Origin: a virus
Taxonomy: Duplodnaviria > Heunggongvirae > Uroviricota > Caudoviricetes
Strand: one strand, 5' to 3'
IMG/VR virus record: IMGVR_UViG_2563366935_000005
DNA: 37,387 nt
In this document: piece after piece, positions 1 through 37,387 of the stretch
How positions within the stretch are numbered: the first letter of the stretch is position 1
Layout of the letters: the number at the start of each line of letters is the position of its first letter
Program-made: the position numbers and the translations under genes
The notes under the pieces: model-generated
The model's input: the letters and a program-made list of their open reading frames with translations, nothing else
Database searches by the model: none
Told to the model about the DNA's origin: nothing

Positions 1-1053
1 TTACGGGGTAATGCCAACCGCTGCCGCCACTTTGTCGCCACTTGGCAGCGTTGCCAGAGGATTGAAACGGAGCGCCGTTTCCAGATGATCCGGTGCCAGA
101 TGTGCGTAACGCATAGTCATTTTTATATCGTGGTGTCCGAGAATTTTTTGTAAGGCCAGAATGTTTCCACCCGACATCATGAAGTGCGCCGCAAACGTAT
201 GGCGCAGAACGTGTGTGAGTTGACCGCGAGGGAGCACGATAGACGTTTTTTCCATCACGGATAAAAATTGAAAATAGCAGTCTGTGAAGAAATTGAACCC
301 ATCAAGCGCCATGATCTCTTCGTAAAGCTCTTTACTGATAGGGATGCTTCTGTTTTTCTTCCCCTTCGTTCTTACAAAGGTAATTCGGTATTTGGTCACC
401 TGTGAACGAGTAAGATTTACGGCTTCTCGCCAGCGTGCGCCTGTGCTTAAGCATATCTTAACTACCAGTGCCAGAATTGGGTCCTGACGTTTGCAATCAG
501 CCAGTAATTCAACAATCTGCTCATGGGTAAGCCATGCCATCTCTTTTTCTGCGATGGTGAATTTTCGCATGTTCTCCAGTGGGTTCGGATACGACCATTC
601 GCCCAGGCGGGATAGTTCGCTAAAAACACTACTTAGATAGCTTTGCTCCAGGTTAATGGTGACCGGGCTTGCTCCTTTCTTCCATTTCTCGCTGAAGTAG
701 ATCTCACCTGTCAGGCGTTTATCTCGATAGTGGGCAAACATTTTAGAGGTGAGATCAGTTGCAAGGGGATTGCCCAGAGCGTCAACCATCAGCAGCAATT
801 TGTCATAGACATGCTGCCCAGCAGTCAGTGATTTACCATGTAGTTTGAACCATAGCTCAACCACGTCTTTCAGTGTTCGACGATCCACTGATTCACCTAG
901 CCAGGGCTTTGCTTCGGTTTCTTCCATCGTGTGACGCTCAAAAGCCAGTGCTTCGCCTTTGGTGGCGAATTGTTTACGCACACGACGCCCACTACGTCCG
1001 GCGGGGTAACATTCGCAAAGCCATTTTCCTGTGGTGAGTTTTCGTACAGCCAT
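1..1053 (-). CDS. int: Tyrosine integrase (P2 Int-like), 350 aa
   Basis: Translation from ATG at 1051-1053 (MAVRKLTTGKWLCECYPAGRSGRRVRKQFATKGEALAFE...) resembles the P2 Int N-terminus; C-terminal HxxR...Y region (LRHTFAAHF...YAHL); GGAGG RBS 9 nt upstream; stop at 1-3. The ORF-track start at 1131 is probably an upstream over-extension. Confidence 0.9.
   Translation of the reverse strand: MAVRKLTTGKWLCECYPAGRSGRRVRKQFATKGEALAFERHTMEETEAKPWLGESVDRRTLKDVVELWFKLHGKSLTAGQHVYDKLLLMVDALGNPLATDLTSKMFAHYRDKRLTGEIYFSEKWKKGASPVTINLEQSYLSSVFSELSRLGEWSYPNPLENMRKFTIAEKEMAWLTHEQIVELLADCKRQDPILALVVKICLSTGARWREAVNLTRSQVTKYRITFVRTKGKKNRSIPISKELYEEIMALDGFNFFTDCYFQFLSVMEKTSIVLPRGQLTHVLRHTFAAHFMMSGGNILALQKILGHHDIKMTMRYAHLAPDHLETALRFNPLATLPSGDKVAAAVGITP
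21..41 (+). repeat. attL core candidate (ctgccgccactttgtcgccac), lying inside the 3' end of int
   Basis: 19/21 identity with 34535-34555; flanking sequence on both sides is unrelated; located where a P2-type attL core is expected, next to the int stop. Confidence 0.5.
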
Positions 1054-1241
1054 AAAAAATGCCCTCCAATAGAGAGCATTTTTACTGTATGTATAACCAG
1101 TGTCAATGTATGAAATCCTGCGACCATACATCTCACTGAAGCCATAATGAAGTAGGCTATTCTTTTTGCTATGTGATCATGTAACTTTTGCGGTTAACCT
1201 GTGGCTCATTTTTATTTTAGGCGCAGATATAAAAGCAAAAG

Positions 1242-1433
1242 TTATCGTGAGTTTTTAGTACAGATTTTTTTGGATTTACTAATAGTTCCATCATTGCAAA
1301 CGAATTTGCCATCAGAGGTACAGTGAGAAACACCTCCCTTTTTCCCTGAGCAGGGATAATTTCTAGCATAGGTAGCTAGTGGGTTTAATAACAAAGAACA
1401 TGACAAAACCACAAAAAATACCTTACCAAGCAT
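1242..1433 (-). CDS. Small exported cysteine-rich peptide (63 aa precursor), probable lysogeny-expressed moron
   Basis: Strong RBS (GGAGGA, 6-nt spacing) directly after the cI stop; hydrophobic N-terminus with an A-x-A-like cleavage motif (ATYA); four Cys in a ~39-aa mature part; AT-rich region between int and cI. Confidence 0.45.
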
Positions 1434-1448
1434 AATTTCCTCCCGGTA

Positions 1449-2018
1449 CTATTTAACATACTTGACTGTTAAACTTATAATTTTACCAATTATTTCAATG
1501 TCTTCTATCTTACATTCGAAGGCTCTGTTTCCACCCTCGACGAAGATTCTTCCACCGGGTAAACGAGTAATGTCACGGATCGTTATTTCGCCATCAATAC
1601 TTATTACCCATTTACCATCACGTATATCATCAAATTCCTTATCACAAATAAATTCAGAATTATTATCTGTGATTACAAAAAGATTCTTGAATGCCGACGG
1701 TAGAAATTCTCTATCGAAAATATAAAAACCGTCTTCACACAAGGCCCCATCAGATAATACATATTTAGCAACTTCCATAGTATTTGTATTACCTGAAGTT
1801 TGCTTTGAACCATGCCCGGTTGTGAGCCAATTAAGCGAGGTGCCTGTTTCAAGGGCGCACTGGATTACCCATTCTGCTGGGAATGAGTCACGCATGTAGC
1901 GTGTGGCGAGTGTACTTTTAGAGATTCCTAAATGATCGCACAACGCCTGTCGAGTCTTGAATCCATAAGCTTCTACCATGCGCTCTATGGCGCCTCGTCC
2001 GCCTTTCTCCAAATTCAT
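1449..2018 (-). CDS. cI: CI-type immunity repressor (186 CI-like), 189 aa
   Basis: Size and position between int and the divergent early operon match 186 CI; N-terminal HTH-like segment (TRQALCDHLGISKSTLATRYMR); ATG at 2016-2018 with GGAG RBS; stop TAG at 1449-1451. Confidence 0.8.
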   Translation of the reverse strand: MNLEKGGRGAIERMVEAYGFKTRQALCDHLGISKSTLATRYMRDSFPAEWVIQCALETGTSLNWLTTGHGSKQTSGNTNTMEVAKYVLSDGALCEDGFYIFDREFLPSAFKNLFVITDNNSEFICDKEFDDIRDGKWVISIDGEITIRDITRLPGGRIFVEGGNRAFECKIEDIEIIGKIISLTVKYVK

Positions 2019-2042
2019 GGTCACTCCAAGTGAACTTTTATC

Positions 2043-2071
2043 TTGACGATTTCACTGTGCGATCGTATGTT
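2043..2071 (+). promoter_or_regulatory. Candidate rightward lytic promoter (-35 TTGACG, 17-bp spacer, -10 TATGTT), flanked by TCAC/GTGAAC repeats that may be repressor half-sites
   Basis: Hexamers read directly in the cI/apl divergent intergenic region; GTGAAC at 2030-2035 and GTTCAC at 2078-2083 form an inverted pair around it. Confidence 0.45.
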
Positions 2072-2143
2072 TATGGTGTTCACAAAATACAAACGATCCG
2101 TATTCGTCCTGATTAATCATCATTAAACGAGGAATGTTGCATC

Positions 2144-2365
2144 ATGAGACCTAACATTTCAATCACTCTTACCACGCCTCATGTGACTATTGAACGCTAT
2201 AGCGAGCTGACAGGGCTATCCATCGATACCATCAATGATATGTTGGCTGATGGACGCCTTATCCGTCACCGTCTGCGCAAAGATAAAAAACGCGAAAAAG
2301 TGATGATCAACATAGCAGCAATGACCGTTGATGCGCTTTCAGAATGCAATCTAAACCTTAATTAG
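2144..2365 (+). CDS. Apl/Cox-like excisionase and transcriptional regulator, 73 aa
   Basis: First gene of the rightward early operon opposite cI; small basic protein with an HTH-like segment ([20 protein letters not shown]); RBS GAGGA upstream of the ATG. Confidence 0.55.
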
Positions 2366-2397
2366 TTCGATTCTGAAATACATCAGAGGCATTGACC

Positions 2398-2907
2398 ATG
2401 TTTGATTACCAAGTTTCCAAACATCCACATTTTGATGAAGCCTGTCGTGCATTTGCACTGCGCCACAATCTGGTGCAACTGGCAGAACGTGCAGGCATGA
2501 ATGTGCAGATTCTGCGGAACAAGCTGAACCCAGCTCAGCCTCATTTATTAACCGCACCAGAAATCTGGCTGCTTACCGATCTGACTGAAGATTCAACGCT
2601 GGTAGATGGTTTTCTGGCACAGATTCATTGTCTGCCATGTGTACCGATTAATGAGGTGGCAAAAGAGAAACTGCCACATTACGTCATGAGTGCAACCGCA
2701 GAGATCGGGCGTGTTGCTGCAGGTGCGGTGTCTGGCGATGTAAAAACCTGTGCCGGTCGTCGTGATGCTATCAGCAGCATTAACTCTGTAACACGACTGA
2801 TGGCGCTGGCGGCTGTTTCATTGCAGGCCCGTTTACAGGCTAATCCTGCGATGGCGAGTGCAGTTGATACCGTGACTGGCCTCGGTGCTTCATTTGGTTT
2901 GCTGTGA
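2398..2907 (+). CDS. CII-like transcriptional activator (186 CII-like), 169 aa
   Basis: Position after apl and length (169 aa from ATG 2398) match 186 CII; HTH-like region near the N-terminus; AGAGG RBS 8 nt upstream. The ORF-track start at 2392 is TTG. Confidence 0.55.
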
Positions 2908-2914
2908 GGTGCTT

Positions 2915-3115
2915 ATGCTGACGAAAGAACCATCATTTGCATCGCTGTTGGTTAAACAAAGCCCGGCAATGCATTACGGTCACGGCTGGATCATGGGGGA
3001 GGATGGTAAACGCTGGCATCCGTGCCGTTCACAAGATGAATTGCTGGCAGAACTATCTACGAAAAAACGGGGGAACAAATGGCTATTGAAGGCACTGCAG
3101 CAACTGTTCCATTAA
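2915..3115 (+). CDS. Small early protein (66 aa), possibly Fil-like
   Basis: ATG at 2915 with GAGGTG RBS immediately after the cII stop; the functional name is only positional (186 has fil after cII). Confidence 0.35.
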   Translation: MLTKEPSFASLLVKQSPAMHYGHGWIMGEDGKRWHPCRSQDELLAELSTKKRGNKWLLKALQQLFH

Positions 3116-3420
3116 GCCCCGGTGAACGCCTGAATGGACTTAATCACATTGCGGAGTTAAGGGCGAAAGTTTTTGGCCTGAATATTGAGTCAGAGCTTGA
3201 GCGGTTTATTAAAGATATGCGTGATCCATGGGATATCAATAATGAACAAAATAAAAGGGCACTGGCTGCCATATTCTTTATGGCAAAAATTCCAGCTGAA
3301 CGTCATAGCATCAGCATTAATGAGCTGACCACTGACGAAAAGCGGGAGTTGATTAAAGCAATGAATCATTTTCGTGCAGTGGTGAGCTTATTTCCCAGAC
3401 GGCTAACCATGCCGAATTAA
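3079..3420 (+). CDS. Hypothetical early protein, 113 aa
   Basis: ORF with ATG at 3079 in the early operon; overlaps the preceding gene by 37 nt in another frame; no recognisable motif. Confidence 0.4.
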   Translation: MAIEGTAATVPLSPGERLNGLNHIAELRAKVFGLNIESELERFIKDMRDPWDINNEQNKRALAAIFFMAKIPAERHSISINELTTDEKRELIKAMNHFRAVVSLFPRRLTMPN

Positions 3421-3487
3421 CCAACTAATGAAATTAATGGCGTAAACCCGCCGGGCATCCCTTTATCTAAATTCAGGAGAATTGATT

Positions 3488-3721
3488 ATGCGTAATATTG
3501 AAACCCTCACGACTAAAACCGGACCGGATGACGCAGGGCTTAATATTTTACTGACAGAGGCTCGTCTGGAAGAACGCCGGGCAAGGGCTGAAGCAATGGC
3601 TGCTCGCCTTGATAGCCTGGCGTGTTATATCTCATCCCGCCAGCTAAACCACGTGGAAGCGGCAGAACTGCTGCGCGTGACTGCTGAAGCAATCCAGAAC
3701 GAAGCGCAGGAGATCCACTAA
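3488..3721 (+). CDS. Small early protein (77 aa), DUF2732-like
   Basis: ATG at 3488 with AGGAGA RBS; stop overlaps the next start (TAATG); Ala/Arg-rich helical protein typical of P2-like early regions. Confidence 0.4.
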   Translation: MRNIETLTTKTGPDDAGLNILLTEARLEERRARAEAMAARLDSLACYISSRQLNHVEAAELLRVTAEAIQNEAQEIH

Positions 3722-3948
3722 TGGCTGATGCAATGGATCTCGTACAGCAGCGCGTTGAAGAAGAACGCCAGCGCCATATCCGTGCAGCCCGTGCCAAATC
3801 ACCGGGCGTGTCACGCGTACTTTGCATTGAATGTGAAGCGCCAATTCCGCCAGCACGACGCCGCGCCATTCCGGGAGTGCAGCTTTGCATTACCTGTCAG
3901 GAAATCGCAGAACTGAAAGGCAAACATTACAACGGAGGTGCTGTATGA
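3721..3948 (+). CDS. TraR/DksA-family C4 zinc-finger protein, 75 aa
   Basis: CxxC-N17-CxxC motif (CIECEAPIPPARRRAIPGVQLCITC); translationally coupled to the neighbouring genes. Confidence 0.6.
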   Translation: MADAMDLVQQRVEEERQRHIRAARAKSPGVSRVLCIECEAPIPPARRRAIPGVQLCITCQEIAELKGKHYNGGAV

Positions 3949-4802
3949 GCACCATCCTGAAATGGGCGGGAAATAAAACCGCCATTATGCCAGAACTGAA
4001 AAAATACCTTCCTGCTGGCCCGCGACTGGTTGAACCTTTCGCGGGTTCCTGTGCTGTGATGATGGAAACGAATTATCCCAGCTATCTGGTTGCGGATATT
4101 AATCCTGATTTAATCAACCTCTATAAAAAGGTTGCCGCTGATTGTGAATCGTTTATATCTCGCGCCAGAGTTTTATTTGAGATCGCAAACAGGGAGGTGG
4201 CTTATTACAACATAAGGCAGGAGTTTAACTGCTCAACTGAAATTACTGATTTCATGAAAGCGGTATATTTCCTGTATCTCAATCGTCACGGTTACCGTGG
4301 TTTATGTCGCTATAACAAGAGCGGACATTTCAACATTCCCTACGGTAATTATAAAAATCCGTATTTCCCTGAAAAAGAACTTCGCACATTTGCAGAAAAA
4401 GCCCAGCGAGCAACGTTTATCTGCGCCAGCTTTGATGAAACGCTGACGATGTTGAAGGCGGGAGATGTGGTGTATTGCGATCCGCCATATGACGGTACGT
4501 TTTCCGGTTATCATACTGATGGTTTCACTGAAGATGACCAGTATCACCTGGCATCCGTTCTTGAACATCGGTCATCAGAAGGACATCCGGTCATTGTTTC
4601 TAACAGTGACACATCCCTGATCCGTTCGCTGTATCGCAATTTTACTCACCACTATATCAAGGTAAAACGCAGCATCGGTGTGGCAGCTGGCGAGGGTAAA
4701 TCAGCAACAGAAATCATTGCTGTTTCCGGGCCGCGCTGCTGGATGGGATTTGATTATTCGCGTGGCGTGGATAGTTCTGCCGTGTACGGAGTACGTGCAT
4801 GA
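3945..4802 (+). CDS. dam: DNA adenine methyltransferase (Dam-like N6-adenine MTase), 285 aa
   Basis: [12 protein letters not shown]-terminus, AdoMet motif PFAGSCAV and catalytic DPPY motif (VYCDPPYDG); ATGA overlaps with both neighbours. Confidence 0.85.
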
Positions 4803-7213
4803 GTCATGCCGATATGAACAACTGCTGCGGCTTTAACGAGGCTGCCGCAGCATTCTCATGGAACAGCCCGAAAAAGGCCATTAACCCTTATCTGGACCCG
4901 GCGGAAGTTGCGCCGGTTTCTACGCTTTCAAACCTGATCACTCTGTACGCTGCCGATAACGAGCAGGAACAGTTGCGCCGCGAGGCACTGAGTGATCAGG
5001 TCTGGGAGCGTTATTTCTTTAATGAATCACGTGATCCTGTCCAGCGCGAAATGGAGCAGGATAAGCTCATTAGCCGGGCAAAGCTGGCGCATGAGCAGCA
5101 GCGTTTTAATTCAGACATGGTCATTCTGGCGGACGTCAACGCCCAGCCTTCCCATATCAGCAAGCCGCTGATGCAACGTATTGAATACTTCAGCAGCCTG
5201 GGCAGGCCAAAGGCTTATTCCCGCTATTTACGTGAGACGATTAAGCCATGTCTGGAACGACTGGAGCATGTACGCGACAGTCAGCTATCTGCATCTTTTC
5301 GCTTTATGGCAAGCCATGAAGGGCTGGACGGCCTGCTGATCCTGCCTGAAATGAGTCAGGATCAGGTGAAACGCCTGTCCACCCTGGTAGCTGCGCATAT
5401 GAGTATGTGCCTTGATGCAGCTTGTGGTGATTTGTATGCCACCGATGACGTTAAGCCAGAAGAAATCCGCAAGACATGGGAAAAGGTGGCAGCGGAAACC
5501 CTGCGTCTGGATGTCATCCCACCTGCGTTTGAGCAACTCCGTCGGAAAAGAAACCGCCGTAAACCCGTGCCCTATGAACTCATTCCGGGTTCGCTGGCGC
5601 GTATGTTGTGCGCCGACTGGTGGTATCGGAAATTATGGAAGATGCGTTGCGAATGGCGGGAAGAGCAGTTGCGCGCTGTTTGCCTGGTCAGCAAAAAAGC
5701 ATCTCCTTATGTCAGCTATGAAGCCGTGATGCATAAACGTGAGCAGCGCCGTAAGTCGCTGGAGTTTTTCCGTTCTCATGAACTGGTGAACGAAGACGGC
5801 GACACGCTGGACATGGAGGATGTGGTAAACGCCAGCAGCAGCAACCCTGCGCATCGCCGCAATGAGATGATGGCCTGTGTTAAAGGTCTGGAGCTTATCG
5901 CGGAAATGCGCGGTGACTGCGCCGTTTTCTACACTATCACCTGTCCGTCGCGTTTCCATTCCACGCTAAATAACGGCAGACCAAACCCGACCTGGACAAA
6001 CGCGACGGTAAGACAAAGCAGCGATTATCTGGTCGGCATGTTTGCTGCATTTCGTAAGGCGATGCACAAAGCCGGGTTGCGCTGGTATGGCGTGCGGGTG
6101 GCTGAGCCGCATCATGATGGCACAGTTCACTGGCACCTGTTGTGTTTCATGCGCAAAAAAGACCGCCGTGCCATCACTGCATTACTGCGTAAGTTTGCCA
6201 TCCGTGAAGACCGCGAGGAGCTGGGCAATAACACTGGGCCGCGCTTTAAGTCTGAGTTGATTAACCCGCGCAAAGGAACGCCGACAAGCTACATCGCGAA
6301 ATATATCAGTAAGAACATTGACGGTCGTGGTCTGGCTGGCGAGATCAGCAAGGAAACGGGTAAATCTCTGCGTGATAACGCTGAATACGTGAATGCCTGG
6401 GCGTCTCTGCATCGTGTTCAGCAATTCCGCTTCTTTGGTATTCCGGGGCGTCAGGCTTACCGTGAACTTCGCTTGCTGGCTGGTCAGGCGGCAAGGCAAC
6501 AGGGTGACAAAAAAGCAGGTGCGCCGGTACTGGATAACCCGCGTCTTGATGCCATTCTGGCTGCTGCTGATGCTGGTTGTTTTGCCACCTACATCATGAA
6601 GCAGGGCGGCGTACTGGTTCCCCGTAAATATCACCTCATCAGAACCGCTTATGAAATCAACGAAGAGCCGACCGCCTATGGCGATCACGGCATTCGTATT
6701 TATGGCATCTGGTCACCCATTGCAGAGGGCAAGATCTGCACTCATGCAGTGAAGTGGAAAATGGTTCGTAAAGCCGTTGACGTTCAGGAGGCGGCAGCCG
6801 ACCAGGGCGCTTGCGCCCCTTGGACTCGTGGCAATAACTGTCCCCTTGCTGAAAATTTGTACCAACAAGGGAAAGACAAATCAGCTGATGGGGATACCAG
6901 AACGGATATCACCCGCATGGATGACAAGGAATTGCACGATTACCTGCACAGTATGAACAAAAAAGAGCGCCGGGAACTGGCTGCAAGGTTACGCCTGGTG
7001 AAACCGAAACGGCGTAGAGACTACAAACAGCGAATTACAGATCATCAGCGACAGCAGCTCGTCTATGAACTGAAGTCCAGAGGATTTGATGGCAGCGAGA
7101 AAGAGGTCGATTTACTCCTTCGCGGTGGCAGTATTCCGTCAGGAGCAGGCCTGCGTATCTTCTATCGGAACCAGCGTTTGCAGGAAGATGATAAGTGGCG
7201 GGATCTGTATTAA
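4799..7213 (+). CDS. A: Replication initiation protein A (rolling-circle nicking endonuclease, P2 gpA-like), 804 aa
   Basis: Large ORF at the end of the early operon; HUH-type motif [15 protein letters not shown] and [10 protein letters not shown] region; size similar to P2 A. Confidence 0.9.
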
Positions 7214-7307
7214 TTACGCGGGTTAACAATTCGTGCTCTTAATAATACCAGGCATATCAGGCTGATGAACGTAAAAAAACGTTTTACATCAGTAAGATTA
7301 TTATATA

Positions 7308-7323
7308 CTGTAAATATAAACAG
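7308..7323 (+). promoter_or_regulatory. LexA (SOS) box CTGT-N8-ACAG (tactgtaaatataaacagtg)
   Basis: Perfect CTGT/ACAG arms with an AT-rich 8-bp spacer, 43 bp upstream of the 7366 ORF; matches the LexA consensus TACTGTATATATATACAGTA at most positions. Confidence 0.6.
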
Positions 7324-7365
7324 TGGTTATGTATACAGTATTGCTTTGGTGTCATAGGAGGAAAG

Positions 7366-7554
7366 ATGCAGGACTATTTTTTGGAGTCTTTGAAGCTCCA
7401 GCGCATTGATTTTTTTCTTAAGCTTGTAGCGGCTAGTGAGTGTAGTGATGAAGAGAAGGGGCTGGCCCTGCAGTGGGTTTCTGAACTGACAGATGAACTC
7501 ATGGCAAAAATCAGAACCCATGAATACAACCGCTCAATGGATGTCATCAGCTGA
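7366..7554 (+). CDS. Small SOS-operon protein (62 aa), candidate Tum-like antirepressor module
   Basis: ATG with AGGAGG RBS directly downstream of the LexA box; position corresponds to the 186 tum locus; no motif recognised, so function is inferred from context only. Confidence 0.4.
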   Translation: MQDYFLESLKLQRIDFFLKLVAASECSDEEKGLALQWVSELTDELMAKIRTHEYNRSMDVIS

Positions 7555-7564
7555 GGTGACTTTT

Positions 7565-7798
7565 ATGCGCATTGAAATAATGATCGATAAAGAGCAGAAG
7601 ATTAGCCAGTCTACACTGGACGCCCTTGAGTCCGAGCTTTACCGCAATCTGCGCCCCCTGTATCCCAAAACGGTAATTCGTATCCGCAAAGGTAGCTCTA
7701 ACGGTGTGGAACTGACCGGACTGCAACTGGACGAAGAAAGAAAACAAGTGATGAAAATTATGCAGAAGGTCTGGGAGGACGACAGCTGGTTACACTAG
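7565..7798 (+). CDS. DinI-like protein, 77 aa
   Basis: MRIEIMIDK...DALESELYRNL...VWEDDSWL resembles E. coli DinI (MRIEVTIAK...DALAGELSRRI...TWESADDWF); GAGGTGA RBS; second gene of the LexA-box operon. Confidence 0.7.
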   Translation: MRIEIMIDKEQKISQSTLDALESELYRNLRPLYPKTVIRIRKGSSNGVELTGLQLDEERKQVMKIMQKVWEDDSWLH

Positions 7799-7804
7799 CG
7801 AACG

Positions 7805-7839
7805 TTGCGGACGATAAAACTGGTTTTTATCGTCCGCAA
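7805..7839 (+). terminator. Perfect 15-bp-stem hairpin after the DinI-like gene (no U-tract)
   Basis: ttgcggacgataaaa / ttttatcgtccgcaa inverted repeat with a 5-nt loop, read directly; lacks a downstream T-run, so it may be a terminator or a protein-binding or processing site. Confidence 0.3.
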
Positions 7840-8004
7840 GGTTGAACAACGAGCCGCGTGAGGCGTTAGAAACGGGTAGTGAAAAGTGATTTAAGAATGC
7901 CTTGTTCCCCTGAAACTTTGGCCTATGCAACAACATTCGACAGCTTTCTTGATTATCATAAGTAACTTGAAGTTCAGGGACGATTCTGATGGTATACGTG
8001 AAAA

Positions 8005-9204
8005 ATGTATCGTGTGTTGCTTTGGCAAAAAGGAGTTTTAGTGGACAACGGCTCAATCACCTTCTTTGATATTACTGCTTGTGGGTTTTATCGTTTAAAG
8101 AATAAACCCGAAGAGCTTGATTATAAATTCGGCGATCTTATGGGGGTTTTGGACGATTTAGAAGGGTGGCTCAAGGATAAAAATTTTGAGCAGACTCTCC
8201 CATGGAATAAAGAAGAACAACCTCTGCGAACACGAGTTTACAGTCGAGGCCTTGTGAGGGACAGCCAGACTAAAGATGCAGTAATTGTTTTATACCGTGA
8301 AGTGGGGAACGGTAACGGAATACATGGTATTAAGGTCGGTTCAAAAGTAAGTGGTGATAGTAAAGGAACCATTAGGGCGGGAAGAGAACATGGTGAGGAT
8401 AAAATAATTTGGGGTGAACCCTGCTATTACTGGATTATTCCTGAGTTGAATAAAATAGCATCAATCAGATTCCCCCATTCTTTCGCTGATACTTATCTCT
8501 TCGCACAATACTTCATTCAGCATGTAAATAATAATAGTAAGTTAGGTAAAAGAACGAAATCTAAGCGTACATTTGAATCAGCTAAGACCCCTGGTCGTTG
8601 TGTGGATGTCTACAATACTAAGTTTCAATATAAAGATGGCAAAAATGAGATAAACTGTATCTTCAAGTTTGTATTGGAAGAAACAAAACTTAAAGCCGCT
8701 GAGGAAAACTTTGAAAGGTTAAGGCATAAAATTACACACACATTGATAAAGGATACAACGGTAATAAACCAAAATGACACAAGGCAACCATTGTTGAAGC
8801 TAACAAGTGTAGCTTTAGCATCTCTGGTGGGTGAAGAAAAGCGTAATAAGCTTATTGGGGCACCTCCTGTTTTGGAGCGGCCTCGTAAAATTGAAGTTAA
8901 AATTGACGGTGCACCATCATCGGATGAGCTTCGAAATCTCTTCTCAATGAGAGGTGAAGAGTCTGAATGGGATGTGGGTTTTTTACTGGCTGATCGTGCT
9001 AATCCGGTTTGGCTCAGTAGCTATGTAGCCAGGACTAAACTTCCTCTTCAAGATTCGGATGGGTTTGAGCATTATTCAGCGCGTTTTTTACTGGATGAAA
9101 TAAACAAAATTCGTGATGATTTGATTAGTGAAGTAAAATATGCTGAGGAAGCATCCATTAAAGAATCTGAAGCTGCATCCACAAAAAAGATAGCGGAAGG
9201 TTGA
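8005..9204 (+). CDS. Hypothetical soluble protein (399 aa), first gene of a two-gene cargo cassette; candidate defence or abortive-infection sensor
   Basis: AT-rich ORF unrelated to P2 core genes; an alternative GTG start at 8041 has a strong AAGGAG RBS; stop TGA overlaps the ATG of the downstream membrane protein. Confidence 0.6.
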   Translation: MYRVLLWQKGVLVDNGSITFFDITACGFYRLKNKPEELDYKFGDLMGVLDDLEGWLKDKNFEQTLPWNKEEQPLRTRVYSRGLVRDSQTKDAVIVLYREVGNGNGIHGIKVGSKVSGDSKGTIRAGREHGEDKIIWGEPCYYWIIPELNKIASIRFPHSFADTYLFAQYFIQHVNNNSKLGKRTKSKRTFESAKTPGRCVDVYNTKFQYKDGKNEINCIFKFVLEETKLKAAEENFERLRHKITHTLIKDTTVINQNDTRQPLLKLTSVALASLVGEEKRNKLIGAPPVLERPRKIEVKIDGAPSSDELRNLFSMRGEESEWDVGFLLADRANPVWLSSYVARTKLPLQDSDGFEHYSARFLLDEINKIRDDLISEVKYAEEASIKESEAASTKKIAEG

Positions 9205-9205
9205 T

Positions 9206-9742
9206 ATGACAGAAACGGAAGGTTTGATAATAACAGTTGCAAAACAGCAGGCGATTAATTTTGTTGCTGTTGTTTTGTGCTGCGTTATAAGCTATTTTTC
9301 GTTCAAAAGTTTTTCCTATAATGATGCAAAAGATATTTTAGGTGCGCTTATAAATATTTCAGCATCTATATTCACTATTGTCGGTTTATGGGTCGGTTTT
9401 TTATATCCGAATGCAATGAATAGTATTGTTAAGGATGATGTAAGTTATATAAAAAATGAGCATGACTCACCAAGAATAGAGAAATTAGTTTATACAATAA
9501 TCACATCTGCTTGTGTTATGGCTGGGATTCTAATTTTCTTTTTGGTTAAGGCAGTGTTTTATGCATTACCTGTTTATCAAGCTAATAAAGACTTGTTTAA
9601 ATACATTGGTATTTTCTTCATTTACTTTATTAGCTGGATGCAATTAAAATGCGTTATGAGCCTGATTTTGAGTAATTTACATTTTGTTAATCACTTACAT
9701 GGACGTTTAGCAAAAGCGAAATTAGAACACTATGATGAATAA
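9206..9742 (+). CDS. Small polytopic membrane protein (178 aa, about four TM helices); candidate membrane effector of the cassette
   Basis: Four hydrophobic segments (about residues 17-33, 44-67, 94-121, 134-157); GGAAGG RBS; translationally coupled to the 399-aa ORF. Confidence 0.6.
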   Translation: MTETEGLIITVAKQQAINFVAVVLCCVISYFSFKSFSYNDAKDILGALINISASIFTIVGLWVGFLYPNAMNSIVKDDVSYIKNEHDSPRIEKLVYTIITSACVMAGILIFFLVKAVFYALPVYQANKDLFKYIGIFFIYFISWMQLKCVMSLILSNLHFVNHLHGRLAKAKLEHYDE

Positions 9743-9887
9743 AGTGTTCGTATTGGCAGGAGTTACTGTGGATGTTTAACCTCAACAAGAGTAAGCCTCT
9801 TTTAACATGGGAATCACCGTTCTAACAAGCTTTGCATGTCTATGCTGCATGAATCCGCATGATCGTTTTAGGATCGTTTTTGCTGAG

Positions 9888-9915
9888 GCCCGCCAGAACT
9901 GGCGGGCTTTTGCTT
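9888..9915 (+). terminator. Rho-independent terminator after the cargo cassette
   Basis: GC-rich hairpin gcccgccag-aa-ctggcgggc followed by ttttgctt. Confidence 0.6.
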
Positions 9916-9956
9916 ATGTCATGCACCTGCATGAAAACCACTACATAAAGCGGGCA

Positions 9957-9975
9957 GGCGTGGCGGGGATACGAG
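9957..9975 (+). other. Candidate cos site (ggcgtggcggggatacgag)
   Basis: First 13 nt match my recollection of the 186 cohesive end (P2-type cos begins GGCGAGGCGGGGA); lies between the right-end cargo and the Q-side genes as expected. The 3' part differs, so this is tentative. Confidence 0.3.
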
Positions 9976-9985
9976 CGCGCGCTCA

Positions 9986-10014
9986 CTGACAGTTTTCAGA
10001 AAAGTATATATAAT
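9986..10014 (+). promoter_or_regulatory. Sigma70-like promoter for the DUF4062-like gene (-35 CTGACA, 17-bp spacer, -10 TATAAT)
   Basis: Hexamers and spacing read directly; about 38 bp upstream of the ATG at 10052. Confidence 0.5.
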
Positions 10015-10051
10015 CGCCTGAAAGATCTATACGTGCAGTGGAAATCATCAA

Positions 10052-11086
10052 ATGGATAAAAGATATCAGGTTTTTGTTAGTTCAACTTTTGCTGATCTTG
10101 AAGAAGAAAGACAGGAAGTAATGCAAGCACTGCTGGAGCTTGATTGTATGCCAGCAGGAATGGAATTATTTCCAGCAACAAATAGTGATCAGTGGAGTTT
10201 AATAAAAAAAATAATTGACGATAGTGATTATTATATTGTTATCTTGGCAGGGCGTTATGGTTCAATTGGTCCTGATGGAATAAGCTATACAGAAATGGAG
10301 TATCGTTATGCTTTGGAAACTGGTAAGCCAGTTATAGGTTTTATTCATAAAGATAAAAGTAACCTCCCCGCAAAACGTTGTGAGTCAAACCCTGAAGGCG
10401 TAGAAAAACTAAAGGCTTTCGAAGAGCTAGTTAAAACAAAATTATGTCGTTTTTGGGAGTCTCCTGCAGAATTAGGTAGCCAGGTTAGCAGAAGTTTGAT
10501 TAGACTAATTAAAGAATGTCCTGCAATTGGGTGGGTTAAAGGAAATTTAGTAACTAATGATGGTGATGCAAAGGAAATATTGAAATTAAAAAGGCGAATT
10601 GAGGAGCTTGAAAGTCAACTTGTATCAAGTATGACTGAAGCGCCTGCAGGTGCAGAAAAACTATCTCAAGGAGATGAGCTTTTTGAATTGGATTATGAAT
10701 TCTGTGTGTCGCCTACAGAATGGAGACATAATGGTGAAGAATATACCGATAAGGTCAAATTAAGCTGGAACGATATTTTTTCATATGTTTCGCCTTTGAT
10801 GATAGATGAGATAGTGGATGATAAGCTATATAGTGCTTTAAATAACTGTGTGCGAAATGCAGTTCAAGATATCATCTATGAGGATTTTAAAGATATGAAT
10901 TTATTATCTTTAAAAGTATCTAATTCTGATTTTCAAACAATAAAAGTGCAGTTTAGGGCGCTTGGGTTAATTATTAAAAGTGAAAAGAGTAGAAGTGTTA
11001 AAGATAAAGGTACTTATTGGACTTTAACACCGTATGGCGAAAATTTAATGACAACATTGAGAGCGATTAAAAAAACTTTGGTATAG
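10052..11086 (+). CDS. DUF4062-like N-terminal domain protein (344 aa) with an uncharacterised C-terminal region containing a coiled-coil-like segment; candidate single-gene defence protein
   Basis: N-terminus YQVFVSSTFADLEEERQEVMQALLELDCMPAGMELF...ILAGRYGS matches the DUF4062 pattern as I recall it; AT-rich; own promoter and terminator; not part of the P2 core gene set. Confidence 0.6.
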   Translation: MDKRYQVFVSSTFADLEEERQEVMQALLELDCMPAGMELFPATNSDQWSLIKKIIDDSDYYIVILAGRYGSIGPDGISYTEMEYRYALETGKPVIGFIHKDKSNLPAKRCESNPEGVEKLKAFEELVKTKLCRFWESPAELGSQVSRSLIRLIKECPAIGWVKGNLVTNDGDAKEILKLKRRIEELESQLVSSMTEAPAGAEKLSQGDELFELDYEFCVSPTEWRHNGEEYTDKVKLSWNDIFSYVSPLMIDEIVDDKLYSALNNCVRNAVQDIIYEDFKDMNLLSLKVSNSDFQTIKVQFRALGLIIKSEKSRSVKDKGTYWTLTPYGENLMTTLRAIKKTLV

Positions 11087-11090
11087 ATAA

Positions 11091-11126
11091 CAAAGGCCGT
11101 TCATATATGAACGGCCTTTGTTTTAT
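11091..11126. terminator. Bidirectional rho-independent terminator between the DUF4062-like gene and Q
   Basis: Perfect hairpin caaaggccgttca-tatat-tgaacggcctttg with a T-run on the plus strand and an A-run upstream. Confidence 0.7.
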
Positions 11127-12157
11127 TGTGTGGGAAAGCTATATGATTCGAATTTTATAATAACTTTACCAAGCCATTTATTTACTTCTTGTATATGCTT
11201 TTGCAGTGGTGTTAGCTCATTTCGCACAAAGACGCGGCTGGCCTTCTCCACATCCCCAAACCCCCCGACATTATTAGGCATAATCCCCATCATTTGCGGT
11301 GGCACACGATGCGCCGCCATCATGTCATCCCGGCTCACGTTCTTGATATTCAAAAACTCATCCTTCGCTGCGACCTCTGACAACGGGATAATCTGAAGCC
11401 CGTCCTTTTTGCCGTTAGGCGAGTACATAAACAGGTTGCGGAAGTTGCCTGGACCTTTGGCGCTTTTCATCGCGTTGCGGAGGTTGTTCACATCCTCCTG
11501 GTTCTGCGCGGCATCGGTCATATACATGATGAAGCCTGCATGACTGCCGTTAATGTAATACTTGCGGCGGAACAGCGTGGCAGACTCGTTGAGCAGGGCG
11601 GATGGAATAGCAGAAAGATAACCGGGCAGGCCGTAGATCTCCTGGTTGATGTCCGGTTCCATCAGATGAAAGATGCTGCCTTTCGTGAACTGATATGGCT
11701 GCGTGGTCATACCGTATTGCACAAACCAGTAGGTATCCAGGTCTAACCCGCGTCGGGTGTATTTTGCCAGGGCAGGTTCAAGGGCGATAACTTCACCGAA
11801 GCGGTTCGTGCGTTTCTCCAGGTAGGCGTTACCAAATACCAGATAGTCCTGCACAAAACGCGAAAAAGCCTGCTGGCTGAGCAGCGGGTGAGGGATGTAG
11901 GTGCTGGTCAGAATGTTGCACTTTACTGCAATCGGGGAACTATGATGCACGGCAGCGCGGAAGGTGCGCGCCAGTCCGTCAAAGCTGACGGGCGGTTCAT
12001 ACCAGCGGTCCATCTGTACGCATTCCACATAATCCAGCAGTTCTCGGCGGTCCAGAACAGGAACGGGATCGCCGAAGCTGAATGCTTCGGCTGTAGTTTG
12101 ACTTTTAAGCTGGATCTGTTTCGTCGCCGCAGCGCGGTTCTTCTTACTCTTTCCCAT
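11123..12157 (-). CDS. Q: Portal protein (P2 gpQ-like), 344 aa
   Basis: Length equals P2 Q; conserved position next to the terminase gene P; ATG at 12155-12157 overlaps the P stop. Confidence 0.9.
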   Translation of the reverse strand: MGKSKKNRAAATKQIQLKSQTTAEAFSFGDPVPVLDRRELLDYVECVQMDRWYEPPVSFDGLARTFRAAVHHSSPIAVKCNILTSTYIPHPLLSQQAFSRFVQDYLVFGNAYLEKRTNRFGEVIALEPALAKYTRRGLDLDTYWFVQYGMTTQPYQFTKGSIFHLMEPDINQEIYGLPGYLSAIPSALLNESATLFRRKYYINGSHAGFIMYMTDAAQNQEDVNNLRNAMKSAKGPGNFRNLFMYSPNGKKDGLQIIPLSEVAAKDEFLNIKNVSRDDMMAAHRVPPQMMGIMPNNVGGFGDVEKASRVFVRNELTPLQKHIQEVNKWLGKVIIKFESYSFPTQ

Positions 12158-13923
12158 CAAAAAATCTCCACAATATTGCTGGTATTGGCGGATTCGCCCT
12201 GCAGCGGTTCGTTAAACAGTGCGTGCATCGTTGCCCAGGCCAGATCGGCGTGGCTGGCTTCTTCGCTGCGGCTGGCTTCATAGGTCGGGCGGTTGCCACT
12301 GGCGGTGGTGGCGCGACGGATTGCCATAAAGGACTGCGCTATGTCGGTGTGTCCGGCGTCAAACTCCAGACGGCGGTGGCTGATAATGTCGTAGGCCTTG
12401 AGTACCAAGGCGTTTTTAACGTTGGGGTTGTAGACAAACTCCCGGACGGCAGGAAAAAACGCTTTCACGTTCTCGTAAACCCCGTGACCAACGCCGGTTG
12501 AGTCGATACCGATATAGGTCACGTTGTACTGTTCGGTCAGTTTTTTGATGGCGTCAGCCTGGGCGCGGAAGTCCATTCCGCGCCACTGGTGACGCTCAAG
12601 AATGCGGAACTTACCGCCCGGCACGGCTGGCGGCGCCACCACCACGCATCCGGCGCTGTCGCCGTTCTGCGTACCTTTCGCCGGGTCATATCCGATCCAC
12701 ACTTCGCGCCAGCCAAACGGGCGCAGGGCCAGTGCATGAAAGTCGGTCCAGACTTCCCAACTGTCCACCATGCACGCCTGCAGCTCGCTGAGCGGGAACA
12801 CAGACGCGAGATCGTCCACGAACTCACACATCAGCAGGTTCTGGTATTCGTCCGGGCTGTACTCCATGCGCAACTGGTCGAGGTCGAACAGGTTACAGCC
12901 GCCGCGCACCGCATCTTCCACAGTGACTATCTGGCGGTACTGCCCGTCTGCGCACAGCAGGCCGGGGGCCAGATTGCTGTGGGACAGGTCGATGTCCACC
13001 TTATCGGCTTTGTTGCGCCCTCGGTTGAACAGTGCACCGGACCAGAACGGATAAGCACTGTGTGTCAGGCTGGATGGCGTGGAAAAATAGGTTTGTCGCC
13101 ATTTTTTGTGAATAGCCATACCGGAAGCCACTTTGCGCAGCTCCTGGAATTTCGGTATCCAGAAATATTCATCCAGATACAGGTTGCCGTGGTAACTCTG
13201 GGCCGTGCGGGCATTGGTGCCGAGGAAGTACAGTGTGGCCCCGTTAGGAAGCACCATCGGATCGCCTTTCAGCTCCACCTCCACTTCTTTGGCGAAGTCG
13301 ATGATGTACTGCTTAAAGACGTGGGCCTGAGCCTTGCTGGCGGAAAGGAAAATCTGGTTACGCCCGGTTAGCAGGGCGTCAATCAGGGCTTCACGGGCAA
13401 AATAGAAGGTCGCGCCGATCTGGCGTGACTTCAGCAGGTTGCGGATGCGGTTGGTTTTTCCGGCTTCCCACCAGTGGCGCTGGTAGTTGAACATGGAGGA
13501 ATGGAAGATTTCTTCCAGCTTCTCAATCTGTTCATCGGTGAAAACGTTCTTTTCCGGCTGACGGCGCGGGCCTTTGTTGCGGTTGGCGACGTTAGGGTTT
13601 AAGTCGGCTTCGTTGCCGCCATTGTTAAACTTGCCGATCCGCGCATGGCGCTCCGACTGGCGCGCCAGCAGGTCAATCTCTTTGAAATCTTTCCCTTCTT
13701 TGTGCTCCTTCATAATGAGCTGACAGTAGCGTGCGGCGGTGGTGAGCTGCATCTGATCCAGCGGCCCATAGTCACCCCACTTGTCGCGTTTTTTCCAGCT
13801 GTGAACGGTTGCAACTTTCTCGCCCAGCATTTCAGCAATGCGGGCGACGCGGTATCCCTGAAAGTACAGCAGCATGGCCTGCCGACGGGGATCGAGATCT
13901 GCGGGTGTCAGTGTGGTGTTCAT
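12157..13923 (-). CDS. P: Terminase large (ATPase) subunit (P2 gpP-like), 588 aa
   Basis: Size and position match P2 P; divergent from O across a late-promoter region. Confidence 0.9.
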   Translation of the reverse strand: MNTTLTPADLDPRRQAMLLYFQGYRVARIAEMLGEKVATVHSWKKRDKWGDYGPLDQMQLTTAARYCQLIMKEHKEGKDFKEIDLLARQSERHARIGKFNNGGNEADLNPNVANRNKGPRRQPEKNVFTDEQIEKLEEIFHSSMFNYQRHWWEAGKTNRIRNLLKSRQIGATFYFAREALIDALLTGRNQIFLSASKAQAHVFKQYIIDFAKEVEVELKGDPMVLPNGATLYFLGTNARTAQSYHGNLYLDEYFWIPKFQELRKVASGMAIHKKWRQTYFSTPSSLTHSAYPFWSGALFNRGRNKADKVDIDLSHSNLAPGLLCADGQYRQIVTVEDAVRGGCNLFDLDQLRMEYSPDEYQNLLMCEFVDDLASVFPLSELQACMVDSWEVWTDFHALALRPFGWREVWIGYDPAKGTQNGDSAGCVVVAPPAVPGGKFRILERHQWRGMDFRAQADAIKKLTEQYNVTYIGIDSTGVGHGVYENVKAFFPAVREFVYNPNVKNALVLKAYDIISHRRLEFDAGHTDIAQSFMAIRRATTASGNRPTYEASRSEEASHADLAWATMHALFNEPLQGESANTSNIVEIF

Positions 13924-13969
13924 GGCACAAACCTACAGCCTTGAATGAAGGCTTTCCCCGCCTGCGGTT

Positions 13970-13987
13970 TGTGTGGTTGTCGGTACA
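13970..13987. promoter_or_regulatory. Ogr-type late activator box TGT-N12-ACA in the P/O divergent intergenic region
   Basis: tgt gtggttgtcggt aca read directly; dyad centred about 88 bp upstream of the O start and 55 bp from the P start codon. Confidence 0.5.
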
Positions 13988-14065
13988 AATACCGCGCATT
14001 GTTTCACTGCCTCCATCACCGCAACCATAAGGCTCCAGTAAGTTTTTTCTAACGGAGCACGGCTC

Positions 14066-14899
14066 ATGACAGTGAAAGCAAAGCGTTTTCGCATCGGGGT
14101 GGAAGGTGCCACCACCGATGGACGCGAAATCCAGCGTGAATGGCTGGAACAGATGGCAGCCAGCTACAACCCGGCGGTGTATACCGCGCTGATTAACCTT
14201 GAGCACATCAAGTCTTATCTGCCGGACAGCACCTTTAACCGCTACGGCAAGGTGACGGCGCTGTTTGCTGAAGAAATCACGGAAGGTCCGCTGGCAGGCA
14301 AGATGGCGCTGTATGCCGACGTTGAGCCAACGGAGTCCCTGGTGGAGCTGGTGAAAAAAGGCCAGAAATTATTCACCTCTATGGAAGTCAGCCCGAAGTT
14401 CGCTGATACGGGCAAAGCCTACCTGGTCGGCCTGGCTGCCACTGATGACCCTGCCAGTCTGGGCACTGAAATGCTGACATTCAGCGCCAGTGCAGCCCAT
14501 AACCCGCTGGCAAACCGCAAGCAGAATCCTGCCAATCTCTTTACCGCTGCAGAGGAAACGGTGATCGAACTGGAAGAAATCCAGGAGGACAAACCGTCCC
14601 TGTTTGCCCGTGTCACGGCGCTGTTCACCAAAAAAGAGCAGTCCGATGACGCCCGGTTCTCTGATGTGCATAAGGCCGTGGAACTGGTCGCCACTGAGCA
14701 GCAGAACCTGAGTGCGCGCACCGAAAAATCCCTGTCTGAGCAGGAAGAACGCCTGTCTGAGCTGGAGACTGCCCTGCAGGCACAGCTGACCGCCTTTAAC
14801 GAACTGGTGGACAAGCTGAGCCATGAAGACAGCCGCCAGGACTACCGCCAGCGTGCAACAGGCGGTAACGCCCCCGCTGACACTCTGACCAATTGCTGA
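14066..14899 (+). CDS. O: Capsid scaffolding protein (P2 gpO-like), 277 aa
   Basis: Position and size; Glu/Ala-rich helical C-terminal half typical of scaffold proteins. Confidence 0.85.
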   Translation: MTVKAKRFRIGVEGATTDGREIQREWLEQMAASYNPAVYTALINLEHIKSYLPDSTFNRYGKVTALFAEEITEGPLAGKMALYADVEPTESLVELVKKGQKLFTSMEVSPKFADTGKAYLVGLAATDDPASLGTEMLTFSASAAHNPLANRKQNPANLFTAAEETVIELEEIQEDKPSLFARVTALFTKKEQSDDARFSDVHKAVELVATEQQNLSARTEKSLSEQEERLSELETALQAQLTAFNELVDKLSHEDSRQDYRQRATGGNAPADTLTNC

Positions 14900-14915
14900 T
14901 GGAGCACAAAACCTG

Positions 14916-15974
14916 ATGAAGAAGAATACCCGCTTTGCTTTTAACGCTTACCTGCAGCAGCTGGCGCGTCTGAACGGTGTGGCAGTTGAAGAACTGTCCA
15001 GCAAGTTCACCGTGGAGCCGTCCGTGCAGCAGACGCTGGAAGACCAGATCCAGCAATCCGCCGCATTCCTGACGCTGATTAACGTCACGCCAGTGACTGA
15101 GCAGTCTGGTCAGTTGCTGGGGCTGGGTGTTGGCAGCACCATTGCCGGAACCACTGATACCACCGCAAAAGAGCGTGAGCCTGTCGATCCGACGCTGATG
15201 GTCGATGTGGAATACAAATGCGAGCAGACCAACTTTGACACGGTGCTGACCTACGCGAAGCTGGACCTGTGGGCGAAGTTTCAGGATTTCCAGGTGCGTA
15301 TCCGTGACGCCATCGTGAAACGTCAGGCACTGGACCGCATCATGATCGGCTTTAACGGCGTGAAGCGTGCGAAAACCTCCAACCGTAGTGAAAACCCGCT
15401 GCTGCAGGATGTGAACAAAGGCTGGCTGCAGAAAATCCGTGAGGATGCACCGGATCACGTCATGGGCAGCACCACCACGGGCGGCGAAACCACACCGGGT
15501 GCGGTGAAAGTCGGGAAAGGTGGCGAATATGCCAACCTGGACGCTGTGGTGATGGATGCGGTCAATGAGCTTATCGACGTGGTCTACCAGGACGATGACG
15601 ATCTGGTGGTGATTTGCGGTCGTGAACTGCTGTCTGACAAGTATTTCCCGCTGGTCAACAAAGAGCAGGAAAACAGTGAAAAACTGGCTGCCGATATGAT
15701 TATCAGTCAGAAACGCATGGGCGGTCTGCAGGCCGTGCGTGCGCCGTTCTTCCCGCCGAATGCGCTGCTGATCACCCGTCTGGATAACCTGTCCATCTAC
15801 TGGCAGGAAGACACCCGCCGCCGTTCAGTTATCGACAACCCGAAACGTGACCGGATTGAAAATTTTGAATCCGTTAACGAAGCCTACGTGGTTGAGGACT
15901 ACCGCTGCGCCGCACTGGTGGAAAACATCCAGATTGGCGACTTCAGCGCCGCCGCAGCAGAAACCGGAGCGTAA
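14916..15974 (+). CDS. N: Major capsid protein (P2 gpN-like), 352 aa
   Basis: Strong resemblance to P2 N (FAFNAYLQQLARLNGV..., KFTVEPSVQQTL..., GWLQKIREDAP...). Confidence 0.9.
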   Translation: MKKNTRFAFNAYLQQLARLNGVAVEELSSKFTVEPSVQQTLEDQIQQSAAFLTLINVTPVTEQSGQLLGLGVGSTIAGTTDTTAKEREPVDPTLMVDVEYKCEQTNFDTVLTYAKLDLWAKFQDFQVRIRDAIVKRQALDRIMIGFNGVKRAKTSNRSENPLLQDVNKGWLQKIREDAPDHVMGSTTTGGETTPGAVKVGKGGEYANLDAVVMDAVNELIDVVYQDDDDLVVICGRELLSDKYFPLVNKEQENSEKLAADMIISQKRMGGLQAVRAPFFPPNALLITRLDNLSIYWQEDTRRRSVIDNPKRDRIENFESVNEAYVVEDYRCAALVENIQIGDFSAAAAETGA

Positions 15975-15977
15975 TTC

Positions 15978-16628
15978 ATGAGCCTGAGTCCCGCACGGCA
16001 GCATCGCCTGCGCGTTCAGGCTGAACAGGCCGCTCGTGAGGGCGGCAGTGTTCGCCACGCGTCGGGCTATGACCTGATGCTGCTGCAACTGGCGGAAGAC
16101 CGCCGCCGTCTCAAGGGCGTTCAGTCCACGGTGAAAAAAGCGGAAATAAAGGTGGAGCTGCTGCCGAAATATGCCGCCTGGGCGGAGGGCGTCCTGGCTG
16201 CCGGAGGCGCTCAACAGGATGACGTGCTGATGTACGTGATGCTGTGGCGCATTGATGCCGGAGATTATGCCGGGGCGCTGGAGATCGGGCGTCATGCCCT
16301 GCGTCATGGCTGGGTGATGCCGCTGGGTAACCGCAACGTGCAGACCGTGCTGGCAGAGGAAATGGCAGATGCAGCGCAGAGCGCAATGCTTGCCGCCACC
16401 GGCTTTGATGCCGATCTGTTGCTGCAGACGCTGGAGCTGACAGACGGTCTGGATATGCCGGACCAGTCACGGGCGCGTCTGCATAAAGCGATTGGCGCTG
16501 TCCTGAGTGAAAGCAATCCGGCGTCCGCCCTTAATCATCTCAACCATGCGTTACAGCTCGATCCCCGCTGTGGCGTGAAAAAAGACAAACAGCAGCTGGA
16601 GCGCAGACTGCGCAATGACAGCCGCTGA
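15978..16628 (+). CDS. M: Terminase small (endonuclease) subunit (P2 gpM-like), 216 aa
   Basis: Position after N and motifs shared with P2 M (VMLWRIDAGDYAGALEI...). Confidence 0.85.
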   Translation: MSLSPARQHRLRVQAEQAAREGGSVRHASGYDLMLLQLAEDRRRLKGVQSTVKKAEIKVELLPKYAAWAEGVLAAGGAQQDDVLMYVMLWRIDAGDYAGALEIGRHALRHGWVMPLGNRNVQTVLAEEMADAAQSAMLAATGFDADLLLQTLELTDGLDMPDQSRARLHKAIGAVLSESNPASALNHLNHALQLDPRCGVKKDKQQLERRLRNDSR

Positions 16629-16723
16629 CAGAACGTGCCCCCGCGCACGGGCGGCACGGGGTGGCGAAAGGCACTGCCACATCAAAACCCCGTCCACCGC
16701 CCTCTATTTCAGGAGAAAGCAGC

Positions 16724-17188
16724 ATGAAGTTTGTTGCGCCAGAACAGGCACCGGAACAGGCGGAAATCATCAGAAATACGCCGTTCTGGCCTGATGTGGA
16801 CCTGTCGGAGTTTCGCAGTGTGATGCGCACTGACGGCACGGTGACGCAGCCGCGTTTAAAGCAGGTTGCGCTGTCGGCAATTTCGGAGGTCAACGCAGAG
16901 CTGTATGAGTTTCGCAGACGCCAGCAGATGCTGGGGTATGTCTCGCTGGCAGAGGTTCCGGCGGAACAGCTGGACGGGAAAAGTGAGCGCATTCAGCACT
17001 ATTTCAACGCGGTTTACTGCTGGGCACGCGCCATGCTCAACGAGCGTTATCAGGACTATGACGCCACGGCATCCGGTGTGAAGCGGGGCGAGGAACTGGC
17101 GGAAGCAAGCGGTGATTTGTGGCGTGACGCCCGCTGGGCCATCAGCCGGGTGCAGGATGCGCCGCACTGCACAGTGGAGCTTATCTGA
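16724..17188 (+). CDS. L: Head completion/stabilisation protein (P2 gpL-like), 154 aa
   Basis: ATG at 16724 with AGGAGA RBS (the ORF-track start at 16661 is probably too far upstream); position after M; stop overlaps the X start. Confidence 0.8.
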   Translation: MKFVAPEQAPEQAEIIRNTPFWPDVDLSEFRSVMRTDGTVTQPRLKQVALSAISEVNAELYEFRRRQQMLGYVSLAEVPAEQLDGKSERIQHYFNAVYCWARAMLNERYQDYDATASGVKRGEELAEASGDLWRDARWAISRVQDAPHCTVELI

Positions 17189-17391
17189 TGAAAGTGCGGG
17201 CGTATCAGTATGACACGGTGGACGCGCTTTGCTGGCGTCATTACGGGCGCACGCAGGGTGTCACGGAGCAGGTACTGAAGGCAAATCCGGGGCTTGCCGA
17301 ATACGGCCCCTTTTTACCTCACGGGCTGCAGGTGGAGCTGCCGGACATTCCGACCACCACCACCGTGCAGACCGTCCAGCTATGGGACTGA
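17188..17391 (+). CDS. X: Tail protein X (P2 gpX-like), 67 aa
   Basis: Same length as P2 X, with a similar sequence pattern (YDTVDALCWRHYGRTQGV...PGLAEYGPFLPHG...ELPD). Confidence 0.8.
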   Translation: MKVRAYQYDTVDALCWRHYGRTQGVTEQVLKANPGLAEYGPFLPHGLQVELPDIPTTTTVQTVQLWD

Positions 17392-17394
17392 ATT

Positions 17395-17610
17395 ATGACG
17401 CTTGAGCGAATCAGCGCCTTTATCACGTACTGCATCGCCGTTGTGCTGGCCTGGCTGGGCGATTTGTCCATCAAGGATGCCTCAACGCTGGGCGGCCTGA
17501 TGATTGGTGTGCTGATGCTGGCTATTAACTGGTACTACAAACATAAAGCCTACCAGCTTCTGCGCGACGGGCAGATCTCGCGGGAGGACTATGAATCCAT
17601 CAATCGTTAA
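17395..17610 (+). CDS. Holin, 71 aa
   Basis: Small protein with two hydrophobic helices and a charged C-terminus, immediately upstream of the endolysin. Confidence 0.6.
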   Translation: MTLERISAFITYCIAVVLAWLGDLSIKDASTLGGLMIGVLMLAINWYYKHKAYQLLRDGQISREDYESINR

Positions 17611-18103
17611 ACGCTGCCTTGTCGGGACCGTGCTGGCTATTGCTGCCACGCTGCCGGGTTTTCAGCAGCTTCACACCTCCGTGGAAGGGCTGAAACTGAT
17701 TGCCGATTACGAAGGTTGTCGTCTGCAGCCGTATCAGTGCAGCGCGGGTGTCTGGACCGACGGCATTGGTAATACGTCGGGCGTCATTCCCGGCAAAACC
17801 ATTACGGAGCGACAGGCAGCAGAAGGGCTGATCTCCAACGTGCTGCGTGTGGAGCGGGCGCTGGAAAGGTGTGTGAAGCAACAGCCGCCGCAGAAGGTGT
17901 ATGACGCTGCGGTGTCGTTTGCCTTCAACGTGGGGACGGGCAATGCCTGCAGTTCCACGCTGGTGAAATTGCTCAATCAGCGGCGCTGGGCGGATGCGTG
18001 CCGACAGTTGCCGCGCTGGGTTTATGTGAAAGGTGTTTTTAATCAGGGGCTGGATAACCGCCGTGCGCGGGAGATGGCCTGGTGCTTACAGGGAGCAAAC
18101 TGA
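17591..18103 (+). CDS. Endolysin (T4-lysozyme-like muramidase) with an N-terminal signal-anchor-release (SAR)-like segment, 170 aa
   Basis: Hydrophobic N-terminus (VKRCLVGTVLAIAATLPG) followed by a lysozyme-type catalytic region (EGLKLIADYEGCRLQPYQCSAGVWTDGIGNT). Confidence 0.8.
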   Translation: MNPSIVKRCLVGTVLAIAATLPGFQQLHTSVEGLKLIADYEGCRLQPYQCSAGVWTDGIGNTSGVIPGKTITERQAAEGLISNVLRVERALERCVKQQPPQKVYDAAVSFAFNVGTGNACSSTLVKLLNQRRWADACRQLPRWVYVKGVFNQGLDNRRAREMAWCLQGAN

Positions 18104-18104
18104 A

Positions 18105-18482
18105 ATGAAAAAGAAATTAATCAGCGGGCTGTTTCTGATGTTATGGATGGGGCTGTTAATCGCCGCAATGGTGTATCCGCAGGGGATTTTTCCGGTACTG
18201 GCAGCATCCGGCGTTTGGGTAGCCTGTCTGCTGACATGGGCAGTAATTCCGGTAGCACTGGCTGCGTTAATTAAGAACGGCCCGCTCTGGCAGGAGTTGA
18301 GGGCATCTTTGCTGAAGAGCATTACCCGAAAAGAAAACGTATTTATCAGCTGGGTGATGCGATTGCTGATTATCGTAAGTCTCGCCTGGACGGGGTGGGC
18401 CATTACCCTGGTCTTTTATCTGCTGACCGTTATTGCCTTCTGGATGACCCGTAATCAGATGGCGCAACAGGTATCAGTATGA
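18105..18482 (+). CDS. lysA: LysA-like membrane lysis-timing protein, 125 aa
   Basis: ATG at 18105 with GGGAG RBS; multi-helix membrane protein at the P2 lysA position. Confidence 0.55.
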   Translation: MKKKLISGLFLMLWMGLLIAAMVYPQGIFPVLAASGVWVACLLTWAVIPVALAALIKNGPLWQELRASLLKSITRKENVFISWVMRLLIIVSLAWTGWAITLVFYLLTVIAFWMTRNQMAQQVSV

Positions 18483-18907
18483 ACCGGTTGCTGCTGGTTG
18501 TGCTGGCGTTATTACTGGCGGCGCTGGGCTGGCAGACGTGGCGGCTGGCTGATGCCAGCCAGACCATCAGCACGCAGGCAGACGAGCTTCGGAGCAAAAG
18601 CCAGGCACTGGCAAAGAGCAACAGCCAGCTTATCAGCCTGTCCATTCTGACTGAAACCAATAACCGGGAGCAGGCGCGGCTCTATGCCGACGCAGAACAG
18701 ACCAGCGCGCTGCTGAGACAACGACAACACCGGAGCGAGGAACTGAAACGTGAGAACGAGGATCTACGCCGCTGGGCTGATACTCCTTTGCCTGCTGACA
18801 TTATCCGGCTGCGGGAACGTCCGACACTCACCGGAGGTGCAGCTTACCGTCAGTGGTTGTCCGCGAGTGACGCCGTGTCGGCTGGAGCAGGCAACGCCGC
18901 GCACTAA
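18479..18907 (+). CDS. lysB: LysB (Rz-like inner-membrane spanin), 142 aa
   Basis: N-terminal TM helix followed by a coiled-coil periplasmic domain; ATGA overlap with lysA. Confidence 0.6.
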   Translation: MNRLLLVVLALLLAALGWQTWRLADASQTISTQADELRSKSQALAKSNSQLISLSILTETNNREQARLYADAEQTSALLRQRQHRSEELKRENEDLRRWADTPLPADIIRLRERPTLTGGAAYRQWLSASDAVSAGAGNAAH

Positions 18908-19040
18908 CGGTGATCTGGACGCGTTGCTGGATGAAACGGAGGCCGCCTGGGCGGTCTGTGCAGACAAAGTGGACATGATTATTGCGTGTCAGGAGCGAAA
19001 CAGTGAACAAACCACAATCCCTGCGCCACGCCCTCAATAA
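18750..19040 (+). CDS. lysC: LysC (Rz1-like outer-membrane lipoprotein spanin), embedded in and extending past lysB in another frame, 96 aa
   Basis: GTG start; signal peptide with lipobox LTLSGC; Pro-rich mature part; classic embedded-spanin arrangement. Confidence 0.55.
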   Translation: MRTRIYAAGLILLCLLTLSGCGNVRHSPEVQLTVSGCPRVTPCRLEQATPRTNGDLDALLDETEAAWAVCADKVDMIIACQERNSEQTTIPAPRPQ

Positions 19041-19434
19041 AGCGGTGCCTTATGTCCGCAATAACCCGGACAAACTGCATCTGTTTGTGGATAACGGTTC
19101 GCTGGTTGCCACGGGGGCCAGCTCCATGTCATGGGAGTACCGCTATACCCTGAACGTGGTGATAGAGGATTTCAGCGGCGACCAGAATCTGCTGATGGCC
19201 CCGGTTTTGCTGTGGCTTCGGGATAACCAGCCCGATGCCATCAATAACCCGGCGTTACGGGAAAAGCTATTCACCTTTGAGGTGGATATTTTGCGCAACG
19301 ATGTCTGTGATATCAGCCTTAACCTGCAACTGACGGAACGTGTGCTGGTCAGCACTGACGGCAGTGTGTCGAGCGTTGAAGCTGTAGCAGAACCCGATGA
19401 ACCTGAAGAAATGTGGACGGTGAAACGTGGCTGA
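19003..19434 (+). CDS. R: Tail completion protein R (P2 gpR-like), 143 aa from GTG 19003
   Basis: Resembles P2 R (LRHALNKAVPYVRNNPDKLHLFVDNGS..., YTLNVVIEDFSGD..., LWLRDNQPD); AGGAG RBS 7 nt upstream of the GTG; the ORF-track start at 18982 is TTG. Confidence 0.75.
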   Translation: MNKPQSLRHALNKAVPYVRNNPDKLHLFVDNGSLVATGASSMSWEYRYTLNVVIEDFSGDQNLLMAPVLLWLRDNQPDAINNPALREKLFTFEVDILRNDVCDISLNLQLTERVLVSTDGSVSSVEAVAEPDEPEEMWTVKRG

Positions 19435-19873
19435 ACTGCAGAAGGTGGACGACTGGCTGAGTGCCTTGCTGGCGAATCTGGAACCAGCCACGAGAAGCCG
19501 CATGATGCGCCAGCTGGCGCAGGAACTGCGCCGGACACAGCAGCAGAATATCAGGATGCAGCGCAATCCAGATGGCAGCAGTTATGAACCGCGCAGGGTA
19601 ACAGCACGCAGCAAGAAGGGGCGCATCAAACGTCAGATGTTTGCAAAGCTGCGCACCACAAAATACCTGAAAACTGCCGCCAGCGCCGATTCTGCCAGCG
19701 TACAGTTTGAAGGCAAGGTGCAGCGTATTGCCCGTGTTCACCATTACGGCCTGCGTGATCGCGTCAGTCGCAAAGGACCGGAGGTCCGTTACGTAGAGCG
19801 CCGCCTGCTGGGTGTAAATGATGATGTTGAGGCAATGACCCGCGACATGATTCTGCAATGGCTGGCGGGGTGA
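19427..19873 (+). CDS. S: Tail completion protein S (P2 gpS-like), 148 aa
   Basis: GTG start overlapping the R stop; position and size match P2 S. Confidence 0.75.
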   Translation: MAELQKVDDWLSALLANLEPATRSRMMRQLAQELRRTQQQNIRMQRNPDGSSYEPRRVTARSKKGRIKRQMFAKLRTTKYLKTAASADSASVQFEGKVQRIARVHHYGLRDRVSRKGPEVRYVERRLLGVNDDVEAMTRDMILQWLAG

Positions 19874-19919
19874 CTTTGATAACCGTAATCAGAATTTTGT
19901 CAGTTCGGTTTAATGTGAG

Positions 19920-21209
19920 TCAATTGGTAAAAATTCTACTCTGCTCACCATAGCTGTCCTTTGCTTCGTTAATCAGATCCTCCCATGGCCATTTTATGGT
20001 TACATATTTTCGATAAATTAAAATGGTTCTGTCGATAGCAGTGACCTCATCAGTTGCATCATTGTAGGAAAGAACTAACCCTCTATCGTCACTATCAACC
20101 TGTAACTCTTCAATTTTTTGAAGTACAGTTCGCAGATTCCCTTTTAATATTCGACTTTGTCTTCTTGACGCAATTTTAAAAATGGTATCTAACTCTAATC
20201 CTTGAATGAGTTCTTTATCGGATGAGTCCATTATTACAGCCATGGCATGAGCATAAATGCCAGTGGTTTCTGTTCTTTTACGTATTCCTGATGATATATC
20301 TTTAGCAAATTTTTGATATCGAGAATTTAATTGTTCAGCATATTTCATGGCTGCATCAACGAATTTTTCTTGATCATCTAACATCGTTAATGTTGTACAT
20401 TCCTCATCAATTCCTGTCTCGTCAAGAATGTTTAAGGCTAGTTGTTGTAAAATCCCAACATTACCATAGCAATCATCAAGGATGCATCTCTTTATATGAT
20501 CTGAGAACTTAACTTTTAAAGTTTCTGATCCACTTATTATTACTTGTTCAAGATCGGCTCTAGACCATGATATGGGAATTTCTTCTATGCGAGAACCAAG
20601 GTCAGAATTTAAATAAATTAGTAGGTTTGTTTTTGTCCAAACACCAATGATTACGAAAAAACAACCATAATCCCAAAGCGCCTTTAAGTCATAAGCAAAT
20701 ATTTGTCGTTCACGAGTGTTTAAGTAGTGAAAATCTTCAATAACTACTTTTCTTCCTGCTTCGTTAATTATTTCTGCAATAAATCTCAAATCATTAATAT
20801 CTTGACCAACATTTCCTTTTTTTATTACCTCCTCTTCAGAGGTCTCAAGTCCAAATTTAACCTTTAGTTTTGCTATAAGACCAATGCCTCCTGCAGCAGA
20901 GCCCTCCATTACGCCTTTAATTGTATCTTTTTCGGTTCTCTCTAGCACAAGGCTTATACCTAATTGAGATAGAATATCTATATATATATCTAAAACGGTT
21001 GTCTTTAATCTGCATTGTACAACAATAGCATTAGGTATGTTCTTTTGTCTTAACCATGACTTACCACATTTGGATTCCCCTCTTAAGGCGAGATGTATTG
21101 GTCGGCGTAATTTTCTACTGATTTCCTTATCAAGATTTCCTCTGTCTACATATGAATCAGCAAGAATCGTTGGTGAAATACCAAAAACTTCGTGTGTTTG
21201 TTTCTTCAT
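19920..21209 (-). CDS. Stand-alone P-loop NTPase (429 aa) encoded antisense in an AT-rich moron between S and V; candidate defence or abortive-infection ATPase
   Basis: Walker A GESKCGKS near residue 45 and a Walker B-like hhhhDE (KVVIEDFH); ATG at 21207-21209 with GAGG RBS; opposite strand to the late operons; at the position where P2 carries its variable orf30. Confidence 0.65.
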   Translation of the reverse strand: MKKQTHEVFGISPTILADSYVDRGNLDKEISRKLRRPIHLALRGESKCGKSWLRQKNIPNAIVVQCRLKTTVLDIYIDILSQLGISLVLERTEKDTIKGVMEGSAAGGIGLIAKLKVKFGLETSEEEVIKKGNVGQDINDLRFIAEIINEAGRKVVIEDFHYLNTRERQIFAYDLKALWDYGCFFVIIGVWTKTNLLIYLNSDLGSRIEEIPISWSRADLEQVIISGSETLKVKFSDHIKRCILDDCYGNVGILQQLALNILDETGIDEECTTLTMLDDQEKFVDAAMKYAEQLNSRYQKFAKDISSGIRKRTETTGIYAHAMAVIMDSSDKELIQGLELDTIFKIASRRQSRILKGNLRTVLQKIEELQVDSDDRGLVLSYNDATDEVTAIDRTILIYRKYVTIKWPWEDLINEAKDSYGEQSRIFTN

Positions 21210-21229
21210 GATGGCCTCACTATCCGTTT

Positions 21230-21247
21230 TGTACTGTTTATCACACA
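21230..21247. promoter_or_regulatory. Ogr-type late activator box TGT-N12-ACA upstream of V
   Basis: tgt actgtttatcac aca, centred about 55 bp upstream of the V start; lies in the divergent region shared with the antisense NTPase gene. Confidence 0.5.
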
Positions 21248-21293
21248 AACAATACTAAAGGAAAGCCGCTTTCTTTTAATTAACTATATCCAT

Positions 21294-21872
21294 ATGAACG
21301 CACAATTAACCGAAATCATGCGCCTTATCACCAACCTGATCCGCACAGGGGTAGTCACCGAAGTGGACAAGGAGAACTGGCTTTGCCGGGTGAAAACAGG
21401 CGAGCTTGAAACTAACTGGATCAGTTGGCTGACGCTGCGTGCCGGAAATGCCCGGACATGGTGGCGACCATCGGAAGGTGAGCAGGTGGTGCTGCTGAGT
21501 CTGGGCGGCAATCTGGAGACTGCCTTTGCGCTGCCCGCTGTCTATTCGAATCAGTTCGCACCACCGTCGACGTCGGCGGACGCCTGCGTGACAGAACATC
21601 CTGACGGTGGCTGGTTTGAATACGAACCCGCCACCGGGCGCTGGTATGTCAGGGGCATCAAATCAATGGTCATTGAGGCCGCTGACAACATCACCCTGAA
21701 AACCAATGAGTTTGTACTGGAGGCTGACCGCACGCGCATTAACAGCGAAGTGGTGATCAATGGTGGCGTTACCCAGGGCGGCGGAGCGATGAGTTCTAAC
21801 GGGATCGTGGTTGATGCGCATCAGCATACTGGCGTCCTGAAAGGCGGCGACACAACTGGAGGCCCGGTATGA
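21294..21872 (+). CDS. V: Baseplate spike/assembly protein V (P2 gpV-like), 192 aa
   Basis: ATG at 21294; conserved position ahead of W-J-I-H; the ORF-track start at 21192 is an upstream over-extension. Confidence 0.85.
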   Translation: MNAQLTEIMRLITNLIRTGVVTEVDKENWLCRVKTGELETNWISWLTLRAGNARTWWRPSEGEQVVLLSLGGNLETAFALPAVYSNQFAPPSTSADACVTEHPDGGWFEYEPATGRWYVRGIKSMVIEAADNITLKTNEFVLEADRTRINSEVVINGGVTQGGGAMSSNGIVVDAHQHTGVLKGGDTTGGPV

Positions 21873-22228
21873 CGCTTTATAGCGGGATGAACAATACCAG
21901 CGGTAAAGCCATTACTGATATTGACCATCTGCGCCAGTCGGTGCGGGACATTCTGCTGACGCCGCAGGGTAGCCGCATTGCCCGTCGGGAATATGGTTCC
22001 CTGCTGTCGGCACTGATTGATCAGCCACAAAATCCGGCATTACGCCTGCAGGTTATGTCGGCTGTGTATGTGGCACTGAGTCGCTGGGAGCCACGGCTGG
22101 CGCTCGATTCCATCACTATTAACAGCAATTTTGACGGTTCAATGGTGGTGGAGCTGAGCGGGCGGCGTAATAACGGTGTGCCTGTTTCCCTTTCCGTATC
22201 AACAGGAGCAGAGAATGGCAGTGATTGA
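21869..22228 (+). CDS. W: Baseplate protein W (gp25-like), 119 aa
   Basis: Size and position; ATGA overlap with V. Confidence 0.85.
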   Translation: MTLYSGMNNTSGKAITDIDHLRQSVRDILLTPQGSRIARREYGSLLSALIDQPQNPALRLQVMSAVYVALSRWEPRLALDSITINSNFDGSMVVELSGRRNNGVPVSLSVSTGAENGSD

Positions 22229-23123
22229 CCTTTCGCAGTTGCCTGCGCCGCAGATTGTGGATGTGCCGGACTTTGAGACGCTGCTTGCCGAACGCAAGGC
22301 AGAATTTGTGGCGCTTCATCCGAAAGATGAGCAGGAAGCAGTGATGCGTACGCTGGAACTGGAATCTGAACCCGTCACCAAATTGTTGCAGGAGAACGCT
22401 TACCGTGAGTTGCTTCTGCGCCAGCGCATTAACGAAGCCGCGCAGGCGGTGATGGTGGCTTACGCGATGGGCGGCGATCTTGACCAGCTCGCTGCTAACT
22501 ACAACGTGAAACGCCTGACGGTGACACCTGCTGATGATGATGCTGTACCGCCCGTTGCGGCTGTGATGGAAAGTGATGAAGCGTTACGCCTGCGTGTGCC
22601 TGCAGCCTTTGAAGGGCTTTCTGTTGCTGGGCCAACTGCCGCTTATGAGTTTCATGCACGAAGCGCCGATGGTCGGGTGGCGGATGCCAGTGCAACCAGT
22701 CCGGCACCTGCAGAGGTGGTGCTGACAGTTCTTAGCCGCGAAGGCGACGGAACAGCAGAAAAAGACCTGCTGGATGTGGTGGAGAAAGCACTGAACAGTG
22801 AGAATGTCCGCCCGGTGGCTGACCGTCTGACGGTTCGCAGCGCGGAAATCATCCCGTACCGCGTGGAAGCCACCATTTTTCTCTATCCGGGACCGGAAGC
22901 AGAGCCGGTAATGGCAGCGGCAAAAGCCAGCCTGCAGAGGTACATTGCCAGTCAGACGCGGCTTGGTCGGGATATTCGCCGTAGCGCCATTTTTGCCGCG
23001 CTGCATGTTGAGGGTGTTCAGCGTGTGGAACTGGCTTCCCCGCAGGCGGACGTGGTCCTGAACAAAACGCAGGCGGCATCATGTACGCAGTGGAGCGTGA
23101 CTAACGGGGGAACGGATGAATAG
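22215..23123 (+). CDS. J: Baseplate protein J, 302 aa
   Basis: ATG at 22215 with AGGAG RBS gives 302 aa, the same length as P2 J. Confidence 0.85.
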   Translation: MAVIDLSQLPAPQIVDVPDFETLLAERKAEFVALHPKDEQEAVMRTLELESEPVTKLLQENAYRELLLRQRINEAAQAVMVAYAMGGDLDQLAANYNVKRLTVTPADDDAVPPVAAVMESDEALRLRVPAAFEGLSVAGPTAAYEFHARSADGRVADASATSPAPAEVVLTVLSREGDGTAEKDLLDVVEKALNSENVRPVADRLTVRSAEIIPYRVEATIFLYPGPEAEPVMAAAKASLQRYIASQTRLGRDIRRSAIFAALHVEGVQRVELASPQADVVLNKTQAASCTQWSVTNGGTDE

Positions 23124-23721
23124 TCTGCTGCCACCGGGTTCAACGCCACTGGAGCGCCGACTGGCGCAAACCTGCAACGGGATTTCTGATCTGCAGGTGT
23201 CACTGCGTGACTTGTGGAATCCGGCAACCTGTCCGGTCAGTTTCCTGCCTTATCTCGCCTGGGCGTTCTCTGTGGATCGCTGGGACGAGGGCTGGACAGA
23301 AAGCGTCAAACGCCAGGTAGTGAAGGATGCTTTTTATATTCATCAGCACAAAGGAACCACCAGTGCCGTACGGCGGGTGGTGGAGCCGTTCGGCTTCCTG
23401 ATCCGCATTATTGAGTGGTGGCAGACCGGAGAAACACCGGGCACGTTTCGCCTGGACATTGGTGTGCAGGACCAGGGCATCACTGAAGATACCTATCTGG
23501 AACTTGAGCGACTGATAAGCGATGCCAAACCATGTAGCCGTCACATGATCGGCATGTCCATCAATCTGCAGACCAGCGGCCCGCATTGGGTGGGAGCCGT
23601 CAGTTATCTTGGCGAAGAAATCACGATCTATCCGTATATCAACGAAACAATTATTTCCGGCGGCACCGCGCATGAAGGCGGGGCGGTCCATGTTATTGAC
23701 ACAATGAGAGTGAATCCATGA
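23116..23721 (+). CDS. I: Baseplate/tail protein I, 201 aa
   Basis: Position between J and H; overlapping starts typical of the P2 baseplate operon. Confidence 0.8.
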   Translation: MNSLLPPGSTPLERRLAQTCNGISDLQVSLRDLWNPATCPVSFLPYLAWAFSVDRWDEGWTESVKRQVVKDAFYIHQHKGTTSAVRRVVEPFGFLIRIIEWWQTGETPGTFRLDIGVQDQGITEDTYLELERLISDAKPCSRHMIGMSINLQTSGPHWVGAVSYLGEEITIYPYINETIISGGTAHEGGAVHVIDTMRVNP

Positions 23722-25115
23722 GCACAAAATTTTATACCCTGCTGACGGATATTGGCGCGGCGAAACTTGCCAGCGCCGCCGCGCTCGGTGTGCCGCTAAA
23801 AATTACCCATATGGCGGTGGGCGATGGCGGCGGAGCATTGCCAACGCCGGACGCAAAGCAGACGGCACTGGTAAATGAGAAACGCCGGGCTGCGCTGAAT
23901 ATGCTCTATATCGACCCGCAGAACAGCAGCCAGATTATTGCTGAACAGGTGATCCCTGAAAATGAGGGGGGTTGGTGGATACGTGAAGTGGGTCTGTTTG
24001 ATGAGTCCGGGGCATTGATTGCCGTAGGCAACTGCCCGGAAAGCTATAAGCCGCAACTGGCTGAAGGCAGCGGGCGCACCCAGACCGTGCGCATGGTGCT
24101 GATTACCAGCAGTACGGACAATATCACCCTGAAAATCGACCCTGCTGTAGTGCTGGCAACCCGTAAATACGTGGATGATGAAGTCCTGGAATTAAAGCTG
24201 TATGTGGATGACCAGATGAGAAACCACATTGCCGCACAAGATCCTCATACCCAGTATGCGCAGAAACATAATCCGACATTTACCGGAGAACCAAAAGCGC
24301 CGACGCCTGCAGCAGGAAATAACACCACGCGGATTGCGACCACTGAGTTTGTTCAGGCCGCTATTACTGCTCTGATTAACGGTGCGCCAGCCACGCTGGA
24401 CACACTGAAAGAAATTGCCGCAGCCATTAACAATGACCCGAAATTCAGTACCACCATTAACAATGCGCTGGCACTAAAAGCGCCGCTGTCGAGTCCGGCA
24501 CTCACCGGAACGCCAACAGCACCTACTGCGGCGCAGTCGGTCAACAATACACAGATTGCCACTACGGCTTTTGTGAAATCGGCGATTGCAGGAATGGTGG
24601 GTTCTGCACCTGCGGCACTGGATACACTGAACGAACTGGCGGCGGCACTGGGGAATGATCCGAACTTTGCCACGACAATGCTTAATGCGCTGGCAGGTAA
24701 ACAACCGCTGGACAATACGCTTACCAATTTGAGTGGAAAGGATGTAGCTGGTCTTCTCACATACCTTGGTTTGGGAGAATTATCTCTGGCTGGCACTGCA
24801 TCGGGTGTCATTGGTCTGAATGGGTATGTAACGATTCCGTTAATTATTTCAGGTTCCCGGAGAACACTGATTATTCAGTGGGGGCAGGCGAGATTTGGTG
24901 GGTCTGGTGGTGAAGATGCCGGATATCTTAATGATTTTCCTTTTGCCTTTCCGTCAGCATGTAATGGGGTGATAGTTAGTCATGTGGGGTATACACCTTC
25001 AGGCGCAGGAATCCTGTCGGCTTCTGCAATTACATCAAATCAGTTCCGCGGTTTTTCAAGCATAGCGACTGCTGCAAACGCTGTATTTGGTCGTTATATC
25101 GCTATAGGGGTGTAA
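23718..25115 (+). CDS. H: Tail fibre protein H (constant N-terminus plus currently expressed variable C-terminus), 465 aa
   Basis: P2 H-like N-terminus (MSTKFYTLLTDIGAAKLA...); two internal repeats (TRIATTEFVQAAITALINGAPATLDTLKEIAAAINNDPKF and TQIATTAFVKSAIAGMVGSAPAALDTLNELAAALGNDPNF); contains an invertase crossover site near codon 350. Confidence 0.85.
   Translation: MSTKFYTLLTDIGAAKLASAAALGVPLKITHMAVGDGGGALPTPDAKQTALVNEKRRAALNMLYIDPQNSSQIIAEQVIPENEGGWWIREVGLFDESGALIAVGNCPESYKPQLAEGSGRTQTVRMVLITSSTDNITLKIDPAVVLATRKYVDDEVLELKLYVDDQMRNHIAAQDPHTQYAQKHNPTFTGEPKAPTPAAGNNTTRIATTEFVQAAITALINGAPATLDTLKEIAAAINNDPKFSTTINNALALKAPLSSPALTGTPTAPTAAQSVNNTQIATTAFVKSAIAGMVGSAPAALDTLNELAAALGNDPNFATTMLNALAGKQPLDNTLTNLSGKDVAGLLTYLGLGELSLAGTASGVIGLNGYVTIPLIISGSRRTLIIQWGQARFGGSGGEDAGYLNDFPFAFPSACNGVIVSHVGYTPSGAGILSASAITSNQFRGFSSIATAANAVFGRYIAIGV
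24754..24779. repeat. Hin/Gin-type recombination site 1 (ttctcacatacc tt ggtttgggagaa), left end of the invertible segment
   Basis: 26-bp imperfect palindrome resembling hix/gix sites; its right arm plus centre (ttggtttgggagaa) is repeated in inverted orientation at 26596-26609. Confidence 0.5.
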
Positions 25116-25116
25116 T

Positions 25117-25554
25117 ATGTTTTATAGTCCATCTTTAAACATTTTTGTGAATCCTGCACTTAAGGATGATTACATTAATGCAAATTCATGGCCAGATGAT
25201 GCTCTGGCTATCAGTGATGATGTTTATAATGAATTTGCAATAAATACGCCCCCAGATGGCAAAATTCGTGTTGCAGGAGAAAATGGATTACCCACATGGG
25301 CACTAATACCTCCACCATCACATGAAGAACTTATTCAACAGGCAGAATCAGAAAGGCAATTATTGCTTAATCTGGCCAACGAATACATGAACAGTAAACA
25401 ATGGCCCGGTAAAGCCGCTATTGGTCGTCTGAAAGACGAGGAACTGGCGCAATATAATTTGTGGCTGGATTACCTGGACGCACTGGAGCTGGTTGATACC
25501 TCCAGTGGGCCAGATATTGAATGGCCTACGCCTCCGGCAGTTCAGGCCAGATGA
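25117..25554 (+). CDS. G: Tail fibre assembly chaperone (G/Tfa-like), 145 aa
   Basis: Immediately after H; conserved Tfa C-terminal region (NLWLDYLDALELVDTSSGPDIEWP). Confidence 0.75.
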   Translation: MFYSPSLNIFVNPALKDDYINANSWPDDALAISDDVYNEFAINTPPDGKIRVAGENGLPTWALIPPPSHEELIQQAESERQLLLNLANEYMNSKQWPGKAAIGRLKDEELAQYNLWLDYLDALELVDTSSGPDIEWPTPPAVQAR

Positions 25555-26128
25555 CATCCGGCGCTGTGCTGGTATCTGTTGCCGTCACCGCGTCAATGTA
25601 ATCCAGCACAGTGTTAAGTCGGGTGGTCTCTGCCTGCATCAGCTGCCGCCCGGCCTGCAATTTAAGTTGAATCAGACTGATGGAAGCCATTGCAGTATTA
25701 ATCAGTGACTGACGCTGTACTTCTGCCGCGTCTACTGCGGCGCTATGCTGTGCCTCAGTATCGGTCACCCATTTCTTACCATCCCATTTATCGAATGGCG
25801 TTAACGGGGCGATAGTGGTTGTATTTTCAGGATAATCACCCGGAGCTGTGATTTCTTTGGCGTCTCCCGTTTCGGTGTTATAGACGATTTCACCGCGATG
25901 GTCTGGCACATATTCCCATGAGTTTAAATCCATCGAACGGCAGATAGCATAACCCGCCTTATGTATACCAGGTTCATCCAGACAGGAATATGCTGGGATA
26001 CCGACACCAATGGCAAGATATTCATTTGAAGTAGAAATATATTCCCGAGTTTTACCATCATAGTTATAGACGGTAATATTCCCCGCCTTCGTGGCAATAA
26101 GCTCGCTATTTAATACGGCGTTATCCAT
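25526..26128 (-). CDS. Alternative tail fibre assembly chaperone (Tfa'), inside the invertible segment, 200 aa
   Basis: Opposite strand, converging on G; C-terminus (NTVLDYIDAVTATDTSTAPDVIWPELPEA) parallels that of G. Confidence 0.7.
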   Translation of the reverse strand: MDNAVLNSELIATKAGNITVYNYDGKTREYISTSNEYLAIGVGIPAYSCLDEPGIHKAGYAICRSMDLNSWEYVPDHRGEIVYNTETGDAKEITAPGDYPENTTTIAPLTPFDKWDGKKWVTDTEAQHSAAVDAAEVQRQSLINTAMASISLIQLKLQAGRQLMQAETTRLNTVLDYIDAVTATDTSTAPDVIWPELPEA

Positions 26129-26649
26129 TATGCAGCCCTCACGATATAGTTAAATGCAATATTTCGTGGACGGGTTTCACTCCCGCCAGTATTACCGATA
26201 CTCCCTCGTGAATGAAGTGTCGGTGATGGGATCAGACTCCCTCCTGTATTTGTGGCATCAAGTCCCCGTCCTTGTGTGTATGTCTTTTTGAAAATCGTAG
26301 CCAGTTCCCATTCATCTTTTGTGTCGTAACCATCATTGGCAACAACAATATGGCGGTGTTTTTCCAGCATCCCTGTCTGAATGCTCAATAAAACACGTCC
26401 TGCATCAATACCGCGCCCGTCATCCCAGCCACGAATAAACTCACCACGTAAATCAGGCAATTTATTTGTCGGATAAGCCTTTGCCAGTTCCGGGTATTCT
26501 TCAGCAGAAAAATCCGCACCGTTGCATTTCAGCCAGCCTGTTGGCGGTGTGGCTGAAGGCCATGGAACAGGCACACCAACAGGTAATGCAGAGCCTTCTC
26601 CCAAACCAACGTTTAAGAAAATGCAGCGATTACGACTAACTGGCATCAT
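26128..26649 (-). CDS. Alternative tail-fibre C-terminal receptor-binding segment (H'), expressed only after inversion fuses it to H
   Basis: Shares the GLGE junction residues with H at the crossover; tail-collar-like motifs (LKCNGADFSAEEYPELAKAY...LPDLRGEFIRGWDDGRGIDAGR); has no promoter or constant N-terminus of its own in this orientation. Confidence 0.65.
   Translation of the reverse strand: MMPVSRNRCIFLNVGLGEGSALPVGVPVPWPSATPPTGWLKCNGADFSAEEYPELAKAYPTNKLPDLRGEFIRGWDDGRGIDAGRVLLSIQTGMLEKHRHIVVANDGYDTKDEWELATIFKKTYTQGRGLDATNTGGSLIPSPTLHSRGSIGNTGGSETRPRNIAFNYIVRAA
26596..26621. repeat. Hin/Gin-type recombination site 2 (ttctcccaaacc aa cgtttaagaaaa), right end of the invertible segment
   Basis: Inverted copy of the site-1 arm; located at the 5' end of H' and just upstream of the invertase gene. 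Confidence 0.5.
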
Positions 26650-26676
26650 CCCCGGTTTTTATTCAGGAGATTGATC

Positions 26677-27243
26677 ATGCTTATTGGCTATGTACGCGTG
26701 TCAACAAATGACCAGAACACCGATTTGCAACGTAATGCACTGAACTGCGCGGGATGTGAGCGGATTTTTGAGGACAAAATCAGTGGCACTAAGTCCGACA
26801 GACCGGGGCTTAAAAAACTGCTCAGGACACTATCGGCAGGTGACACACTGGTTGTCTGGAAGCTGGACAGGTTGGGGCGCAGTATGCGGCATCTTGTTAC
26901 GCTGATAGAAGAGTTGCGCCAGCGCGGCGTGAATTTCCGAAGCCTGACTGACAGTATTGATACCAGTACCCCAATGGGCCGTTTCTTTTTTCATGTCATG
27001 GGTGCCCTGGCTGAAATGGAACGCGAACTGATAGTTGAACGTACCAGGGCAGGGCTGGCTGCAGCTCGTGCTAAAGGCAGAGTAGGTGGACGCCGTCCTA
27101 AGTTGACTACCGAACAGTGGGCACAGATTGGGCGTTTACTCGAGGCCGGAGAATCAAGACAGCGTATTGCACTGATTTTTGATGTAGGCGTTTCTACCAT
27201 TTATAGAAAATTTCCGGCAAATAAGAGCAATGAATCTCCCTGA
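26677..27243 (+). CDS. Serine recombinase DNA invertase (Hin/Gin/Cin/Pin family), 188 aa
   Basis: N-terminal catalytic motif LIGYVRVSTNDQ with the Ser nucleophile; C-terminal HTH; AGGAGA RBS; adjacent to the invertible tail-fibre segment. Confidence 0.85.
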   Translation: MLIGYVRVSTNDQNTDLQRNALNCAGCERIFEDKISGTKSDRPGLKKLLRTLSAGDTLVVWKLDRLGRSMRHLVTLIEELRQRGVNFRSLTDSIDTSTPMGRFFFHVMGALAEMERELIVERTRAGLAAARAKGRVGGRRPKLTTEQWAQIGRLLEAGESRQRIALIFDVGVSTIYRKFPANKSNESP

Positions 27244-27291
27244 ATCAGCATTATTTTGATTATTCCTGCAAGCGGACAAATACCGTCATTT

Positions 27292-27309
27292 TGTGTGAAT
27301 AACGGTACA
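27292..27309. promoter_or_regulatory. Ogr-type late activator box TGT-N12-ACA upstream of FI
   Basis: tgt gtgaataacggt aca, about 85 bp upstream of the FI start codon. Confidence 0.5.
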
Positions 27310-27385
27310 ACTGCGTTTAGCTGTTTGTCGGACACAATCACTTCAACATAGGGCGAAGCCTAATCCAATCAGGAGGTTCGCCGCT

Positions 27386-28558
27386 ATGGCTCAGGATTAC
27401 CACCACGGGGTGCGCGTTGTTGAAGTCAACGAAGGCACCCGATCCATTACCACGGTGAGCACCGCCATCGTGGGTATGGTCTGCACGGGCGATGATGCCG
27501 ATGCAAAAATGTTTCCTCTTAATAAACCCGTGCTGATCACTGATGTGCTGACTGCCAGCGGTAAAGCGGGTGAGTCCGGTACGCTGGCCCGTTCGCTGGA
27601 CGCCATCGCTGACCAGGCAAAACCCGTGACCGTTGTTGTGCGTGTGCCGCAGGGTGAAACGGAAGAAGAAACCACGACCAATATCATCGGAGCAGTGACC
27701 GCTGAAGGTAAAAAAACAGGCATGAAAGCCTTGTTATCTGCCCAGTCACAGCTTGGCGTTAAACCGCGCATTCTCGGCGTGCCAGGCCACGACACCAAGG
27801 CGGTAGCTACTGAGTTGCTGAGCGTGGCGCAAAGCCTGCGTGGATTTGCTTACCTGTCAGCGTATGGCTGCAAGACGGTACAGGAGGCGATCACTTACCG
27901 TGAAAACTTCAGCCAGCGCGAAGGGATGCTGATCTGGCCTGACTTTACTGGCTGGGACACGGTGCTGAATGCCGAAGCAACGGCATATGCCACCGCCCGT
28001 GCGCTTGGTCTGCGCGCCAAAATTGACGAGCAGACCGGATGGCACAAAAGCCTGTCCAACGTGGGCGTGAACGGTGTCACCGGAATTTCTGCTGATGTGT
28101 TCTGGGATCTGCAGGACACGGCAACAGATGCGGGACTGCTGAACCAGAACGACGTCACCACCCTTATCCGCAAAGACGGTTTCCGCTTCTGGGGTTCCCG
28201 CTGCCTGAGTGATGACCCGCTCTTTGCCTTCGAAAACTACACCCGCACGGCGCAAGTACTTATGGACACAATGGCAGAAGCGCATATGTGGGCGGTGGAC
28301 AAACCGCTGAACCCGTCGTTGGCCCGCGACATTATCGAAGGTATCCGCGCCAAAATGCGCAGCCTGGTCAGTCAGGGCTATCTCATTGGTGGTGATTGCT
28401 GGCTGGATGAGTCGGTGAACGACAAAGATACTCTGAAAGCCGGGAAGCTCACCATCGACTACGACTACACGCCAGTGCCGCCACTTGAAAATCTGATGCT
28501 GCGTCAGCGCATCACCGATCAGTACCTGGTGAATTTCTCCAGCCAGGTCAGCGCGTAA
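27386..28558 (+). CDS. FI: Contractile tail sheath protein (P2 gpFI-like), 390 aa
   Basis: Size and position ahead of the tube gene; P2 FI-like sequence. Confidence 0.9.
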
Positions 28559-28567
28559 GGGGACAAC

Positions 28568-29083
28568 ATGGCTTTACCACGCAAATTAAAACACCTGAAC
28601 CTGTTTAACGACGGGAACAACTGGCAGGGGATCGTTGAGTCGCTGACGCTGCCGAAATTCACCCGCAAATATGAGAAGTATCGCGGCGGCGGAATGCCGG
28701 GGGCGGTGGATGTGGATCTGGGGCTTGATGACAGTGCTCTGGACACAGAATTTTCCATTGGTGGTACTGAGCTACTGCTGTTTAAGCAGATGGGCAAAGC
28801 CACGGTGGATGGCATCCAGTTGCGCTTTACCGGCTCTATCCAGCGTGATGATACCGGGGAAGTGCAGGCCGTGGAGCTTGTGGTGCGTGGACGTCACAAA
28901 GAAGTGGATTCCGGCGAGTGGAAGACGGGCGAAAGCAACACCACTAAAGTGACCAGTACCAACAGCTACGCGAAGCTGACTATCAATGGTGAGGTGCTCT
29001 ATGAAGTGGACCTTATCAACATGGTGGAAATTGTGGACGGTGTGGACCTGATGGAAGCGCACCGCAACGCCCTCGGCCTCTGA
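28568..29083 (+). CDS. FII: Tail tube protein (P2 gpFII-like), 171 aa
   Basis: Size (P2 FII is about 172 aa) and position. Confidence 0.9.
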   Translation: MALPRKLKHLNLFNDGNNWQGIVESLTLPKFTRKYEKYRGGGMPGAVDVDLGLDDSALDTEFSIGGTELLLFKQMGKATVDGIQLRFTGSIQRDDTGEVQAVELVVRGRHKEVDSGEWKTGESNTTKVTSTNSYAKLTINGEVLYEVDLINMVEIVDGVDLMEAHRNALGL

Positions 29084-29137
29084 TGTATCTGAACGGCGCG
29101 GAATGCCGCGCCAGAACCTAATTTACAGGACAGCAAA

Positions 29138-29440
29138 ATGAGCGATAAGCAGACTGAAAAGACCATTCAACTGGATACCCCCATCATGCGTGGTAAAACT
29201 GAAATCACCGAAATTGTGCTGCGTAAACCGCAGTCCGGTGCGCTGCGCGGTACACGCCTGCAGGCCATTATGGATATGGATGTGAACGCGATGATGACCG
29301 TGATCCCCCGCATCTCCAGCCCGGCGCTGACTGCACAGGAAATTGCAGAGATGGACCCGGCAGATCTCACTGCCATGTCGGTTGAGGTTGTCACTTTTTT
29401 GTTGAAGAAGTCGGTGCTTGCCGGTTTACCGACAGCCTGA
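29138..29440 (+). CDS. E: Tail assembly chaperone E, 100 aa
   Basis: Position between FII and the tape measure gene; contains the slippery heptamer near its 3' end. Confidence 0.8.
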   Translation: MSDKQTEKTIQLDTPIMRGKTEITEIVLRKPQSGALRGTRLQAIMDMDVNAMMTVIPRISSPALTAQEIAEMDPADLTAMSVEVVTFLLKKSVLAGLPTA

Positions 29441-29574
29441 CGGTTGACGATCTGGTGGCAGATATCGCCACCATTTTTCACTGGCCGCCATCCGTTACTG
29501 ACGTTATGCCGCTGACCGAAGTGCTGGAATGGCGGTATAAAGCGATTCAGAGAAGCGGGGCCAACGATGAGTGA
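29138..29574 (+). CDS. Tail assembly chaperone E+E', product of a programmed -1 frameshift at T_TTT_TTG (29395-29401)
   Basis: Slippery heptamer in the 0 frame (ACT TTT TTG); the -1 frame stays open for 57 codons to TGA at 29572-29574, overlapping the T start, as in P2 E/E'. Confidence 0.6.
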
Positions 29575-32500
29575 TAATAACCTGCGCCTGCAGGTCATTC
29601 TTAATGCGGTTGACAAACTCACCCGCCCATTCCGTGCTGCACAGGCCAGTTCGAAAGAGCTGGCTGGCGCAATTCAGAATACCCGAAACAGCCTCAAAGA
29701 ACTGAATAAGCAGGCTGGCAGAATTGATGAATTTCGCAAGACGCGCTCGCAACTAGCTATAACAGCCAACAACCTGAACGCAGCCCGCGAAGAGGCGGCA
29801 AAACTCGCCACACAATTTGCTGCCACTAACAGGCCAACCGCCGCGCAGGCAAAGTTATTCAGTCAGGCCAAAACACGAGTACAGGAACTTCAGCAGACCT
29901 ATAACGGCTTGTTGGGGGCGGTCCAGAGACAACGTCAGGCACTTAAAGAATCAGGGATTGATACCAGACAACTCAGTAGTGCCCAGCGAGAACTTAAGAA
30001 AAATGCTGAAGAAACAAGGCAGGCACTGGAGGGCCAGCAAAAAGCACTTAAACGTCTGGGTGAACAACAGGCACGGATGAACGCTGCCAGAGAACAATAC
30101 TCAAGACGGCTTGAAGTGCGCGATCGCATCGCAGGAGCCGGAGCCACTACCACGGCTGCAGGGCTGGCAATGGGTGCGCCAGTGATGGCGGCAGTAAAAA
30201 GCTATATCAGCATGGAAGATGCCATGAAAGGTGTGGCAAAGCAGGTCAATGGTCTGCGTGACGATAATGGCAACCGCACTGCACGCTTTTATGAAATGCA
30301 GGATGCCATCAAGGCTGTCAGCGAACAGTTGCCGATGGAAAATGGTGCGGTGGACTTCGCTGCACTGGTTGAAGGTGGTGCGCGCATGAACGTCGCAAAC
30401 CCTGACGACAGCTGGGAAGACCAGAAACGTGACCTGCTGGCCTTCGCCAGTACGGCAGCAAAGGCGGCAACAGCCTTTGAGCTGCCAGCGGATGAACTGT
30501 CAGAAAGTCTGGGGAAAATCGCCCAGCTCTACAAAATACCTACCCGCAATATTGAACAGCTCGGCGATGCGCTGAACTATCTGGATGATAACGCTATGTC
30601 GAAAGGGGCGGACATCATTGATGTGATGCAACGTCTGGGCGGTGTGGCTGACCGTCTGGATTATCGTAAAGCGGCGGCACTGGGTTCCACCTTTCTGACA
30701 CTGGGCGCTGCGCCGGAGGTTGCAGCCAGTGCAGCAAACGCGATGGTGCGTGAATTGTCCATTGCCACCATGCAAAGCAAGAGTTTCTTTGAAGGGATGA
30801 ATCTGCTGAAACTCAATCCTGAAGTGATTGAAAAGCAGATGACGAAGGATGCGATGGGAACTATCCAGCGTGTGCTGGAGAAGGTGAACGCACTGCCGCA
30901 GGACAAGCGTCTGTCTGCCATGACCATGTTGTTTGGTAAAGAGTTTGGTGATGACGCGGCGAAACTGGCAAACAACCTTCCGGAACTGCAGCGCCAGCTA
31001 AAACTGACAGCGGGCAATGATGCGCTCGGTTCCATGCAGAAAGAATCCGACATCAACAAAGACTCACTTTCTGCTCAGTGGTTGCTGGTCAAAACCGGAG
31101 CGCAGAACACCTTCAGCAGCCTGGGCGAAACGCTGCGCCAGCCGCTGATGGATATTCTGTACACGGTGAAAAGCATCACGGGGGCGTTGCGCCGCTGGGT
31201 GGAAGCTAACCCGGAACTGACAGGCACACTGATGAAAGTAGCGGCTGTTGTGGCTGCGGTTACCGTAGGCCTCGGCACCTTAGCGGTGGCGCTGGCTGCA
31301 GTGCTGGGGCCGCTGGCAGTCATCCGTCTGGGATTCTCTGTGCTGGGTATCAAAACGTTATCTTCCGTTACGGCAGCAGTAACACGAACCAGCAGCGCGT
31401 TGTCCTGGTTAGCTGGCGCTCCACTGGCACTGCTGCGACGCGGGCTTGCTTCATCGGGCAACGCAGCGGGTTTACTTACTGCGCCGTTGTCGTCTTTGCG
31501 CCGCACGGCATCACTGACGGGGAATGTCCTGAAAACTGTAGCAGGTGTGCCGGTTGCACTGTTGCGGTCTGGATTATCCGGTTTACGTGCTGTTGCTGTG
31601 ATGTTTATGAATCCACTGGCAGCACTACGCGGTGGACTGGCTGCCGCAGGCTCGGTGCTGCGAGTACTGGCATCTGGTCCGCTGGCGATGCTGCGAGTTG
31701 CCCTGTATGCCATATCTGGTCTGTTAGGTGCTCTGCTCAGTCCGATAGGTCTTGTGGTTACTGCACTGGCGGGCGTGGCGCTGGTTGTCTGGAAATACTG
31801 GCAACCCATCACCGCATTTCTCGCTGGTGTGGTGGAAGGATTCAAAGCGGCGGCAGGTCCCATCAGTGCAGCATTCGAACCACTTAAGCCTGTGTTTCAG
31901 TGGATTGGCGACAAAGTGCAGGCGTTGTGGGGCTGGTTTACTGATCTGCTGACGCCCGTTAAGTCGACCTCTGCCGAACTGCAGAGCGCAGCGGCAATGG
32001 GGCGACGATTCGGGGAGGCACTGGCGGAAGGGCTGAATATGGTCATGCATCCGCTGGACTCCCTGAAATCCGGCGTTTCCTGGTTGCTGGAGAAACTCGG
32101 CATTGTCAGTAAAGAGGCTGCAAAGGCGAAACTGCCGGAAAGAGTGACGCGTCAGCAACCTGCGACTGTGAATGCAGACGGTAAAGTGATGATGCCATCG
32201 GGTGGTTTTCCATCATGGGGATATGGCTTTGCGGGGATGTATGACAGCGGCGGGTATATCCCGCGCGGGCAGTTTGGTATCGTCGGTGAAAACGGGCCGG
32301 AAATTGTTAACGGCCCGGCAAATGTGACCAGCCGGAGAAATACCGCTGCACTGGCTGCCGTTGTTGCCGGAATGATGGGCGTTGCTGCCGCGCCTGCAGA
32401 GCTTCCACCGTTGCACCCTTTGGCACTTCCCGCGAAAGGCGGCGAAGCGATGGTGAGTCGTGCAGCCACTGTGCCGCCCGTTCAACGGATTGAGGCACCG

Positions 32501-32644
32501 ATGCAGATCATCATTCAGACGCAGCCAGGACAAAGTGCGCAGGATATTGCGCGGGAGGTAGCCCGCCAGCTTGATGAACGCGAACGCAGGCTGAAAGCAA
32601 AAGCCAGGAGTAACTACAGCGATCAGGGGGGATACGACGCATGA
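29567..32644 (+). CDS. T: Tail tape measure protein (P2 gpT-like), 1025 aa
   Basis: Largest tail ORF after E/E'; long helical N-terminal half and Ala/Gly/Leu-rich hydrophobic middle region typical of tape measure proteins. Confidence 0.85.
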   Translation: MSDNNLRLQVILNAVDKLTRPFRAAQASSKELAGAIQNTRNSLKELNKQAGRIDEFRKTRSQLAITANNLNAAREEAAKLATQFAATNRPTAAQAKLFSQAKTRVQELQQTYNGLLGAVQRQRQALKESGIDTRQLSSAQRELKKNAEETRQALEGQQKALKRLGEQQARMNAAREQYSRRLEVRDRIAGAGATTTAAGLAMGAPVMAAVKSYISMEDAMKGVAKQVNGLRDDNGNRTARFYEMQDAIKAVSEQLPMENGAVDFAALVEGGARMNVANPDDSWEDQKRDLLAFASTAAKAATAFELPADELSESLGKIAQLYKIPTRNIEQLGDALNYLDDNAMSKGADIIDVMQRLGGVADRLDYRKAAALGSTFLTLGAAPEVAASAANAMVRELSIATMQSKSFFEGMNLLKLNPEVIEKQMTKDAMGTIQRVLEKVNALPQDKRLSAMTMLFGKEFGDDAAKLANNLPELQRQLKLTAGNDALGSMQKESDINKDSLSAQWLLVKTGAQNTFSSLGETLRQPLMDILYTVKSITGALRRWVEANPELTGTLMKVAAVVAAVTVGLGTLAVALAAVLGPLAVIRLGFSVLGIKTLSSVTAAVTRTSSALSWLAGAPLALLRRGLASSGNAAGLLTAPLSSLRRTASLTGNVLKTVAGVPVALLRSGLSGLRAVAVMFMNPLAALRGGLAAAGSVLRVLASGPLAMLRVALYAISGLLGALLSPIGLVVTALAGVALVVWKYWQPITAFLAGVVEGFKAAAGPISAAFEPLKPVFQWIGDKVQALWGWFTDLLTPVKSTSAELQSAAAMGRRFGEALAEGLNMVMHPLDSLKSGVSWLLEKLGIVSKEAAKAKLPERVTRQQPATVNADGKVMMPSGGFPSWGYGFAGMYDSGGYIPRGQFGIVGENGPEIVNGPANVTSRRNTAALAAVVAGMMGVAAAPAELPPLHPLALPAKGGEAMVSRAATVPPVQRIEAPMQIIIQTQPGQSAQDIAREVARQLDERERRLKAKARSNYSDQGGYDA

Positions 32645-33126
32645 TGATGGTGCTGGGATTGTACGTGTTTATGCTGCGCACCGTGCCGTATCAGGAGCTG
32701 CAGTATCAACGCAGCTGGCGACATGCGGCAAACAGCCGGGTAAACCGACGTCCGTCCACGCAGTTTCTGGGACCGGACAACGACATGCTGACGCTTTCCG
32801 GTGTTCTTATGCCGGAGATAACAGGTGGCAGGCTGTCGTTGCTGGCACTGGAGCAGATGGCAGAACAGGGGAAAGCATGGCCCCTGATTGAAGGCAGCGG
32901 CACGATTTATGGCATGTATGTGATTGAGGGACTGAATCAGACTAAAACGGAGTTTTTCCGCGACGGTATGCCGCGCCGGATTGAGTTCACCCTGTCGCTC
33001 AAACGGGTGGATGAATCCCTGTCCGATATGTTCGGTGATCTCAGTGCGCAACTGAATAATCTGCAGGAAACGGCAACGTCTGCCTTAAGCGATATCAGTA
33101 AAACGGTGGGAGGGCTGCTGTCGTGA
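32641..33126 (+). CDS. U: Tail protein U, 161 aa
   Basis: Size and position match P2 U; ATGA overlap with T. Confidence 0.85.
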   Translation: MMMVLGLYVFMLRTVPYQELQYQRSWRHAANSRVNRRPSTQFLGPDNDMLTLSGVLMPEITGGRLSLLALEQMAEQGKAWPLIEGSGTIYGMYVIEGLNQTKTEFFRDGMPRRIEFTLSLKRVDESLSDMFGDLSAQLNNLQETATSALSDISKTVGGLLS

Positions 33127-34223
33127 ATTTCAGCTCTGAACTGCTTAACAAAGGCAACAAAACTCCCGCATTCAGCATCAGTATTGAGGGCAGGGATATC
33201 ACCACTGTGCTGGATAACCGCCTGATGAGTTTGACGCTGACGGATAACCGGGGCTTTGAAGCGGACCAGCTTGATCTGGAGCTGGATGACGCTGACGGAA
33301 AAATCGTGCTGCCGCGCCGTGGTGCGGTCATTACGCTGGCGCTGGGCTGGAAGGGGCAGCCGCTTTTCCCTAAAGGGGCATTCACAGTGGACGAGATTGA
33401 ACACACTGGCGCACCGGACCGCCTGACTATCCGGGCGCGAAGTGCTGATTTTCGGGAAACGCTGAATACCCGCCGTGAAAAATCGTGGCATAAGACCACC
33501 GTCGGGGAAGTGGTGAAGGAAATAGCCGCGCGGCACAAGCTGAAGATGGCACTGGGTAAAGACCTGTCGGATAAGCCCGTGGAGCATATAGACCAGACTA
33601 ATGAGAGTGACGGCAGTTTTCTGATGCGGCTGGCGAGACAGTACGGTGCCATCGCGTCGGTGAAAAATGGCAATCTGTTATTCATCCGGCAGGGGCAGGG
33701 CAAAAGCGCCAGCGGTAAACCACTACCGGTTATCACTATCACACGCAAGGACGGCGACAGTCACCGCTTTACCCTGGCAGATCGCGGAGCCTACACGGGC
33801 GTAATTGCCAGCTGGTTGCATACCCGCGAACCCGAGAAGAAAGAAAGCACCACGGTGAAGCGTAAGCGCAGGACTAAGAAGCAGAAGAAAGAGCCGGAAG
33901 CGAAGCAGGGCGATTACCTGGTGGGTACGGATGAAAACGTGCTGGTACTTAATCGCACTTATGCCAACCGGAGCAACGCCGAACGAGCGGCGAAAATGCA
34001 GTGGGAACGCCTGCAACGCGGCGTTGCGTCATTCTCGCTACAACTGGCAGAAGGTCGGGCAGATCTCTACACGGAAATGCCTGTGAAGGTCAGTGGCTTT
34101 AAACAGCCGATAGATGATGCGGAATGGACCATTACCACCCTGACGCATACTGTCAGCCCGGATAACGGTTTTACGACCAGTCTGGAGCTTGAAGTGAAGA
34201 TTGATGATTTCGAAATTGAATGA
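33123..34223 (+). CDS. D: Tail protein D (late control gene D), 366 aa
   Basis: GTG start overlapping the U stop; resembles P2 D, including the Lys-rich central linker. Confidence 0.85.
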   Translation: MNFSSELLNKGNKTPAFSISIEGRDITTVLDNRLMSLTLTDNRGFEADQLDLELDDADGKIVLPRRGAVITLALGWKGQPLFPKGAFTVDEIEHTGAPDRLTIRARSADFRETLNTRREKSWHKTTVGEVVKEIAARHKLKMALGKDLSDKPVEHIDQTNESDGSFLMRLARQYGAIASVKNGNLLFIRQGQGKSASGKPLPVITITRKDGDSHRFTLADRGAYTGVIASWLHTREPEKKESTTVKRKRRTKKQKKEPEAKQGDYLVGTDENVLVLNRTYANRSNAERAAKMQWERLQRGVASFSLQLAEGRADLYTEMPVKVSGFKQPIDDAEWTITTLTHTVSPDNGFTTSLELEVKIDDFEIE

Positions 34224-34313
34224 TTCTTCGCAATGGAGAACTTTTAAGTTTTCAAAATGGAATAATGCGGTATCATTATTGTGAATTTAGCAAAAATGGG
34301 GAGAACTCGAAAA

Positions 34314-34532
34314 ATGATGATTTGCCCACTGTGTGGAAGTGCCGCCCATACTCGCAGCAGTTTTCAGGTATCTTCATTGACCAAAGAGCGTTACAACCAG
34401 TGCCAGAACATTAACTGCAGCCATACTTTTGTTACCCATGAAACTTTTGTTCGTTCGATTGCAACGCCAAAAGAGTCAAATCCGGTTCAGCCGCATCCAA
34501 TGAAATCAGGACAGGTGGCGCTCTCTCTTTGA
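34314..34532 (+). CDS. ogr: Ogr/Delta-type zinc-finger late transcription activator, 72 aa
   Basis: MMICPLCGSAAHTRSS...ERYNQCQNINCSHTFVTHE closely parallels P2 Ogr (CPLCQHAAHARTS...ERYHQCQNVNCSATF); same length as P2 Ogr; RBS GGGGAGA; last phage gene before attR. Confidence 0.85.
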   Translation: MMICPLCGSAAHTRSSFQVSSLTKERYNQCQNINCSHTFVTHETFVRSIATPKESNPVQPHPMKSGQVALSL

Positions 34533-34534
34533 CT

Positions 34535-34555
34535 CTGCCGCCAATTTGTCGCCAT
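34535..34555 (+). repeat. attR core candidate (ctgccgccaatttgtcgccat), 2 nt after the ogr stop
   Basis: 19/21 identity with 21-41; unrelated flanks; position exactly at the phage/host junction. Confidence 0.5.
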
Positions 34556-34618
34556 CGTTAAAAAACACTGCTTCTAACATCATGATTTTAAAAGGCATAA
34601 ATTTCAGGCAACAAAAAA

Positions 34619-34655
34619 CCCATCAACCTTGAACCGAAATGGCGGGGTTGATGGG
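34619..34655 (-). terminator. Possible terminator hairpin downstream of ybjL (10-bp stem, long loop)
   Basis: cccatcaacc / ggttgatggg inverted repeat preceded by an A-run on the plus strand (a T-run after the hairpin on the minus strand); the 17-nt loop is atypical. Confidence 0.3.
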
Positions 34656-34767
34656 CTCCACAAAATGGGGACATCAAAGAAAAGCAGTGGCACTAATTAA
34701 GACTGATGCCCTGCGGAAAAGTTCTGCGGTTGTGCAAAAAAATTTCATTTTCAGGGCAACTTCAGTT

Positions 34768-36453
34768 TTATCCTAATCCTGGCCATACCATGACGATGAT
34801 TGTCCCTGCCAGCGTCAGCAGGACGTTGGCGATTGCATAGGTGCCCGCATAGCCCAGCGCCGGGATGTTACTGCGAGCTGTATCACTGATGATCTCCATT
34901 GCCGGCGCGCAGGTGCGTGCGCCCATCATTGCGCCGAACAACAGTGCGCGGTTCATTCGCAATACATAAGCACCGAACAAGAAACAGATAACCACTGGCA
35001 CAAGACTGACAATCAATCCGGCAATCAACATCTGACCGCCAATCGCGCCCAGGCCGTTATTAATACCGCTACCGGCGCTCAGACCAACGCCTGCCATAAA
35101 CACCATTAAGCCGAACTCTTTCACCATGCTTAATGCACCCTGCGGAATGTAACCGAAGGTCGGGTGGTTAGCGCGCATAAATCCCAGCATAATTCCGGCG
35201 AATAACAACCCGGCAGCGTTCCCCATGCCGAAACTGAATGTGCTGAACTGGAAGGTGATCATCCCGATCATCAGCCCAATAACAAAGAAGGCGCAGAATG
35301 CCAGCAAGTCAGTGACCTGGCTGTGAATCGAGATAAAGCCGATGCGATCGGCGATGGTTTTTACGCGACGGGCATCGCCGCTGACTTGTAAAACGTCACC
35401 TTTGTTAAGCACGACGTTGTCATCTATCGGCATCTCAATCTGGCTACGAATGACGCGGTTAAGGAAGCAACCGTGATCGGTCAACTTCAGTTGTGCGAGA
35501 CGTTTGCCCACGGCGTTATGGTTTTTAACGACCACTTCTTCAGTGACGATACGCATGTCGAGAAGGTCACGATCGAAAACTTCTTTGCCGTTACGGAAGC
35601 TGGGATCGAGTCGTGCGTGGGCGTCGGGATAGCCTACCAACGCTATTTCATCGCCCATTTGTAGCACAGCATCACCGTCTGGATTCGCCAGAATCCCGTT
35701 ACGTCGAATACGTTCAATGTAGCAGCCAGTTTGTCGATAAATACCCAGTTCACGCAGATTTTTGCCGTCGGTCCAGGCCACCAGCTCCGGGCCGACGCGG
35801 TAGGCGCGGATCACCGGTAAATAAACCTTACGGTTGGCATCAGTGTCCAGGCCACGTTCGCGGGCGATTTGCTGGGCGCTGGTCTGTAAGTCCTGATGCT
35901 GCAATTTCGGCAAGTAACGCGCACCAACAATCAAACTCACCAGACCGATTAAATAGGTTAAGGCATACCCGAGGCTCAGATTATCCAGTGCCAGTGAGAG
36001 CTGCCTGCTTTCCATGCCGGAATGACGCAGTGTATCGCCAGCACCGACCAGAACCGGTGTCGACGTCATAGAGCCAGCTAACATACCGGCCGTCAGGCCA
36101 ATATCCCAGCCAAACAGCTTACCTAACCCTAAGGCGATCACCAGCGCACTGCCAACCATCACCAGTGCTAACATTAGGTAATTTTTCCCATCGCGAAAAA
36201 AAATGGAAAAAAAGTTCGGTCCGGCTTCGACCCCGACGCAGAAAATAAACAGCATAAAGCCAAGATTAAGCGCGTCGGTGTTAATGCTGAAATGTTGTTG
36301 GCCTAATAACAGCGATACGACTAAAACGCCAATGGAATTACCCAGTTGGATCGAACCAAGTCGTAATTTCCCGAGACATAGCCCAAGCGCGAGGACCACA
36401 AATAATAACAGAATGTAATTCCCATTTAACAATTCGGCGACGTTTATATTCAC
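34768..36453 (-). CDS. ybjL: Putative transporter YbjL (AAE-family, two TrkA-C-type domains), 561 aa
   Basis: Length and sequence recognised as E. coli YbjL ([33 protein letters not shown]...); host gene flanking the prophage. Confidence 0.85.
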
Positions 36454-36722
36454 GGAGGCTAACTTCTTGTTTACTAGTAAGCTGTTGAAAGAAATGGTAA
36501 TTTACGATAATGTTTTTTACCAGAATTCAGGGCGCAGATTCATTCAGCGCACCTAAAAGATAGTAAAGTAACAATATATTTTACTAGTGTAATCACATTA
36601 GGTATCAACGGCTATATGAATTGCGTTGGCCTATATTAGCATGGAATGCGAAGCGGCTTTATCTTACTGAACGCCACACTGGCGAAAAATGTGTTCGATA
36701 GACGCAGTGTCAGGAGGAACGA

Positions 36723-37100
36723 GTGAAACATAAACAACGTTGGGCGGGGGCAATCTGCTGTTTTGTCCTCTTCATTGTGGTGTGTCTTTTTCTGGCGACG
36801 CACATGAAAGGCGCTTTTCGGGCTGCCGGGCATCCTGAAATCGGTTTGCTATTTTTCATTCTTCCTGGTGCAGTTGCCAGCTTCTTTTCACATCGTAGAG
36901 AAGTCCTGAAACCTCTGTTTGGCGCAATGCTGGCGGCACCCTGTTCGATGCTCATTATGCGGCTGTTTTTTTCACCGACGCGCTCATTCTGGCAAGAGCT
37001 GGCATGGTTATTAAGTGCGGTGTTCTGGTGTGCGCTGGGGGCATTGTGTTTCTTATTTATCAGTAGTTTGTTTAAACCACAGCACAGAAAAAATCAATAA
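36723..37100 (+). CDS. ybjM: Inner membrane protein YbjM, 125 aa
   Basis: GTG start with AGGAGG RBS; hydrophobic 125-aa protein at the ybjL/grxA neighbourhood as in E. coli. Confidence 0.8.
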   Translation: MKHKQRWAGAICCFVLFIVVCLFLATHMKGAFRAAGHPEIGLLFFILPGAVASFFSHRREVLKPLFGAMLAAPCSMLIMRLFFSPTRSFWQELAWLLSAVFWCALGALCFLFISSLFKPQHRKNQ

Positions 37101-37120
37101 AGCCCTCAACGCGAGGGCTT
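37100..37120. terminator. Bidirectional terminator between ybjM and grxA
   Basis: Hairpin aagccctc-aacg-cgagggctt between two convergent genes. Confidence 0.6.
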
Positions 37121-37129
37121 GTCAGACGA

Positions 37130-37387
37130 TCAGGCGTCCAGATTCTCTTTCGCCCATGCAGCAAAATCGGTATAGCCGCCGATATGTTGCTGATCGACAA
37201 AAATCTGCGGCACGGTTTCTACGGGTTTACCTGCCTTTTGTTGTAGATCTTCTTTAGTGATCCCTTCCGCACGAATATCTACATACTGATACTGGAAATC
37301 ATCGCGTTCATTGCTCAATTTCTCAGCCAGATCTTTTGCACGCACACAGTAAGGGCAACCCGGACGACCAAAAATAACGGTTTGCAT
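37130..37387 (-). CDS. grxA: Glutaredoxin 1, 85 aa
   Basis: CPYC active site (MQTVIFGRPGCPYCVRAKDL...); near-identical to E. coli GrxA with a few substitutions; complete ORF with ATG at the window end. Confidence 0.9.
   Translation of the reverse strand: MQTVIFGRPGCPYCVRAKDLAEKLSNERDDFQYQYVDIRAEGITKEDLQQKAGKPVETVPQIFVDQQHIGGYTDFAAWAKENLDA

Follow-up and report, generated by a model that had tools for sequence, protein, structure and literature searches.

A short reading frame lies between the repressor gene cI and the integrase gene int of a 186-like prophage: is it a gene, to what kind does it belong, and what might its product do for a lysogen? The prophage was found together with the host genes ybjL and ybjM in a 37,387-nucleotide stretch of DNA (IMG/VR record IMGVR_UViG_2563366935_000005), the whole of which is called the window here. 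A preliminary description had read the frame, from its letters alone, as coding for a small cysteine-rich exported peptide with a role in lysogenic conversion or superinfection exclusion.

The gene and its immediate surroundings

The gene order in the window is cI, ydcA, int, with all three genes on the minus strand (Table 1), the int start codon having been picked by comparison with relatives. The preliminary description had reported a 63-aa reading frame with a strong ribosome-binding site, co-oriented with cI, beginning 15 nt past the cI stop and lying in an AT-rich block, and all of these points held: the translation agrees, the cI stop TAG (1449-1451) and the ydcA ATG (1431-1433) are exactly 15 nt apart (1434-1448), the Shine-Dalgarno sequence reads GGAGG, and the reading frame has 35.9% G+C, where the window as a whole has 50.5%. 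The AT-rich block extends past the reading frame, as the 188-nt gap between ydcA and int has 36.2% G+C and the 3' half of cI has 33.3%. The block was also said to be absent from the int-C junction of P2, and indeed the 115 bp that separate C from int in P2 hold no gene; the proper comparator, however, is not P2 but its closer relative phage 186, where cI and int overlap. Neither P2 nor 186 has ydcA. At the cI-ydcA junction a terminator-like site was looked for and none was seen. As read from the sequence, then, the coupling of ydcA to cI is tight, and the 15-nt gap, the strong Shine-Dalgarno sequence and the missing terminator-like site make expression of ydcA from the lysogenic transcript the natural reading.

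Table 1. Coordinates of the features in and around the ydcA-family gene of the window
Feature	Position	Strand	Remarks and basis
Integrase gene int	1..1053	minus	350 aa from MAVRKL start; Pfam Int_N 3.4e-32, Phage_integrase 1.1e-21
Non-coding ydcA-int spacer	1054..1241	minus	188 nt
Hairpin and T-run	1054-1083	minus	contains int Shine-Dalgarno (1062-1067)
Promoter-like site	-35 at 1101-1106, -10 at 1078-1083	minus	predicted from sequence
LexA-box-like CTG-N10-CAG	1085-1100	minus	overlaps promoter-like site; predicted from sequence
Stem-loop at ydcA stop	1182-1244	minus	sequence features
ydcA-family gene	1242..1433	minus	63 codons and TAA stop at 1242-1244; ORF list and translation, NF007463, phrog_6000, PF27300, PGAP name
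Mature basic domain, 40 aa, four conserved Cys	1245..1364	minus	alignments, charge, AlphaFold2, Foldseek
Sec-type signal peptide, residues 1-23	1365..1433	minus	predicted signal peptidase I cut after Thr-Tyr-Ala23; hydrophobicity profile and family conservation
Shine-Dalgarno GGAGG	1439..1443	minus	5 nt 5' of ydcA ATG, within cI-ydcA spacer; sequence reading
186-type cI repressor gene	1449..2024	minus	directly 5' of ydcA, same operon; Pfam Phage_CI_repr 2.8e-33, Phage_CI_C 2.7e-27

A phage-borne branch of the YdcA family

The window protein matched the NCBIfam model NF007463 with 114.6 bits against a cut-off of 93 (E 1.3e-33) and the PHROG family phrog_6000 at E 3e-34, and the PGAP product name is "YdcA family protein". 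The Pfam family PF27300 "YdcA" is newer than the Pfam release that we searched and is known here as an annotation precomputed for a protein identical to ours (P0001). The older release holds no model for the peptide, and its one GULLO2-like match, at E 0.076, was set aside as chance; weak PDB matches to Pin-II plant proteinase inhibitors (E 0.18-1.8) were likewise taken as noise from the cysteine pattern. With NF007462, the equivalog model of E. coli K-12 YdcA, the score was 68.5 bits (E 4e-19), below the cut-off of 118. Judging from these scores, the window protein is a member of the phage-borne subfamily NF007463 of a named but uncharacterised family, and not a new kind of gene, and it is a paralogue of the chromosomal YdcA, not its orthologue. 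The members of the family (PRK10040 models NF007462 and NF007463; PF27300; PHROG 6000) are built like the window protein, with a signal peptide followed by a four-cysteine core of about 35 aa, and share with it the motif PCSGxKGG...FVCNDG.S.SKK.C. They differ in setting, as YdcA of E. coli K-12 is chromosomal and the window protein is encoded in a prophage lysogenic operon.

Short reading frames are frequent in the region, with 41 of at least 30 aa within 4 kb, and on that count alone this one could have arisen by chance in an AT-rich spacer. The conservation data refute such a reading, which is now scarcely credible: the profile matches reach 1e-33, the family comprises at least 470 clusters at 50% identity, and the position after cI is conserved. 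The pattern of change points the same way. Across 82 near-identical loci we counted four synonymous changes and one non-synonymous change, the latter in the signal peptide, and dN was 0.03 against a copy in E. coli (L083) and 0.016 against one in Yersinia (L091), with synonymous sites saturated in both comparisons and the core nearly invariant. This saturation leaves dN/dS without a numeric value for most pairs. These alignments strongly support very strong purifying selection on the mature domain.

Signal peptide and mature domain

The N-terminus had been called signal-peptide-like, and this was borne out. It has a lysine at position 4, a hydrophobic core over residues 5-16 and Thr-Tyr-Ala at positions -3 to -1 of a conserved Ala-x-Ala-type site, so that export is predicted from the hydrophobicity and the cleavage-site pattern. 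Among the 150 best family representatives, the -1 residue is Ala in 130 and the -3 residue is Ala, Val, Ser or Thr in 141. For the mature part the preliminary description was right about the four cysteines (C28, C38, C46 and C58) but not quite about the length, which is 40 aa rather than about 39 when the cut falls after Ala23; its pI is 9.7 and its net charge about +7 (+6.8). In the same 150 representatives C28 and C46 are each retained in 149, C38 in all 150 and C58 in 148. Every residue of the core motif PCSGxKGG[IV]xHC-x(3-5)-F[VI]CxDG[ST]xSxSK[KR]xC is present in the window protein, and AlphaFold2 gave pLDDT values of 82-90 across residues 31-60. It is thus strongly supported at the level of alignments that the family has a conserved Sec-type signal peptide, an Ala-x-Ala site and four invariant cysteines, and the evidence supports a genuine gene for a predicted exported, cysteine-rich small protein.

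A fifth cysteine, C12, lies inside the signal peptide. The stretch V-L-S-C at residues 9-12 loosely matches a relaxed lipobox, and it could be imagined that the protein is lipid-anchored in the outer membrane and masks a receptor there, in the manner of Cor or Llp. We reject this as highly improbable on grounds of conservation: C12 is not conserved and many relatives have no cysteine in that column, those that do have one carry Phe, Ile or Val at -1, which a lipobox disallows, and the Ala-x-Ala site at residues 21-23 is kept across the family.

Distribution of the gene

If the peptide has a function in prophages, as the preliminary description held, relatives should occur at the int/cI junction of others, and they do: ydcA directly follows cI in diverged 186/HP-like prophages of E. 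coli, Yersinia, Hafnia and Haemophilus, and its product has the same four cysteines. The gap between cI and ydcA is correspondingly small, being 15 nt in the window, 17 nt in Hafnia and 23 nt in the E. coli prophage L083, and in the Haemophilus phage HP2, where ydcA has gone unannotated, its start codon overlaps the cI stop. The cI-ydcA-int region was found at a query coverage of at least 80% in 592 of 5426 complete E. coli genomes (~11%), that is, in about one in nine. A megablast search of positions 1000-2100 against a phage collection returned as its sole match the start of int in Klebsiella phages, which indicates that the sequenced phage isolates are without this cI-ydcA module.

The wider family is found on 493 viral contigs, in phages of Moraxella, Acinetobacter, Haemophilus and Pseudomonas, on small mobilizable plasmids (3.9-5.4 kb), and at chromosomal sites outside prophages, as in E. 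coli K-12 (ydcA), Moraxella bovoculi and the P0050 loci. In Moraxellaceae and Pasteurellaceae, ydcA is accompanied by a gene for a membrane-anchored partner, and in HP2 the gene after ydcA encodes an exported OB-fold protein. The 188-nt gap beyond ydcA in the window holds no remnant of that membrane partner or of a KAP NTPase, and there is no second YdcA copy in the window.

Defence genes at the cI-int junction

Roughly half of the species-representative loci with a 186-type cI (about 16 of 32) bear cargo between cI and int, and in relatives of the prophage this cargo includes PD-Lambda-1, PD-Lambda-5, HEC-01 and PDC-S20, the last of which directly follows YdcA in E. coli L083. The position agrees with hotspots published for P2-like phages, namely the cI-int defence hotspot of K139-like Vibrio phages (Rousset et al. 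2022, PMC9122126) and a minor hotspot between integrase and primase (NAR 2026, PMC13586616). YdcA differs from the defence systems at these sites in being far smaller and in not being recognised as a defence gene; a search of PADLOC-DB 2.0 with the peptide gave no defence model at E up to 0.01. It is also usually the item nearest to cI, and the other cargo follows.

The closest parallel in position is glo of Vibrio phage K139, in which the order is cI, orf2, glo, int and whose genome record annotates Glo as periplasmic and "involved in phage exclusion"; glo has also been called a periplasmic, immunity gene (PMC4870250). Like YdcA, Glo is a small Sec-exported protein encoded in the cI-int slot of the lysogenic operon of a P2-related (Peduoviridae) phage. 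Unlike YdcA, it has 137 aa, is not cysteine-rich and follows orf2 instead of cI, and exclusion is recorded, by the annotation of the K139 record, for Glo only, with nothing comparable for YdcA. The primary study of Glo is that of Nesper et al. (1999). Homology between the two was rejected, a single two-sequence BLASTP comparison having given E 0.17 over 30 residues. Other envelope proteins encoded by phages or prophages, namely Sim of P1, Sp and Imm of T4, Cor and Llp, also stop an infection once the phage has adsorbed; Sim is processed and resides in the periplasm, and Cor and Llp, both lipoproteins, mask FhuA. To our knowledge none of these is related to YdcA in sequence or size, and Cor and Llp differ from the window protein further in that the latter has no conserved lipobox.

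Similarity to Dis2 of Legionella

The only relative with a known location came from the structure databases. A phmmer search of the PDB matched Dis2 (Lpg0823) at E 3.2e-5 with both of its lobes aligned, the YdcA family profile matched it at E 4.5e-5, and the top PDB match in Foldseek was 7muc_AN, again Dis2, with a probability of 0.98 and 38% identity; moreover, a Dis2-like fragment (P0227) itself bears PF27300. Each lobe aligns with the YdcA core, cysteines included, over GG[IV]..C...G..VCN[DN]G..S, and Dis2 and the window protein are both predicted to have a Sec signal peptide. The difference is that Dis2 consists of two tandem lobes with five disulfides, and Dis2-like sequences have ten cysteines over the two lobes, while the window protein amounts to one lobe, with four mature cysteines. 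Dis2 has been described as Legionella-specific and without obvious homologues (PMC12716638). It is in fact a tandem duplication of a widespread domain, and the link provides the YdcA family with its first experimental structure and cellular location. Cryo-EM placed Dis2 in the periplasm, showed its five disulfides and allowed it to be modelled from residue 39/40 (PMC8486379), which agrees with the predicted export of YdcA; it is a stoichiometric, 13-copy, outer-membrane-proximal part of the Dot/Icm core complex (PMC8486379, PMC12716638), where, on the rim of the outer-membrane cap, it touches DotC, DotD and DotK and not DNA (PMC12716638).

Fusions to nucleases

In about 7 of the 150 best family representatives the YdcA domain, placed directly behind the signal peptide, is fused to a nuclease: Endonuclease_NS in three proteins, SNase in two and a PLD-type nuclease in one; the remaining case is a fusion to HNH, for which the HNH match is weak. 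The fusions are equally compatible with YdcA as an anchoring or folding module. When a nuclease fusion was searched against plasmids, the nuclease domain alone was matched, which indicates that the fusion is not a common plasmid gene. The net charge of about +7, the fusions and the OB-fold neighbour in HP2 would together be consistent with a link to DNA or another polyanion, and the fusions make a role in nucleic-acid binding a concrete, testable hypothesis.

What the protein might do

The ORF encodes a YdcA-family pre-protein, and in the explanation that we favour, with a probability of about 0.4 for the whole of it, it serves the 186-like prophage as a functional accessory ("moron") gene. 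It can be envisioned that ydcA is transcribed and translated together with cI from the lysogenic promoter, and that the pre-protein would accordingly be made continuously in lysogens, exported by Sec and cut after Ala23. In the periplasm the mature part would be oxidised to a strongly basic mini-domain of 40 residues with two disulfides, presumably with the fold of one lobe of Dis2. This free domain could bind a polyanion, most plausibly DNA, or else a complex near the outer membrane, and once bound it might make it harder for the DNA of a competing phage to enter, and possibly for DNA arriving by conjugation or transformation. If every lysogen makes the protein in constant proportion to the repressor, it would be a good candidate for a cheap, constitutive envelope barrier or for a fitness factor.

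That the protein acts as an envelope superinfection-exclusion or defence factor, resembling the periplasmic Glo of K139 and Sim of P1, has about one chance in three by our analysis. What backs this proposal is context, namely the defence cargo at the cI-int junction and the corresponding position of Glo in K139. A hotspot implicates its genes by association, such sites also bear non-defence cargo, and the many chromosomal members outside prophages favour a general envelope role over a phage-specific one. Should the peptide exclude phages, an effector of 40 residues would offer a minimal system for studying the passage of DNA across the periplasm. A bolder version of this proposal, which we consider doubtful, is that the YdcA core is an unrecognised periplasmic or extracellular module for binding DNA or polyanions, which targets four unrelated kinds of secreted nuclease and is duplicated in Dis2, and whose free 40-residue form, encoded by phages and small plasmids and co-expressed with the repressor, traps or misroutes foreign DNA in the periplasm and thereby blocks superinfecting phage, conjugation or natural transformation. 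If true, the free domain would be among the smallest stand-alone anti-entry effectors known. Further points against the favoured proposal itself are that the peptide matches no PADLOC model, that phage DNA normally crosses the periplasm within a protected conduit, and that the partners that Dis2 contacts are proteins rather than DNA.

The strongest competitor, though it is less likely than exclusion, is a factor for host fitness or lysogenic conversion, in which the prophage adds one more copy of an envelope protein of the housekeeping type, which raises the lysogen's tolerance to acid, organic acids or envelope stress and has no direct effect on other phages. E. coli has a chromosomal paralogue in ydcA, close enough to the window protein for the NF007462 match given above, and many members of the family sit at stable chromosomal sites. 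Deletion of ydcA renders E. coli W sensitive to 300 mM 3-hydroxypropionate (PMC7642389), and the same paper cites an up-regulation of ydcA at pH 5 under the control of YdcI. Nevertheless, the sensitivity is the sole reported phenotype and is indirect, being suppressed by deletion of yieP (PMC7642389), and a fitness role leaves unexplained both the second copy beside cI in several phage lineages, also found on 4-kb plasmids, and the fact that neighbouring cargo at the cI-int junction mostly consists of anti-phage systems.

A different kind of role is suggested by Dis2, which is a machine component touching DotC, DotD and DotK. The mini-domain might dock on a machine associated with the outer membrane, either the host's own or one brought in by an incoming element, for example a type IV or type II secretion system, a pilus or a lipoprotein complex, and modulate it, with altered conjugation, competence or receptor availability as the outcome. 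The sequence and fold matches, the membrane-anchored partner that travels with the gene in Moraxellaceae and Pasteurellaceae, and the UniRef name "conjugal transfer protein" on some members would all fit, although that name has no traceable evidence behind it. Both the docking and the choice of such targets seem to us unlikely, since Dis2 has two lobes and five disulfides and is dispensable for the structure of its machine, the window has neither a partner gene nor a remnant of one, and no family of a type IV secretion system of the Dot/Icm or another type was found among the 13 window ORFs scanned with Pfam. Far less probable again is a bacteriocin-like peptide, that is, a small cationic disulfide-bonded secreted toxin for which the membrane-anchored neighbour in other hosts would be the immunity protein. 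The mature peptide is of a suitable size and pI and probably has two disulfides, a cassette of peptide and membrane protein is carried on the mobilizable 3.9-5.4 kb plasmids, and the nuclease fusions recall the domain layout of nuclease bacteriocins. With an ordinary Sec leader and no encoded route across the outer membrane, though, the peptide would get no further than the periplasm; neither a partner nor an immunity gene accompanies it in the E. coli prophage, stable single-gene copies are common on chromosomes, and Dis2 is a structural protein.

The spacer between ydcA and int

The non-coding spacer between ydcA and int carries several predicted elements of its own (Table 1), and an Rfam scan of positions 1-3000 gave nothing meaningful. 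The promoter-like site and the LexA-box-like sequence are kept 5' of int in other cargo-bearing prophages.

A conserved ydcA family gene between cI and int

The left end of the window is the lysogeny region of a 186-like (Peduoviridae) prophage, its first base being the exact edge of the int stop codon, and the host genes at the right end, ybjL-like and ybjM, place the prophage end near 34.3-34.7 kb. The preliminary description of a short cysteine-rich ORF between cI and int, with a 15-nt gap, a strong ribosome-binding site and an AT-rich setting, agrees with the sequence read directly. The ATG, preceded by GGAGG at a distance of 5 nt, lies exactly 15 nt past the cI stop codon. The G + C content is 35.9% in the ORF and 36.2% in the 188-nt spacer to int; the window as a whole has 50.5%, and the 3' half of cI (33.3%) also belongs to the AT-rich block. 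The four cysteines counted in the mature part are there, although a fifth, non-conserved, has to be added inside the signal peptide.

Short ORFs are common in this region, so length alone is no proof of a gene, and that proof comes from conservation. The window protein exceeds the cut-off of NCBIfam NF007463 (114.6 bits against 93) and matches PHROG 6000 at 3e-34. Across 5.8 billion proteins a search gave 63 relatives, almost all with precomputed Pfam PF27300 (YdcA), and a profile run against 1.84 billion cluster representatives gave 470 clusters at E ≤ 1e-3, 260 of them at E ≤ 1e-10. Each of the four cysteines of the mature part is conserved in 148-150 of the best 150 representatives, and the motif around them, PCSGxKGG[IV]xHC...F[VI]CxDG[ST]xSxSK[KR]xC, is nearly invariant, while the N-terminal 20-odd residues vary freely with hydrophobicity retained. 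The 82 near-identical prophage copies show four synonymous changes and a single amino-acid change (A20T, in the signal peptide); in the core, dN is 0.03 against the copy of a different E. coli prophage and 0.016 against a Yersinia prophage copy, with synonymous sites saturated. The ORF is a genuine gene and its conservation makes a chance ORF unlikely. It adds a member to a family that is recognised but uncharacterised, already bears the family label in RefSeq, and is not categorically new.

Coordinates of the features discussed (L numbers are loci examined in other genomes: L083, E. coli; L091, Yersinia; L110, Pectobacterium)
Feature	Locus	Coordinates	Strand	Remarks
int	window	1-1053	minus	Pfam Int_N + Phage_integrase
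Hairpin + T-run	window	1054-1083	minus	3' arm is the int Shine-Dalgarno
TTGACA-17-AAAAAT	window	-35 1101-1106, -10 1078-1083	minus	sigma-70-like, just upstream of int
CTG-N10-CAG palindrome	window	1085-1100	minus	LexA-box-like, overlaps promoter
Stem-loop	window	1182-1244	minus	AACUUUUGC...GCAAAAGUU
ydcA family ORF	window	1242-1433	minus	63 aa
186-type cI	window	1449-2024	minus	Pfam Phage_CI_repr + Phage_CI_C
TTAACA-17-TATAAT	window	1453-1481	plus	11/12 matches
apl-like small gene, cII, Dam-type methylase, gene A replication protein	window	after cI	plus	cII: Phage_CP76
PDC-M18 pair	window	8005-9204, 9206-9742	plus	A 9.7e-31, B 2.8e-18
DUF4062 protein	window	10052-11086	plus
Presumed tail genes	window	22176-25554	plus	long ORFs
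Two ORFs	window	25526-26649	minus
Serine recombinase	window	26671-27243	plus	Resolvase + HTH_7, 190 aa
ybjL-like	window	34768-36453	minus	Asp-Al_Ex + TrkA_C
ybjM	window	36723-37100	plus
cI-int cargo	L083	5198-6529
cI-int cargo	L104	4090-5831
cI-int cargo	L108	4085-5761
cI-int cargo	L109	3238-4914		PD-Lambda-1 called by sequence likeness to L108, not by its own scan
cI-int cargo	L110	4114-6534
int-upstream cassette	L083	~6560-6611
int-upstream cassette	L091	~4225-4274
int-upstream cassette	L107, L108, L109, L110, L117
YdcA-partner cassette	L098	728-904 + 966-1697
YdcA-partner cassette	L099	2267-2440 + 1281-2240	minus
YdcA-partner cassette	L096	3438-3617 + 3626-4264
YdcA-partner cassette	L088	4001-4171 + 4186-4884
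YdcA-partner cassette	L130	4052-4879 + 4902-5096
YdcA-nuclease fusion list	L133	813-1799

The cI-int junction as a cargo and defence hotspot

Region 1000-2100 of the window occurs in 973 of 5426 complete E. coli genomes (coverage at least 80% in 592), where PGAP labels it 'phage repressor protein CI | YdcA family protein (or hypothetical protein) | phage integrase'. Diverged ydcA genes are likewise the first gene after cI in E. coli, Yersinia, Hafnia and Haemophilus elements, so that homologues with the conserved cysteines are present at this position in related prophages. The order is cI, YdcA, KAP NTPase, int in another E. coli prophage (67% identity to the window protein); cI, YdcA, int in Yersinia (71%); cI, YdcA, a 347-aa protein, int in Hafnia (64%); and cI, YdcA, an exported OB-fold protein, int in Haemophilus phages HP2 and S2 (62% over residues 19-60), where the ydcA ORF is unannotated, has 60 codons and overlaps the cI stop with its ATG. 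In phage 186 cI and int overlap, and P2 has an empty 115-bp spacer, the block being absent from the classic P2 junction as first described. Among 32 species-representative genomes with a 186-type cI, cI abuts int in about 12, varied cargo of 0.5-3 kb intervenes in about 16, and YdcA is present in three.

The junction is a cargo and defence hotspot, since the neighbouring cargo in Enterobacterales 186-like prophages matches the PADLOC models PD-Lambda-1, PD-Lambda-5 (A and B), HEC-01 (A and B) and PDC-S20, the last being the KAP NTPase encoded after YdcA in E. coli L083. Published work is in agreement: a cI-int hotspot is described in K139-like Vibrio phages (PMC9122126), and P2-like prophages have a minor hotspot between integrase and primase (PMC13586616). 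In phage K139 itself the slot holds glo, annotated as periplasmic and involved in phage exclusion, but Glo is not homologous to YdcA.

YdcA also occurs outside the slot, in the tail-gene block of Moraxella Mcat phages, in Acinetobacter phages, on mobilizable plasmids of 3.9-5.4 kb and at stable chromosomal sites. A recurrent two-gene cassette pairs it with a ~210-320-aa protein of unassigned role in Moraxella phages and the M. bovoculi chromosome, and also on tiny Acinetobacter and Psychrobacter plasmids and in a Pasteurellaceae prophage at the cI-int junction. From a hydrophobic stretch in the alignment we judge the partner to be membrane-anchored at its N-terminus. The partner at locus L130 matches that of an A. 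pittii plasmid (E 4e-10) and gave no match to the Psychrobacter partner in a pairwise test; the partner gene was not found in the E. coli window.

Export and the mature peptide

The signal-peptide-like N-terminus noted earlier is upheld by its features, namely Lys4, a 12-residue hydrophobic core and Thr-Tyr-Ala ahead of Arg24, and by their conservation: position -1 is Ala in 130 of the best 150 representatives and -3 is A, V, S or T in 141, in keeping with the signal peptidase I rule. The protein would be exported by Sec, cleaved after Ala23 and closed by two disulfides. Reading Cys12 in 'VLSC' as a lipobox would make it a lipoprotein, but this was rejected as unlikely, Cys12 not being conserved and relatives having disallowed -1 residues. 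The predicted mature product has 40 residues, 4.29 kDa, a pI of 9.7 and a net charge of about +7, and would be a free, basic, periplasmic mini-domain; that such a peptide acts as a bacteriocin is unlikely. Independent support for export comes from the probable homologue Dis2, a Legionella Dot/Icm component seen in the periplasm and modelled from residue 39/40 with all cysteines in disulfides (PMC8486379).

Nuclease fusions and the relationship to Dis2

In longer proteins among the best 150 representatives the signal peptide is followed immediately by the YdcA domain, and another domain comes behind it. The cluster representatives P0181, P0182 and P0201 are fused to Endonuclease_NS (for P0181 a precomputed Pfam annotation, 'YdcA, Endonuclease_NS', is independent of our own scan), P0120 and P0226 to staphylococcal nuclease (SNase), P0184 to a PLD-type nuclease and P0206, by a weak match, to HNH. 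Other partners are DUF4124, low-complexity linkers and a small Cys-rich basic domain (PBCV_basic_adap-like), the last a frequent C-terminal partner. The strongest functional hint at hand is that nucleases of four unrelated folds have the same small basic module at the N-terminus, which points to putative binding of the DNA substrate or anchoring in the envelope.

The PDB search gave one match only, to chain AN of 7MUC and 7MUD, which is Dis2 (Lpg0823), deposited as 'neurogenic locus notch protein homolog' (E 3.2e-5; 4.5e-5 with the family profile). In the AlphaFold2 model of the window protein mean pLDDT is 76, and 82-90 over residues 31-60; Foldseek places Dis2 on top (probability 0.98, E 0.07, 38% identity across 39 columns), all other matches having a probability of at most 0.13. 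A Dis2-like metagenomic fragment bears PF27300. On this sequence, profile and structural evidence homology is probable, not certain. Dis2, a protein of two lobes and five disulfides located beside the outer membrane, contributes 13 copies to the Dot/Icm outer-membrane cap, contacts DotC, DotD and DotK, is dispensable for machine assembly, and has been called Legionella-specific without obvious homologues (PMC8486379, PMC12716638). The YdcA core aligns with both lobes, cysteines included; the data indicate that Dis2 is a putative tandem YdcA domain. For the YdcA family, which is very widely distributed on mobile elements, there is now a structural relative, together with a binding hypothesis that can be tested.

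Proposed role

The site scan of the region found no terminator-like site between cI and ydcA, from which we infer that ydcA would be co-transcribed, and translation-coupled, with cI in lysogens. We give about one chance in three to YdcA being a constitutive envelope-level exclusion factor that, bound to DNA or to an outer-membrane-proximal complex, would hinder the entry of foreign DNA; K139 Glo and P1 Sim would then be analogous, not homologous. The earlier interpretation, an exported lysogenic-conversion or superinfection-exclusion peptide, is supported in part.

Two main rivals compete with exclusion. YdcA may be a fitness or stress factor of the lysogen, like the chromosomal YdcA, whose gene is reported to be acid-induced and whose deletion sensitises E. 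coli W to 3-hydroxypropionate (PMC7642389); or it may be a Dis2-like adaptor on an envelope machine.

The spacer to int and other cargo in the window

The predicted fold of the 188-nt spacer is much more stable than those of shuffled controls (MFE -58.4 kcal/mol, z -4.8). Its long stem-loop starts at the ydcA stop codon, has no T-run, and could be an mRNA-stabilising 3' structure or the remnant of an insertion event. The promoter and LexA-box-like palindrome just upstream of int recur in other cargo-bearing prophages, the box being near-consensus in Pectobacterium L110 (AACTGTATTTATATACAGTA) and Yersinia L091; variation in the adjoining hairpin includes one compensatory pair. Conservation of promoter, palindrome and hairpin suggests that int may be insulated from the cI-ydcA transcript and possibly SOS-controlled, in which case cI-ydcA would effectively be a two-gene lysogenic unit. 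The cassette may combine an SOS-controlled int promoter with a terminator, or a Shine-Dalgarno occluder, against read-through from cI and cargo. Another promoter-like site, which lies in the AT-rich block and is antisense to cI at its 3' end, is probably due to chance, because shuffled sequence contains at least as many such sites in total.

Further cargo, a two-gene pair matching PADLOC candidate PDC-M18 followed by a DUF4062 protein, lies beyond the gene A replication gene, at the P2 hotspot already known between the genes for primase and portal. The serine recombinase stands beside two minus-strand ORFs, and its position after the presumed tail genes suggests a Cin/Gin-type invertible tail-fibre segment.

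What the first reader, a model, noticed from the sequence alone, without database searches (positions are those of the whole stretch)
7214..11122. AT-rich accessory island spanning the SOS module, cos and two independent cargo loci
Between the end of gene A (7213) and the portal gene (11123) the sequence is visibly lower in GC than the flanking structural and replication genes. It contains four separable units: the LexA-box Tum/DinI module, the two-gene cassette, the putative cos with a terminator, and the promoter-equipped DUF4062-like gene. Cargo on both sides of cos suggests two adjacent insertion hotspots rather than one acquired block.
Basis: seen in the sequence. Interest (0 to 1): 0.55.

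Follow-up and report, generated by a model that had tools for sequence, protein, structure and literature searches.

The report
Known P2 defence hotspot, split by cos
This AT-rich stretch is the well-known anti-phage "defence hotspot" that P2/186-like prophages carry between their replication gene and portal gene. Here it holds two independently swappable defence cassettes, one on each side of the DNA-packaging (cos) site. It is real but largely ordinary.

Summary
Window 7214-11122 has GC 0.382 against 0.519 elsewhere and is about the lowest-GC 3.9-kb stretch in the window. The low GC comes from two cargo blocks (GC3 0.24-0.33). The SOS module and cos are conserved backbone with core-like GC3 (0.53-0.60).

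The layout is: LexA box, split Tum (TumA-like + DinI/TumB), hairpin, LEFT SLOT (PDC-M18 two-gene candidate system), a 154-bp cos anchor with terminator, RIGHT SLOT (own promoter + DUF4062 gene), and the portal gene Q.

The DUF4062 protein is a full-length homologue of KpSwz (Swarozyc, a portal-activated TIR-like NADase).

The identical DUF4062 gene occurs with at least 9 left-slot states. The identical PDC-M18 cassette occurs with at least 7 right-slot states. The window looks like a recombinant joined at cos.

In 54 species-level relatives the cos-to-Q slot is filled in 46 and the A-side slot in 28.

This is the published gpA-gpQ hotspot (Rousset 2022; Vassallo 2022), and both cargoes are already listed there.

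Minor new points:
- cos divides the hotspot into two slots.
- Right-slot genes almost always point towards Q.
- The AT-rich composition runs into the last ~25 codons of Q.
- PDC-M18A has a RexA/RdgC-like predicted fold, which suggests a RexAB-like mechanism.

The parts
4799..7213 (+). Replication gene A (left conserved flank of the hotspot)
   Evidence: Pfam Phage_GPA 1.4e-127. Annotated as replication endonuclease in matching E. coli records.
7282..7324 (+). p95-like SOS promoter region with the LexA box (7306-7324)
   Evidence: Exact TACTGT-N8-ACAGT match, with 0.41 matches at up to 1 mismatch expected by chance. Position corresponds to the annotated p95/LexA site upstream of tum in phage 186. 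The promoter hexamers are inferred by position only; the consensus scan did not report a promoter here.
7366..7554 (+). TumA-like small ORF (62 aa)
   Evidence: Smith-Waterman score 57 against residues 6-41 of 186 Tum, versus 25 +/- 4.5 for shuffles (0 of 500 reach it). BLASTP alone finds nothing. Same position as PsP3 tumA. Present in every related locus.
7565..7798 (+). DinI-family gene (TumB equivalent, C-terminal half of 186 Tum)
   Evidence: Pfam DinI 6.5e-23. 41% identical to 186 Tum residues 71-145. Close to PsP3 TumB.
7801..7843 (+). Strong hairpin without a U-tract, part of the conserved backbone; position of the 186 partial terminator t95a
   Evidence: -26.3 kcal/mol, z -7.5. Lies inside the left anchor, which is conserved to ~7869. 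186 annotation places t95a here.
7870..9829 (+). LEFT cargo slot (position of 186 orf97 and P2 tin/old), holding the PDC-M18 cassette
   Evidence: Homology to loci with other cargo ends at 7789-7869 and resumes at 9822-9834. In L007 the two anchors abut with 8 bp between them. GC is 0.39 for M18A and 0.31 for M18B.
8041..9204 (+). PDC-M18A (387 aa from GTG 8041 preceded by AAGGAG; alternative ATG at 8005): soluble protein with a predicted RexA/RdgC-like fold
9206..9742 (+). PDC-M18B (178 aa): small membrane protein with four hydrophobic segments, starting 1 nt after the M18A stop
   Evidence: PADLOC PDC-M18B 2.8e-18. Kyte-Doolittle segments at about 15-33, 48-66, 103-121 and 136-154; lambda RexB gives a similar four-segment profile.
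9830..9983 (+). Conserved cos anchor: terminator (9886-9915, t95b equivalent), terminase-side conserved sequence, and the 19-nt cohesive-end sequence at 9957-9975
   Evidence: Alignment with the annotated P2/186 cos and with Fels-2. The 150-bp block has sharp ends at 9830-9833 and 9981-9987 in ~1460 of 5426 E. coli genomes. Terminator fold.
9984..11200 (+). RIGHT cargo slot (cos to portal): promoter, DUF4062/Swarozyc gene, shared terminator and the AT-rich last ~25 codons of Q
   Evidence: Homology to loci with other right cargo ends at 9981-9983 and resumes only at 11140-11199. Promoter CTGACA-17-TATAAT at 9986-10014, 11/12. Q tail GC 0.28 against 0.53 for the body.
10052..11086 (+). DUF4062 TIR-like NADase gene, Swarozyc family (344 aa; identical to WP_001513676.1)
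   Evidence: Pfam DUF4062 1.5e-29. Full-length match to the KpSwz chains 10wc/11cq/11cv, E 6.6e-69, with E81 aligned to the catalytic Glu (Osinski 2026 preprint). Identical sequence listed as system 67 of the P2 hotspot in the Rousset 2022 supplement.
11089..11122 (.). Perfect 17+17 palindrome: bidirectional terminator shared by the DUF4062 gene and Q
   Evidence: Terminator scan. Folds at -23.6 and -24.1 kcal/mol on the two strands. Inverted repeat I5.
11123..12157 (-). Portal gene Q (right conserved flank); its last ~25 codons travel with the right-slot cargo
   Evidence: Pfam Phage_portal. The C-terminal tail differs for each right-slot cargo type. Tail GC is 0.36 when the slot is occupied and 0.55 when it is empty.

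Best explanation
The interval is the cos-proximal gpA-gpQ defence hotspot (the tin/old locus, 'P2 hotspot #1') of a 186/Fels-2-type P2-like prophage. It is a mosaic of backbone and cargo. The backbone is a LexA-repressed split-Tum (TumA + DinI/TumB) SOS antirepressor module and a 154-bp cos anchor that carries the operon terminator and the cohesive-end site. The cargo sits in two independently exchangeable slots. The left slot (7870-9829, the position of 186 orf97) carries PDC-M18: a soluble protein with a RexA/RdgC-like predicted fold plus a 4-TM membrane protein. I infer that it works like lambda RexAB, that is, a DNA or replication-intermediate sensor that activates a membrane effector and aborts infection. 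The right slot (9984 to ~11200) carries, under its own promoter and convergent with Q, a Swarozyc-family DUF4062 TIR-like NADase. In its characterised homologue KpSwz this protein is switched on by binding an incoming phage's portal and depletes NAD+ (abortive infection). Slots are refilled by homologous recombination in the conserved flanks (A-tum, the cos anchor, Q-P), not by site-specific insertion; the window itself is a recombinant joined in the cos anchor. What is shown here: composition, anatomy, cos identity, family assignments, independent assortment, mosaic breakpoints. What is inferred: promoter use, possible SOS read-through into the left slot, the biochemical activities, and the recombination mechanism.
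For: Composition and codon usage. Anatomy and families. cos. 186 reference layout (p95, tum, t95a, orf97, t95b, cos). Independent assortment: at least 9 left states with the same DUF4062 and at least 7 right states with the same PDC-M18. In 5426 complete E. coli genomes the M18 cassette occurs in 8, the DUF4062 gene in 7 and both in 0, while the anchors occur in ~1280-1460. The same combination is seen in one draft genome, L011. Mosaic: L017 is 100% identical over 4000-9983, L007 is 100% identical over 9830-13600, and L004/L010 are 100% identical to ~11200 and then 92-96%. No flanking repeats or mobility genes. Species survey of 54 loci: right slot filled in 46, left in 28, both in 22, neither in 2; empty right intervals are 167-265 bp at GC 0.53-0.63 and filled ones are GC 0.32-0.47. 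Right-slot cargo is rich in defence families: PD-T4-9, PDC-M11, bSEFIR, AbiLi, AriA, Old, TIR, KAP, SIR2. Literature: hotspot, Swarozyc, both cargoes in Rousset Table S5, PDC-M18 as P4 hotspot system 4. RexA-like fold.
Confidence: 0.85

Rival explanations
1. One horizontally acquired AT-rich island: the whole 3.9 kb, including the SOS module and cos, arrived as a single block.
For: Continuous low GC in 500-bp windows from ~7000 to 11100.
Against: The Tum/DinI module and the cos anchor are present at 90-99% identity in ~1280-1460 of 5426 E. coli genomes with many different or no cargo. TumA/DinI GC3 is core-like. The left and right cargo occur separately with many partners. The mosaic junction lies at cos.
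Confidence: 0.02
2. Two true insertion hotspots: cassettes enter by site-specific or transpositional insertion at fixed target sites on each side of cos.
For: Junctions are sharply recurrent at 7869, 9830-9833 and 9983. Relative to the empty allele (L007), the left cargo is a clean 1.96-kb insertion with only 8 bp of difference.
Against: There are no direct or inverted repeats at the slot boundaries and no integrase or transposase in the interval. Some left junctions vary (7789, 7808, 7852). The right-hand junction lies at variable points inside Q (11140-11199), and identity tracts extend into Q/P, as expected for homologous exchange.
Confidence: 0.1
3. The cargo genes are not anti-phage systems but other lysogenic-conversion or phage-benefit functions. 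For example, PDC-M18 could modulate the prophage's own lysis-lysogeny switch, as RexA does in lambda.
For: PDC-M18 is only a computational candidate. About a quarter of P2 hotspots carry partition systems and some carry toxins. RexA has a RexB-independent role in the lambda switch. The left slot lies inside the SOS transcription unit.
Against: The DUF4062 homologues were shown experimentally to defend. Neighbouring alleles of both slots are dominated by defence families. PDC-M18 also occupies the P4 satellite defence hotspot.
Confidence: 0.12
4. The low GC reflects a structural or regulatory requirement of the cos/packaging region rather than foreign origin.
For: The AT-rich composition extends into the essential gene Q.
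Against: When the cos-to-Q interval is empty it is GC-rich (0.53-0.63), and the Q tail is then GC 0.55. P2 and 186 have GC-rich cos flanks.
Confidence: 0.03

Closest known systems
P2-like phage defence hotspot between gpA and gpQ (tin/old locus; 'P2 hotspot #1'): Odegrip 2006, Rousset 2022 (PMC9122126), Vassallo 2022 (PMC9519451), NAR 2026 (PMC13586616)
   Same: Same flanking genes, same adjacency to cos, the same extreme variability and the same kind of defence cargo. The exact DUF4062 protein (system 67) and arrangements containing these PDC-M18 proteins are listed in Rousset Table S5.
   Different: The papers I read treat it as one hotspot 'adjacent to cos'. Here cos is shown to split it into two independently assorting slots, and the Q-side slot is the more often filled (46 of 54). 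P2 and 186 themselves have only the A-side slot filled.
Swarozyc (KpSwz), a DUF4062 TIR-like NADase activated by the phage portal (Osinski et al. 2026 preprint; PDB 10wc/11cq/11cv); also the Evangelion DUF4062 family (Ibarra-Chavez 2026 preprint)
   Same: Single-gene system. The N-terminal DUF4062 domain has the catalytic Glu conserved (E81 aligned to E97). The C-terminal AUX domain is alignable over its full length (E 6.6e-69).
   Different: The AUX domain is much more divergent than the TIR-like domain; for example the WY hairpin of KpSwz reads WR here. Its trigger is untested. Here the gene lies directly beside, and convergent with, the resident phage's own portal gene.
Lambda RexAB and RexAB-type systems (Adams 2024, PMC11077077; P. 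putida RexABpp 2026, PMC12894663)
   Different: No sequence or profile similarity to RexA (Pfam RexA not hit; hhalign probability below 1%) and no Foldseek support. The A protein is about 100 residues longer. The cassette is not next to the immunity repressor. No functional data exist.
Phage 186 SOS operon (p95-tum-t95a-orf97-t95b-cos) and PsP3 tumA/tumB
   Same: LexA box, Tum split into a TumA-like ORF plus DinI/TumB, a hairpin after tum, a cargo position before a terminator, and then cos.
   Different: Tum is one 146-aa protein in 186. The cargo here is PDC-M18 instead of orf97. 186 has nothing between cos and its portal gene.

Membership tests
P2-family gpA-gpQ cos-proximal defence hotspot | Lies between homologues of replication gene A and portal gene Q | tested here: met
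   Pfam Phage_GPA and Phage_portal on the flanking ORFs; annotations in matching genomes.
P2-family gpA-gpQ cos-proximal defence hotspot | Contains or adjoins the cos site shared with P2/186 | tested here: met
   The 19-nt sequence at 9957-9975 aligns with the annotated P2 and 186 cohesive ends, with conserved flanks.
P2-family gpA-gpQ cos-proximal defence hotspot | Gene content hypervariable among close relatives and enriched in defence genes | tested here: met
Swarozyc (DUF4062 defence) | N-terminal DUF4062 TIR-like domain with the catalytic glutamate | tested here: met
   Pfam PF13271 1.5e-29. E81 aligns with the KpSwz catalytic Glu in the FTE/YTE motif.
Swarozyc (DUF4062 defence) | C-terminal auxiliary (AUX) domain homologous to that of KpSwz; single-gene system | tested here: met
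   The alignment covers residues 1-341 of 344 against chain residues 2-324 of 326. The gene is a lone ORF with its own promoter and terminator.
Swarozyc (DUF4062 defence) | Portal-triggered NAD+ hydrolysis and abortive infection | not testable with these tools
   Known only for KpSwz with the Bas14 portal.
PDC-M18 (PADLOC candidate system) | Adjacent A and B genes that match the PDC-M18A and PDC-M18B models | tested here: met
   9.7e-31 and 2.8e-18; the genes are 1 nt apart.
PDC-M18 (PADLOC candidate system) | Demonstrated anti-phage activity | not testable with these tools
   No experimental report was found.
RexAB-type exclusion system | RexA-family sequence (Pfam PF15969) or profile-level homology to RexA | tested here: not met
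   No Pfam hit. hhalign of the 39-sequence M18A alignment against RexA and against a 25-sequence RexA alignment gave probability 0.2-0.5%.
RexAB-type exclusion system | RexA/RdgC fold of the soluble component | tested here: inconclusive
RexAB-type exclusion system | Downstream small polytopic (4-TM) membrane partner | tested here: met
   Four hydrophobic segments in the 178-aa product, similar to lambda RexB. This is a hydropathy estimate only.
RexAB-type exclusion system | DNA binding by A; membrane depolarisation or permeabilisation by B on infection | not testable with these tools
   -
186-type Tum SOS induction module | LexA operator upstream; Tum N-terminal region plus DinI-like C-terminal region; 186-type CI repressor in the same phage | tested here: met
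   (the N-terminal similarity is weak: SW z about 7, no BLASTP hit). CI with Phage_CI_repr and Phage_CI_C domains at 1449-2024(-).

The most novel reading that the evidence does not exclude
The published 'single' P2 hotspot may really be a bipartite, cos-anchored structure with different rules on each side. The Q-side slot is the main one (85% occupancy across species). Its genes are almost always transcribed from cos towards Q (80 of 84 ORFs). Its cassettes travel with a recoded, AT-rich version of the portal's last ~25 codons, so cargo exchange repeatedly rewrites the C-terminus of an essential structural protein. This would matter for portal-sensing cargo such as Swarozyc. In addition, PDC-M18 would be a sequence-unrecognisable RexAB-type abortive-infection system, embedded in the SOS (Tum) transcription unit.
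Probability: 0.35. Interest if true: 0.45.

Novelty: already known. Interest (0 to 1): 0.3.

Why it matters
The locus is a textbook instance of a prophage defence hotspot, so it mainly confirms known biology. There are three practical gains.

1. Splitting gpA-gpQ loci at cos would give cleaner system boundaries for guilt-by-association discovery, because 'arrangements' that mix two independent cassettes inflate the apparent diversity.
2. PDC-M18, an abundant uncharacterised candidate in both P2 and P4 hotspots, gets a testable RexAB-like mechanism.
3. A portal-sensing NADase encoded next to its own phage's portal gene is a natural system for asking how a prophage avoids triggering its own abortive-infection cargo during induction.

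Tried and rejected
- BLASTP of the 62-aa ORF against 186 Tum and PsP3 TumA gave no hit. Only a shuffled-control Smith-Waterman test showed the weak N-terminal similarity.
- Sequence-level tests of PDC-M18A against RexA were all negative: Pfam, a PDB profile search, and hhalign against a single RexA and a RexA alignment.
- Looking for P4-borne copies of the PDC-M18 cassette by distant blastn in E. coli found only the cos anchor. A direct P2-to-P4 shuttle of this cassette could not be shown at the DNA level.
- A search for direct or inverted repeats at the slot borders found none, so site-specific insertion is disfavoured.
- I tried to confirm that the window DUF4062 protein is the E. coli protein tested in the Swarozyc preprint. 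Only a UniParc id is given and it cannot be resolved here, so this stays unverified.
- I looked for the PDC-M18 sequences in the Rousset system table. The accessions are found in arrangements, but the representative sequences are not (the file was truncated when stored).
- The idea that the portal tail variation is specific to Swarozyc is rejected. Every right-slot cargo type has its own tail, and KpSwz contacts the stem, clip and N-terminal stalk of the portal, not the C-terminus.
- The association between left and right occupancy across species is not significant (odds ratio 0.31, p 0.25).

Full report
OBSERVATION

The interval 7214-11122 has GC 0.382, against 0.519 for the rest of the 37.4-kb window. 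It is essentially the lowest-GC 3.9-kb stretch present: only 0.4% of equal-sized windows are as low, and the minimum starts at 7272. It is bounded, as stated, by the replication gene A (4799-7213, Pfam Phage_GPA 1e-127) and the portal gene Q (11123-12157, minus strand).

Codon-level composition separates two classes:
- The three cargo genes have GC3 0.24-0.33 and large codon-usage distances from the A/Q/P core (0.23-0.29).
- The small SOS genes have GC3 0.53-0.60, close to the core (0.57-0.72).

So the 'island' is two AT-rich blocks plus intergenic DNA, laid over a conserved backbone.

ANATOMY

The prophage is of the 186/Fels-2 type. It has a 186-type CI and CII, and its closest phage records are Fels-2, RE2010 and Klebsiella P2-like prophages. 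From left to right the interval contains:

- An exact LexA box, TACTGTAAATATAAACAGT, at 7306-7324. This is the position of the annotated p95/LexA site of phage 186.
- A 62-aa ORF (7366-7554). It has weak but non-random similarity to the N-terminus of 186 Tum: Smith-Waterman score 57 against 25 +/- 4.5 for shuffles. BLASTP finds nothing.
- A DinI-family gene (7565-7798). It is 41% identical to the C-terminal half of 186 Tum and very close to PsP3 TumB. Tum is therefore split here, as in PsP3.
- A strong hairpin at 7801-7843 without a U-tract. It occupies the place of the 186 partial terminator t95a.
- PDC-M18A (8041-9204, GTG start behind AAGGAG) and PDC-M18B (9206-9742).
- An intrinsic terminator at 9886-9915.
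- The cohesive-end sequence GGCGTGGCGGGGATACGAG at 9957-9975.
- An 11/12 sigma-70 match at 9986-10014.
- The DUF4062 gene (10052-11086).
- A perfect 34-nt palindromic terminator (11089-11122) shared with the convergent Q gene.

The cos assignment rests on alignment with the annotated ends of P2 and 186. The 19-mer matches the first 13 nt of the 186 cohesive end and is identical to the Fels-2 sequence. The A-side flank (TGCATGAAAACC...AAAGCGGGC) and about 7 nt on the Q side (CGCGCGC) are also conserved.

TWO SLOTS, NOT ONE BLOCK

Against 5426 complete E. coli genomes, parts of the interval match in 1281 genomes, but none holds 80% or more of it.

Homology breakpoints are sharp:
- The Tum/DinI backbone ends at about 7869, with a few loci ending at 7789-7852.
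- The cos anchor runs from 9830-9833 to 9981-9987. It recurs with those same ends in about 1460 genomes.
- Homology to loci with other Q-side cargo resumes only at 11140-11199, which is inside Q.

The cargoes assort independently:
- The identical DUF4062 protein sits at the same distance from Q with nine different A-side contents: DUF4145, DUF2971, an HNH-like protein, DUF8087, several hypothetical one- to three-gene sets, PDC-M18, and an empty slot in which the two anchors abut with 8 bp between them.
- The identical PDC-M18B sits with seven different Q-side contents: none, AIPR, GmrSD, KAP NTPase, PIN, an unknown 557-aa protein, and DUF4062.
- The PDC-M18 cassette occurs in 8 of the 5426 complete genomes and the DUF4062 gene in 7, never together. 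One draft genome (L011) has the same combination at 99.8% identity.

A binned identity scan shows the mosaic:
- L017 is 100% identical to the window from 4000 to 9983 and then diverges.
- L007 is 100% identical from 9830 to about 13600.
- L004 and L010 are 100% identical through the DUF4062 gene to about 11200 and then fall to 92-96%.

The window therefore looks like a recombinant joined in the cos anchor, and the right-hand crossovers fall inside Q. No direct repeats, inverted ends or mobility genes flank either slot. I therefore read these as replacement slots serviced by homologous recombination rather than insertion sites. That reading is inference.

GENERALITY

I surveyed 80 loci found with the Q protein, one genome per species. 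In 54 of them A, cos and Q could all be placed.
- The cos-to-Q interval is filled (more than 500 bp) in 46 and the A-side slot in 28. Both are filled in 22 and neither in 2.
- Occupancy of the two sides is not significantly associated (p 0.25).
- Empty cos-to-Q intervals are 167-265 bp at GC 0.53-0.63, as in P2 and 186 (168 and 177 bp). Filled ones are GC 0.32-0.47.
- ORFs in the Q-side slot point from cos towards Q in 80 of 84 cases. The A-side slot is mixed, 23 to 13.
- Q-side cargo is rich in defence families: PD-T4-9/CmdTAC, PDC-M11, PDC-S49, bSEFIR, AbiLi, AriA, Old-like ATPase-TOPRIM, TIR, KAP, SIR2 and AbiC.

One further regularity has no explanation yet. The DNA for the last 22-30 codons of Q has mean GC 0.36 when the slot is filled and 0.55 when it is empty, while the 63 codons upstream are 0.52-0.55 in both cases. 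Each cargo type has its own tail, although the peptide pattern NxWLGEEVIxFxxYxL is kept.

WHAT THE CARGO DOES

The DUF4062 protein
- It is identical to WP_001513676.1.
- It matches the solved KpSwz chains (10wc, 11cq, 11cv) over its whole length (E 6.6e-69). The catalytic glutamate is conserved (E81), and the auxiliary domain is more divergent.
- KpSwz (Swarozyc) is a TIR-like NADase. It is held inactive until its auxiliary domain binds an incoming phage's portal, and it then depletes NAD+ and aborts infection. An E. coli/Enterobacteriaceae homologue also protected. A second preprint describes related DUF4062 defences.
- Membership of the Swarozyc family is met on every sequence criterion. Activity and trigger are untested for this protein.

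PDC-M18
- It is a PADLOC candidate and has been equated with system 4 of the P4 satellite hotspot.
- PDC-M18A has no Pfam domain.
- A 39-sequence alignment gave an AlphaFold model with pLDDT 82 and pTM 0.74.
- PDC-M18B is a 178-aa protein with four hydrophobic segments, like RexB, and it starts 1 nt after the A stop.
- Against this, Foldseek found nothing significant, and profile comparison with a RexA family alignment was negative.
- I therefore say that PDC-M18 probably works like RexAB (about 45%) but do not file it as a RexAB member.

Possible SOS control of the left slot
- In 186 the gene at this position (orf97) is transcribed from the LexA-controlled p95 promoter through the partial terminator t95a.
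- The same bracketing by a hairpin and a terminator is seen here.
- SOS-dependent read-through into PDC-M18 is therefore possible, but it is not shown.

COMPARISON WITH THE LITERATURE

- The gpA-gpQ interval is the established P2 defence hotspot. It has 1650 arrangements in 18,150 E. coli loci, and many loci hold more than one system. It has been confirmed independently and re-analysed in 2026.
- The Rousset supplement lists the exact DUF4062 sequence as system 67 (63 occurrences). It also lists arrangements containing these PDC-M18 accessions.
- In the papers I read the locus is treated as a single hotspot 'adjacent to cos'. I did not find the split at cos, the predominance and polarity of the Q-side slot, or the AT-rich Q tail described. 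My literature search was limited to open-access text.

VERDICT

- The feature is an already known kind of locus carrying already catalogued cargo.
- Interest is modest (0.3) and lies in the refinements listed above and in a testable mechanism for PDC-M18.

Noticed in passing
window 19920-21209 (-), low-GC block ~19777-21437: A third defence cargo. A 429/442-aa ORF at GC 0.35 matches PADLOC PDC-S59 (E 1.9e-197). It is inserted between the tail genes gpS (19427-19873) and gpV (21294-21872), which is a different hotspot from the classical Z/fun site.
   Followed up: partly
window ~11123-11200 (3' end of Q) and loci L029-L094: The last ~25 codons of the portal gene are AT-rich (GC 0.28 here against 0.53 upstream). 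They differ for each neighbouring cargo type. Across species the tail has GC 0.36 when the cos-to-Q slot is filled and 0.55 when it is empty. Unexplained.
   Followed up: partly
loci L029-L094, cos-to-Q interval: 80 of 84 ORFs of at least 100 aa in the Q-side slot run from cos towards Q, convergent with the late operon. The A-side slot shows no such bias, 23 to 13.
   Followed up: no
window 1083-1101: A second LexA-box-like site (TACTGTATGTATAACCAGT, 1 mismatch) lies near the 5' end of the integrase ORF (1-1131, minus strand). Its significance is unknown.
   Followed up: no
window 895-2478: Another low-GC stretch (0.36-0.42) covers the integrase 5' end, the 186-type CI repressor (1449-2024, minus strand) and the apl/cII switch region.
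   Followed up: no
L022 (GCA_900448105.1), Q-side slot: In one E. coli locus the GmrSD gene in the Q-side slot is truncated by an IS1 insertion (InsA/DDE_Tnp_IS1). This shows that cargo there can be inactivated in place.
   Followed up: no
L028 (Fels-2, NC_010463) 3145-5841: The type phage Fels-2 also has cargo on both sides of the cos sequence: a 243-aa ORF of the same length as 186 orf97 on the A side, and a 565-aa ORF on the Q side.
   Followed up: partly

Follow-up and report, generated by a model that had tools for sequence, protein, structure and literature searches.

A probable SOS-induction operon pairing a tumA-type antirepressor gene with a dinI homologue in a Fels-2/DuoHS-type P2-like prophage

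Gene content of the locus

The window analyzed here, a 37,387-nucleotide stretch of viral DNA (IMG/VR record IMGVR_UViG_2563366935_000005), carries a replication gene A at positions 4799-7213 (Phage_GPA, 1.4e-127), directly 3' of which lies a pair of small genes encoding a 62 aa protein and a 77 aa protein of the DinI family (Table 1). The synteny of this module agrees with that of phages 186, PSP3 and Fels-2. A first-pass annotation of the region had described 7308-7798 as a LexA-box-controlled two-gene SOS module at the position of the 186 tum gene; the LexA box, the 62 aa ORF and the DinI-like ORF all lie where it had put them, and the pair follows gene A directly, as tum does in 186.

Table 1. 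Coordinates of the features of the candidate induction module and of the repressor gene in the window.
Feature	Position	Strand	Remarks
cI, 186-type immunity repressor gene	1449..2024	-	Putative target of the 62 aa protein
Putative -35 hexamer TTTACA	7283..7288	+	SOS promoter, candidate analogue of 186 p95
LexA (SOS) box 1, predicted from sequence	7306..7325	.	TACTGTAAATATAAACAGTG; overlaps putative -10
LexA box 2, predicted	7321..7340	.	CAGTGGTTATGTATACAGTA; 5 bp overlap with box 1
Shine-Dalgarno AGGAGG of the 62 aa ORF	7356..7361	+	4 nt before ATG 7366; conserved in relatives
tumA-type gene, 62 aa antirepressor, homologue of the N-terminal part of Tum from 186	7366..7554	+	Assigned from phrog_698, hhalign and DuoHS
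Shine-Dalgarno-like GAGGTGA of the dinI-like ORF	7553..7559	+	Overlaps the tumA stop codon
dinI-like gene (tumB type), 77 aa DinI-family protein	7565..7798	+	ATG 7565, stop 7796-7798
Strong hairpin after dinI	7801..7843	+	15-bp perfect stem, without U-tail

The 62 aa protein matches phrog_698 (E 3.6e-38) and gave no match in Pfam or PADLOC. BLASTP produced no alignment of this protein with either 186 Tum or PSP3 TumA, and its homology to Tum therefore rests on profiles; the same search also fails between PSP3 TumA and 186 Tum, indicating that pairwise search is too weak for such short helical proteins. Profile-profile comparison with hhalign aligned residues 3-44 of the 62 aa family to residues 3-44 of the Tum N-terminal family (96% probability, E 4.7e-9) at ~19% identity over 42 columns, with a score of 45.8, as against 9.6 for the reversed control and at most 16.6 in 30 column shuffles. 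The similarity to the Tum N-terminus that the first-pass reading presupposed is hence present, at the level of profiles and not of BLASTP. A confident AlphaFold model of the protein (pLDDT 86) consists of a two-helix hairpin, for which a Foldseek search of the PDB returned only generic helical hairpins (E 0.7 or worse) and was uninformative. In the E. coli genome entries and in most of the phage records inspected, the gene is listed as "hypothetical protein" or "unknown", and two records from Klebsiella phages name it "levan regulatory domain protein".

Assignment of the second gene is more direct, with a match to the complete Pfam DinI profile (PF06183, positions 1-63 of 63; E 6.6e-23, 81.3 bits against a cut-off of 24.2 bits) and a full-length match to E. 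coli DinI (PDB 1GHH, residues 1-75, E 2.7e-6). The protein has an acidic C-terminal WEDDSW motif, matches positions 71-148 of the 151 positions of phrog_189, and is 41% identical to residues 71-145 of 186 Tum, that is, to its C-terminal part. Family membership suggests that it may bind RecA filaments and modulate the SOS response. A longer, 101 aa ORF starting at ATG 7493 was considered as the true dinI gene and rejected, since it lacks a Shine-Dalgarno sequence, relatives do not conserve the extension, and the Pfam match starts at residue 38.

The hairpin downstream of dinI is predicted to fold at -26.3 kcal/mol (z -6.55), and none of 200 shuffled sequences folded equally well. It was not called by the terminator scan, because it lacks a T-run; the partial terminator t95a is annotated at the same position in the 186 GenBank record, and the hairpin is possibly a weak or partial terminator of this kind. 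The sole structure flagged by the terminator scan, a weak hairpin at 7543-7560 spanning the junction between the two genes, was regarded as a chance occurrence.

The SOS promoter and its LexA operator

Box 1 contains the CTGT-N8-ACAG core (CTGTAAATATAAACAG, 7308-7323). Taken alone, this bare core is weak evidence for a LexA box: the window holds a single copy where 0.5 would be expected, and one or more turn up in 44 of 100 shuffles. The 19-mer TACTGT-W8-ACAGT is matched perfectly at 7306-7324, and when up to two mismatches were allowed, with 0.04 matches expected, the observed count was reached in none of 100 shuffles. At 11 of 12 loci examined, the distant 186, PSP3 and ESSI-2 included, the homologous small ORF is also preceded by a CTGT-N8-ACAG box; in the twelfth, ENT90, it overlaps the annotated start codon, which has probably been mis-called, and the box is thus present at all 12 loci.

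A second box, with a perfect right half (ACAGTA) and a degenerate left half, partly overlaps the first. It is kept in all the Fels-2-type relatives aligned and is missing from 186, PSP3 and ESSI-2, so that 186 and PSP3 have a single LexA box where the window has two. The first-pass annotation had missed this second box.

A generic promoter scan called no sigma-70 site at 7150-8050, because the -10 element matches at only three of six positions, and the promoter is therefore placed by analogy with the layout of p95 in 186. The TTTACA hexamer lies 17 nt upstream of TACTGT (7306-7311), the same layout as that of the annotated -35 and -10 elements of p95, and alignment indicates that it is conserved in Fels-2, MLG42, SEN8 and ST437phi4.1.

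Comparison with Col-plasmid sequences (colicin N, R and E1-like) revealed that the 46 bp at 7300-7345 are about 86% identical (85-88% across 42-45 bp) to the DNA immediately preceding cna, cra and a colicin E1-like gene. The colicin operators and that of the window share an overlapping double box, including a non-consensus CAGTGGTTAT junction, with the two 20-bp boxes of the window (7306-7325 and 7321-7340) overlapping by a few bases. Beyond the ~40-bp operator the flanks do not align, and the colicin operators drive a toxin and lysis operon, whereas the operator in the window drives a prophage antirepressor. A full-text literature search with CAGTGGTTAT yielded only unrelated papers. Colicin operators are bound by two LexA dimers, with undetectable basal expression and a small fraction of cells expressing (PMC2994835); since that paper prints no operator sequences, the positions of the colicin boxes rest on the aligned Col-plasmid DNA together with its general statement. 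Given its double SOS box, which resembles colicin operators, the module may be induced more tightly and later than that of 186.

The split of tum into two genes

The Tum (p95) operon of phage 186 resembles the module in the window in its location after gene A, in a LexA box placed over the -10 element, in its association with a 186-type CI repressor and in the hairpin that follows the operon. The N-terminal part of 186 Tum is homologous to the 62 aa protein and its C-terminal part corresponds to the DinI-like ORF, but 186 makes a single 146 aa polypeptide plus in-frame truncated products, whereas the window holds two ORFs. The small ORF stops at 7552-7554 and the dinI-like ORF starts in a different frame (offset +1) after a 10-nt spacer (GGTGACTTTT); the stop, spacer and offset therefore identify the split, TumA/TumB-like form rather than a fused Tum.

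The first-pass annotation had not decided between a true two-gene variant and a tum broken by a frameshift. A fused, 186-like gene could have been inactivated near 7540-7570 by a frameshift, whether natural or a sequencing error. In favor of this, the two parts form one 146 aa protein in 186, and the dinI frame of the window stays open for 75 nt upstream of its start codon, overlapping the end of the small ORF. Such an event is nevertheless at odds with the following observations. The same junction, together with the double box, is found in Fels-2 and in DuoHS, and it occurs in about 1,100 complete E. coli genomes, the region being at least 95% identical in about 1,000 of 5,426 complete sequences. 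Each ORF has its own Shine-Dalgarno sequence, and dN/dS values of 0.08-0.12 for the 62 aa ORF and 0.00-0.11 for the dinI-like ORF indicate purifying selection on both. Among relatives, the two genes are found at frame offsets of 0, +1 and +2 with purine-rich spacers of 3-12 nt at the junction, while ESSI-2, ESSI2_ev015 and ENT90 carry a stand-alone small gene without any dinI. Finally, the split gene works in DuoHS (see below). A broken tum is thus extremely improbable, and this pattern of sequence conservation supports a two-gene variant and appears to exclude a frameshift error; of the two possibilities raised initially, the former stands and the latter does not.

The two genes could in principle still give rise to a fused, Tum-like antirepressor through programmed recoding, by a +1 frameshift or stop read-through, given that the dinI frame is already open across the final 65 nt of the small ORF and that several in-frame Tum products are made by 186. 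We consider this highly improbable. The frame relation varies among close relatives, which is incompatible with conservation of any one recoding mechanism, no slippery motif was seen by eye before the TGA at 7552, and the small genes that occur without any dinI have no partner with which to fuse. The upstream gene of PSP3 is moreover reported to be active alone (PMC3121763).

Two separate genes, then, are the preferred reading, and this arrangement is already known: PSP3, with its annotated tumA and tumB, provides the named precedent for a divided tum, and the split tum of Fels-2 is cited in the literature. As in the window, PSP3 has a LexA box, then the small upstream gene, then a DinI homologue, and the annotation of tumA, with tumB alongside, reads "similar to 5' end 186 tum; UV induction of prophage". 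The halves of the PSP3 gene are in the same frame, however, separated by a single TAG followed by ATT ATG, and PSP3 TumA is of the 186-like sequence type, whereas the 62 aa protein is of the phrog_698 type. The primary source for the split tum of Fels-2 is reportedly Bunny et al. 2002. Splitting of tum in both Fels-2 and PSP3 has been described elsewhere, with the antirepressor activity of PSP3 assigned to the upstream gene on the basis of a personal communication (PMC3121763). A comparable pairing occurs in the GfoA and GftA operons of Gifsy and Fels-1, which are also LexA-repressed and in which the small antirepressor and the DinI homologue are likewise two distinct proteins, but these belong to lambdoid prophages, have dinI first and involve different antirepressor and repressor families (PMC3121763).

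The closest relatives carry the same module. In Fels-2 (STM2728/STM2726.1) its DNA is ~97% identical to that of the window, and in DuoHS of E. coli HS (tum, ECHS_RS04495, and ECHS_RS04500) the products are identical at 61/62 residues for the 62 aa protein, 188/188 for CI and 77/77 for DinI. Apart from the lower identity of the Fels-2 CI (see below), differences lie only in the downstream cargo, which in the window comprises PDC-M18 and a DUF4062 protein and in HS and Fels-2 consists of other genes.

The antirepressor, its target and the wider SOS circuit

Published work on these near-identical elements bears directly on the function of the module. In Fels-2-carrying Salmonella, the STM2726-STM2728 operon is among those called differentially expressed, and STM2727, listed with LexA-regulon genes, is up 5.5- to 14.8-fold with the mutagen MX. 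For DuoHS, neither lysis nor virions are reported after mitomycin C in the delta-tum and lexA(Ind-) backgrounds. Matching the published delta-tum primers to the locus indicates that they fuse the ATG and TGA of exactly ECHS_RS04495, leaving dinI in place. The orthologous operon is thus mutagen-induced in Fels-2 and the DuoHS deletion is without SOS induction; together with the profile-profile homology to the Tum N-terminus and the 186-type CI, these observations support the earlier proposal of a Tum-like, LexA-controlled and DNA damage-inducible module.

The DuoHS phenotype might alternatively reflect a polar effect, with the DinI-like protein driving induction, for instance by stabilizing RecA filaments, and the 62 aa protein being accessory. 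DinI proteins do bind RecA filaments (PDB 7YWA, listed beside 1GHH), the deletion lies immediately 5' of dinI, and no complementation was found in the part of the published text available, which makes a polar effect formally possible. The deletion nevertheless retains the Shine-Dalgarno sequence and start codon of dinI, and small genes behind a LexA box without any dinI exist. The 186-type CI, furthermore, has no annotated RecA-cleavage mechanism, induction in 186 resulting from sequestering of CI by Tum, and in that phage the truncated products that contain DinI alone carry an annotation as SOS-induction modulators, with only the full-length protein annotated as inhibiting DNA binding by CI. 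We therefore regard a DinI-driven induction as very unlikely and retain the 62 aa protein as the probable inducer.

In 186, Tum binds CI and blocks its binding to operators (Shearwin 1998, as cited in PMC3121763, and the GenBank note). The CI protein of the window is 33% identical to 186 CI (E 9e-38), 100% identical to DuoHS CI over 188 aa, and 41% identical overall to Fels-2 CI. In seven phages whose 62 aa proteins are at least 98% identical, the CI proteins are 68-77% identical in the N-terminal domain and 22-41% elsewhere, while 186 CI compared with those seven gives 41% in the N-terminal domain and 26% elsewhere. For the CIs of Fels-2, 4LV2017 and Cartapus, N-terminal domain identity is 70-77%. 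Antirepressor type therefore appears to track the CI N-terminal domain, a co-variation confounded by the generally stronger conservation of DNA-binding domains. The 186 system and this co-variation point to CI as the target of the 62 aa protein. It is unlikely that the protein, although required, acts by a route other than CI sequestering, such as CI proteolysis or an effect on Apl, CII or operator DNA. The low identity to the Tum N-terminus and a generic hairpin fold without an informative structural neighbor leave some room for such a route, but the protein is homologous to precisely the part of Tum that is missing from the truncated, modulator-only products, has the genomic position, control and CI type of 186 Tum, and co-varies in type with the CI N-terminal domain.

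With a probability of about 0.88, the region at 7308-7798 is hence best interpreted as the operon through which the SOS response induces a P2-like prophage of the Fels-2/DuoHS type that has a 186-type CI. Our own analysis supplies the anatomy of the sequence, the homologies, the evidence that split and operator are conserved, and the purifying selection; DNA damage inducibility and the dependence on LexA cleavage and on the 62 aa gene come from the work of others on near-identical elements. In a lysogen, LexA would sit on the colicin-type overlapping boxes (7306-7340), covering the -10 element and start region of a promoter that lies directly after gene A and keeping the operon tightly off. 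Upon DNA damage, RecA would be activated and LexA would cleave itself, allowing synthesis of a bicistronic mRNA with a separate ribosome-binding site for each cistron. The 62-residue helical hairpin, equivalent to PSP3 TumA, would be the antirepressor, binding CI non-covalently, most likely at its N-terminal DNA-binding domain, so that CI would be kept off its operators, the early lytic promoter would fire and the prophage would be induced. The DinI homologue, which corresponds to TumB of PSP3 and to the C-terminal half of Tum in 186, would not be the inducer; most likely it modulates RecA filaments and thereby how strong the SOS signal is or how long it lasts. Four of these steps, LexA binding to both boxes, direct CI binding, contact with the N-terminal domain and the role of DinI, we infer.

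A second conserved LexA-like box (CACTGGTTATACATACAGTA) is present in a putative promoter directly 5' of int, where it fills the spacer (1078-1106, minus strand). We tentatively raise the possibility, which we hold to be rather doubtful, that the SOS wiring of Fels-2/DuoHS-type prophages extends beyond the 186 model to combine the double operator, a LexA-controlled int gene and a TumA acting on the CI N-terminal domain. Were this so, the double LexA operator might be a regulatory cassette held in common with Col plasmids, imposing a high, switch-like induction threshold, and the capacity for excision would be directly controlled by LexA through the int promoter. A TumA contacting the conserved N-terminal domain would also make cross-induction possible, one such protein being able to induce co-resident prophages with very different CI C-terminal domains.

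The core biology of this module was established earlier and is not a new discovery. The present analysis adds the colicin-type operator, the apparent tracking of the CI N-terminal domain by antirepressor type, and the LexA-like box upstream of int, whose possible control of the int promoter by LexA is a small, testable lead. For annotation, the gain is that the 62 aa "hypothetical protein" can be named as a tum/tumA antirepressor. The module sets when a very common enterobacterial prophage family, found in about one fifth of complete E. coli genomes, exits the chromosome after DNA damage, as for example during antibiotic treatment.

Gene layout and the split of tum

The window carries a P2-like prophage in which a LexA box and two short open reading frames follow replication gene A. 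Positions given in the first-pass annotation proved exact, and the reading of the second ORF as DinI-like was borne out: its product is a full-length DinI-family protein (81 bits in Pfam, cut-off 24 bits) and matches E. coli DinI (1GHH) with E 2.7e-6.

Features of the prophage surrounding the tum-dinI operon
Feature	Position	Strand	Sequence or remark
int, tyrosine-integrase-like ORF	leftward from ~1053	-	compared with annotated E. coli HS integrase ECHS_RS26175
Promoter-like element 5' of int	1078-1106	-	TTGACA-17 nt-AAAAAT (10/12)
LexA-like box in its spacer	1083-1102		CACTGGTTATACATACAGTA; CTGG-N8-ACAG; 16/20 LexA consensus positions
63-aa ORF	1242-1433	-	between cI and int
cI, 186-type	1449-2024	-	33% identity to 186 CI, E 9e-38
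DNA adenine methylase-like ORF	3885-4802	+	directly 5' of gene A, overlapping it
Replication gene A	4799-7213	+	Phage_GPA 1.4e-127; last gene of early rightward operon
Putative -35	7283-7288		TTTACA
Putative -10	7306-7311		TACTGT
LexA box 1	7308-7323 (core)		TACTGTAAATATAAACAGTG; core CTGT-N8-ACAG; within 150-bp gap 3' of gene A
LexA box 2	7321-7340		CAGTGGTTATGTATACAGTA; overlaps box 1 by five bases; right half perfect, left half degenerate
Small ORF, 62 codons	7366-7554	+	AGGAGG ahead of start
Spacer between the two ORFs			GGTGACTTTT; 10 nt
dinI-like ORF, 77 codons	7565-7798	+	Pfam DinI
Hairpin 3' of dinI	7801-7843		-26.3 kcal/mol, z -6.6; without U-tract
PDC-M18-like gene pair	8005-9742	+	directly after the operon
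DUF4062 gene	10052-11086	+	third cargo gene
Portal gene	11123-12160	-	Phage_portal; DUF4062 gene just before

The phage 186 Tum protein (146 aa) combines an antirepressor part and a DinI-like part, and the first-pass annotation had proposed either a genuine two-gene variant or a frameshifted tum. The findings favour a genuine split. The Salmonella prophage Fels-2 and the E. coli HS prophage DuoHS share the window's junction (7540-7570) exactly, and 1,125 of 5,426 complete E. coli genomes carry the 541-bp region, for the most part at 95-99% identity. Measured against relatives whose proteins are 84-89% identical to the window's, the small ORF has a dN/dS of 0.08-0.11 and the dinI-like ORF one of 0.03-0.11. 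The frame offset between them is 0 in PSP3, 613R3 and MLG42, +1 in the window, Fels-2 and DuoHS, and +2 in SEN8 and ST437phi4.1, with a purine-rich spacer of 3-12 nt in every case; this variation among relatives tells against a recent frameshift and also against any conserved signal for recoding. The two-gene reading is further supported by stand-alone small genes: phages ESSI2_ev015 (locus L008, 701-913), ESSI-2 (L009, ~701-868) and ENT90 (L011, 859-1098) have the small gene next to a LexA box without dinI, the next gene being a regulator or portal gene. Because these phages carry the small gene alone, we regard the antirepressor part as an independent module, fused to the DinI domain in 186.

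Among the phage records, the ESSI-2 annotation misses the small ORF. In Escherichia phage 500465-1 (L006, ~890-915), the start of dinI reads ATGCGCATTGAATAA, one base fewer than the window's ATGCGCATTGAAATAATG, which brings a stop after four dinI codons; the ORF annotated in the record is another, longer one. The phage may have a true frameshift in dinI and so be a natural tumA-only variant.

The DNA adenine methylase-like ORF has an annotated DNA adenine methylase at the equivalent position in Fels-2 and E. coli HS, and a different gene in 186. The product of the 63-aa ORF contains six cysteines, begins with a signal-peptide-like stretch and has no match in Pfam; E. coli HS has a 63-aa ORF at the same position, annotated as hypothetical protein ECHS_RS23290, and the product may be a secreted peptide expressed in the lysogen. 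In the variable cargo slot between dinI and the portal gene, two genes match the PADLOC candidate defence system PDC-M18 (a 399-aa protein to component A, 9.7e-31; a 178-aa membrane-like protein to component B, 2.8e-18), whereas Fels-2 and E. coli HS carry other genes there. The third cargo gene encodes a 344-aa protein with an N-terminal DUF4062 (1.5e-29) and no PADLOC match.

SOS operator and putative promoters

The bare 8-base LexA core is expected 0.5 times by chance in DNA of this size and is by itself unconvincing as a LexA site. The longer pattern TACTGT-W8-ACAGT is matched perfectly at box 1, with 0.04 occurrences expected even at two mismatches. Conservation is the stronger argument that the box is real: at 11 of 12 loci, which range from near-identical (Fels-2) to distant (186, PSP3, Cronobacter ESSI-2), a CTGT-N8-ACAG box precedes the homologous small ORF by 36-66 nt. 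At the remaining locus, Erwinia ENT90, the annotated start codon of the small gene was probably mis-called, since it falls inside the box.

All aligned relatives of the Fels-2 type have the double box, and 186, PSP3, 613R3, ESSI-2 and ESSI2_ev015 have a single box with no second; the double box (7306-7340) would be bound by two LexA dimers. When plasmids were searched with the 46-bp segment 7300-7345, hundreds of small mobilisable ones matched at 85-88% identity over 42-45 bp, and in the three that were opened the match lies immediately 5' of a colicin N (cna), colicin R (cra) or colicin E1-like gene. When phage and Col-plasmid sequences were aligned, invariant columns were concentrated in a ~35-bp operator, with flanks that did not align. 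Expression of colicin genes with a double SOS operator is confined to a small fraction of cells, and their basal level is undetectable (PMC2994835).

A generic promoter scan called no sigma-70 site at the operon. In the annotated 186 p95 promoter an 18-nt spacer separates the -35 from a -10, TACTGT, that lies within the LexA box (GenBank annotation); by analogy, the putative promoter here would join its two hexamers across a 17-nt spacer, and the alignment shows TTTACA to be kept in Fels-2-type relatives. The strong hairpin 3' of dinI lies at a place matching that of the partial terminator t95a in 186.

Only one other stretch of the window fits the LexA 19-mer with up to two mismatches (0.04 expected); it lies in the promoter-like element ~25 nt 5' of the int start codon. 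Phages 4LV2017, KP12 and 813R9 share its CTGG...ACAG positions without change, even though their DNA 5' of the -35 differs, suggesting that int may have its own LexA-repressed promoter.

Relation of the 62-aa protein to Tum

The 62-aa protein has no match in Pfam and is assigned to phrog_698, a PHROGs family of unknown function. BLASTP found no match between PSP3 TumA and 186 Tum, despite the annotated likeness of TumA to the 5' end of tum, nor between the 62-aa protein and either of them, and profile-profile comparison was therefore used. Profiles were built from alignments of diverse members of the 62-aa family (A2; in a library holding 1.8 billion representative proteins the family has 66 clusters with E no higher than 0.001, nearly all of 55-75 residues) and of the Tum N-terminal family (A3; many members stand-alone, 63-78 residues, named 'Tum protein'). 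Window residues 3-44 pair with Tum residues 3-44 at 96% probability (E 4.7e-9), scoring 45.8 against 9.6 for the reversed Tum alignment and at most 16.6 in 30 column shuffles, which upholds the proposed likeness to Tum where BLASTP alignment with 186 Tum was negative. The common core, derived by eye from A2 and A3, reads (L/I)-x-R-(I/V)-(D/E)-hhh-(R/K)-L then C-x5-(E/K)-x-(L/I)-A-(L/I)-x-(W/L)-(I/V)-(A/S)-E-(L/I), with h hydrophobic, and the kinship is visible by eye through intermediate members such as P0147. The protein is modelled as a two-helix hairpin (pLDDT 86), for which a structure search gave no informative neighbour.

Prior genetic evidence and proposed contact with CI

The LexA box and two-ORF observation is thus confirmed overall, and the split SOS operon is already known. 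The PSP3 annotation describes tumA as 'similar to 5' end 186 tum; UV induction of prophage' and tumB as 'similar to dinI and 3' end of 186 tum'. Lemire et al. (2011) report tum as split in two in Fels-2 and PSP3, citing Bunny et al. (2002), and state, on a personal communication from E. Christie, that the antirepressor activity of PSP3 resides in the upstream gene (PMC3121763). In Fels-2-carrying Salmonella, differential expression was called for the STM2726-STM2728 operon; STM2727, listed with the LexA regulon, rose 5.5-, 11.1- and 14.8-fold as the dose of the mutagen MX increased (PMC2225428). The most direct evidence on this module is the Phollow study, which deleted 'tum' (ECHS_RS04495) in DuoHS; both this deletion and lexA(Ind-) gave no lysis and no virions after mitomycin C (PMC12055606). 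ECHS_RS04495 is a 189-nt 'hypothetical protein' gene directly before the DinI-like gene. Of the published primers, NHR24 ends at ATG after GGTGTCATAGGAGGAAAG and NHR28 joins ATG to TGAGGTGACTTTTATGCGCATTG (PMC12055606); the primer sequences match window positions 7346-7368 (one mismatch) and 7552-7574 (exact), and therefore the deletion comprises exactly the 62-aa ORF, retaining dinI and its ribosome-binding site. Since DuoHS and the window are near-identical in the small protein (61/62), DinI (77/77) and CI (188/188), the window element is in practice one already tested. For the same or near-identical elements, others have shown that transcription responds to DNA damage and that without LexA cleavage or the 62-aa gene there is no induction.

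Small additions made here are the colicin-type double operator, statistical support for Tum N-terminus homology, CI N-terminal co-variation, and the conserved LexA-like box in the promoter-like element 5' of int. The most useful practical result is an annotation fix for the small gene, which the inspected E. coli genome rows and the majority of the phage records examined still label 'hypothetical protein'.

According to its GenBank record and PMC3121763, 186 Tum binds CI reversibly, blocking its DNA binding by sequestration. DinI-only truncated products of 186 are annotated as SOS-induction modulators, and inhibition of CI DNA binding is annotated for full-length Tum only (GenBank annotation). 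By analogy, the 62-aa protein would act on the window CI as Tum does on 186 CI, and family membership suggests that the DinI-like protein would modulate RecA filaments. Co-variation bears indirectly on the contact site. In seven phages the small protein is at least 98% identical, yet overall CI identity to the window CI is only 38-54%, the divergence falling almost wholly outside the N-terminal helix-turn-helix domain (68-77% identical, against 22-41% for the rest; among the seven CIs, 35/75 N-terminal positions invariant versus 10/115 of the remainder). The 186 CI is 41% identical to the seven in this domain and 26% in the rest. Antirepressor type therefore tracks CI N-terminal domain type. 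This co-variation would fit an antirepressor that blocks DNA binding, a weak argument alone, DNA-binding domains being generally better conserved; it predicts cross-induction among prophages with a common domain.

Follow-up and report, generated by a model that had tools for sequence, protein, structure and literature searches.

The window analysed here, a stretch of 37,387 nt, consists of a P2-like prophage and its right chromosomal flank. The 150-bp block at 9833-9982 almost certainly serves an intact P2-like (Felsduovirus/E. coli-HS-type) prophage as its functional cos site. The block lies in a 309-bp intergenic region (9743-10051) for which the original prediction had proposed a cos function. 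This reading is now supported by an ungapped alignment to the termini of P2, 186, PSP3 and P4, and by the identity of the allele to those of phage SEN8 and the prophage of E. coli HS. The cos allele, its mapping and the surrounding hotspot have all been published; hence, the feature is a correctly identified known thing, and the cos site is an ordinary one that involves no new biology. Our additions are descriptive refinements: a 150-bp footprint, family-wide phasing of TGCAT repeats, a palindrome that doubles as a terminator, and explicit re-assortment of two cargo slots.

The sequence GGCGTGGCGGGGA at 9957-9969 occurs once in the window, counting both strands, and ~0.001 occurrences would be expected by chance. 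It had been noted as a match to the start of the 19-nt cohesive end of P2/186-type phages, and it indeed matches all 13 positions of the invariant part. Thus, GGCG(A/T)GGCGGGGA, the invariant cohesive-end start of P2-family (Peduoviridae) cos sites, which P2, 186, PSP3 and P4 share as their first 13 nt, is present at 9957. The complete 19-nt 5ʹ cohesive end (cosN), GGCGTGGCGGGGATACGAG, spans 9957-9975 on the + strand and is neither the P2 nor the 186 allele: identity is 19/19 with SEN8 and HS, 15/19 with 186 and PSP3, and 14/19 with P2; P4 falls in the same 14-15/19 range. At cohesive-end positions 14-19 the window has TACGAG, as compared with AAGCAC in P2 and P4 and AAGCAT in 186 and PSP3. 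The statement that the 6 nt following the motif differ is therefore roughly right: four of the six positions differ from 186.

Alignment with the cos regions of P2 and 186 was gap-free. The circular junctions were rebuilt, and the anchor points were the termini known from experiment for P2, 186 and PSP3, plus P4. By homology, the alignment predicts a top-strand nick between 9956 and 9957 and a bottom-strand nick between 9975 and 9976. The shared sequence comprises TGCAT(G/T)AAAACC...AAAG(C/T)GGGC(A/G) on the right-end side, the cohesive end, and then (C/T)GCGCGC. In a separate blastn comparison, the linear records of PSP3, EtG and SEN8 all ended on window position 9956, the base before GGCG. 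A 55-bp conserved cos core of P2 and P4 was described by Ziermann and Calendar (1990), as cited in PMC3931495 and PMC5694545. This P2/P4-shared core around the nicks (-29 to +26) aligns without gaps to 9928-9982, and its identity to the window is 55/55 in HS, 54/55 in SEN8, 45/55 in PSP3, 44/55 in 186, 43/55 in P4 and 42/55 in P2. A search of the rest of the window found no second P2-like cos match.

As judged from viral contigs and from the identity to SEN8 and HS, the divergent 3ʹ part of the 19-mer represents an allele that is common in nature. A scan of viral contigs with a degenerate pattern returned at least 120 cos-like sites, and the window allele is the commonest among the matches listed, occurring in 37 of 120 contigs. 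Cohesive-end alleles among the matches listed form a graded series of endings: AAAGCAC, AAAGCAT, ATAGCAT, ATAGCAC, AGAGCAT, ATACGAT and ATACGAG. The cohesive end of a Stenotrophomonas P2-like phage reads ...GAGACGAG. Context could be assigned for 33 of the 37 listed contigs with the window allele, and all 33 are phage; none of the 37 has homologues of P4 psu, sid, delta or alpha.

Published annotations place the same 19-mer at phage ends. The cos of the Salmonella phage SEN8 is GGCGTGGCGGGGATACGAG (Genome Announc 2017, PMC5427200), although this annotation, like that of the Cartapus cos, is labelled “putative” and was assigned by homology. For the inducible prophage of E. coli HS, the cos is given as 5ʹ-GGCGTGGCGGGGATACGAG-3ʹ at 926016-926034 (Zünd et al. 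2021, Microbiome 9:77, PMC8008629 Suppl. Table 4), and we confirmed this sequence at those coordinates in the HS genome (NC_009800). The HS mapping comes from start-site analysis/PhageTerm after mitomycin C, and is a short-read supplementary-table entry rather than a biochemical end determination.

The prophage in the window closely resembles that of E. coli HS. Both are inserted next to ybjL, both have the order DinI - cargo - cos - cargo - portal, and backbone DNA identity is 95.5-97.8% (~97%). The large terminase subunit gpP (12157-13923, - strand; Pfam Terminase_5, Terminase_6N and Terminase_6C), the expected cutter of cos, is identical to the HS protein at 588 of 588 residues. The small subunit gpM (15978-16628, + strand; Pfam Phage_term_smal), which is expected to recognize cos, is 99.5% identical. 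Both subunits are stop-free with full-length Pfam matches, and their identity to the P2 proteins is 63% for gpP and 49% for gpM. With the same gpP, a gpM that is 99.5% identical and a core that matches at 55/55 positions, the enzyme and substrate are the same as in a phage whose ends have been mapped. Virion ends at GGCGTGGCGGGGATACGAG have been shown for the HS phage, and by proxy the window prophage would have the same ends. In the window, none of the 40 HS backbone genes is truncated or interrupted by a stop. At an inferred ~34.7 kb, the genome exceeds the HS prophage by ~3.2 kb; the DNA in SEN8 virions measures 35.2 kb. The HS prophage differs in its cargo on both sides of cos and in the distal block, which is only ~90% identical.

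The location of the block also fits a P2-family cos, which adjoins the portal-terminase operon. The window opens with an integrase gene (1-1131, - strand), followed by the repressor and early genes. Replication gene A (gpA; 4799-7213) precedes a DinI-like gene, and the first backbone gene past the left-end cargo slot is that for the portal gpQ (11123-12160, - strand; Pfam Phage_portal; 95.9% identical to HS gpQ and 61% to P2 gpQ). After gpP come the scaffold gene O (starting at 14066), the capsid gene N, gpM, and then lysis and tail genes. Further right are ogr, then the att core (34610) and, from the host chromosome, ybjL, ybjM and grxA. Hence, the order around cos is gpA - DinI - cargo - cos - cargo - Q(-) - P(-) - O - M, which is the order in P2 and in E. 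coli HS. In P2, 186 and PSP3 the interval from cos to the portal gene is devoid of genes, and these phages have extra left-end sequence in common that is absent from the window.

How far does the site extend beyond the 55-bp core? Among the matches listed, 34 distinct contigs have the same 19-mer, and their per-position identity to the window rises from ~25% to 76-100% at 9833 and drops after 9982. Consistent with this, blastn matches in 93 phage records are confined to query positions 91-240. The nick divides the block so defined into 124 bp that belong to the right genome end and 26 bp that belong to the left; the edges of the block enclose the published core. The block is present in 1272 of 5426 complete E. 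coli genomes. The three elements named in the original prediction, a terminator, direct repeats and GCATG motifs, all fall inside the conserved block, as fits their membership of cos; the individual roles discussed below are inferred.

GCATG or CATGC occurs five times in 9833-9956, which bears out the several gcatg motifs noted earlier. Nowhere else in the window are these motifs so dense (expectation 0.21 per 124 bp; Poisson P ~3e-6). Three of the motifs form phased TGCATG-type repeats (9833-9861, + strand) at -124 (9833-9838), -111 (9846-9851) and -101 (cGCATG, 9856-9861), and the left boundary of the block coincides with the first. TGCAT is found at -124, -111 and -101 in every cohesive-end class among the matches listed, including P2-type, 186-type and satellite contigs, and the right ends of P2, 186, PSP3 and P4 have the phased repeats at the same distances from the nick. 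By analogy with cosB, these repeats are a candidate gpM binding array; our literature search found no relevant cosB-type account for P2. Closer to the nick, at 9919-9934 (-37/-29), there is an inverted TGCAT pair, TCATGCA-cc-TGCATGA, followed by AAAACC. Among the matches listed, ATGCA at -36 and TGCAT at -29 are found in 55-100% of members in nearly all classes, and the pair is a candidate terminase recognition site.

The terminator proposed at 9888-9915 (+ strand) is real as a structure: GCCCGCCAG (9888-9896) and CTGGCGGGC (9899-9907) form a GC-rich palindrome with 9-bp arms, followed by TTTTGCTT to 9915. Both a repeat finder and RNA folding recover it. As RNA, the 9888-9915 hairpin has a predicted folding energy of -23.6 kcal/mol (z = -5.0), and none of 200 shuffled sequences was as stable. 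A simple terminator scan did not report this + strand hairpin, probably owing to its loop rule, and returned only a weak - strand site at 9953-9938. Relative to the nick, the palindrome is at -69 to -50. Palindromes of the CGCCAGnnCTGGCG type are found at the same distance in 186, PSP3, P4 and most cohesive-end classes; in 186, PSP3 and P4 the GC-rich palindrome is at about -66 to -53. A T-run follows the palindrome in 21 of 34 class members among the matches listed, and we take the T-run in the window to indicate an intrinsic terminator for rightward transcripts from the right-end cargo. Thus, the palindrome probably doubles as a terminator and as a conserved sub-element of cos.

The loop of the palindrome varies between relatives: GCCCGCCAG-AA-CTGGCGGGC is found in 13 contigs and the version with -TT- in seven, as well as in HS. 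The palindromic 20-mer is therefore present as its own reverse complement among relatives, which suggests hairpin-mediated inversion of the cos palindrome.

Between the phased repeats and the palindrome, GATCGTTTT occurs twice on the + strand, at 9861-9869 and 9872-9880. These are the direct gatcgtttt repeats described previously, and they are 11 bp apart, with two Dam sites and phased T-tracts. They are 74-100% conserved in this cos class, except for the spacer base 9869, and are specific to it, being absent from P2 and 186. Their arrangement may confer an intrinsic bend.

The nick positions are bracketed by two short conserved motifs. GCGGGCA (9950-9956, + strand), directly 5ʹ of the top-strand nick, is 94-100% conserved, and its counterpart in P2, P4, 186 and PSP3 is GCGGGCG or G(C/T)GGGCA. 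CGCGCGC (9976-9982; GCGCGCG on the bottom strand) is directly 5ʹ of the bottom-strand nick and provides the last conserved bases of the block; YGCGCGC is found in P2, P4, 186, PSP3, SEN8 and HS. Conservation of YGCGCGC in our contig set is by construction, since it was part of the search pattern, but the loss of identity after 9982 is not. GCGGGCA and GCGCGCG have a loose two-fold arrangement around the nicks, and are candidate nick half-sites by analogy with lambda cos.

As a side observation on the block, positions 9834-9982 are 90.7% identical to the corresponding HS block, as compared with ~97% for the flanking backbone. This suggests that the cos block itself has been exchanged with another phage lineage by recombination.

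Given the cos, the physical ends of the prophage virion genome are fixed, and both accessory modules lie at the extreme ends. The genes on the two sides are those described originally, as Pfam and PADLOC comparisons corroborate, and their placement follows from the P2 map convention: a DUF4062 gene at the left genome end and a two-gene cassette at the right. With a nick between 9956 and 9957, 95 nt separate the left end from the start of the DUF4062 gene, and 214 nt lie between the end of the cassette and the right end. The cassette (8005-9204 and 9206-9742, + strand) resembles the PADLOC candidate defence system PDC-M18A/B (E 9.7e-31 and 2.8e-18), and its products have no Pfam match. The left-end gene (10052-11086, + strand) encodes a 344-aa protein with a Pfam DUF4062 domain (E 1.5e-29) and no PADLOC match. 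Our literature search found no functional data on an anti-phage role for this cargo. Just outside the conserved block, at 9986-10014 (+ strand), is a promoter-like CTGACA-17-TATAAT (11/12). This site travels with the DUF4062 gene in seven E. coli genomes, and it is part of the DUF4062 module, not of cos.

Both modules are rare. Of 5426 complete E. coli genomes, eight have the PDC-M18-like cassette and seven have the DUF4062 module, annotated as a DUF4062 domain-containing protein; none has the two together. In all seven DUF4062-module genomes the 1140-bp query matches two places, so these chromosomes may contain a second copy of part of the module. ECCWS199, Res13 and HS each have different cargo around cos: in strain ECCWS199 the right cassette is that of the window and the left slot holds an AIPR gene, and strain Res13 has DUF4062 on the left with other genes on the right. 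The terminase of E. coli ECCWS199 (NZ_CP032237.1) is annotated as a truncated pseudogene and the exact 19-mer is absent; this element has the look of a degenerating phage of that type.

The two flanks of cos re-assort independently. Among the matches listed, 37 elements with the identical 19-mer have 20 right-flank and 27 left-flank types in 35 combinations, which makes cos a conserved island between two independently exchanging slots. A cos-adjacent anti-phage hotspot of P2-like phages, between gpA and gpQ, has been published (Rousset et al. 2022, PMC9122126; also Odegrip 2006; and PMC13586616), and ORFs between cosL and the Q homologue had been noted as a hotspot earlier (PMC5694545). The window conforms to it, with variable defence-like cargo between gene A and gene Q, beside cos; the content of the gpA-gpQ interval varies, and both cargo regions are unrelated to those of HS despite the ~97% backbone identity. 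The difference is that the published accounts describe a single hotspot, whereas the window and its relatives have two independent slots split by cos. This split is a refinement and not a new phenomenon. That cos ends may promote exchange of cargo at the hotspot has likewise been proposed already (Rousset et al. 2022, PMC9122126). We put forward tentatively, with more doubt than confidence, that the cos block may be a fixed anchor that splits the gpA-gpQ hotspot into two slots, with exchange through recombinogenic terminase-made ends, or else that the phased TGCAT array of P2-, 186- and Fels-2-type phages and P4 may be a gpM recognition element. The practical use of these observations is in annotation of the element, and the neighbouring cargo can be read as members of a known cos-adjacent hotspot.

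Could the block be a relic, in a prophage that is defective or whose variant cohesive end is no longer cut, so that nothing is packaged? The cohesive end does depart from P2 and 186 at 4-5 of 19 positions, the C-terminus of the integrase is altered relative to HS, and the ECCWS199 element, with the same right cassette, combines a truncated terminase pseudogene with the loss of the exact 19-mer. However, the inducible HS prophage is cut at this very 19-mer, within the same 55-bp core, gpP is identical and gpM nearly identical to the HS proteins, the 40 backbone genes are intact, and the integrase retains its catalytic RYAHL region. The allele is also the commonest in viral contigs, among the matches listed. 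We therefore regard a relic as very improbable.

Two further readings would assign the conserved island to something other than DNA cleavage. The 150-bp block might serve mainly as a terminator/insulator or as an anchor for cargo exchange, with a likeness to cos limited to the 19-mer and the true recognition site elsewhere. The strong terminator hairpin within the block speaks for such a role, as does the free re-assortment of the flanks in 35 combinations of 20 right and 27 left types in 37 elements, among the matches listed. These roles are nonetheless compatible with cos function. Moreover, the TGCAT positions and the core are common to P4, whose only overlap with P2 is cos (PMC9122126), the window contains no other P2-like cos match, and the boundaries of the block enclose the published 55-bp core; this reading is extremely improbable. 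The probability that the block instead encodes a small RNA ending at the 9888-9915 terminator is close to negligible. A conserved intergenic sequence that ends in a strong intrinsic terminator might resemble such a gene, but conservation runs 70 bp beyond the terminator into the cohesive end, there is no promoter-like site upstream inside the block, and no Rfam family reaches threshold (the best, the rnk leader, scores 21.7 bits against a gathering threshold of 55, E 0.29). The Rfam scan covered 9600-10200 with a permissive E-value and yielded nothing meaningful, and the RNA-gene reading was dropped.

How would the site work as a cos? After excision and replication, a terminase of gpM and gpP would recognize the ~150-bp region and introduce two nicks 19 nt apart, between 9956 and 9957 on the top strand and between 9975 and 9976 on the bottom strand. 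P2 terminase reportedly uses circular monomers. One genome length would then be packaged, giving virion DNA with 5ʹ single-stranded ends, GGCGTGGCGGGGATACGAG and its complement, that would re-anneal after injection. From conservation and by analogy with lambda cosB/cosN, we propose that gpM binds the TGCAT array and that gpP nicks at the two half-sites. The palindrome and T-run would end transcription from the right-end cargo and thereby insulate cos. Because cos as a whole occupies just 150 bp, its flanks can vary freely, and they would act as two cargo slots at the physical ends of the virion genome, exchanged independently by recombination.

In phage lambda, terminase makes staggered nicks in a cos site that is flanked on one side by recognition repeats. 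The likeness of the window site to lambda cos (cosQ-cosN-cosB) is functional only, and consists of staggered terminase nicks and an array of recognition repeats on one flank. The two sequences are not similar, the overhang (by homology) measures 19 nt as opposed to 12 nt in lambda, and the candidate recognition array in the window falls on that side of the nick which becomes the right genome end. The terminase subunits are those of P2-type phages, gpM/gpP (Phage_term_smal, Terminase_5/6N/6C), not Nu1/A. The working of lambda-type cos sites is treated in PMC4669245.

Other parts of the prophage also differ from the HS prophage. A 350-bp stretch beside attL, where HS has a small hypothetical gene, is missing from the window. 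Owing to this, the last six residues of the HS integrase are replaced in the window by 13 others, SGDKVAAAVGITP; the region of the catalytic Tyr (RYAHL) is retained. The window begins exactly at the stop codon of the integrase ORF (1-44 region), and attL is expected ~87 nt further left, outside the window.

Between tail genes S and V, at the position of P2 orf30, there is a 1.4-kb insertion relative to the HS prophage (19879-21288), which constitutes a third cargo slot of the window prophage. The product of its - strand ORF (19920-21248, 442 aa) lacks any Pfam domain and resembles the PADLOC candidate defence family PDC-S59 (E 1.9e-197). The tail-fibre region (23718-27243) differs from that of the HS phage as well. 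It contains the fibre gene H (23718-25115) and an assembly gene (25117-25554), followed by an alternative fibre C-terminus in the opposite orientation (26128-26649, - strand) with its own assembly gene (25526-26128, - strand), and by a Hin/Cin-type serine invertase (26671-27243; Pfam Resolvase and HTH_7). From this gene arrangement, 23718-27243 looks like an invertible host-range segment.

Follow-up and report, generated by a model that had tools for sequence, protein, structure and literature searches.

An invertible tail-fibre segment of the Pin type in a P2-like prophage of Escherichia coli

Introduction

The 37,387-nucleotide stretch of phage DNA analysed here (IMG/VR record IMGVR_UViG_2563366935_000005, hereafter referred to as the window) very probably carries a Pin-type inversion switch of tail-fibre specificity, belonging to the Din family (Hin, Gin, Cin and Pin) and located in a complete Escherichia coli P2-like prophage next to ybjL. 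The segment lies in one orientation in some E. coli genomes and in the other in others, in each case at >99% identity, which suggests, indirectly and at the level of the population, that it inverts. Here, we describe the prophage and the layout of the segment, its recombination sites and its invertase, and then weigh the alternative explanations, propose a model for the switch and compare it with known systems.

Prophage context

The window encodes P2-type tail domains (Tail_P2_I, Baseplate_J, sheath and tube), and its genes follow the order V-W-J-I-H-G ... FI-FII-E-T-U-D-ogr, together with a capsid, terminase and portal of the P2 family; its relatives are members of the Peduoviridae. It is 96-98% identical at the DNA level to a PGAP-annotated prophage with a P2-family capsid, GPO scaffold, ogr/Delta and late control D. 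An initial annotation, made from the letters of the window, had placed the segment within a P2-type tail gene cluster of a P2-like prophage, and the P2-type domains and the DNA identity to a P2-annotated prophage both support this assignment. In addition to the tail genes, the window contains an integrase, CI repressor, replication endonuclease, portal, terminase, capsid, lysis genes and ogr. In Pectobacterium and Xenorhabdus, according to work cited in PMC4272514, tail clusters of the P2 type that have invertible fibres serve as tailocins, and the cluster described here could be conceived of as a domesticated tailocin (an R-type bacteriocin) in which a killing spectrum is switched, as in carotovoricin Er, and not a phage host range. 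We give this reading next to no credence: the P2-type gene complement is full, from integrase to capsid, lysis genes and ogr, and the DNA of the close relative Cartapus, an inducible prophage of strain LF82 whose invertase is identical, is packaged and released.

Layout of the segment and in-silico inversion

The fibre locus of the phage switch is composed of a constant part outside the invertible segment and two tip and chaperone pairs within it:

23718-25115, + strand: tail-fibre gene H, 465 aa in the window orientation
23718-24765, + strand: constant part of H (Hc), ~350 aa, ending ...LTYLG, outside the invertible segment
24766-26609: invertible segment, 1844 bp core to core
24780-25115, + strand: variable fibre C-terminus 1 (tip 1), 111 aa, Pfam Gp53-like_C (E=2.7e-10), the tip expressed in the window orientation
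25117-25554, + strand: tail-fibre assembly chaperone 1, 145 aa, Pfam Caudo_TAP (E=3.6e-33), PHROG 188, co-oriented with tip 1
25526-26128, - strand: tail-fibre assembly chaperone 2, TfaE-like, 200 aa, Pfam Caudo_TAP (E=3.8e-31), co-oriented with tip 2
26128-26595, - strand: variable fibre C-terminus 2 (tip 2), 155 aa, tail-collar, Pfam Collar (E=2.5e-15), silent here

The two cassettes are convergent, with tip 1 and chaperone 1 on the + strand and chaperone 2 and tip 2 on the - strand, and the 3' end of chaperone 2 overlaps chaperone 1 by 29 nt. The alternative fibre ORF as called extends from 26128 to 26649 (- strand), and its start ATG at 26649 lies outside the segment. All four ORFs of the segment, as well as the invertase gene, are intact, with no frameshift and no stop. 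When 24766-26609 is inverted in silico, an open frame of 509 aa is obtained, the first 354 aa of which are common with the native 465-aa H. At the crossover both fibre versions read GLGE, and the inner arm of the recombination site encodes LGLGE in both. The initial annotation had described the bracketed content in these terms (the variable 3' part of H and its chaperone, and an alternative chaperone and fibre segment on the opposite strand), had noted GLGE in both fibre versions and had expected inversion to splice the alternative tip in frame; the ORFs are as it described them, GLGE is seen in the translations and the inverted junction is indeed in frame (509 versus 465 aa).

H starts with a Pfam Phage_tail_fib N-terminal domain (aa 1-150, E=3e-65) common to the two versions, whereas the two tips are, by Pfam, unrelated in fold (Gp53-like_C versus Collar), so that they likely recognise different receptors. 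Tip 2 is 57% identical to HK97 Stf, and the best relatives of tip 1 among 50,697 phage records are weak (at most 46% identity). The tips were also considered as relatives of Mu S/S', which was rejected as BLASTP gave no match; the homology to Mu therefore concerns the logic of the switch and not the tips.

Recombination sites

The segment is delimited by two 26-bp sites:

24754-24779: left recombination site (pixL/cix-like), TTCTCACATACC-TT-GGTTTGGGAGAA, core dinucleotide 24766-24767
26596-26621: right recombination site (pixR-like), TTCTCCCAAACC-AA-CGTTTAAGAAAA, core 26608-26609

These form the best-scoring inverted repeat of the region 22000-29000 (26 nt, 21/26 complementary). The two sites, which are in inverted orientation, have the same inner arm of 14 bp, TTGGTTTGGGAGAA, and their 2-bp cores are TT on the left and AA on the right (TT on the opposite strand). 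A search of the window with the Hin-family consensus TTCTCNNAAACCNNGGTTTNNGAGAA, allowing up to 3 mismatches, returned two matches, namely these two sites, and none in 100 shuffles. The left site deviates from the family consensus at one position, and the fit of the right site is poorer in its outer half, CGTTTAAGAAAA. Two inverted 26-bp sites with a common 14-bp arm had already been proposed, and the same coordinates were recovered here as the only consensus matches in the window. An exact 14-bp inverted repeat is expected by chance ~0.09 times per 7 kb and ~2.6 times per whole window, and as a signal by itself it was rejected for this reason; the significance of the sites comes from the match to the full 26-bp consensus together with the context. 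Like the Mu gix and e14 boundary sites (both taken from reference sequence) and the annotated P1 cix sites, both are 26-bp imperfect dyads with identical cores, and the match to the gix, cix and e14 dyads extends to parts that are non-coding or outside the shared peptide. A shufflon with a third site, such as that in one EPEC P2-like prophage, was also considered and rejected, as neither the 26-bp consensus (up to 3 mismatches) nor the 14-bp arm (up to 2 mismatches) has a third copy in the window.

Invertase and putative enhancer

Next to the right site lies the gene for the recombinase, with a candidate enhancer inside it:

26677-27243, + strand: Pin/Cin/Gin-type serine DNA invertase, 188 aa, full-length
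26695-26766: putative Fis-dependent recombinational enhancer, at the position corresponding to that of the enhancer annotated within P1 cin

The protein contains a Resolvase domain (PF00239, E=2.2e-53) and an HTH_7 domain (PF02796, E=1.4e-15), belongs to PHROG 125 DNA invertase (E=8.8e-101) and aligns without gaps over residues 1-184 with the Mu Gin structures 3UJ3/4M6F (E ~1e-92). It keeps the catalytic Ser9, and it shares VRVST, KLDRLGRSM (including DRLGR) and M114 with wild-type Gin as well as with Cin and PinE. It thus has the features of the Din family: an N-terminal resolvase catalytic domain with the Ser9/10 nucleophile and the conserved Arg/Asp, a C-terminal HTH and a length of ~185-195 aa. 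Among characterised invertases its identity is highest to e14 PinE (86.7%), followed by P1 Cin (79%) and Mu Gin (74.6%); the Cartapus enzyme is 100% and that of pro483 86% identical. The gene lies 56 bp from the site in every relative examined. A Hin/Gin-type invertase had been predicted immediately downstream of the segment, and a full-length small serine invertase with Ser9 and DRLGR is present there, although its closest characterised relative is Pin and not Gin or Hin. A simple scan of the + strand upstream of the gene gave no match to a sigma-70-like promoter, an uninformative result.

The initial annotation had also suggested looking for a Fis-dependent enhancer near the 5' end of the gene, within its coding sequence. 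Positions 26695-26766 align with P1 31678-31749, annotated as 'enhancer of Cin-mediated C-segment inversion', with identities of 56/72 to P1 (78%), 52/72 to Mu and 63/72 to pinE in a sequence that is also coding-constrained, and two G-N13-C motifs at 26698 and 26747 are found in the same places in Mu. Position and sequence thus agree with P1 and Mu, but synonymous conservation over codons 7-30 (0.53 versus cin and 0.36 versus gin) is not in excess of that over codons 31-130 (0.41 and 0.39, respectively). By analogy with these phages, a Fis-dependent enhancer in this part of the gene is plausible, but the synonymous sites lend it no independent support.

Both orientations in E. coli genomes

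The window itself holds one orientation only. This orientation is found, full length and in one piece, in E. coli VTB97584v (NZ_CP178707.1, 99.6% identity), and the flipped orientation, likewise full length and in one piece, in E. coli NMBU-W12E19 (NZ_CP042892.1), which is 99.4% identical to the in-silico flipped sequence. The junctions in NZ_CP042892.1 are exactly those predicted, the breakpoints falling within the 14-bp arm common to both sites, and one CDS of 1530 nt is annotated for the fused fibre. Both genomes encode the same invertase protein (WP_000905026.1) and the same TfaE-like protein (WP_000368086.1). At least 80% of the native form is covered by 52 E. coli records, and at least 80% of the flipped form by 79. 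The initial annotation had named a single orientation with an inactive invertase as the case that would overturn its reading; public genomes contain both orientations, and the invertase ORF is intact.

Could the switch be a fossil, correct in anatomy but no longer inverting in this prophage, with an unexpressed invertase or a degraded enhancer or right site, the orientation fixed and the alternative tip a silent relic? The single orientation in the window, the promoter scan without a match, the departure of the right-site outer arm from the consensus and the putative status of the enhancer would all fit such a loss. We nevertheless regard it as improbable, since the ORFs of the segment and the invertase are intact, >99% identical copies with identical invertase protein and sites are found in both orientations across strains, and e14 flips in culture with the same deviant right site, different by 1 nt.

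Another explanation for the two orientations is RecA recombination or horizontal replacement of the fibre region, the 26-bp repeat being a conserved GLGE coding motif. The arm does encode LGLGE, conserved in both fibre versions, and an exact 14-bp inverted repeat is, given the chance expectation above, not improbable in 37 kb. However, efficient RecA recombination usually needs far more homology than 14 bp, and the sites fit the 26-bp gix/cix/e14 dyad beyond the coding peptide, with identical inverted cores. Moreover, a dedicated invertase accompanies the site at the same 56-bp distance in each relative examined, and the flipped genome differs by ~0.6% from the in-silico inversion, with no mosaic boundary except at the sites. 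We consider this explanation very improbable.

Proposed model and its significance

In the proposed model of a Pin-type switch, the P2 late operon (V-W-J-I-H) would transcribe into the segment from the left, and we infer that transcription comes only from outside. The 188-aa invertase would bind the two 26-bp sites, cut the TT cores and rotate the strands by 180 degrees, which would flip the 1844-bp segment. Fis bound to the putative enhancer in the 5' end of the invertase gene probably assists inversion, and dependence on Fis and the enhancer would be expected. In the window orientation, the 465-aa fibre would be made with its gp53-like tip, along with the chaperone of 145 aa; after flipping, the product would be the 509-aa fibre, which ends in a collar/Stf-like tip, along with the TfaE-like chaperone of 200 aa. 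A population of lysogens would then give rise to two virion types differing in receptor specificity and, presumably, in host range.

The feature is real but of an already well-known kind, a presumed switch of phage host range, and its importance beyond correct annotation is slight. PGAP-type annotation lists the silent tip as a 'phage tail protein' of its own and the invertase under the generic name 'recombinase family protein'. Taking the switch into account explains near-identical prophages with seemingly different fibre genes (465 versus 509 aa), and it serves as a warning that the assembly of such a lysogen shows one genotype where two coexist. Anyone predicting or engineering phage host range would find here a single P2 scaffold with two pairs of tip and chaperone. 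More tentatively, and without leaning towards it, we put forward that the switch may alternate between a collar tip of the common Stf/StfE-like kind and a rare gp53-like tip of 111 aa (perhaps for an uncharacterised receptor), and that the half consisting of the pix site, Pin and tfaE/stfE may behave as a mobile module common to prophages of the e14 and P2 types, with free exchange of the other arm. If true, the cassettes would represent a natural library of receptor-binding tips.

Comparison with known systems

The Mu G/Gin and P1 C/Cin systems follow the same logic, with Sc outside, Sv/U and Sv'/U' inside, an adjoining invertase and 26-bp dyad sites and, in P1, an enhancer annotated in the 5' end of the invertase gene. 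The locus described here has this architecture: a constant N-terminus outside, opposite-strand C-termini inside, each with a chaperone, and both fusions in frame. The TT core is shared with P1 cix (annotated crossover in cixL), whereas the Mu core is TC/GA. The segment is shorter (1.8 kb, whereas that of Mu measures 3.0 kb and that of P1 4.2 kb), its variable parts (111 and 155 aa) are much shorter than those of Mu and P1 and, unlike in these phages, the backbone is P2-type.

Canonical phage P2 is not known to encode an invertase. In the P2-like pro483, the 'P2' of O157:H43 T22, Cartapus (LF82) and the EPEC E2348/69 prophages, the fibre locus is likewise located between I/H and the sheath gene FI, and pro483, Cartapus and the T22 P2-like phage have sites like those found here. 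The variable tips of such Peduoviridae fibre loci change from phage to phage. One EPEC P2-like locus has three sites and is a shufflon, whereas the present locus has two sites only.

Judged by sequence, the e14 P segment of E. coli K-12, with its invertase Pin (pinE, stfP/tfaP and tfaE/stfE), is the nearest of the characterised systems, ahead of Mu G/Gin and Salmonella Hin. The initial annotation had called the locus a switch of the Mu G-segment type, which holds for the architecture and the in-frame fusions, with the refinement that the e14 segment is closer. Like the segment here, that of e14 is ~1.8 kb long, and the gene order is also the same: the constant part of the fibre is followed by tip 1 with its chaperone, then by chaperone 2 and tip 2 in reverse, and finally by the invertase. 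The inner half-site and core of its left site are identical to those of the left site here, and its right site, TTCTCCCAAACC-AA-CGTTTATGAAAA, is 1 nt different. The tfaE arm and the invertase are 84-88% identical to the window at the DNA level, with TfaE 86% identical to chaperone 2 and StfE 60% identical to tip 2, whereas the other arm has diverged (StfP, 37% over 64 aa to tip 1; TfaP, 50% over 117 aligned residues to chaperone 1). e14 is a defective prophage and stfE of K-12 a pseudogene, whereas the prophage described here is an intact P2-type one in which both fibre versions are complete. Inversion of such loci has been demonstrated by sequencing and PCR in e14 and in the P2-like prophages of EPEC E2348/69 (PMC4272514).

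Prophage context

The window comprises a P2-type Escherichia coli prophage, essentially complete and adjoining ybjL. Pfam searches find an integrase, a CI repressor and a DinI-like gene together with baseplate J, tail protein I and sheath, and the DNA is 96-98% identical to the prophage of E. coli VTB97584v (NZ_CP178707.1), for which PGAP gives the whole P2 gene set, including the P2-family capsid, GPO scaffold, late control D and ogr/Delta; both results agree with the P2-like assignment in the initial annotation. Related phages are classed in Peduoviridae. Set beside this gene content, a domesticated tailocin appears improbable.

A 442-aa ORF (19920-21248, -) is set on the opposite strand, flanked by the tail-completion gene S (19427-19873) and the baseplate gene V; the NZ_CP178707.1 prophage, elsewhere 97-98% identical, lacks it (alignment gap, window 19877-21289). 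This ORF has no Pfam domain; it does match PDC-S59, a candidate defence protein in PADLOC (E=1.9e-197), and looks like a candidate defence moron occupying the 'orf30' position of P2. A variable hotspot (8005-11086, +), with the replication gene on one side and the portal gene on the other, contains ORFs corresponding to PADLOC candidates PDC-M18A (8005-9204) and PDC-M18B (9206-9742) and one with a DUF4062 domain (10052-11086); the related prophage L001 has a DUF262 protein instead. Within the tape-measure gene (29567-32644), 29679-30109 does not align to L001, which is 97-98% identical elsewhere, and seems to be a stretch of local variation.

Organization of the invertible segment

Features of the segment and its flanks
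23718-25115, +, H tail fibre, 465 aa, with P2-type N-terminal fibre domain and gp53-like C-terminal domain
24754-24779, left site, TTCTCACATACCTTGGTTTGGGAGAA, forming with the right site the strongest inverted repeat in 22000-29000
25117-25554, +, chaperone 1, 145 aa, Caudo_TAP
25526-26128, -, chaperone 2, 200 aa, Caudo_TAP
26128-26595, -, alternative fibre C-terminus, tail-collar domain
26596-26621, right site, TTCTCCCAAACCAACGTTTAAGAAAA, inverted partner of the left site
26677-27243, +, serine invertase, 188 aa, Resolvase and HTH_7

In an inverted-repeat search of 22000-29000, the left and right sites (26 nt) are complementary at 21 of 26 positions; they agree in all 14 bp of the inner arm, and TT in the centre of the left site and AA in that of the right are one and the same core once orientation is considered. 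A 14-bp exact inverted repeat alone is not improbable (chance expectation about 0.09 per 7 kb and about 2.6 per whole window). The Hin-family 26-bp dyad consensus, with up to three mismatches, is found at two places in the window, which are these sites, and nowhere in 100 shuffles; a search across the window gave no third copy. Repeat search and consensus scan thus concur with the earlier proposal of two inverted hix/gix-like sites sharing a 14-bp arm.

ORFs and domains likewise bear out that the sites bracket the 3' part of H with its chaperone and, on the opposite strand, a second chaperone and fibre segment. Read mechanically, the alternative fibre ORF runs on to an ATG at 26649, and the invertase starts 56 bp beyond the right site, on the right side of the segment. 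The chaperone genes are convergent with a 29-nt overlap (25526-25554), and an 18-nt inverted repeat in their 3' ends (25464-25481 / 25590-25607, 89% complementary) most likely reflects homologous C-terminal coding of both chaperones on opposite strands (WLDYLDAL vs VLDYIDAV).

As anticipated from the initial reading of the junction, in-silico inversion of 24766-26609 joins H residues 1-354 (...LTYLGLGE) in frame to the collar-type tip, and it leaves both sites unaltered. The resulting fibre has 509 aa and is directly followed by the 200-aa chaperone. The alternative tip is one of the Stf/collar group, which is very common, and the gp53-like tip, in the expressed orientation, has at most 46% identity to any relative among deposited phage genomes; judged by such comparison, its want of a close relative is the sole mildly unusual point of the locus.

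A TGT-N12-ACA element (TGTGTGAATAACGGTACA) at 27292-27309, ahead of the sheath gene that starts at 27386, resembles the Ogr-dependent P2 late promoter element. This points to the H-G operon on one side of the invertase cassette and an intact P_F promoter on the other.

Evidence for inversion

Both orientations occur naturally. The native 3.6-kb sequence is present at full length and in a single piece in NZ_CP178707.1 (99.6% identity), as is the in-silico flipped sequence in NZ_CP042892.1 of E. coli NMBU-W12E19 (99.4%), where the junctions match the prediction exactly (...CTCACATACCTTGGTTTGGGAGAAGGCTCTGCATTACCT... and ...GAGATAATTCTCCCAAACCAACGTTTAAGAAAATGC...) and the fused fibre is annotated as one 1530-nt CDS. 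The invertase and the TfaE-like chaperone are each identical between these two genomes. At a coverage of at least 80% among complete E. coli genomes, the native form is found in 52 records and the flipped form in 79. At the level of the population these findings are strong evidence that the segment inverts site-specifically, crossing over inside the common 14-bp arm; that RecA recombination or horizontal replacement changed the orientation is considered unlikely. Flipping in a single culture has been shown by paired-end sequencing and PCR for e14, a cryptic prophage of E. coli K-12, and EPEC E2348/69 P2-like prophages (PMC4272514). The same cassette is IS-interrupted in some E. coli (IS421 in NZ_CP047277.1, IS1A in NZ_CP060065.1).

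Invertase and putative enhancer

The gene immediately downstream encodes, as annotated initially, a serine invertase, and the enzyme is intact: residues 1-184 align gap-free to Mu Gin crystal structures (E ~1e-92), and the catalytic VRVS9T and KLDRLGRS motifs, as well as Met114, are exactly those of Gin, Cin and PinE in the reference genomes. Next to this, a fossil switch, one that has lost the ability to invert, seems unlikely. Identity is 86.7% to e14 PinE, 79% to P1 Cin, 74.6% to Mu Gin and 100% to the invertase of Cartapus, a spontaneously induced P2/Fels-2-like prophage of E. coli LF82 (PMC9928086).

In the P1 record the enhancer for Cin is placed within cin itself, at nt 19-90. The homologous stretch, 26695-26766, shares 56 of 72 positions with P1, 52 with Mu and 63 with pinE, and the G-N13-C motif occurs in it twice (26698 and 26747), positioned as in Mu. 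Because this stretch also codes for the catalytic N-terminus, which is highly conserved, and shows no raised synonymous conservation, a Fis-dependent enhancer within the invertase gene is a reasonable but putative assignment.

Proposed mechanism

A Pin-type inversion switch is very probably the mechanism. P2 late transcription would enter the segment from the left via V-W-J-I-Hc (Hc being the constant 5' part of H), and the rightward-facing tip and chaperone cassette would be the one expressed. The invertase, probably with Fis, would exchange strands at the TT cores, flipping the 1844-bp segment. Because the segment would flip with only the rightward cassette expressed, a lysogen population would produce virions with either a gp53-like or a collar/Stf-like tip.

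Relationship to known systems

Scanned with the same Hin-family consensus as the window, reference loci yield Mu gixL/gixR, P1 cixL/cixR and the two e14 segment-boundary sites; the P1 record places the crossover inside the TT core of cix. Among the sites compared, those of e14 are closest: the left (CTCTCGAAAACC-TT-GGTTTGGGAGAA) is identical to the window's left site in inner arm and core, and the right (TTCTCCCAAACC-AA-CGTTTATGAAAA) differs from its counterpart by 1 nt. Equivalent segments flanked by the same sites are found in pro483, Cartapus and 'P2' of O157:H43 T22, and among 5426 complete E. coli genomes, 3078 carry sequence resembling this region. P2-like prophages carrying the cassette are abundant and inversion in them has already been reported; the window's switch is a known feature of a well-known kind. 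The interpretation as a Mu G-type fibre switch within a P2-type tail cluster is supported, with a host-range difference as its probable consequence; Mu G/Gin and P1 C/Cin operate in the same way, and among characterised systems the e14 P segment, with Pin, comes closest.
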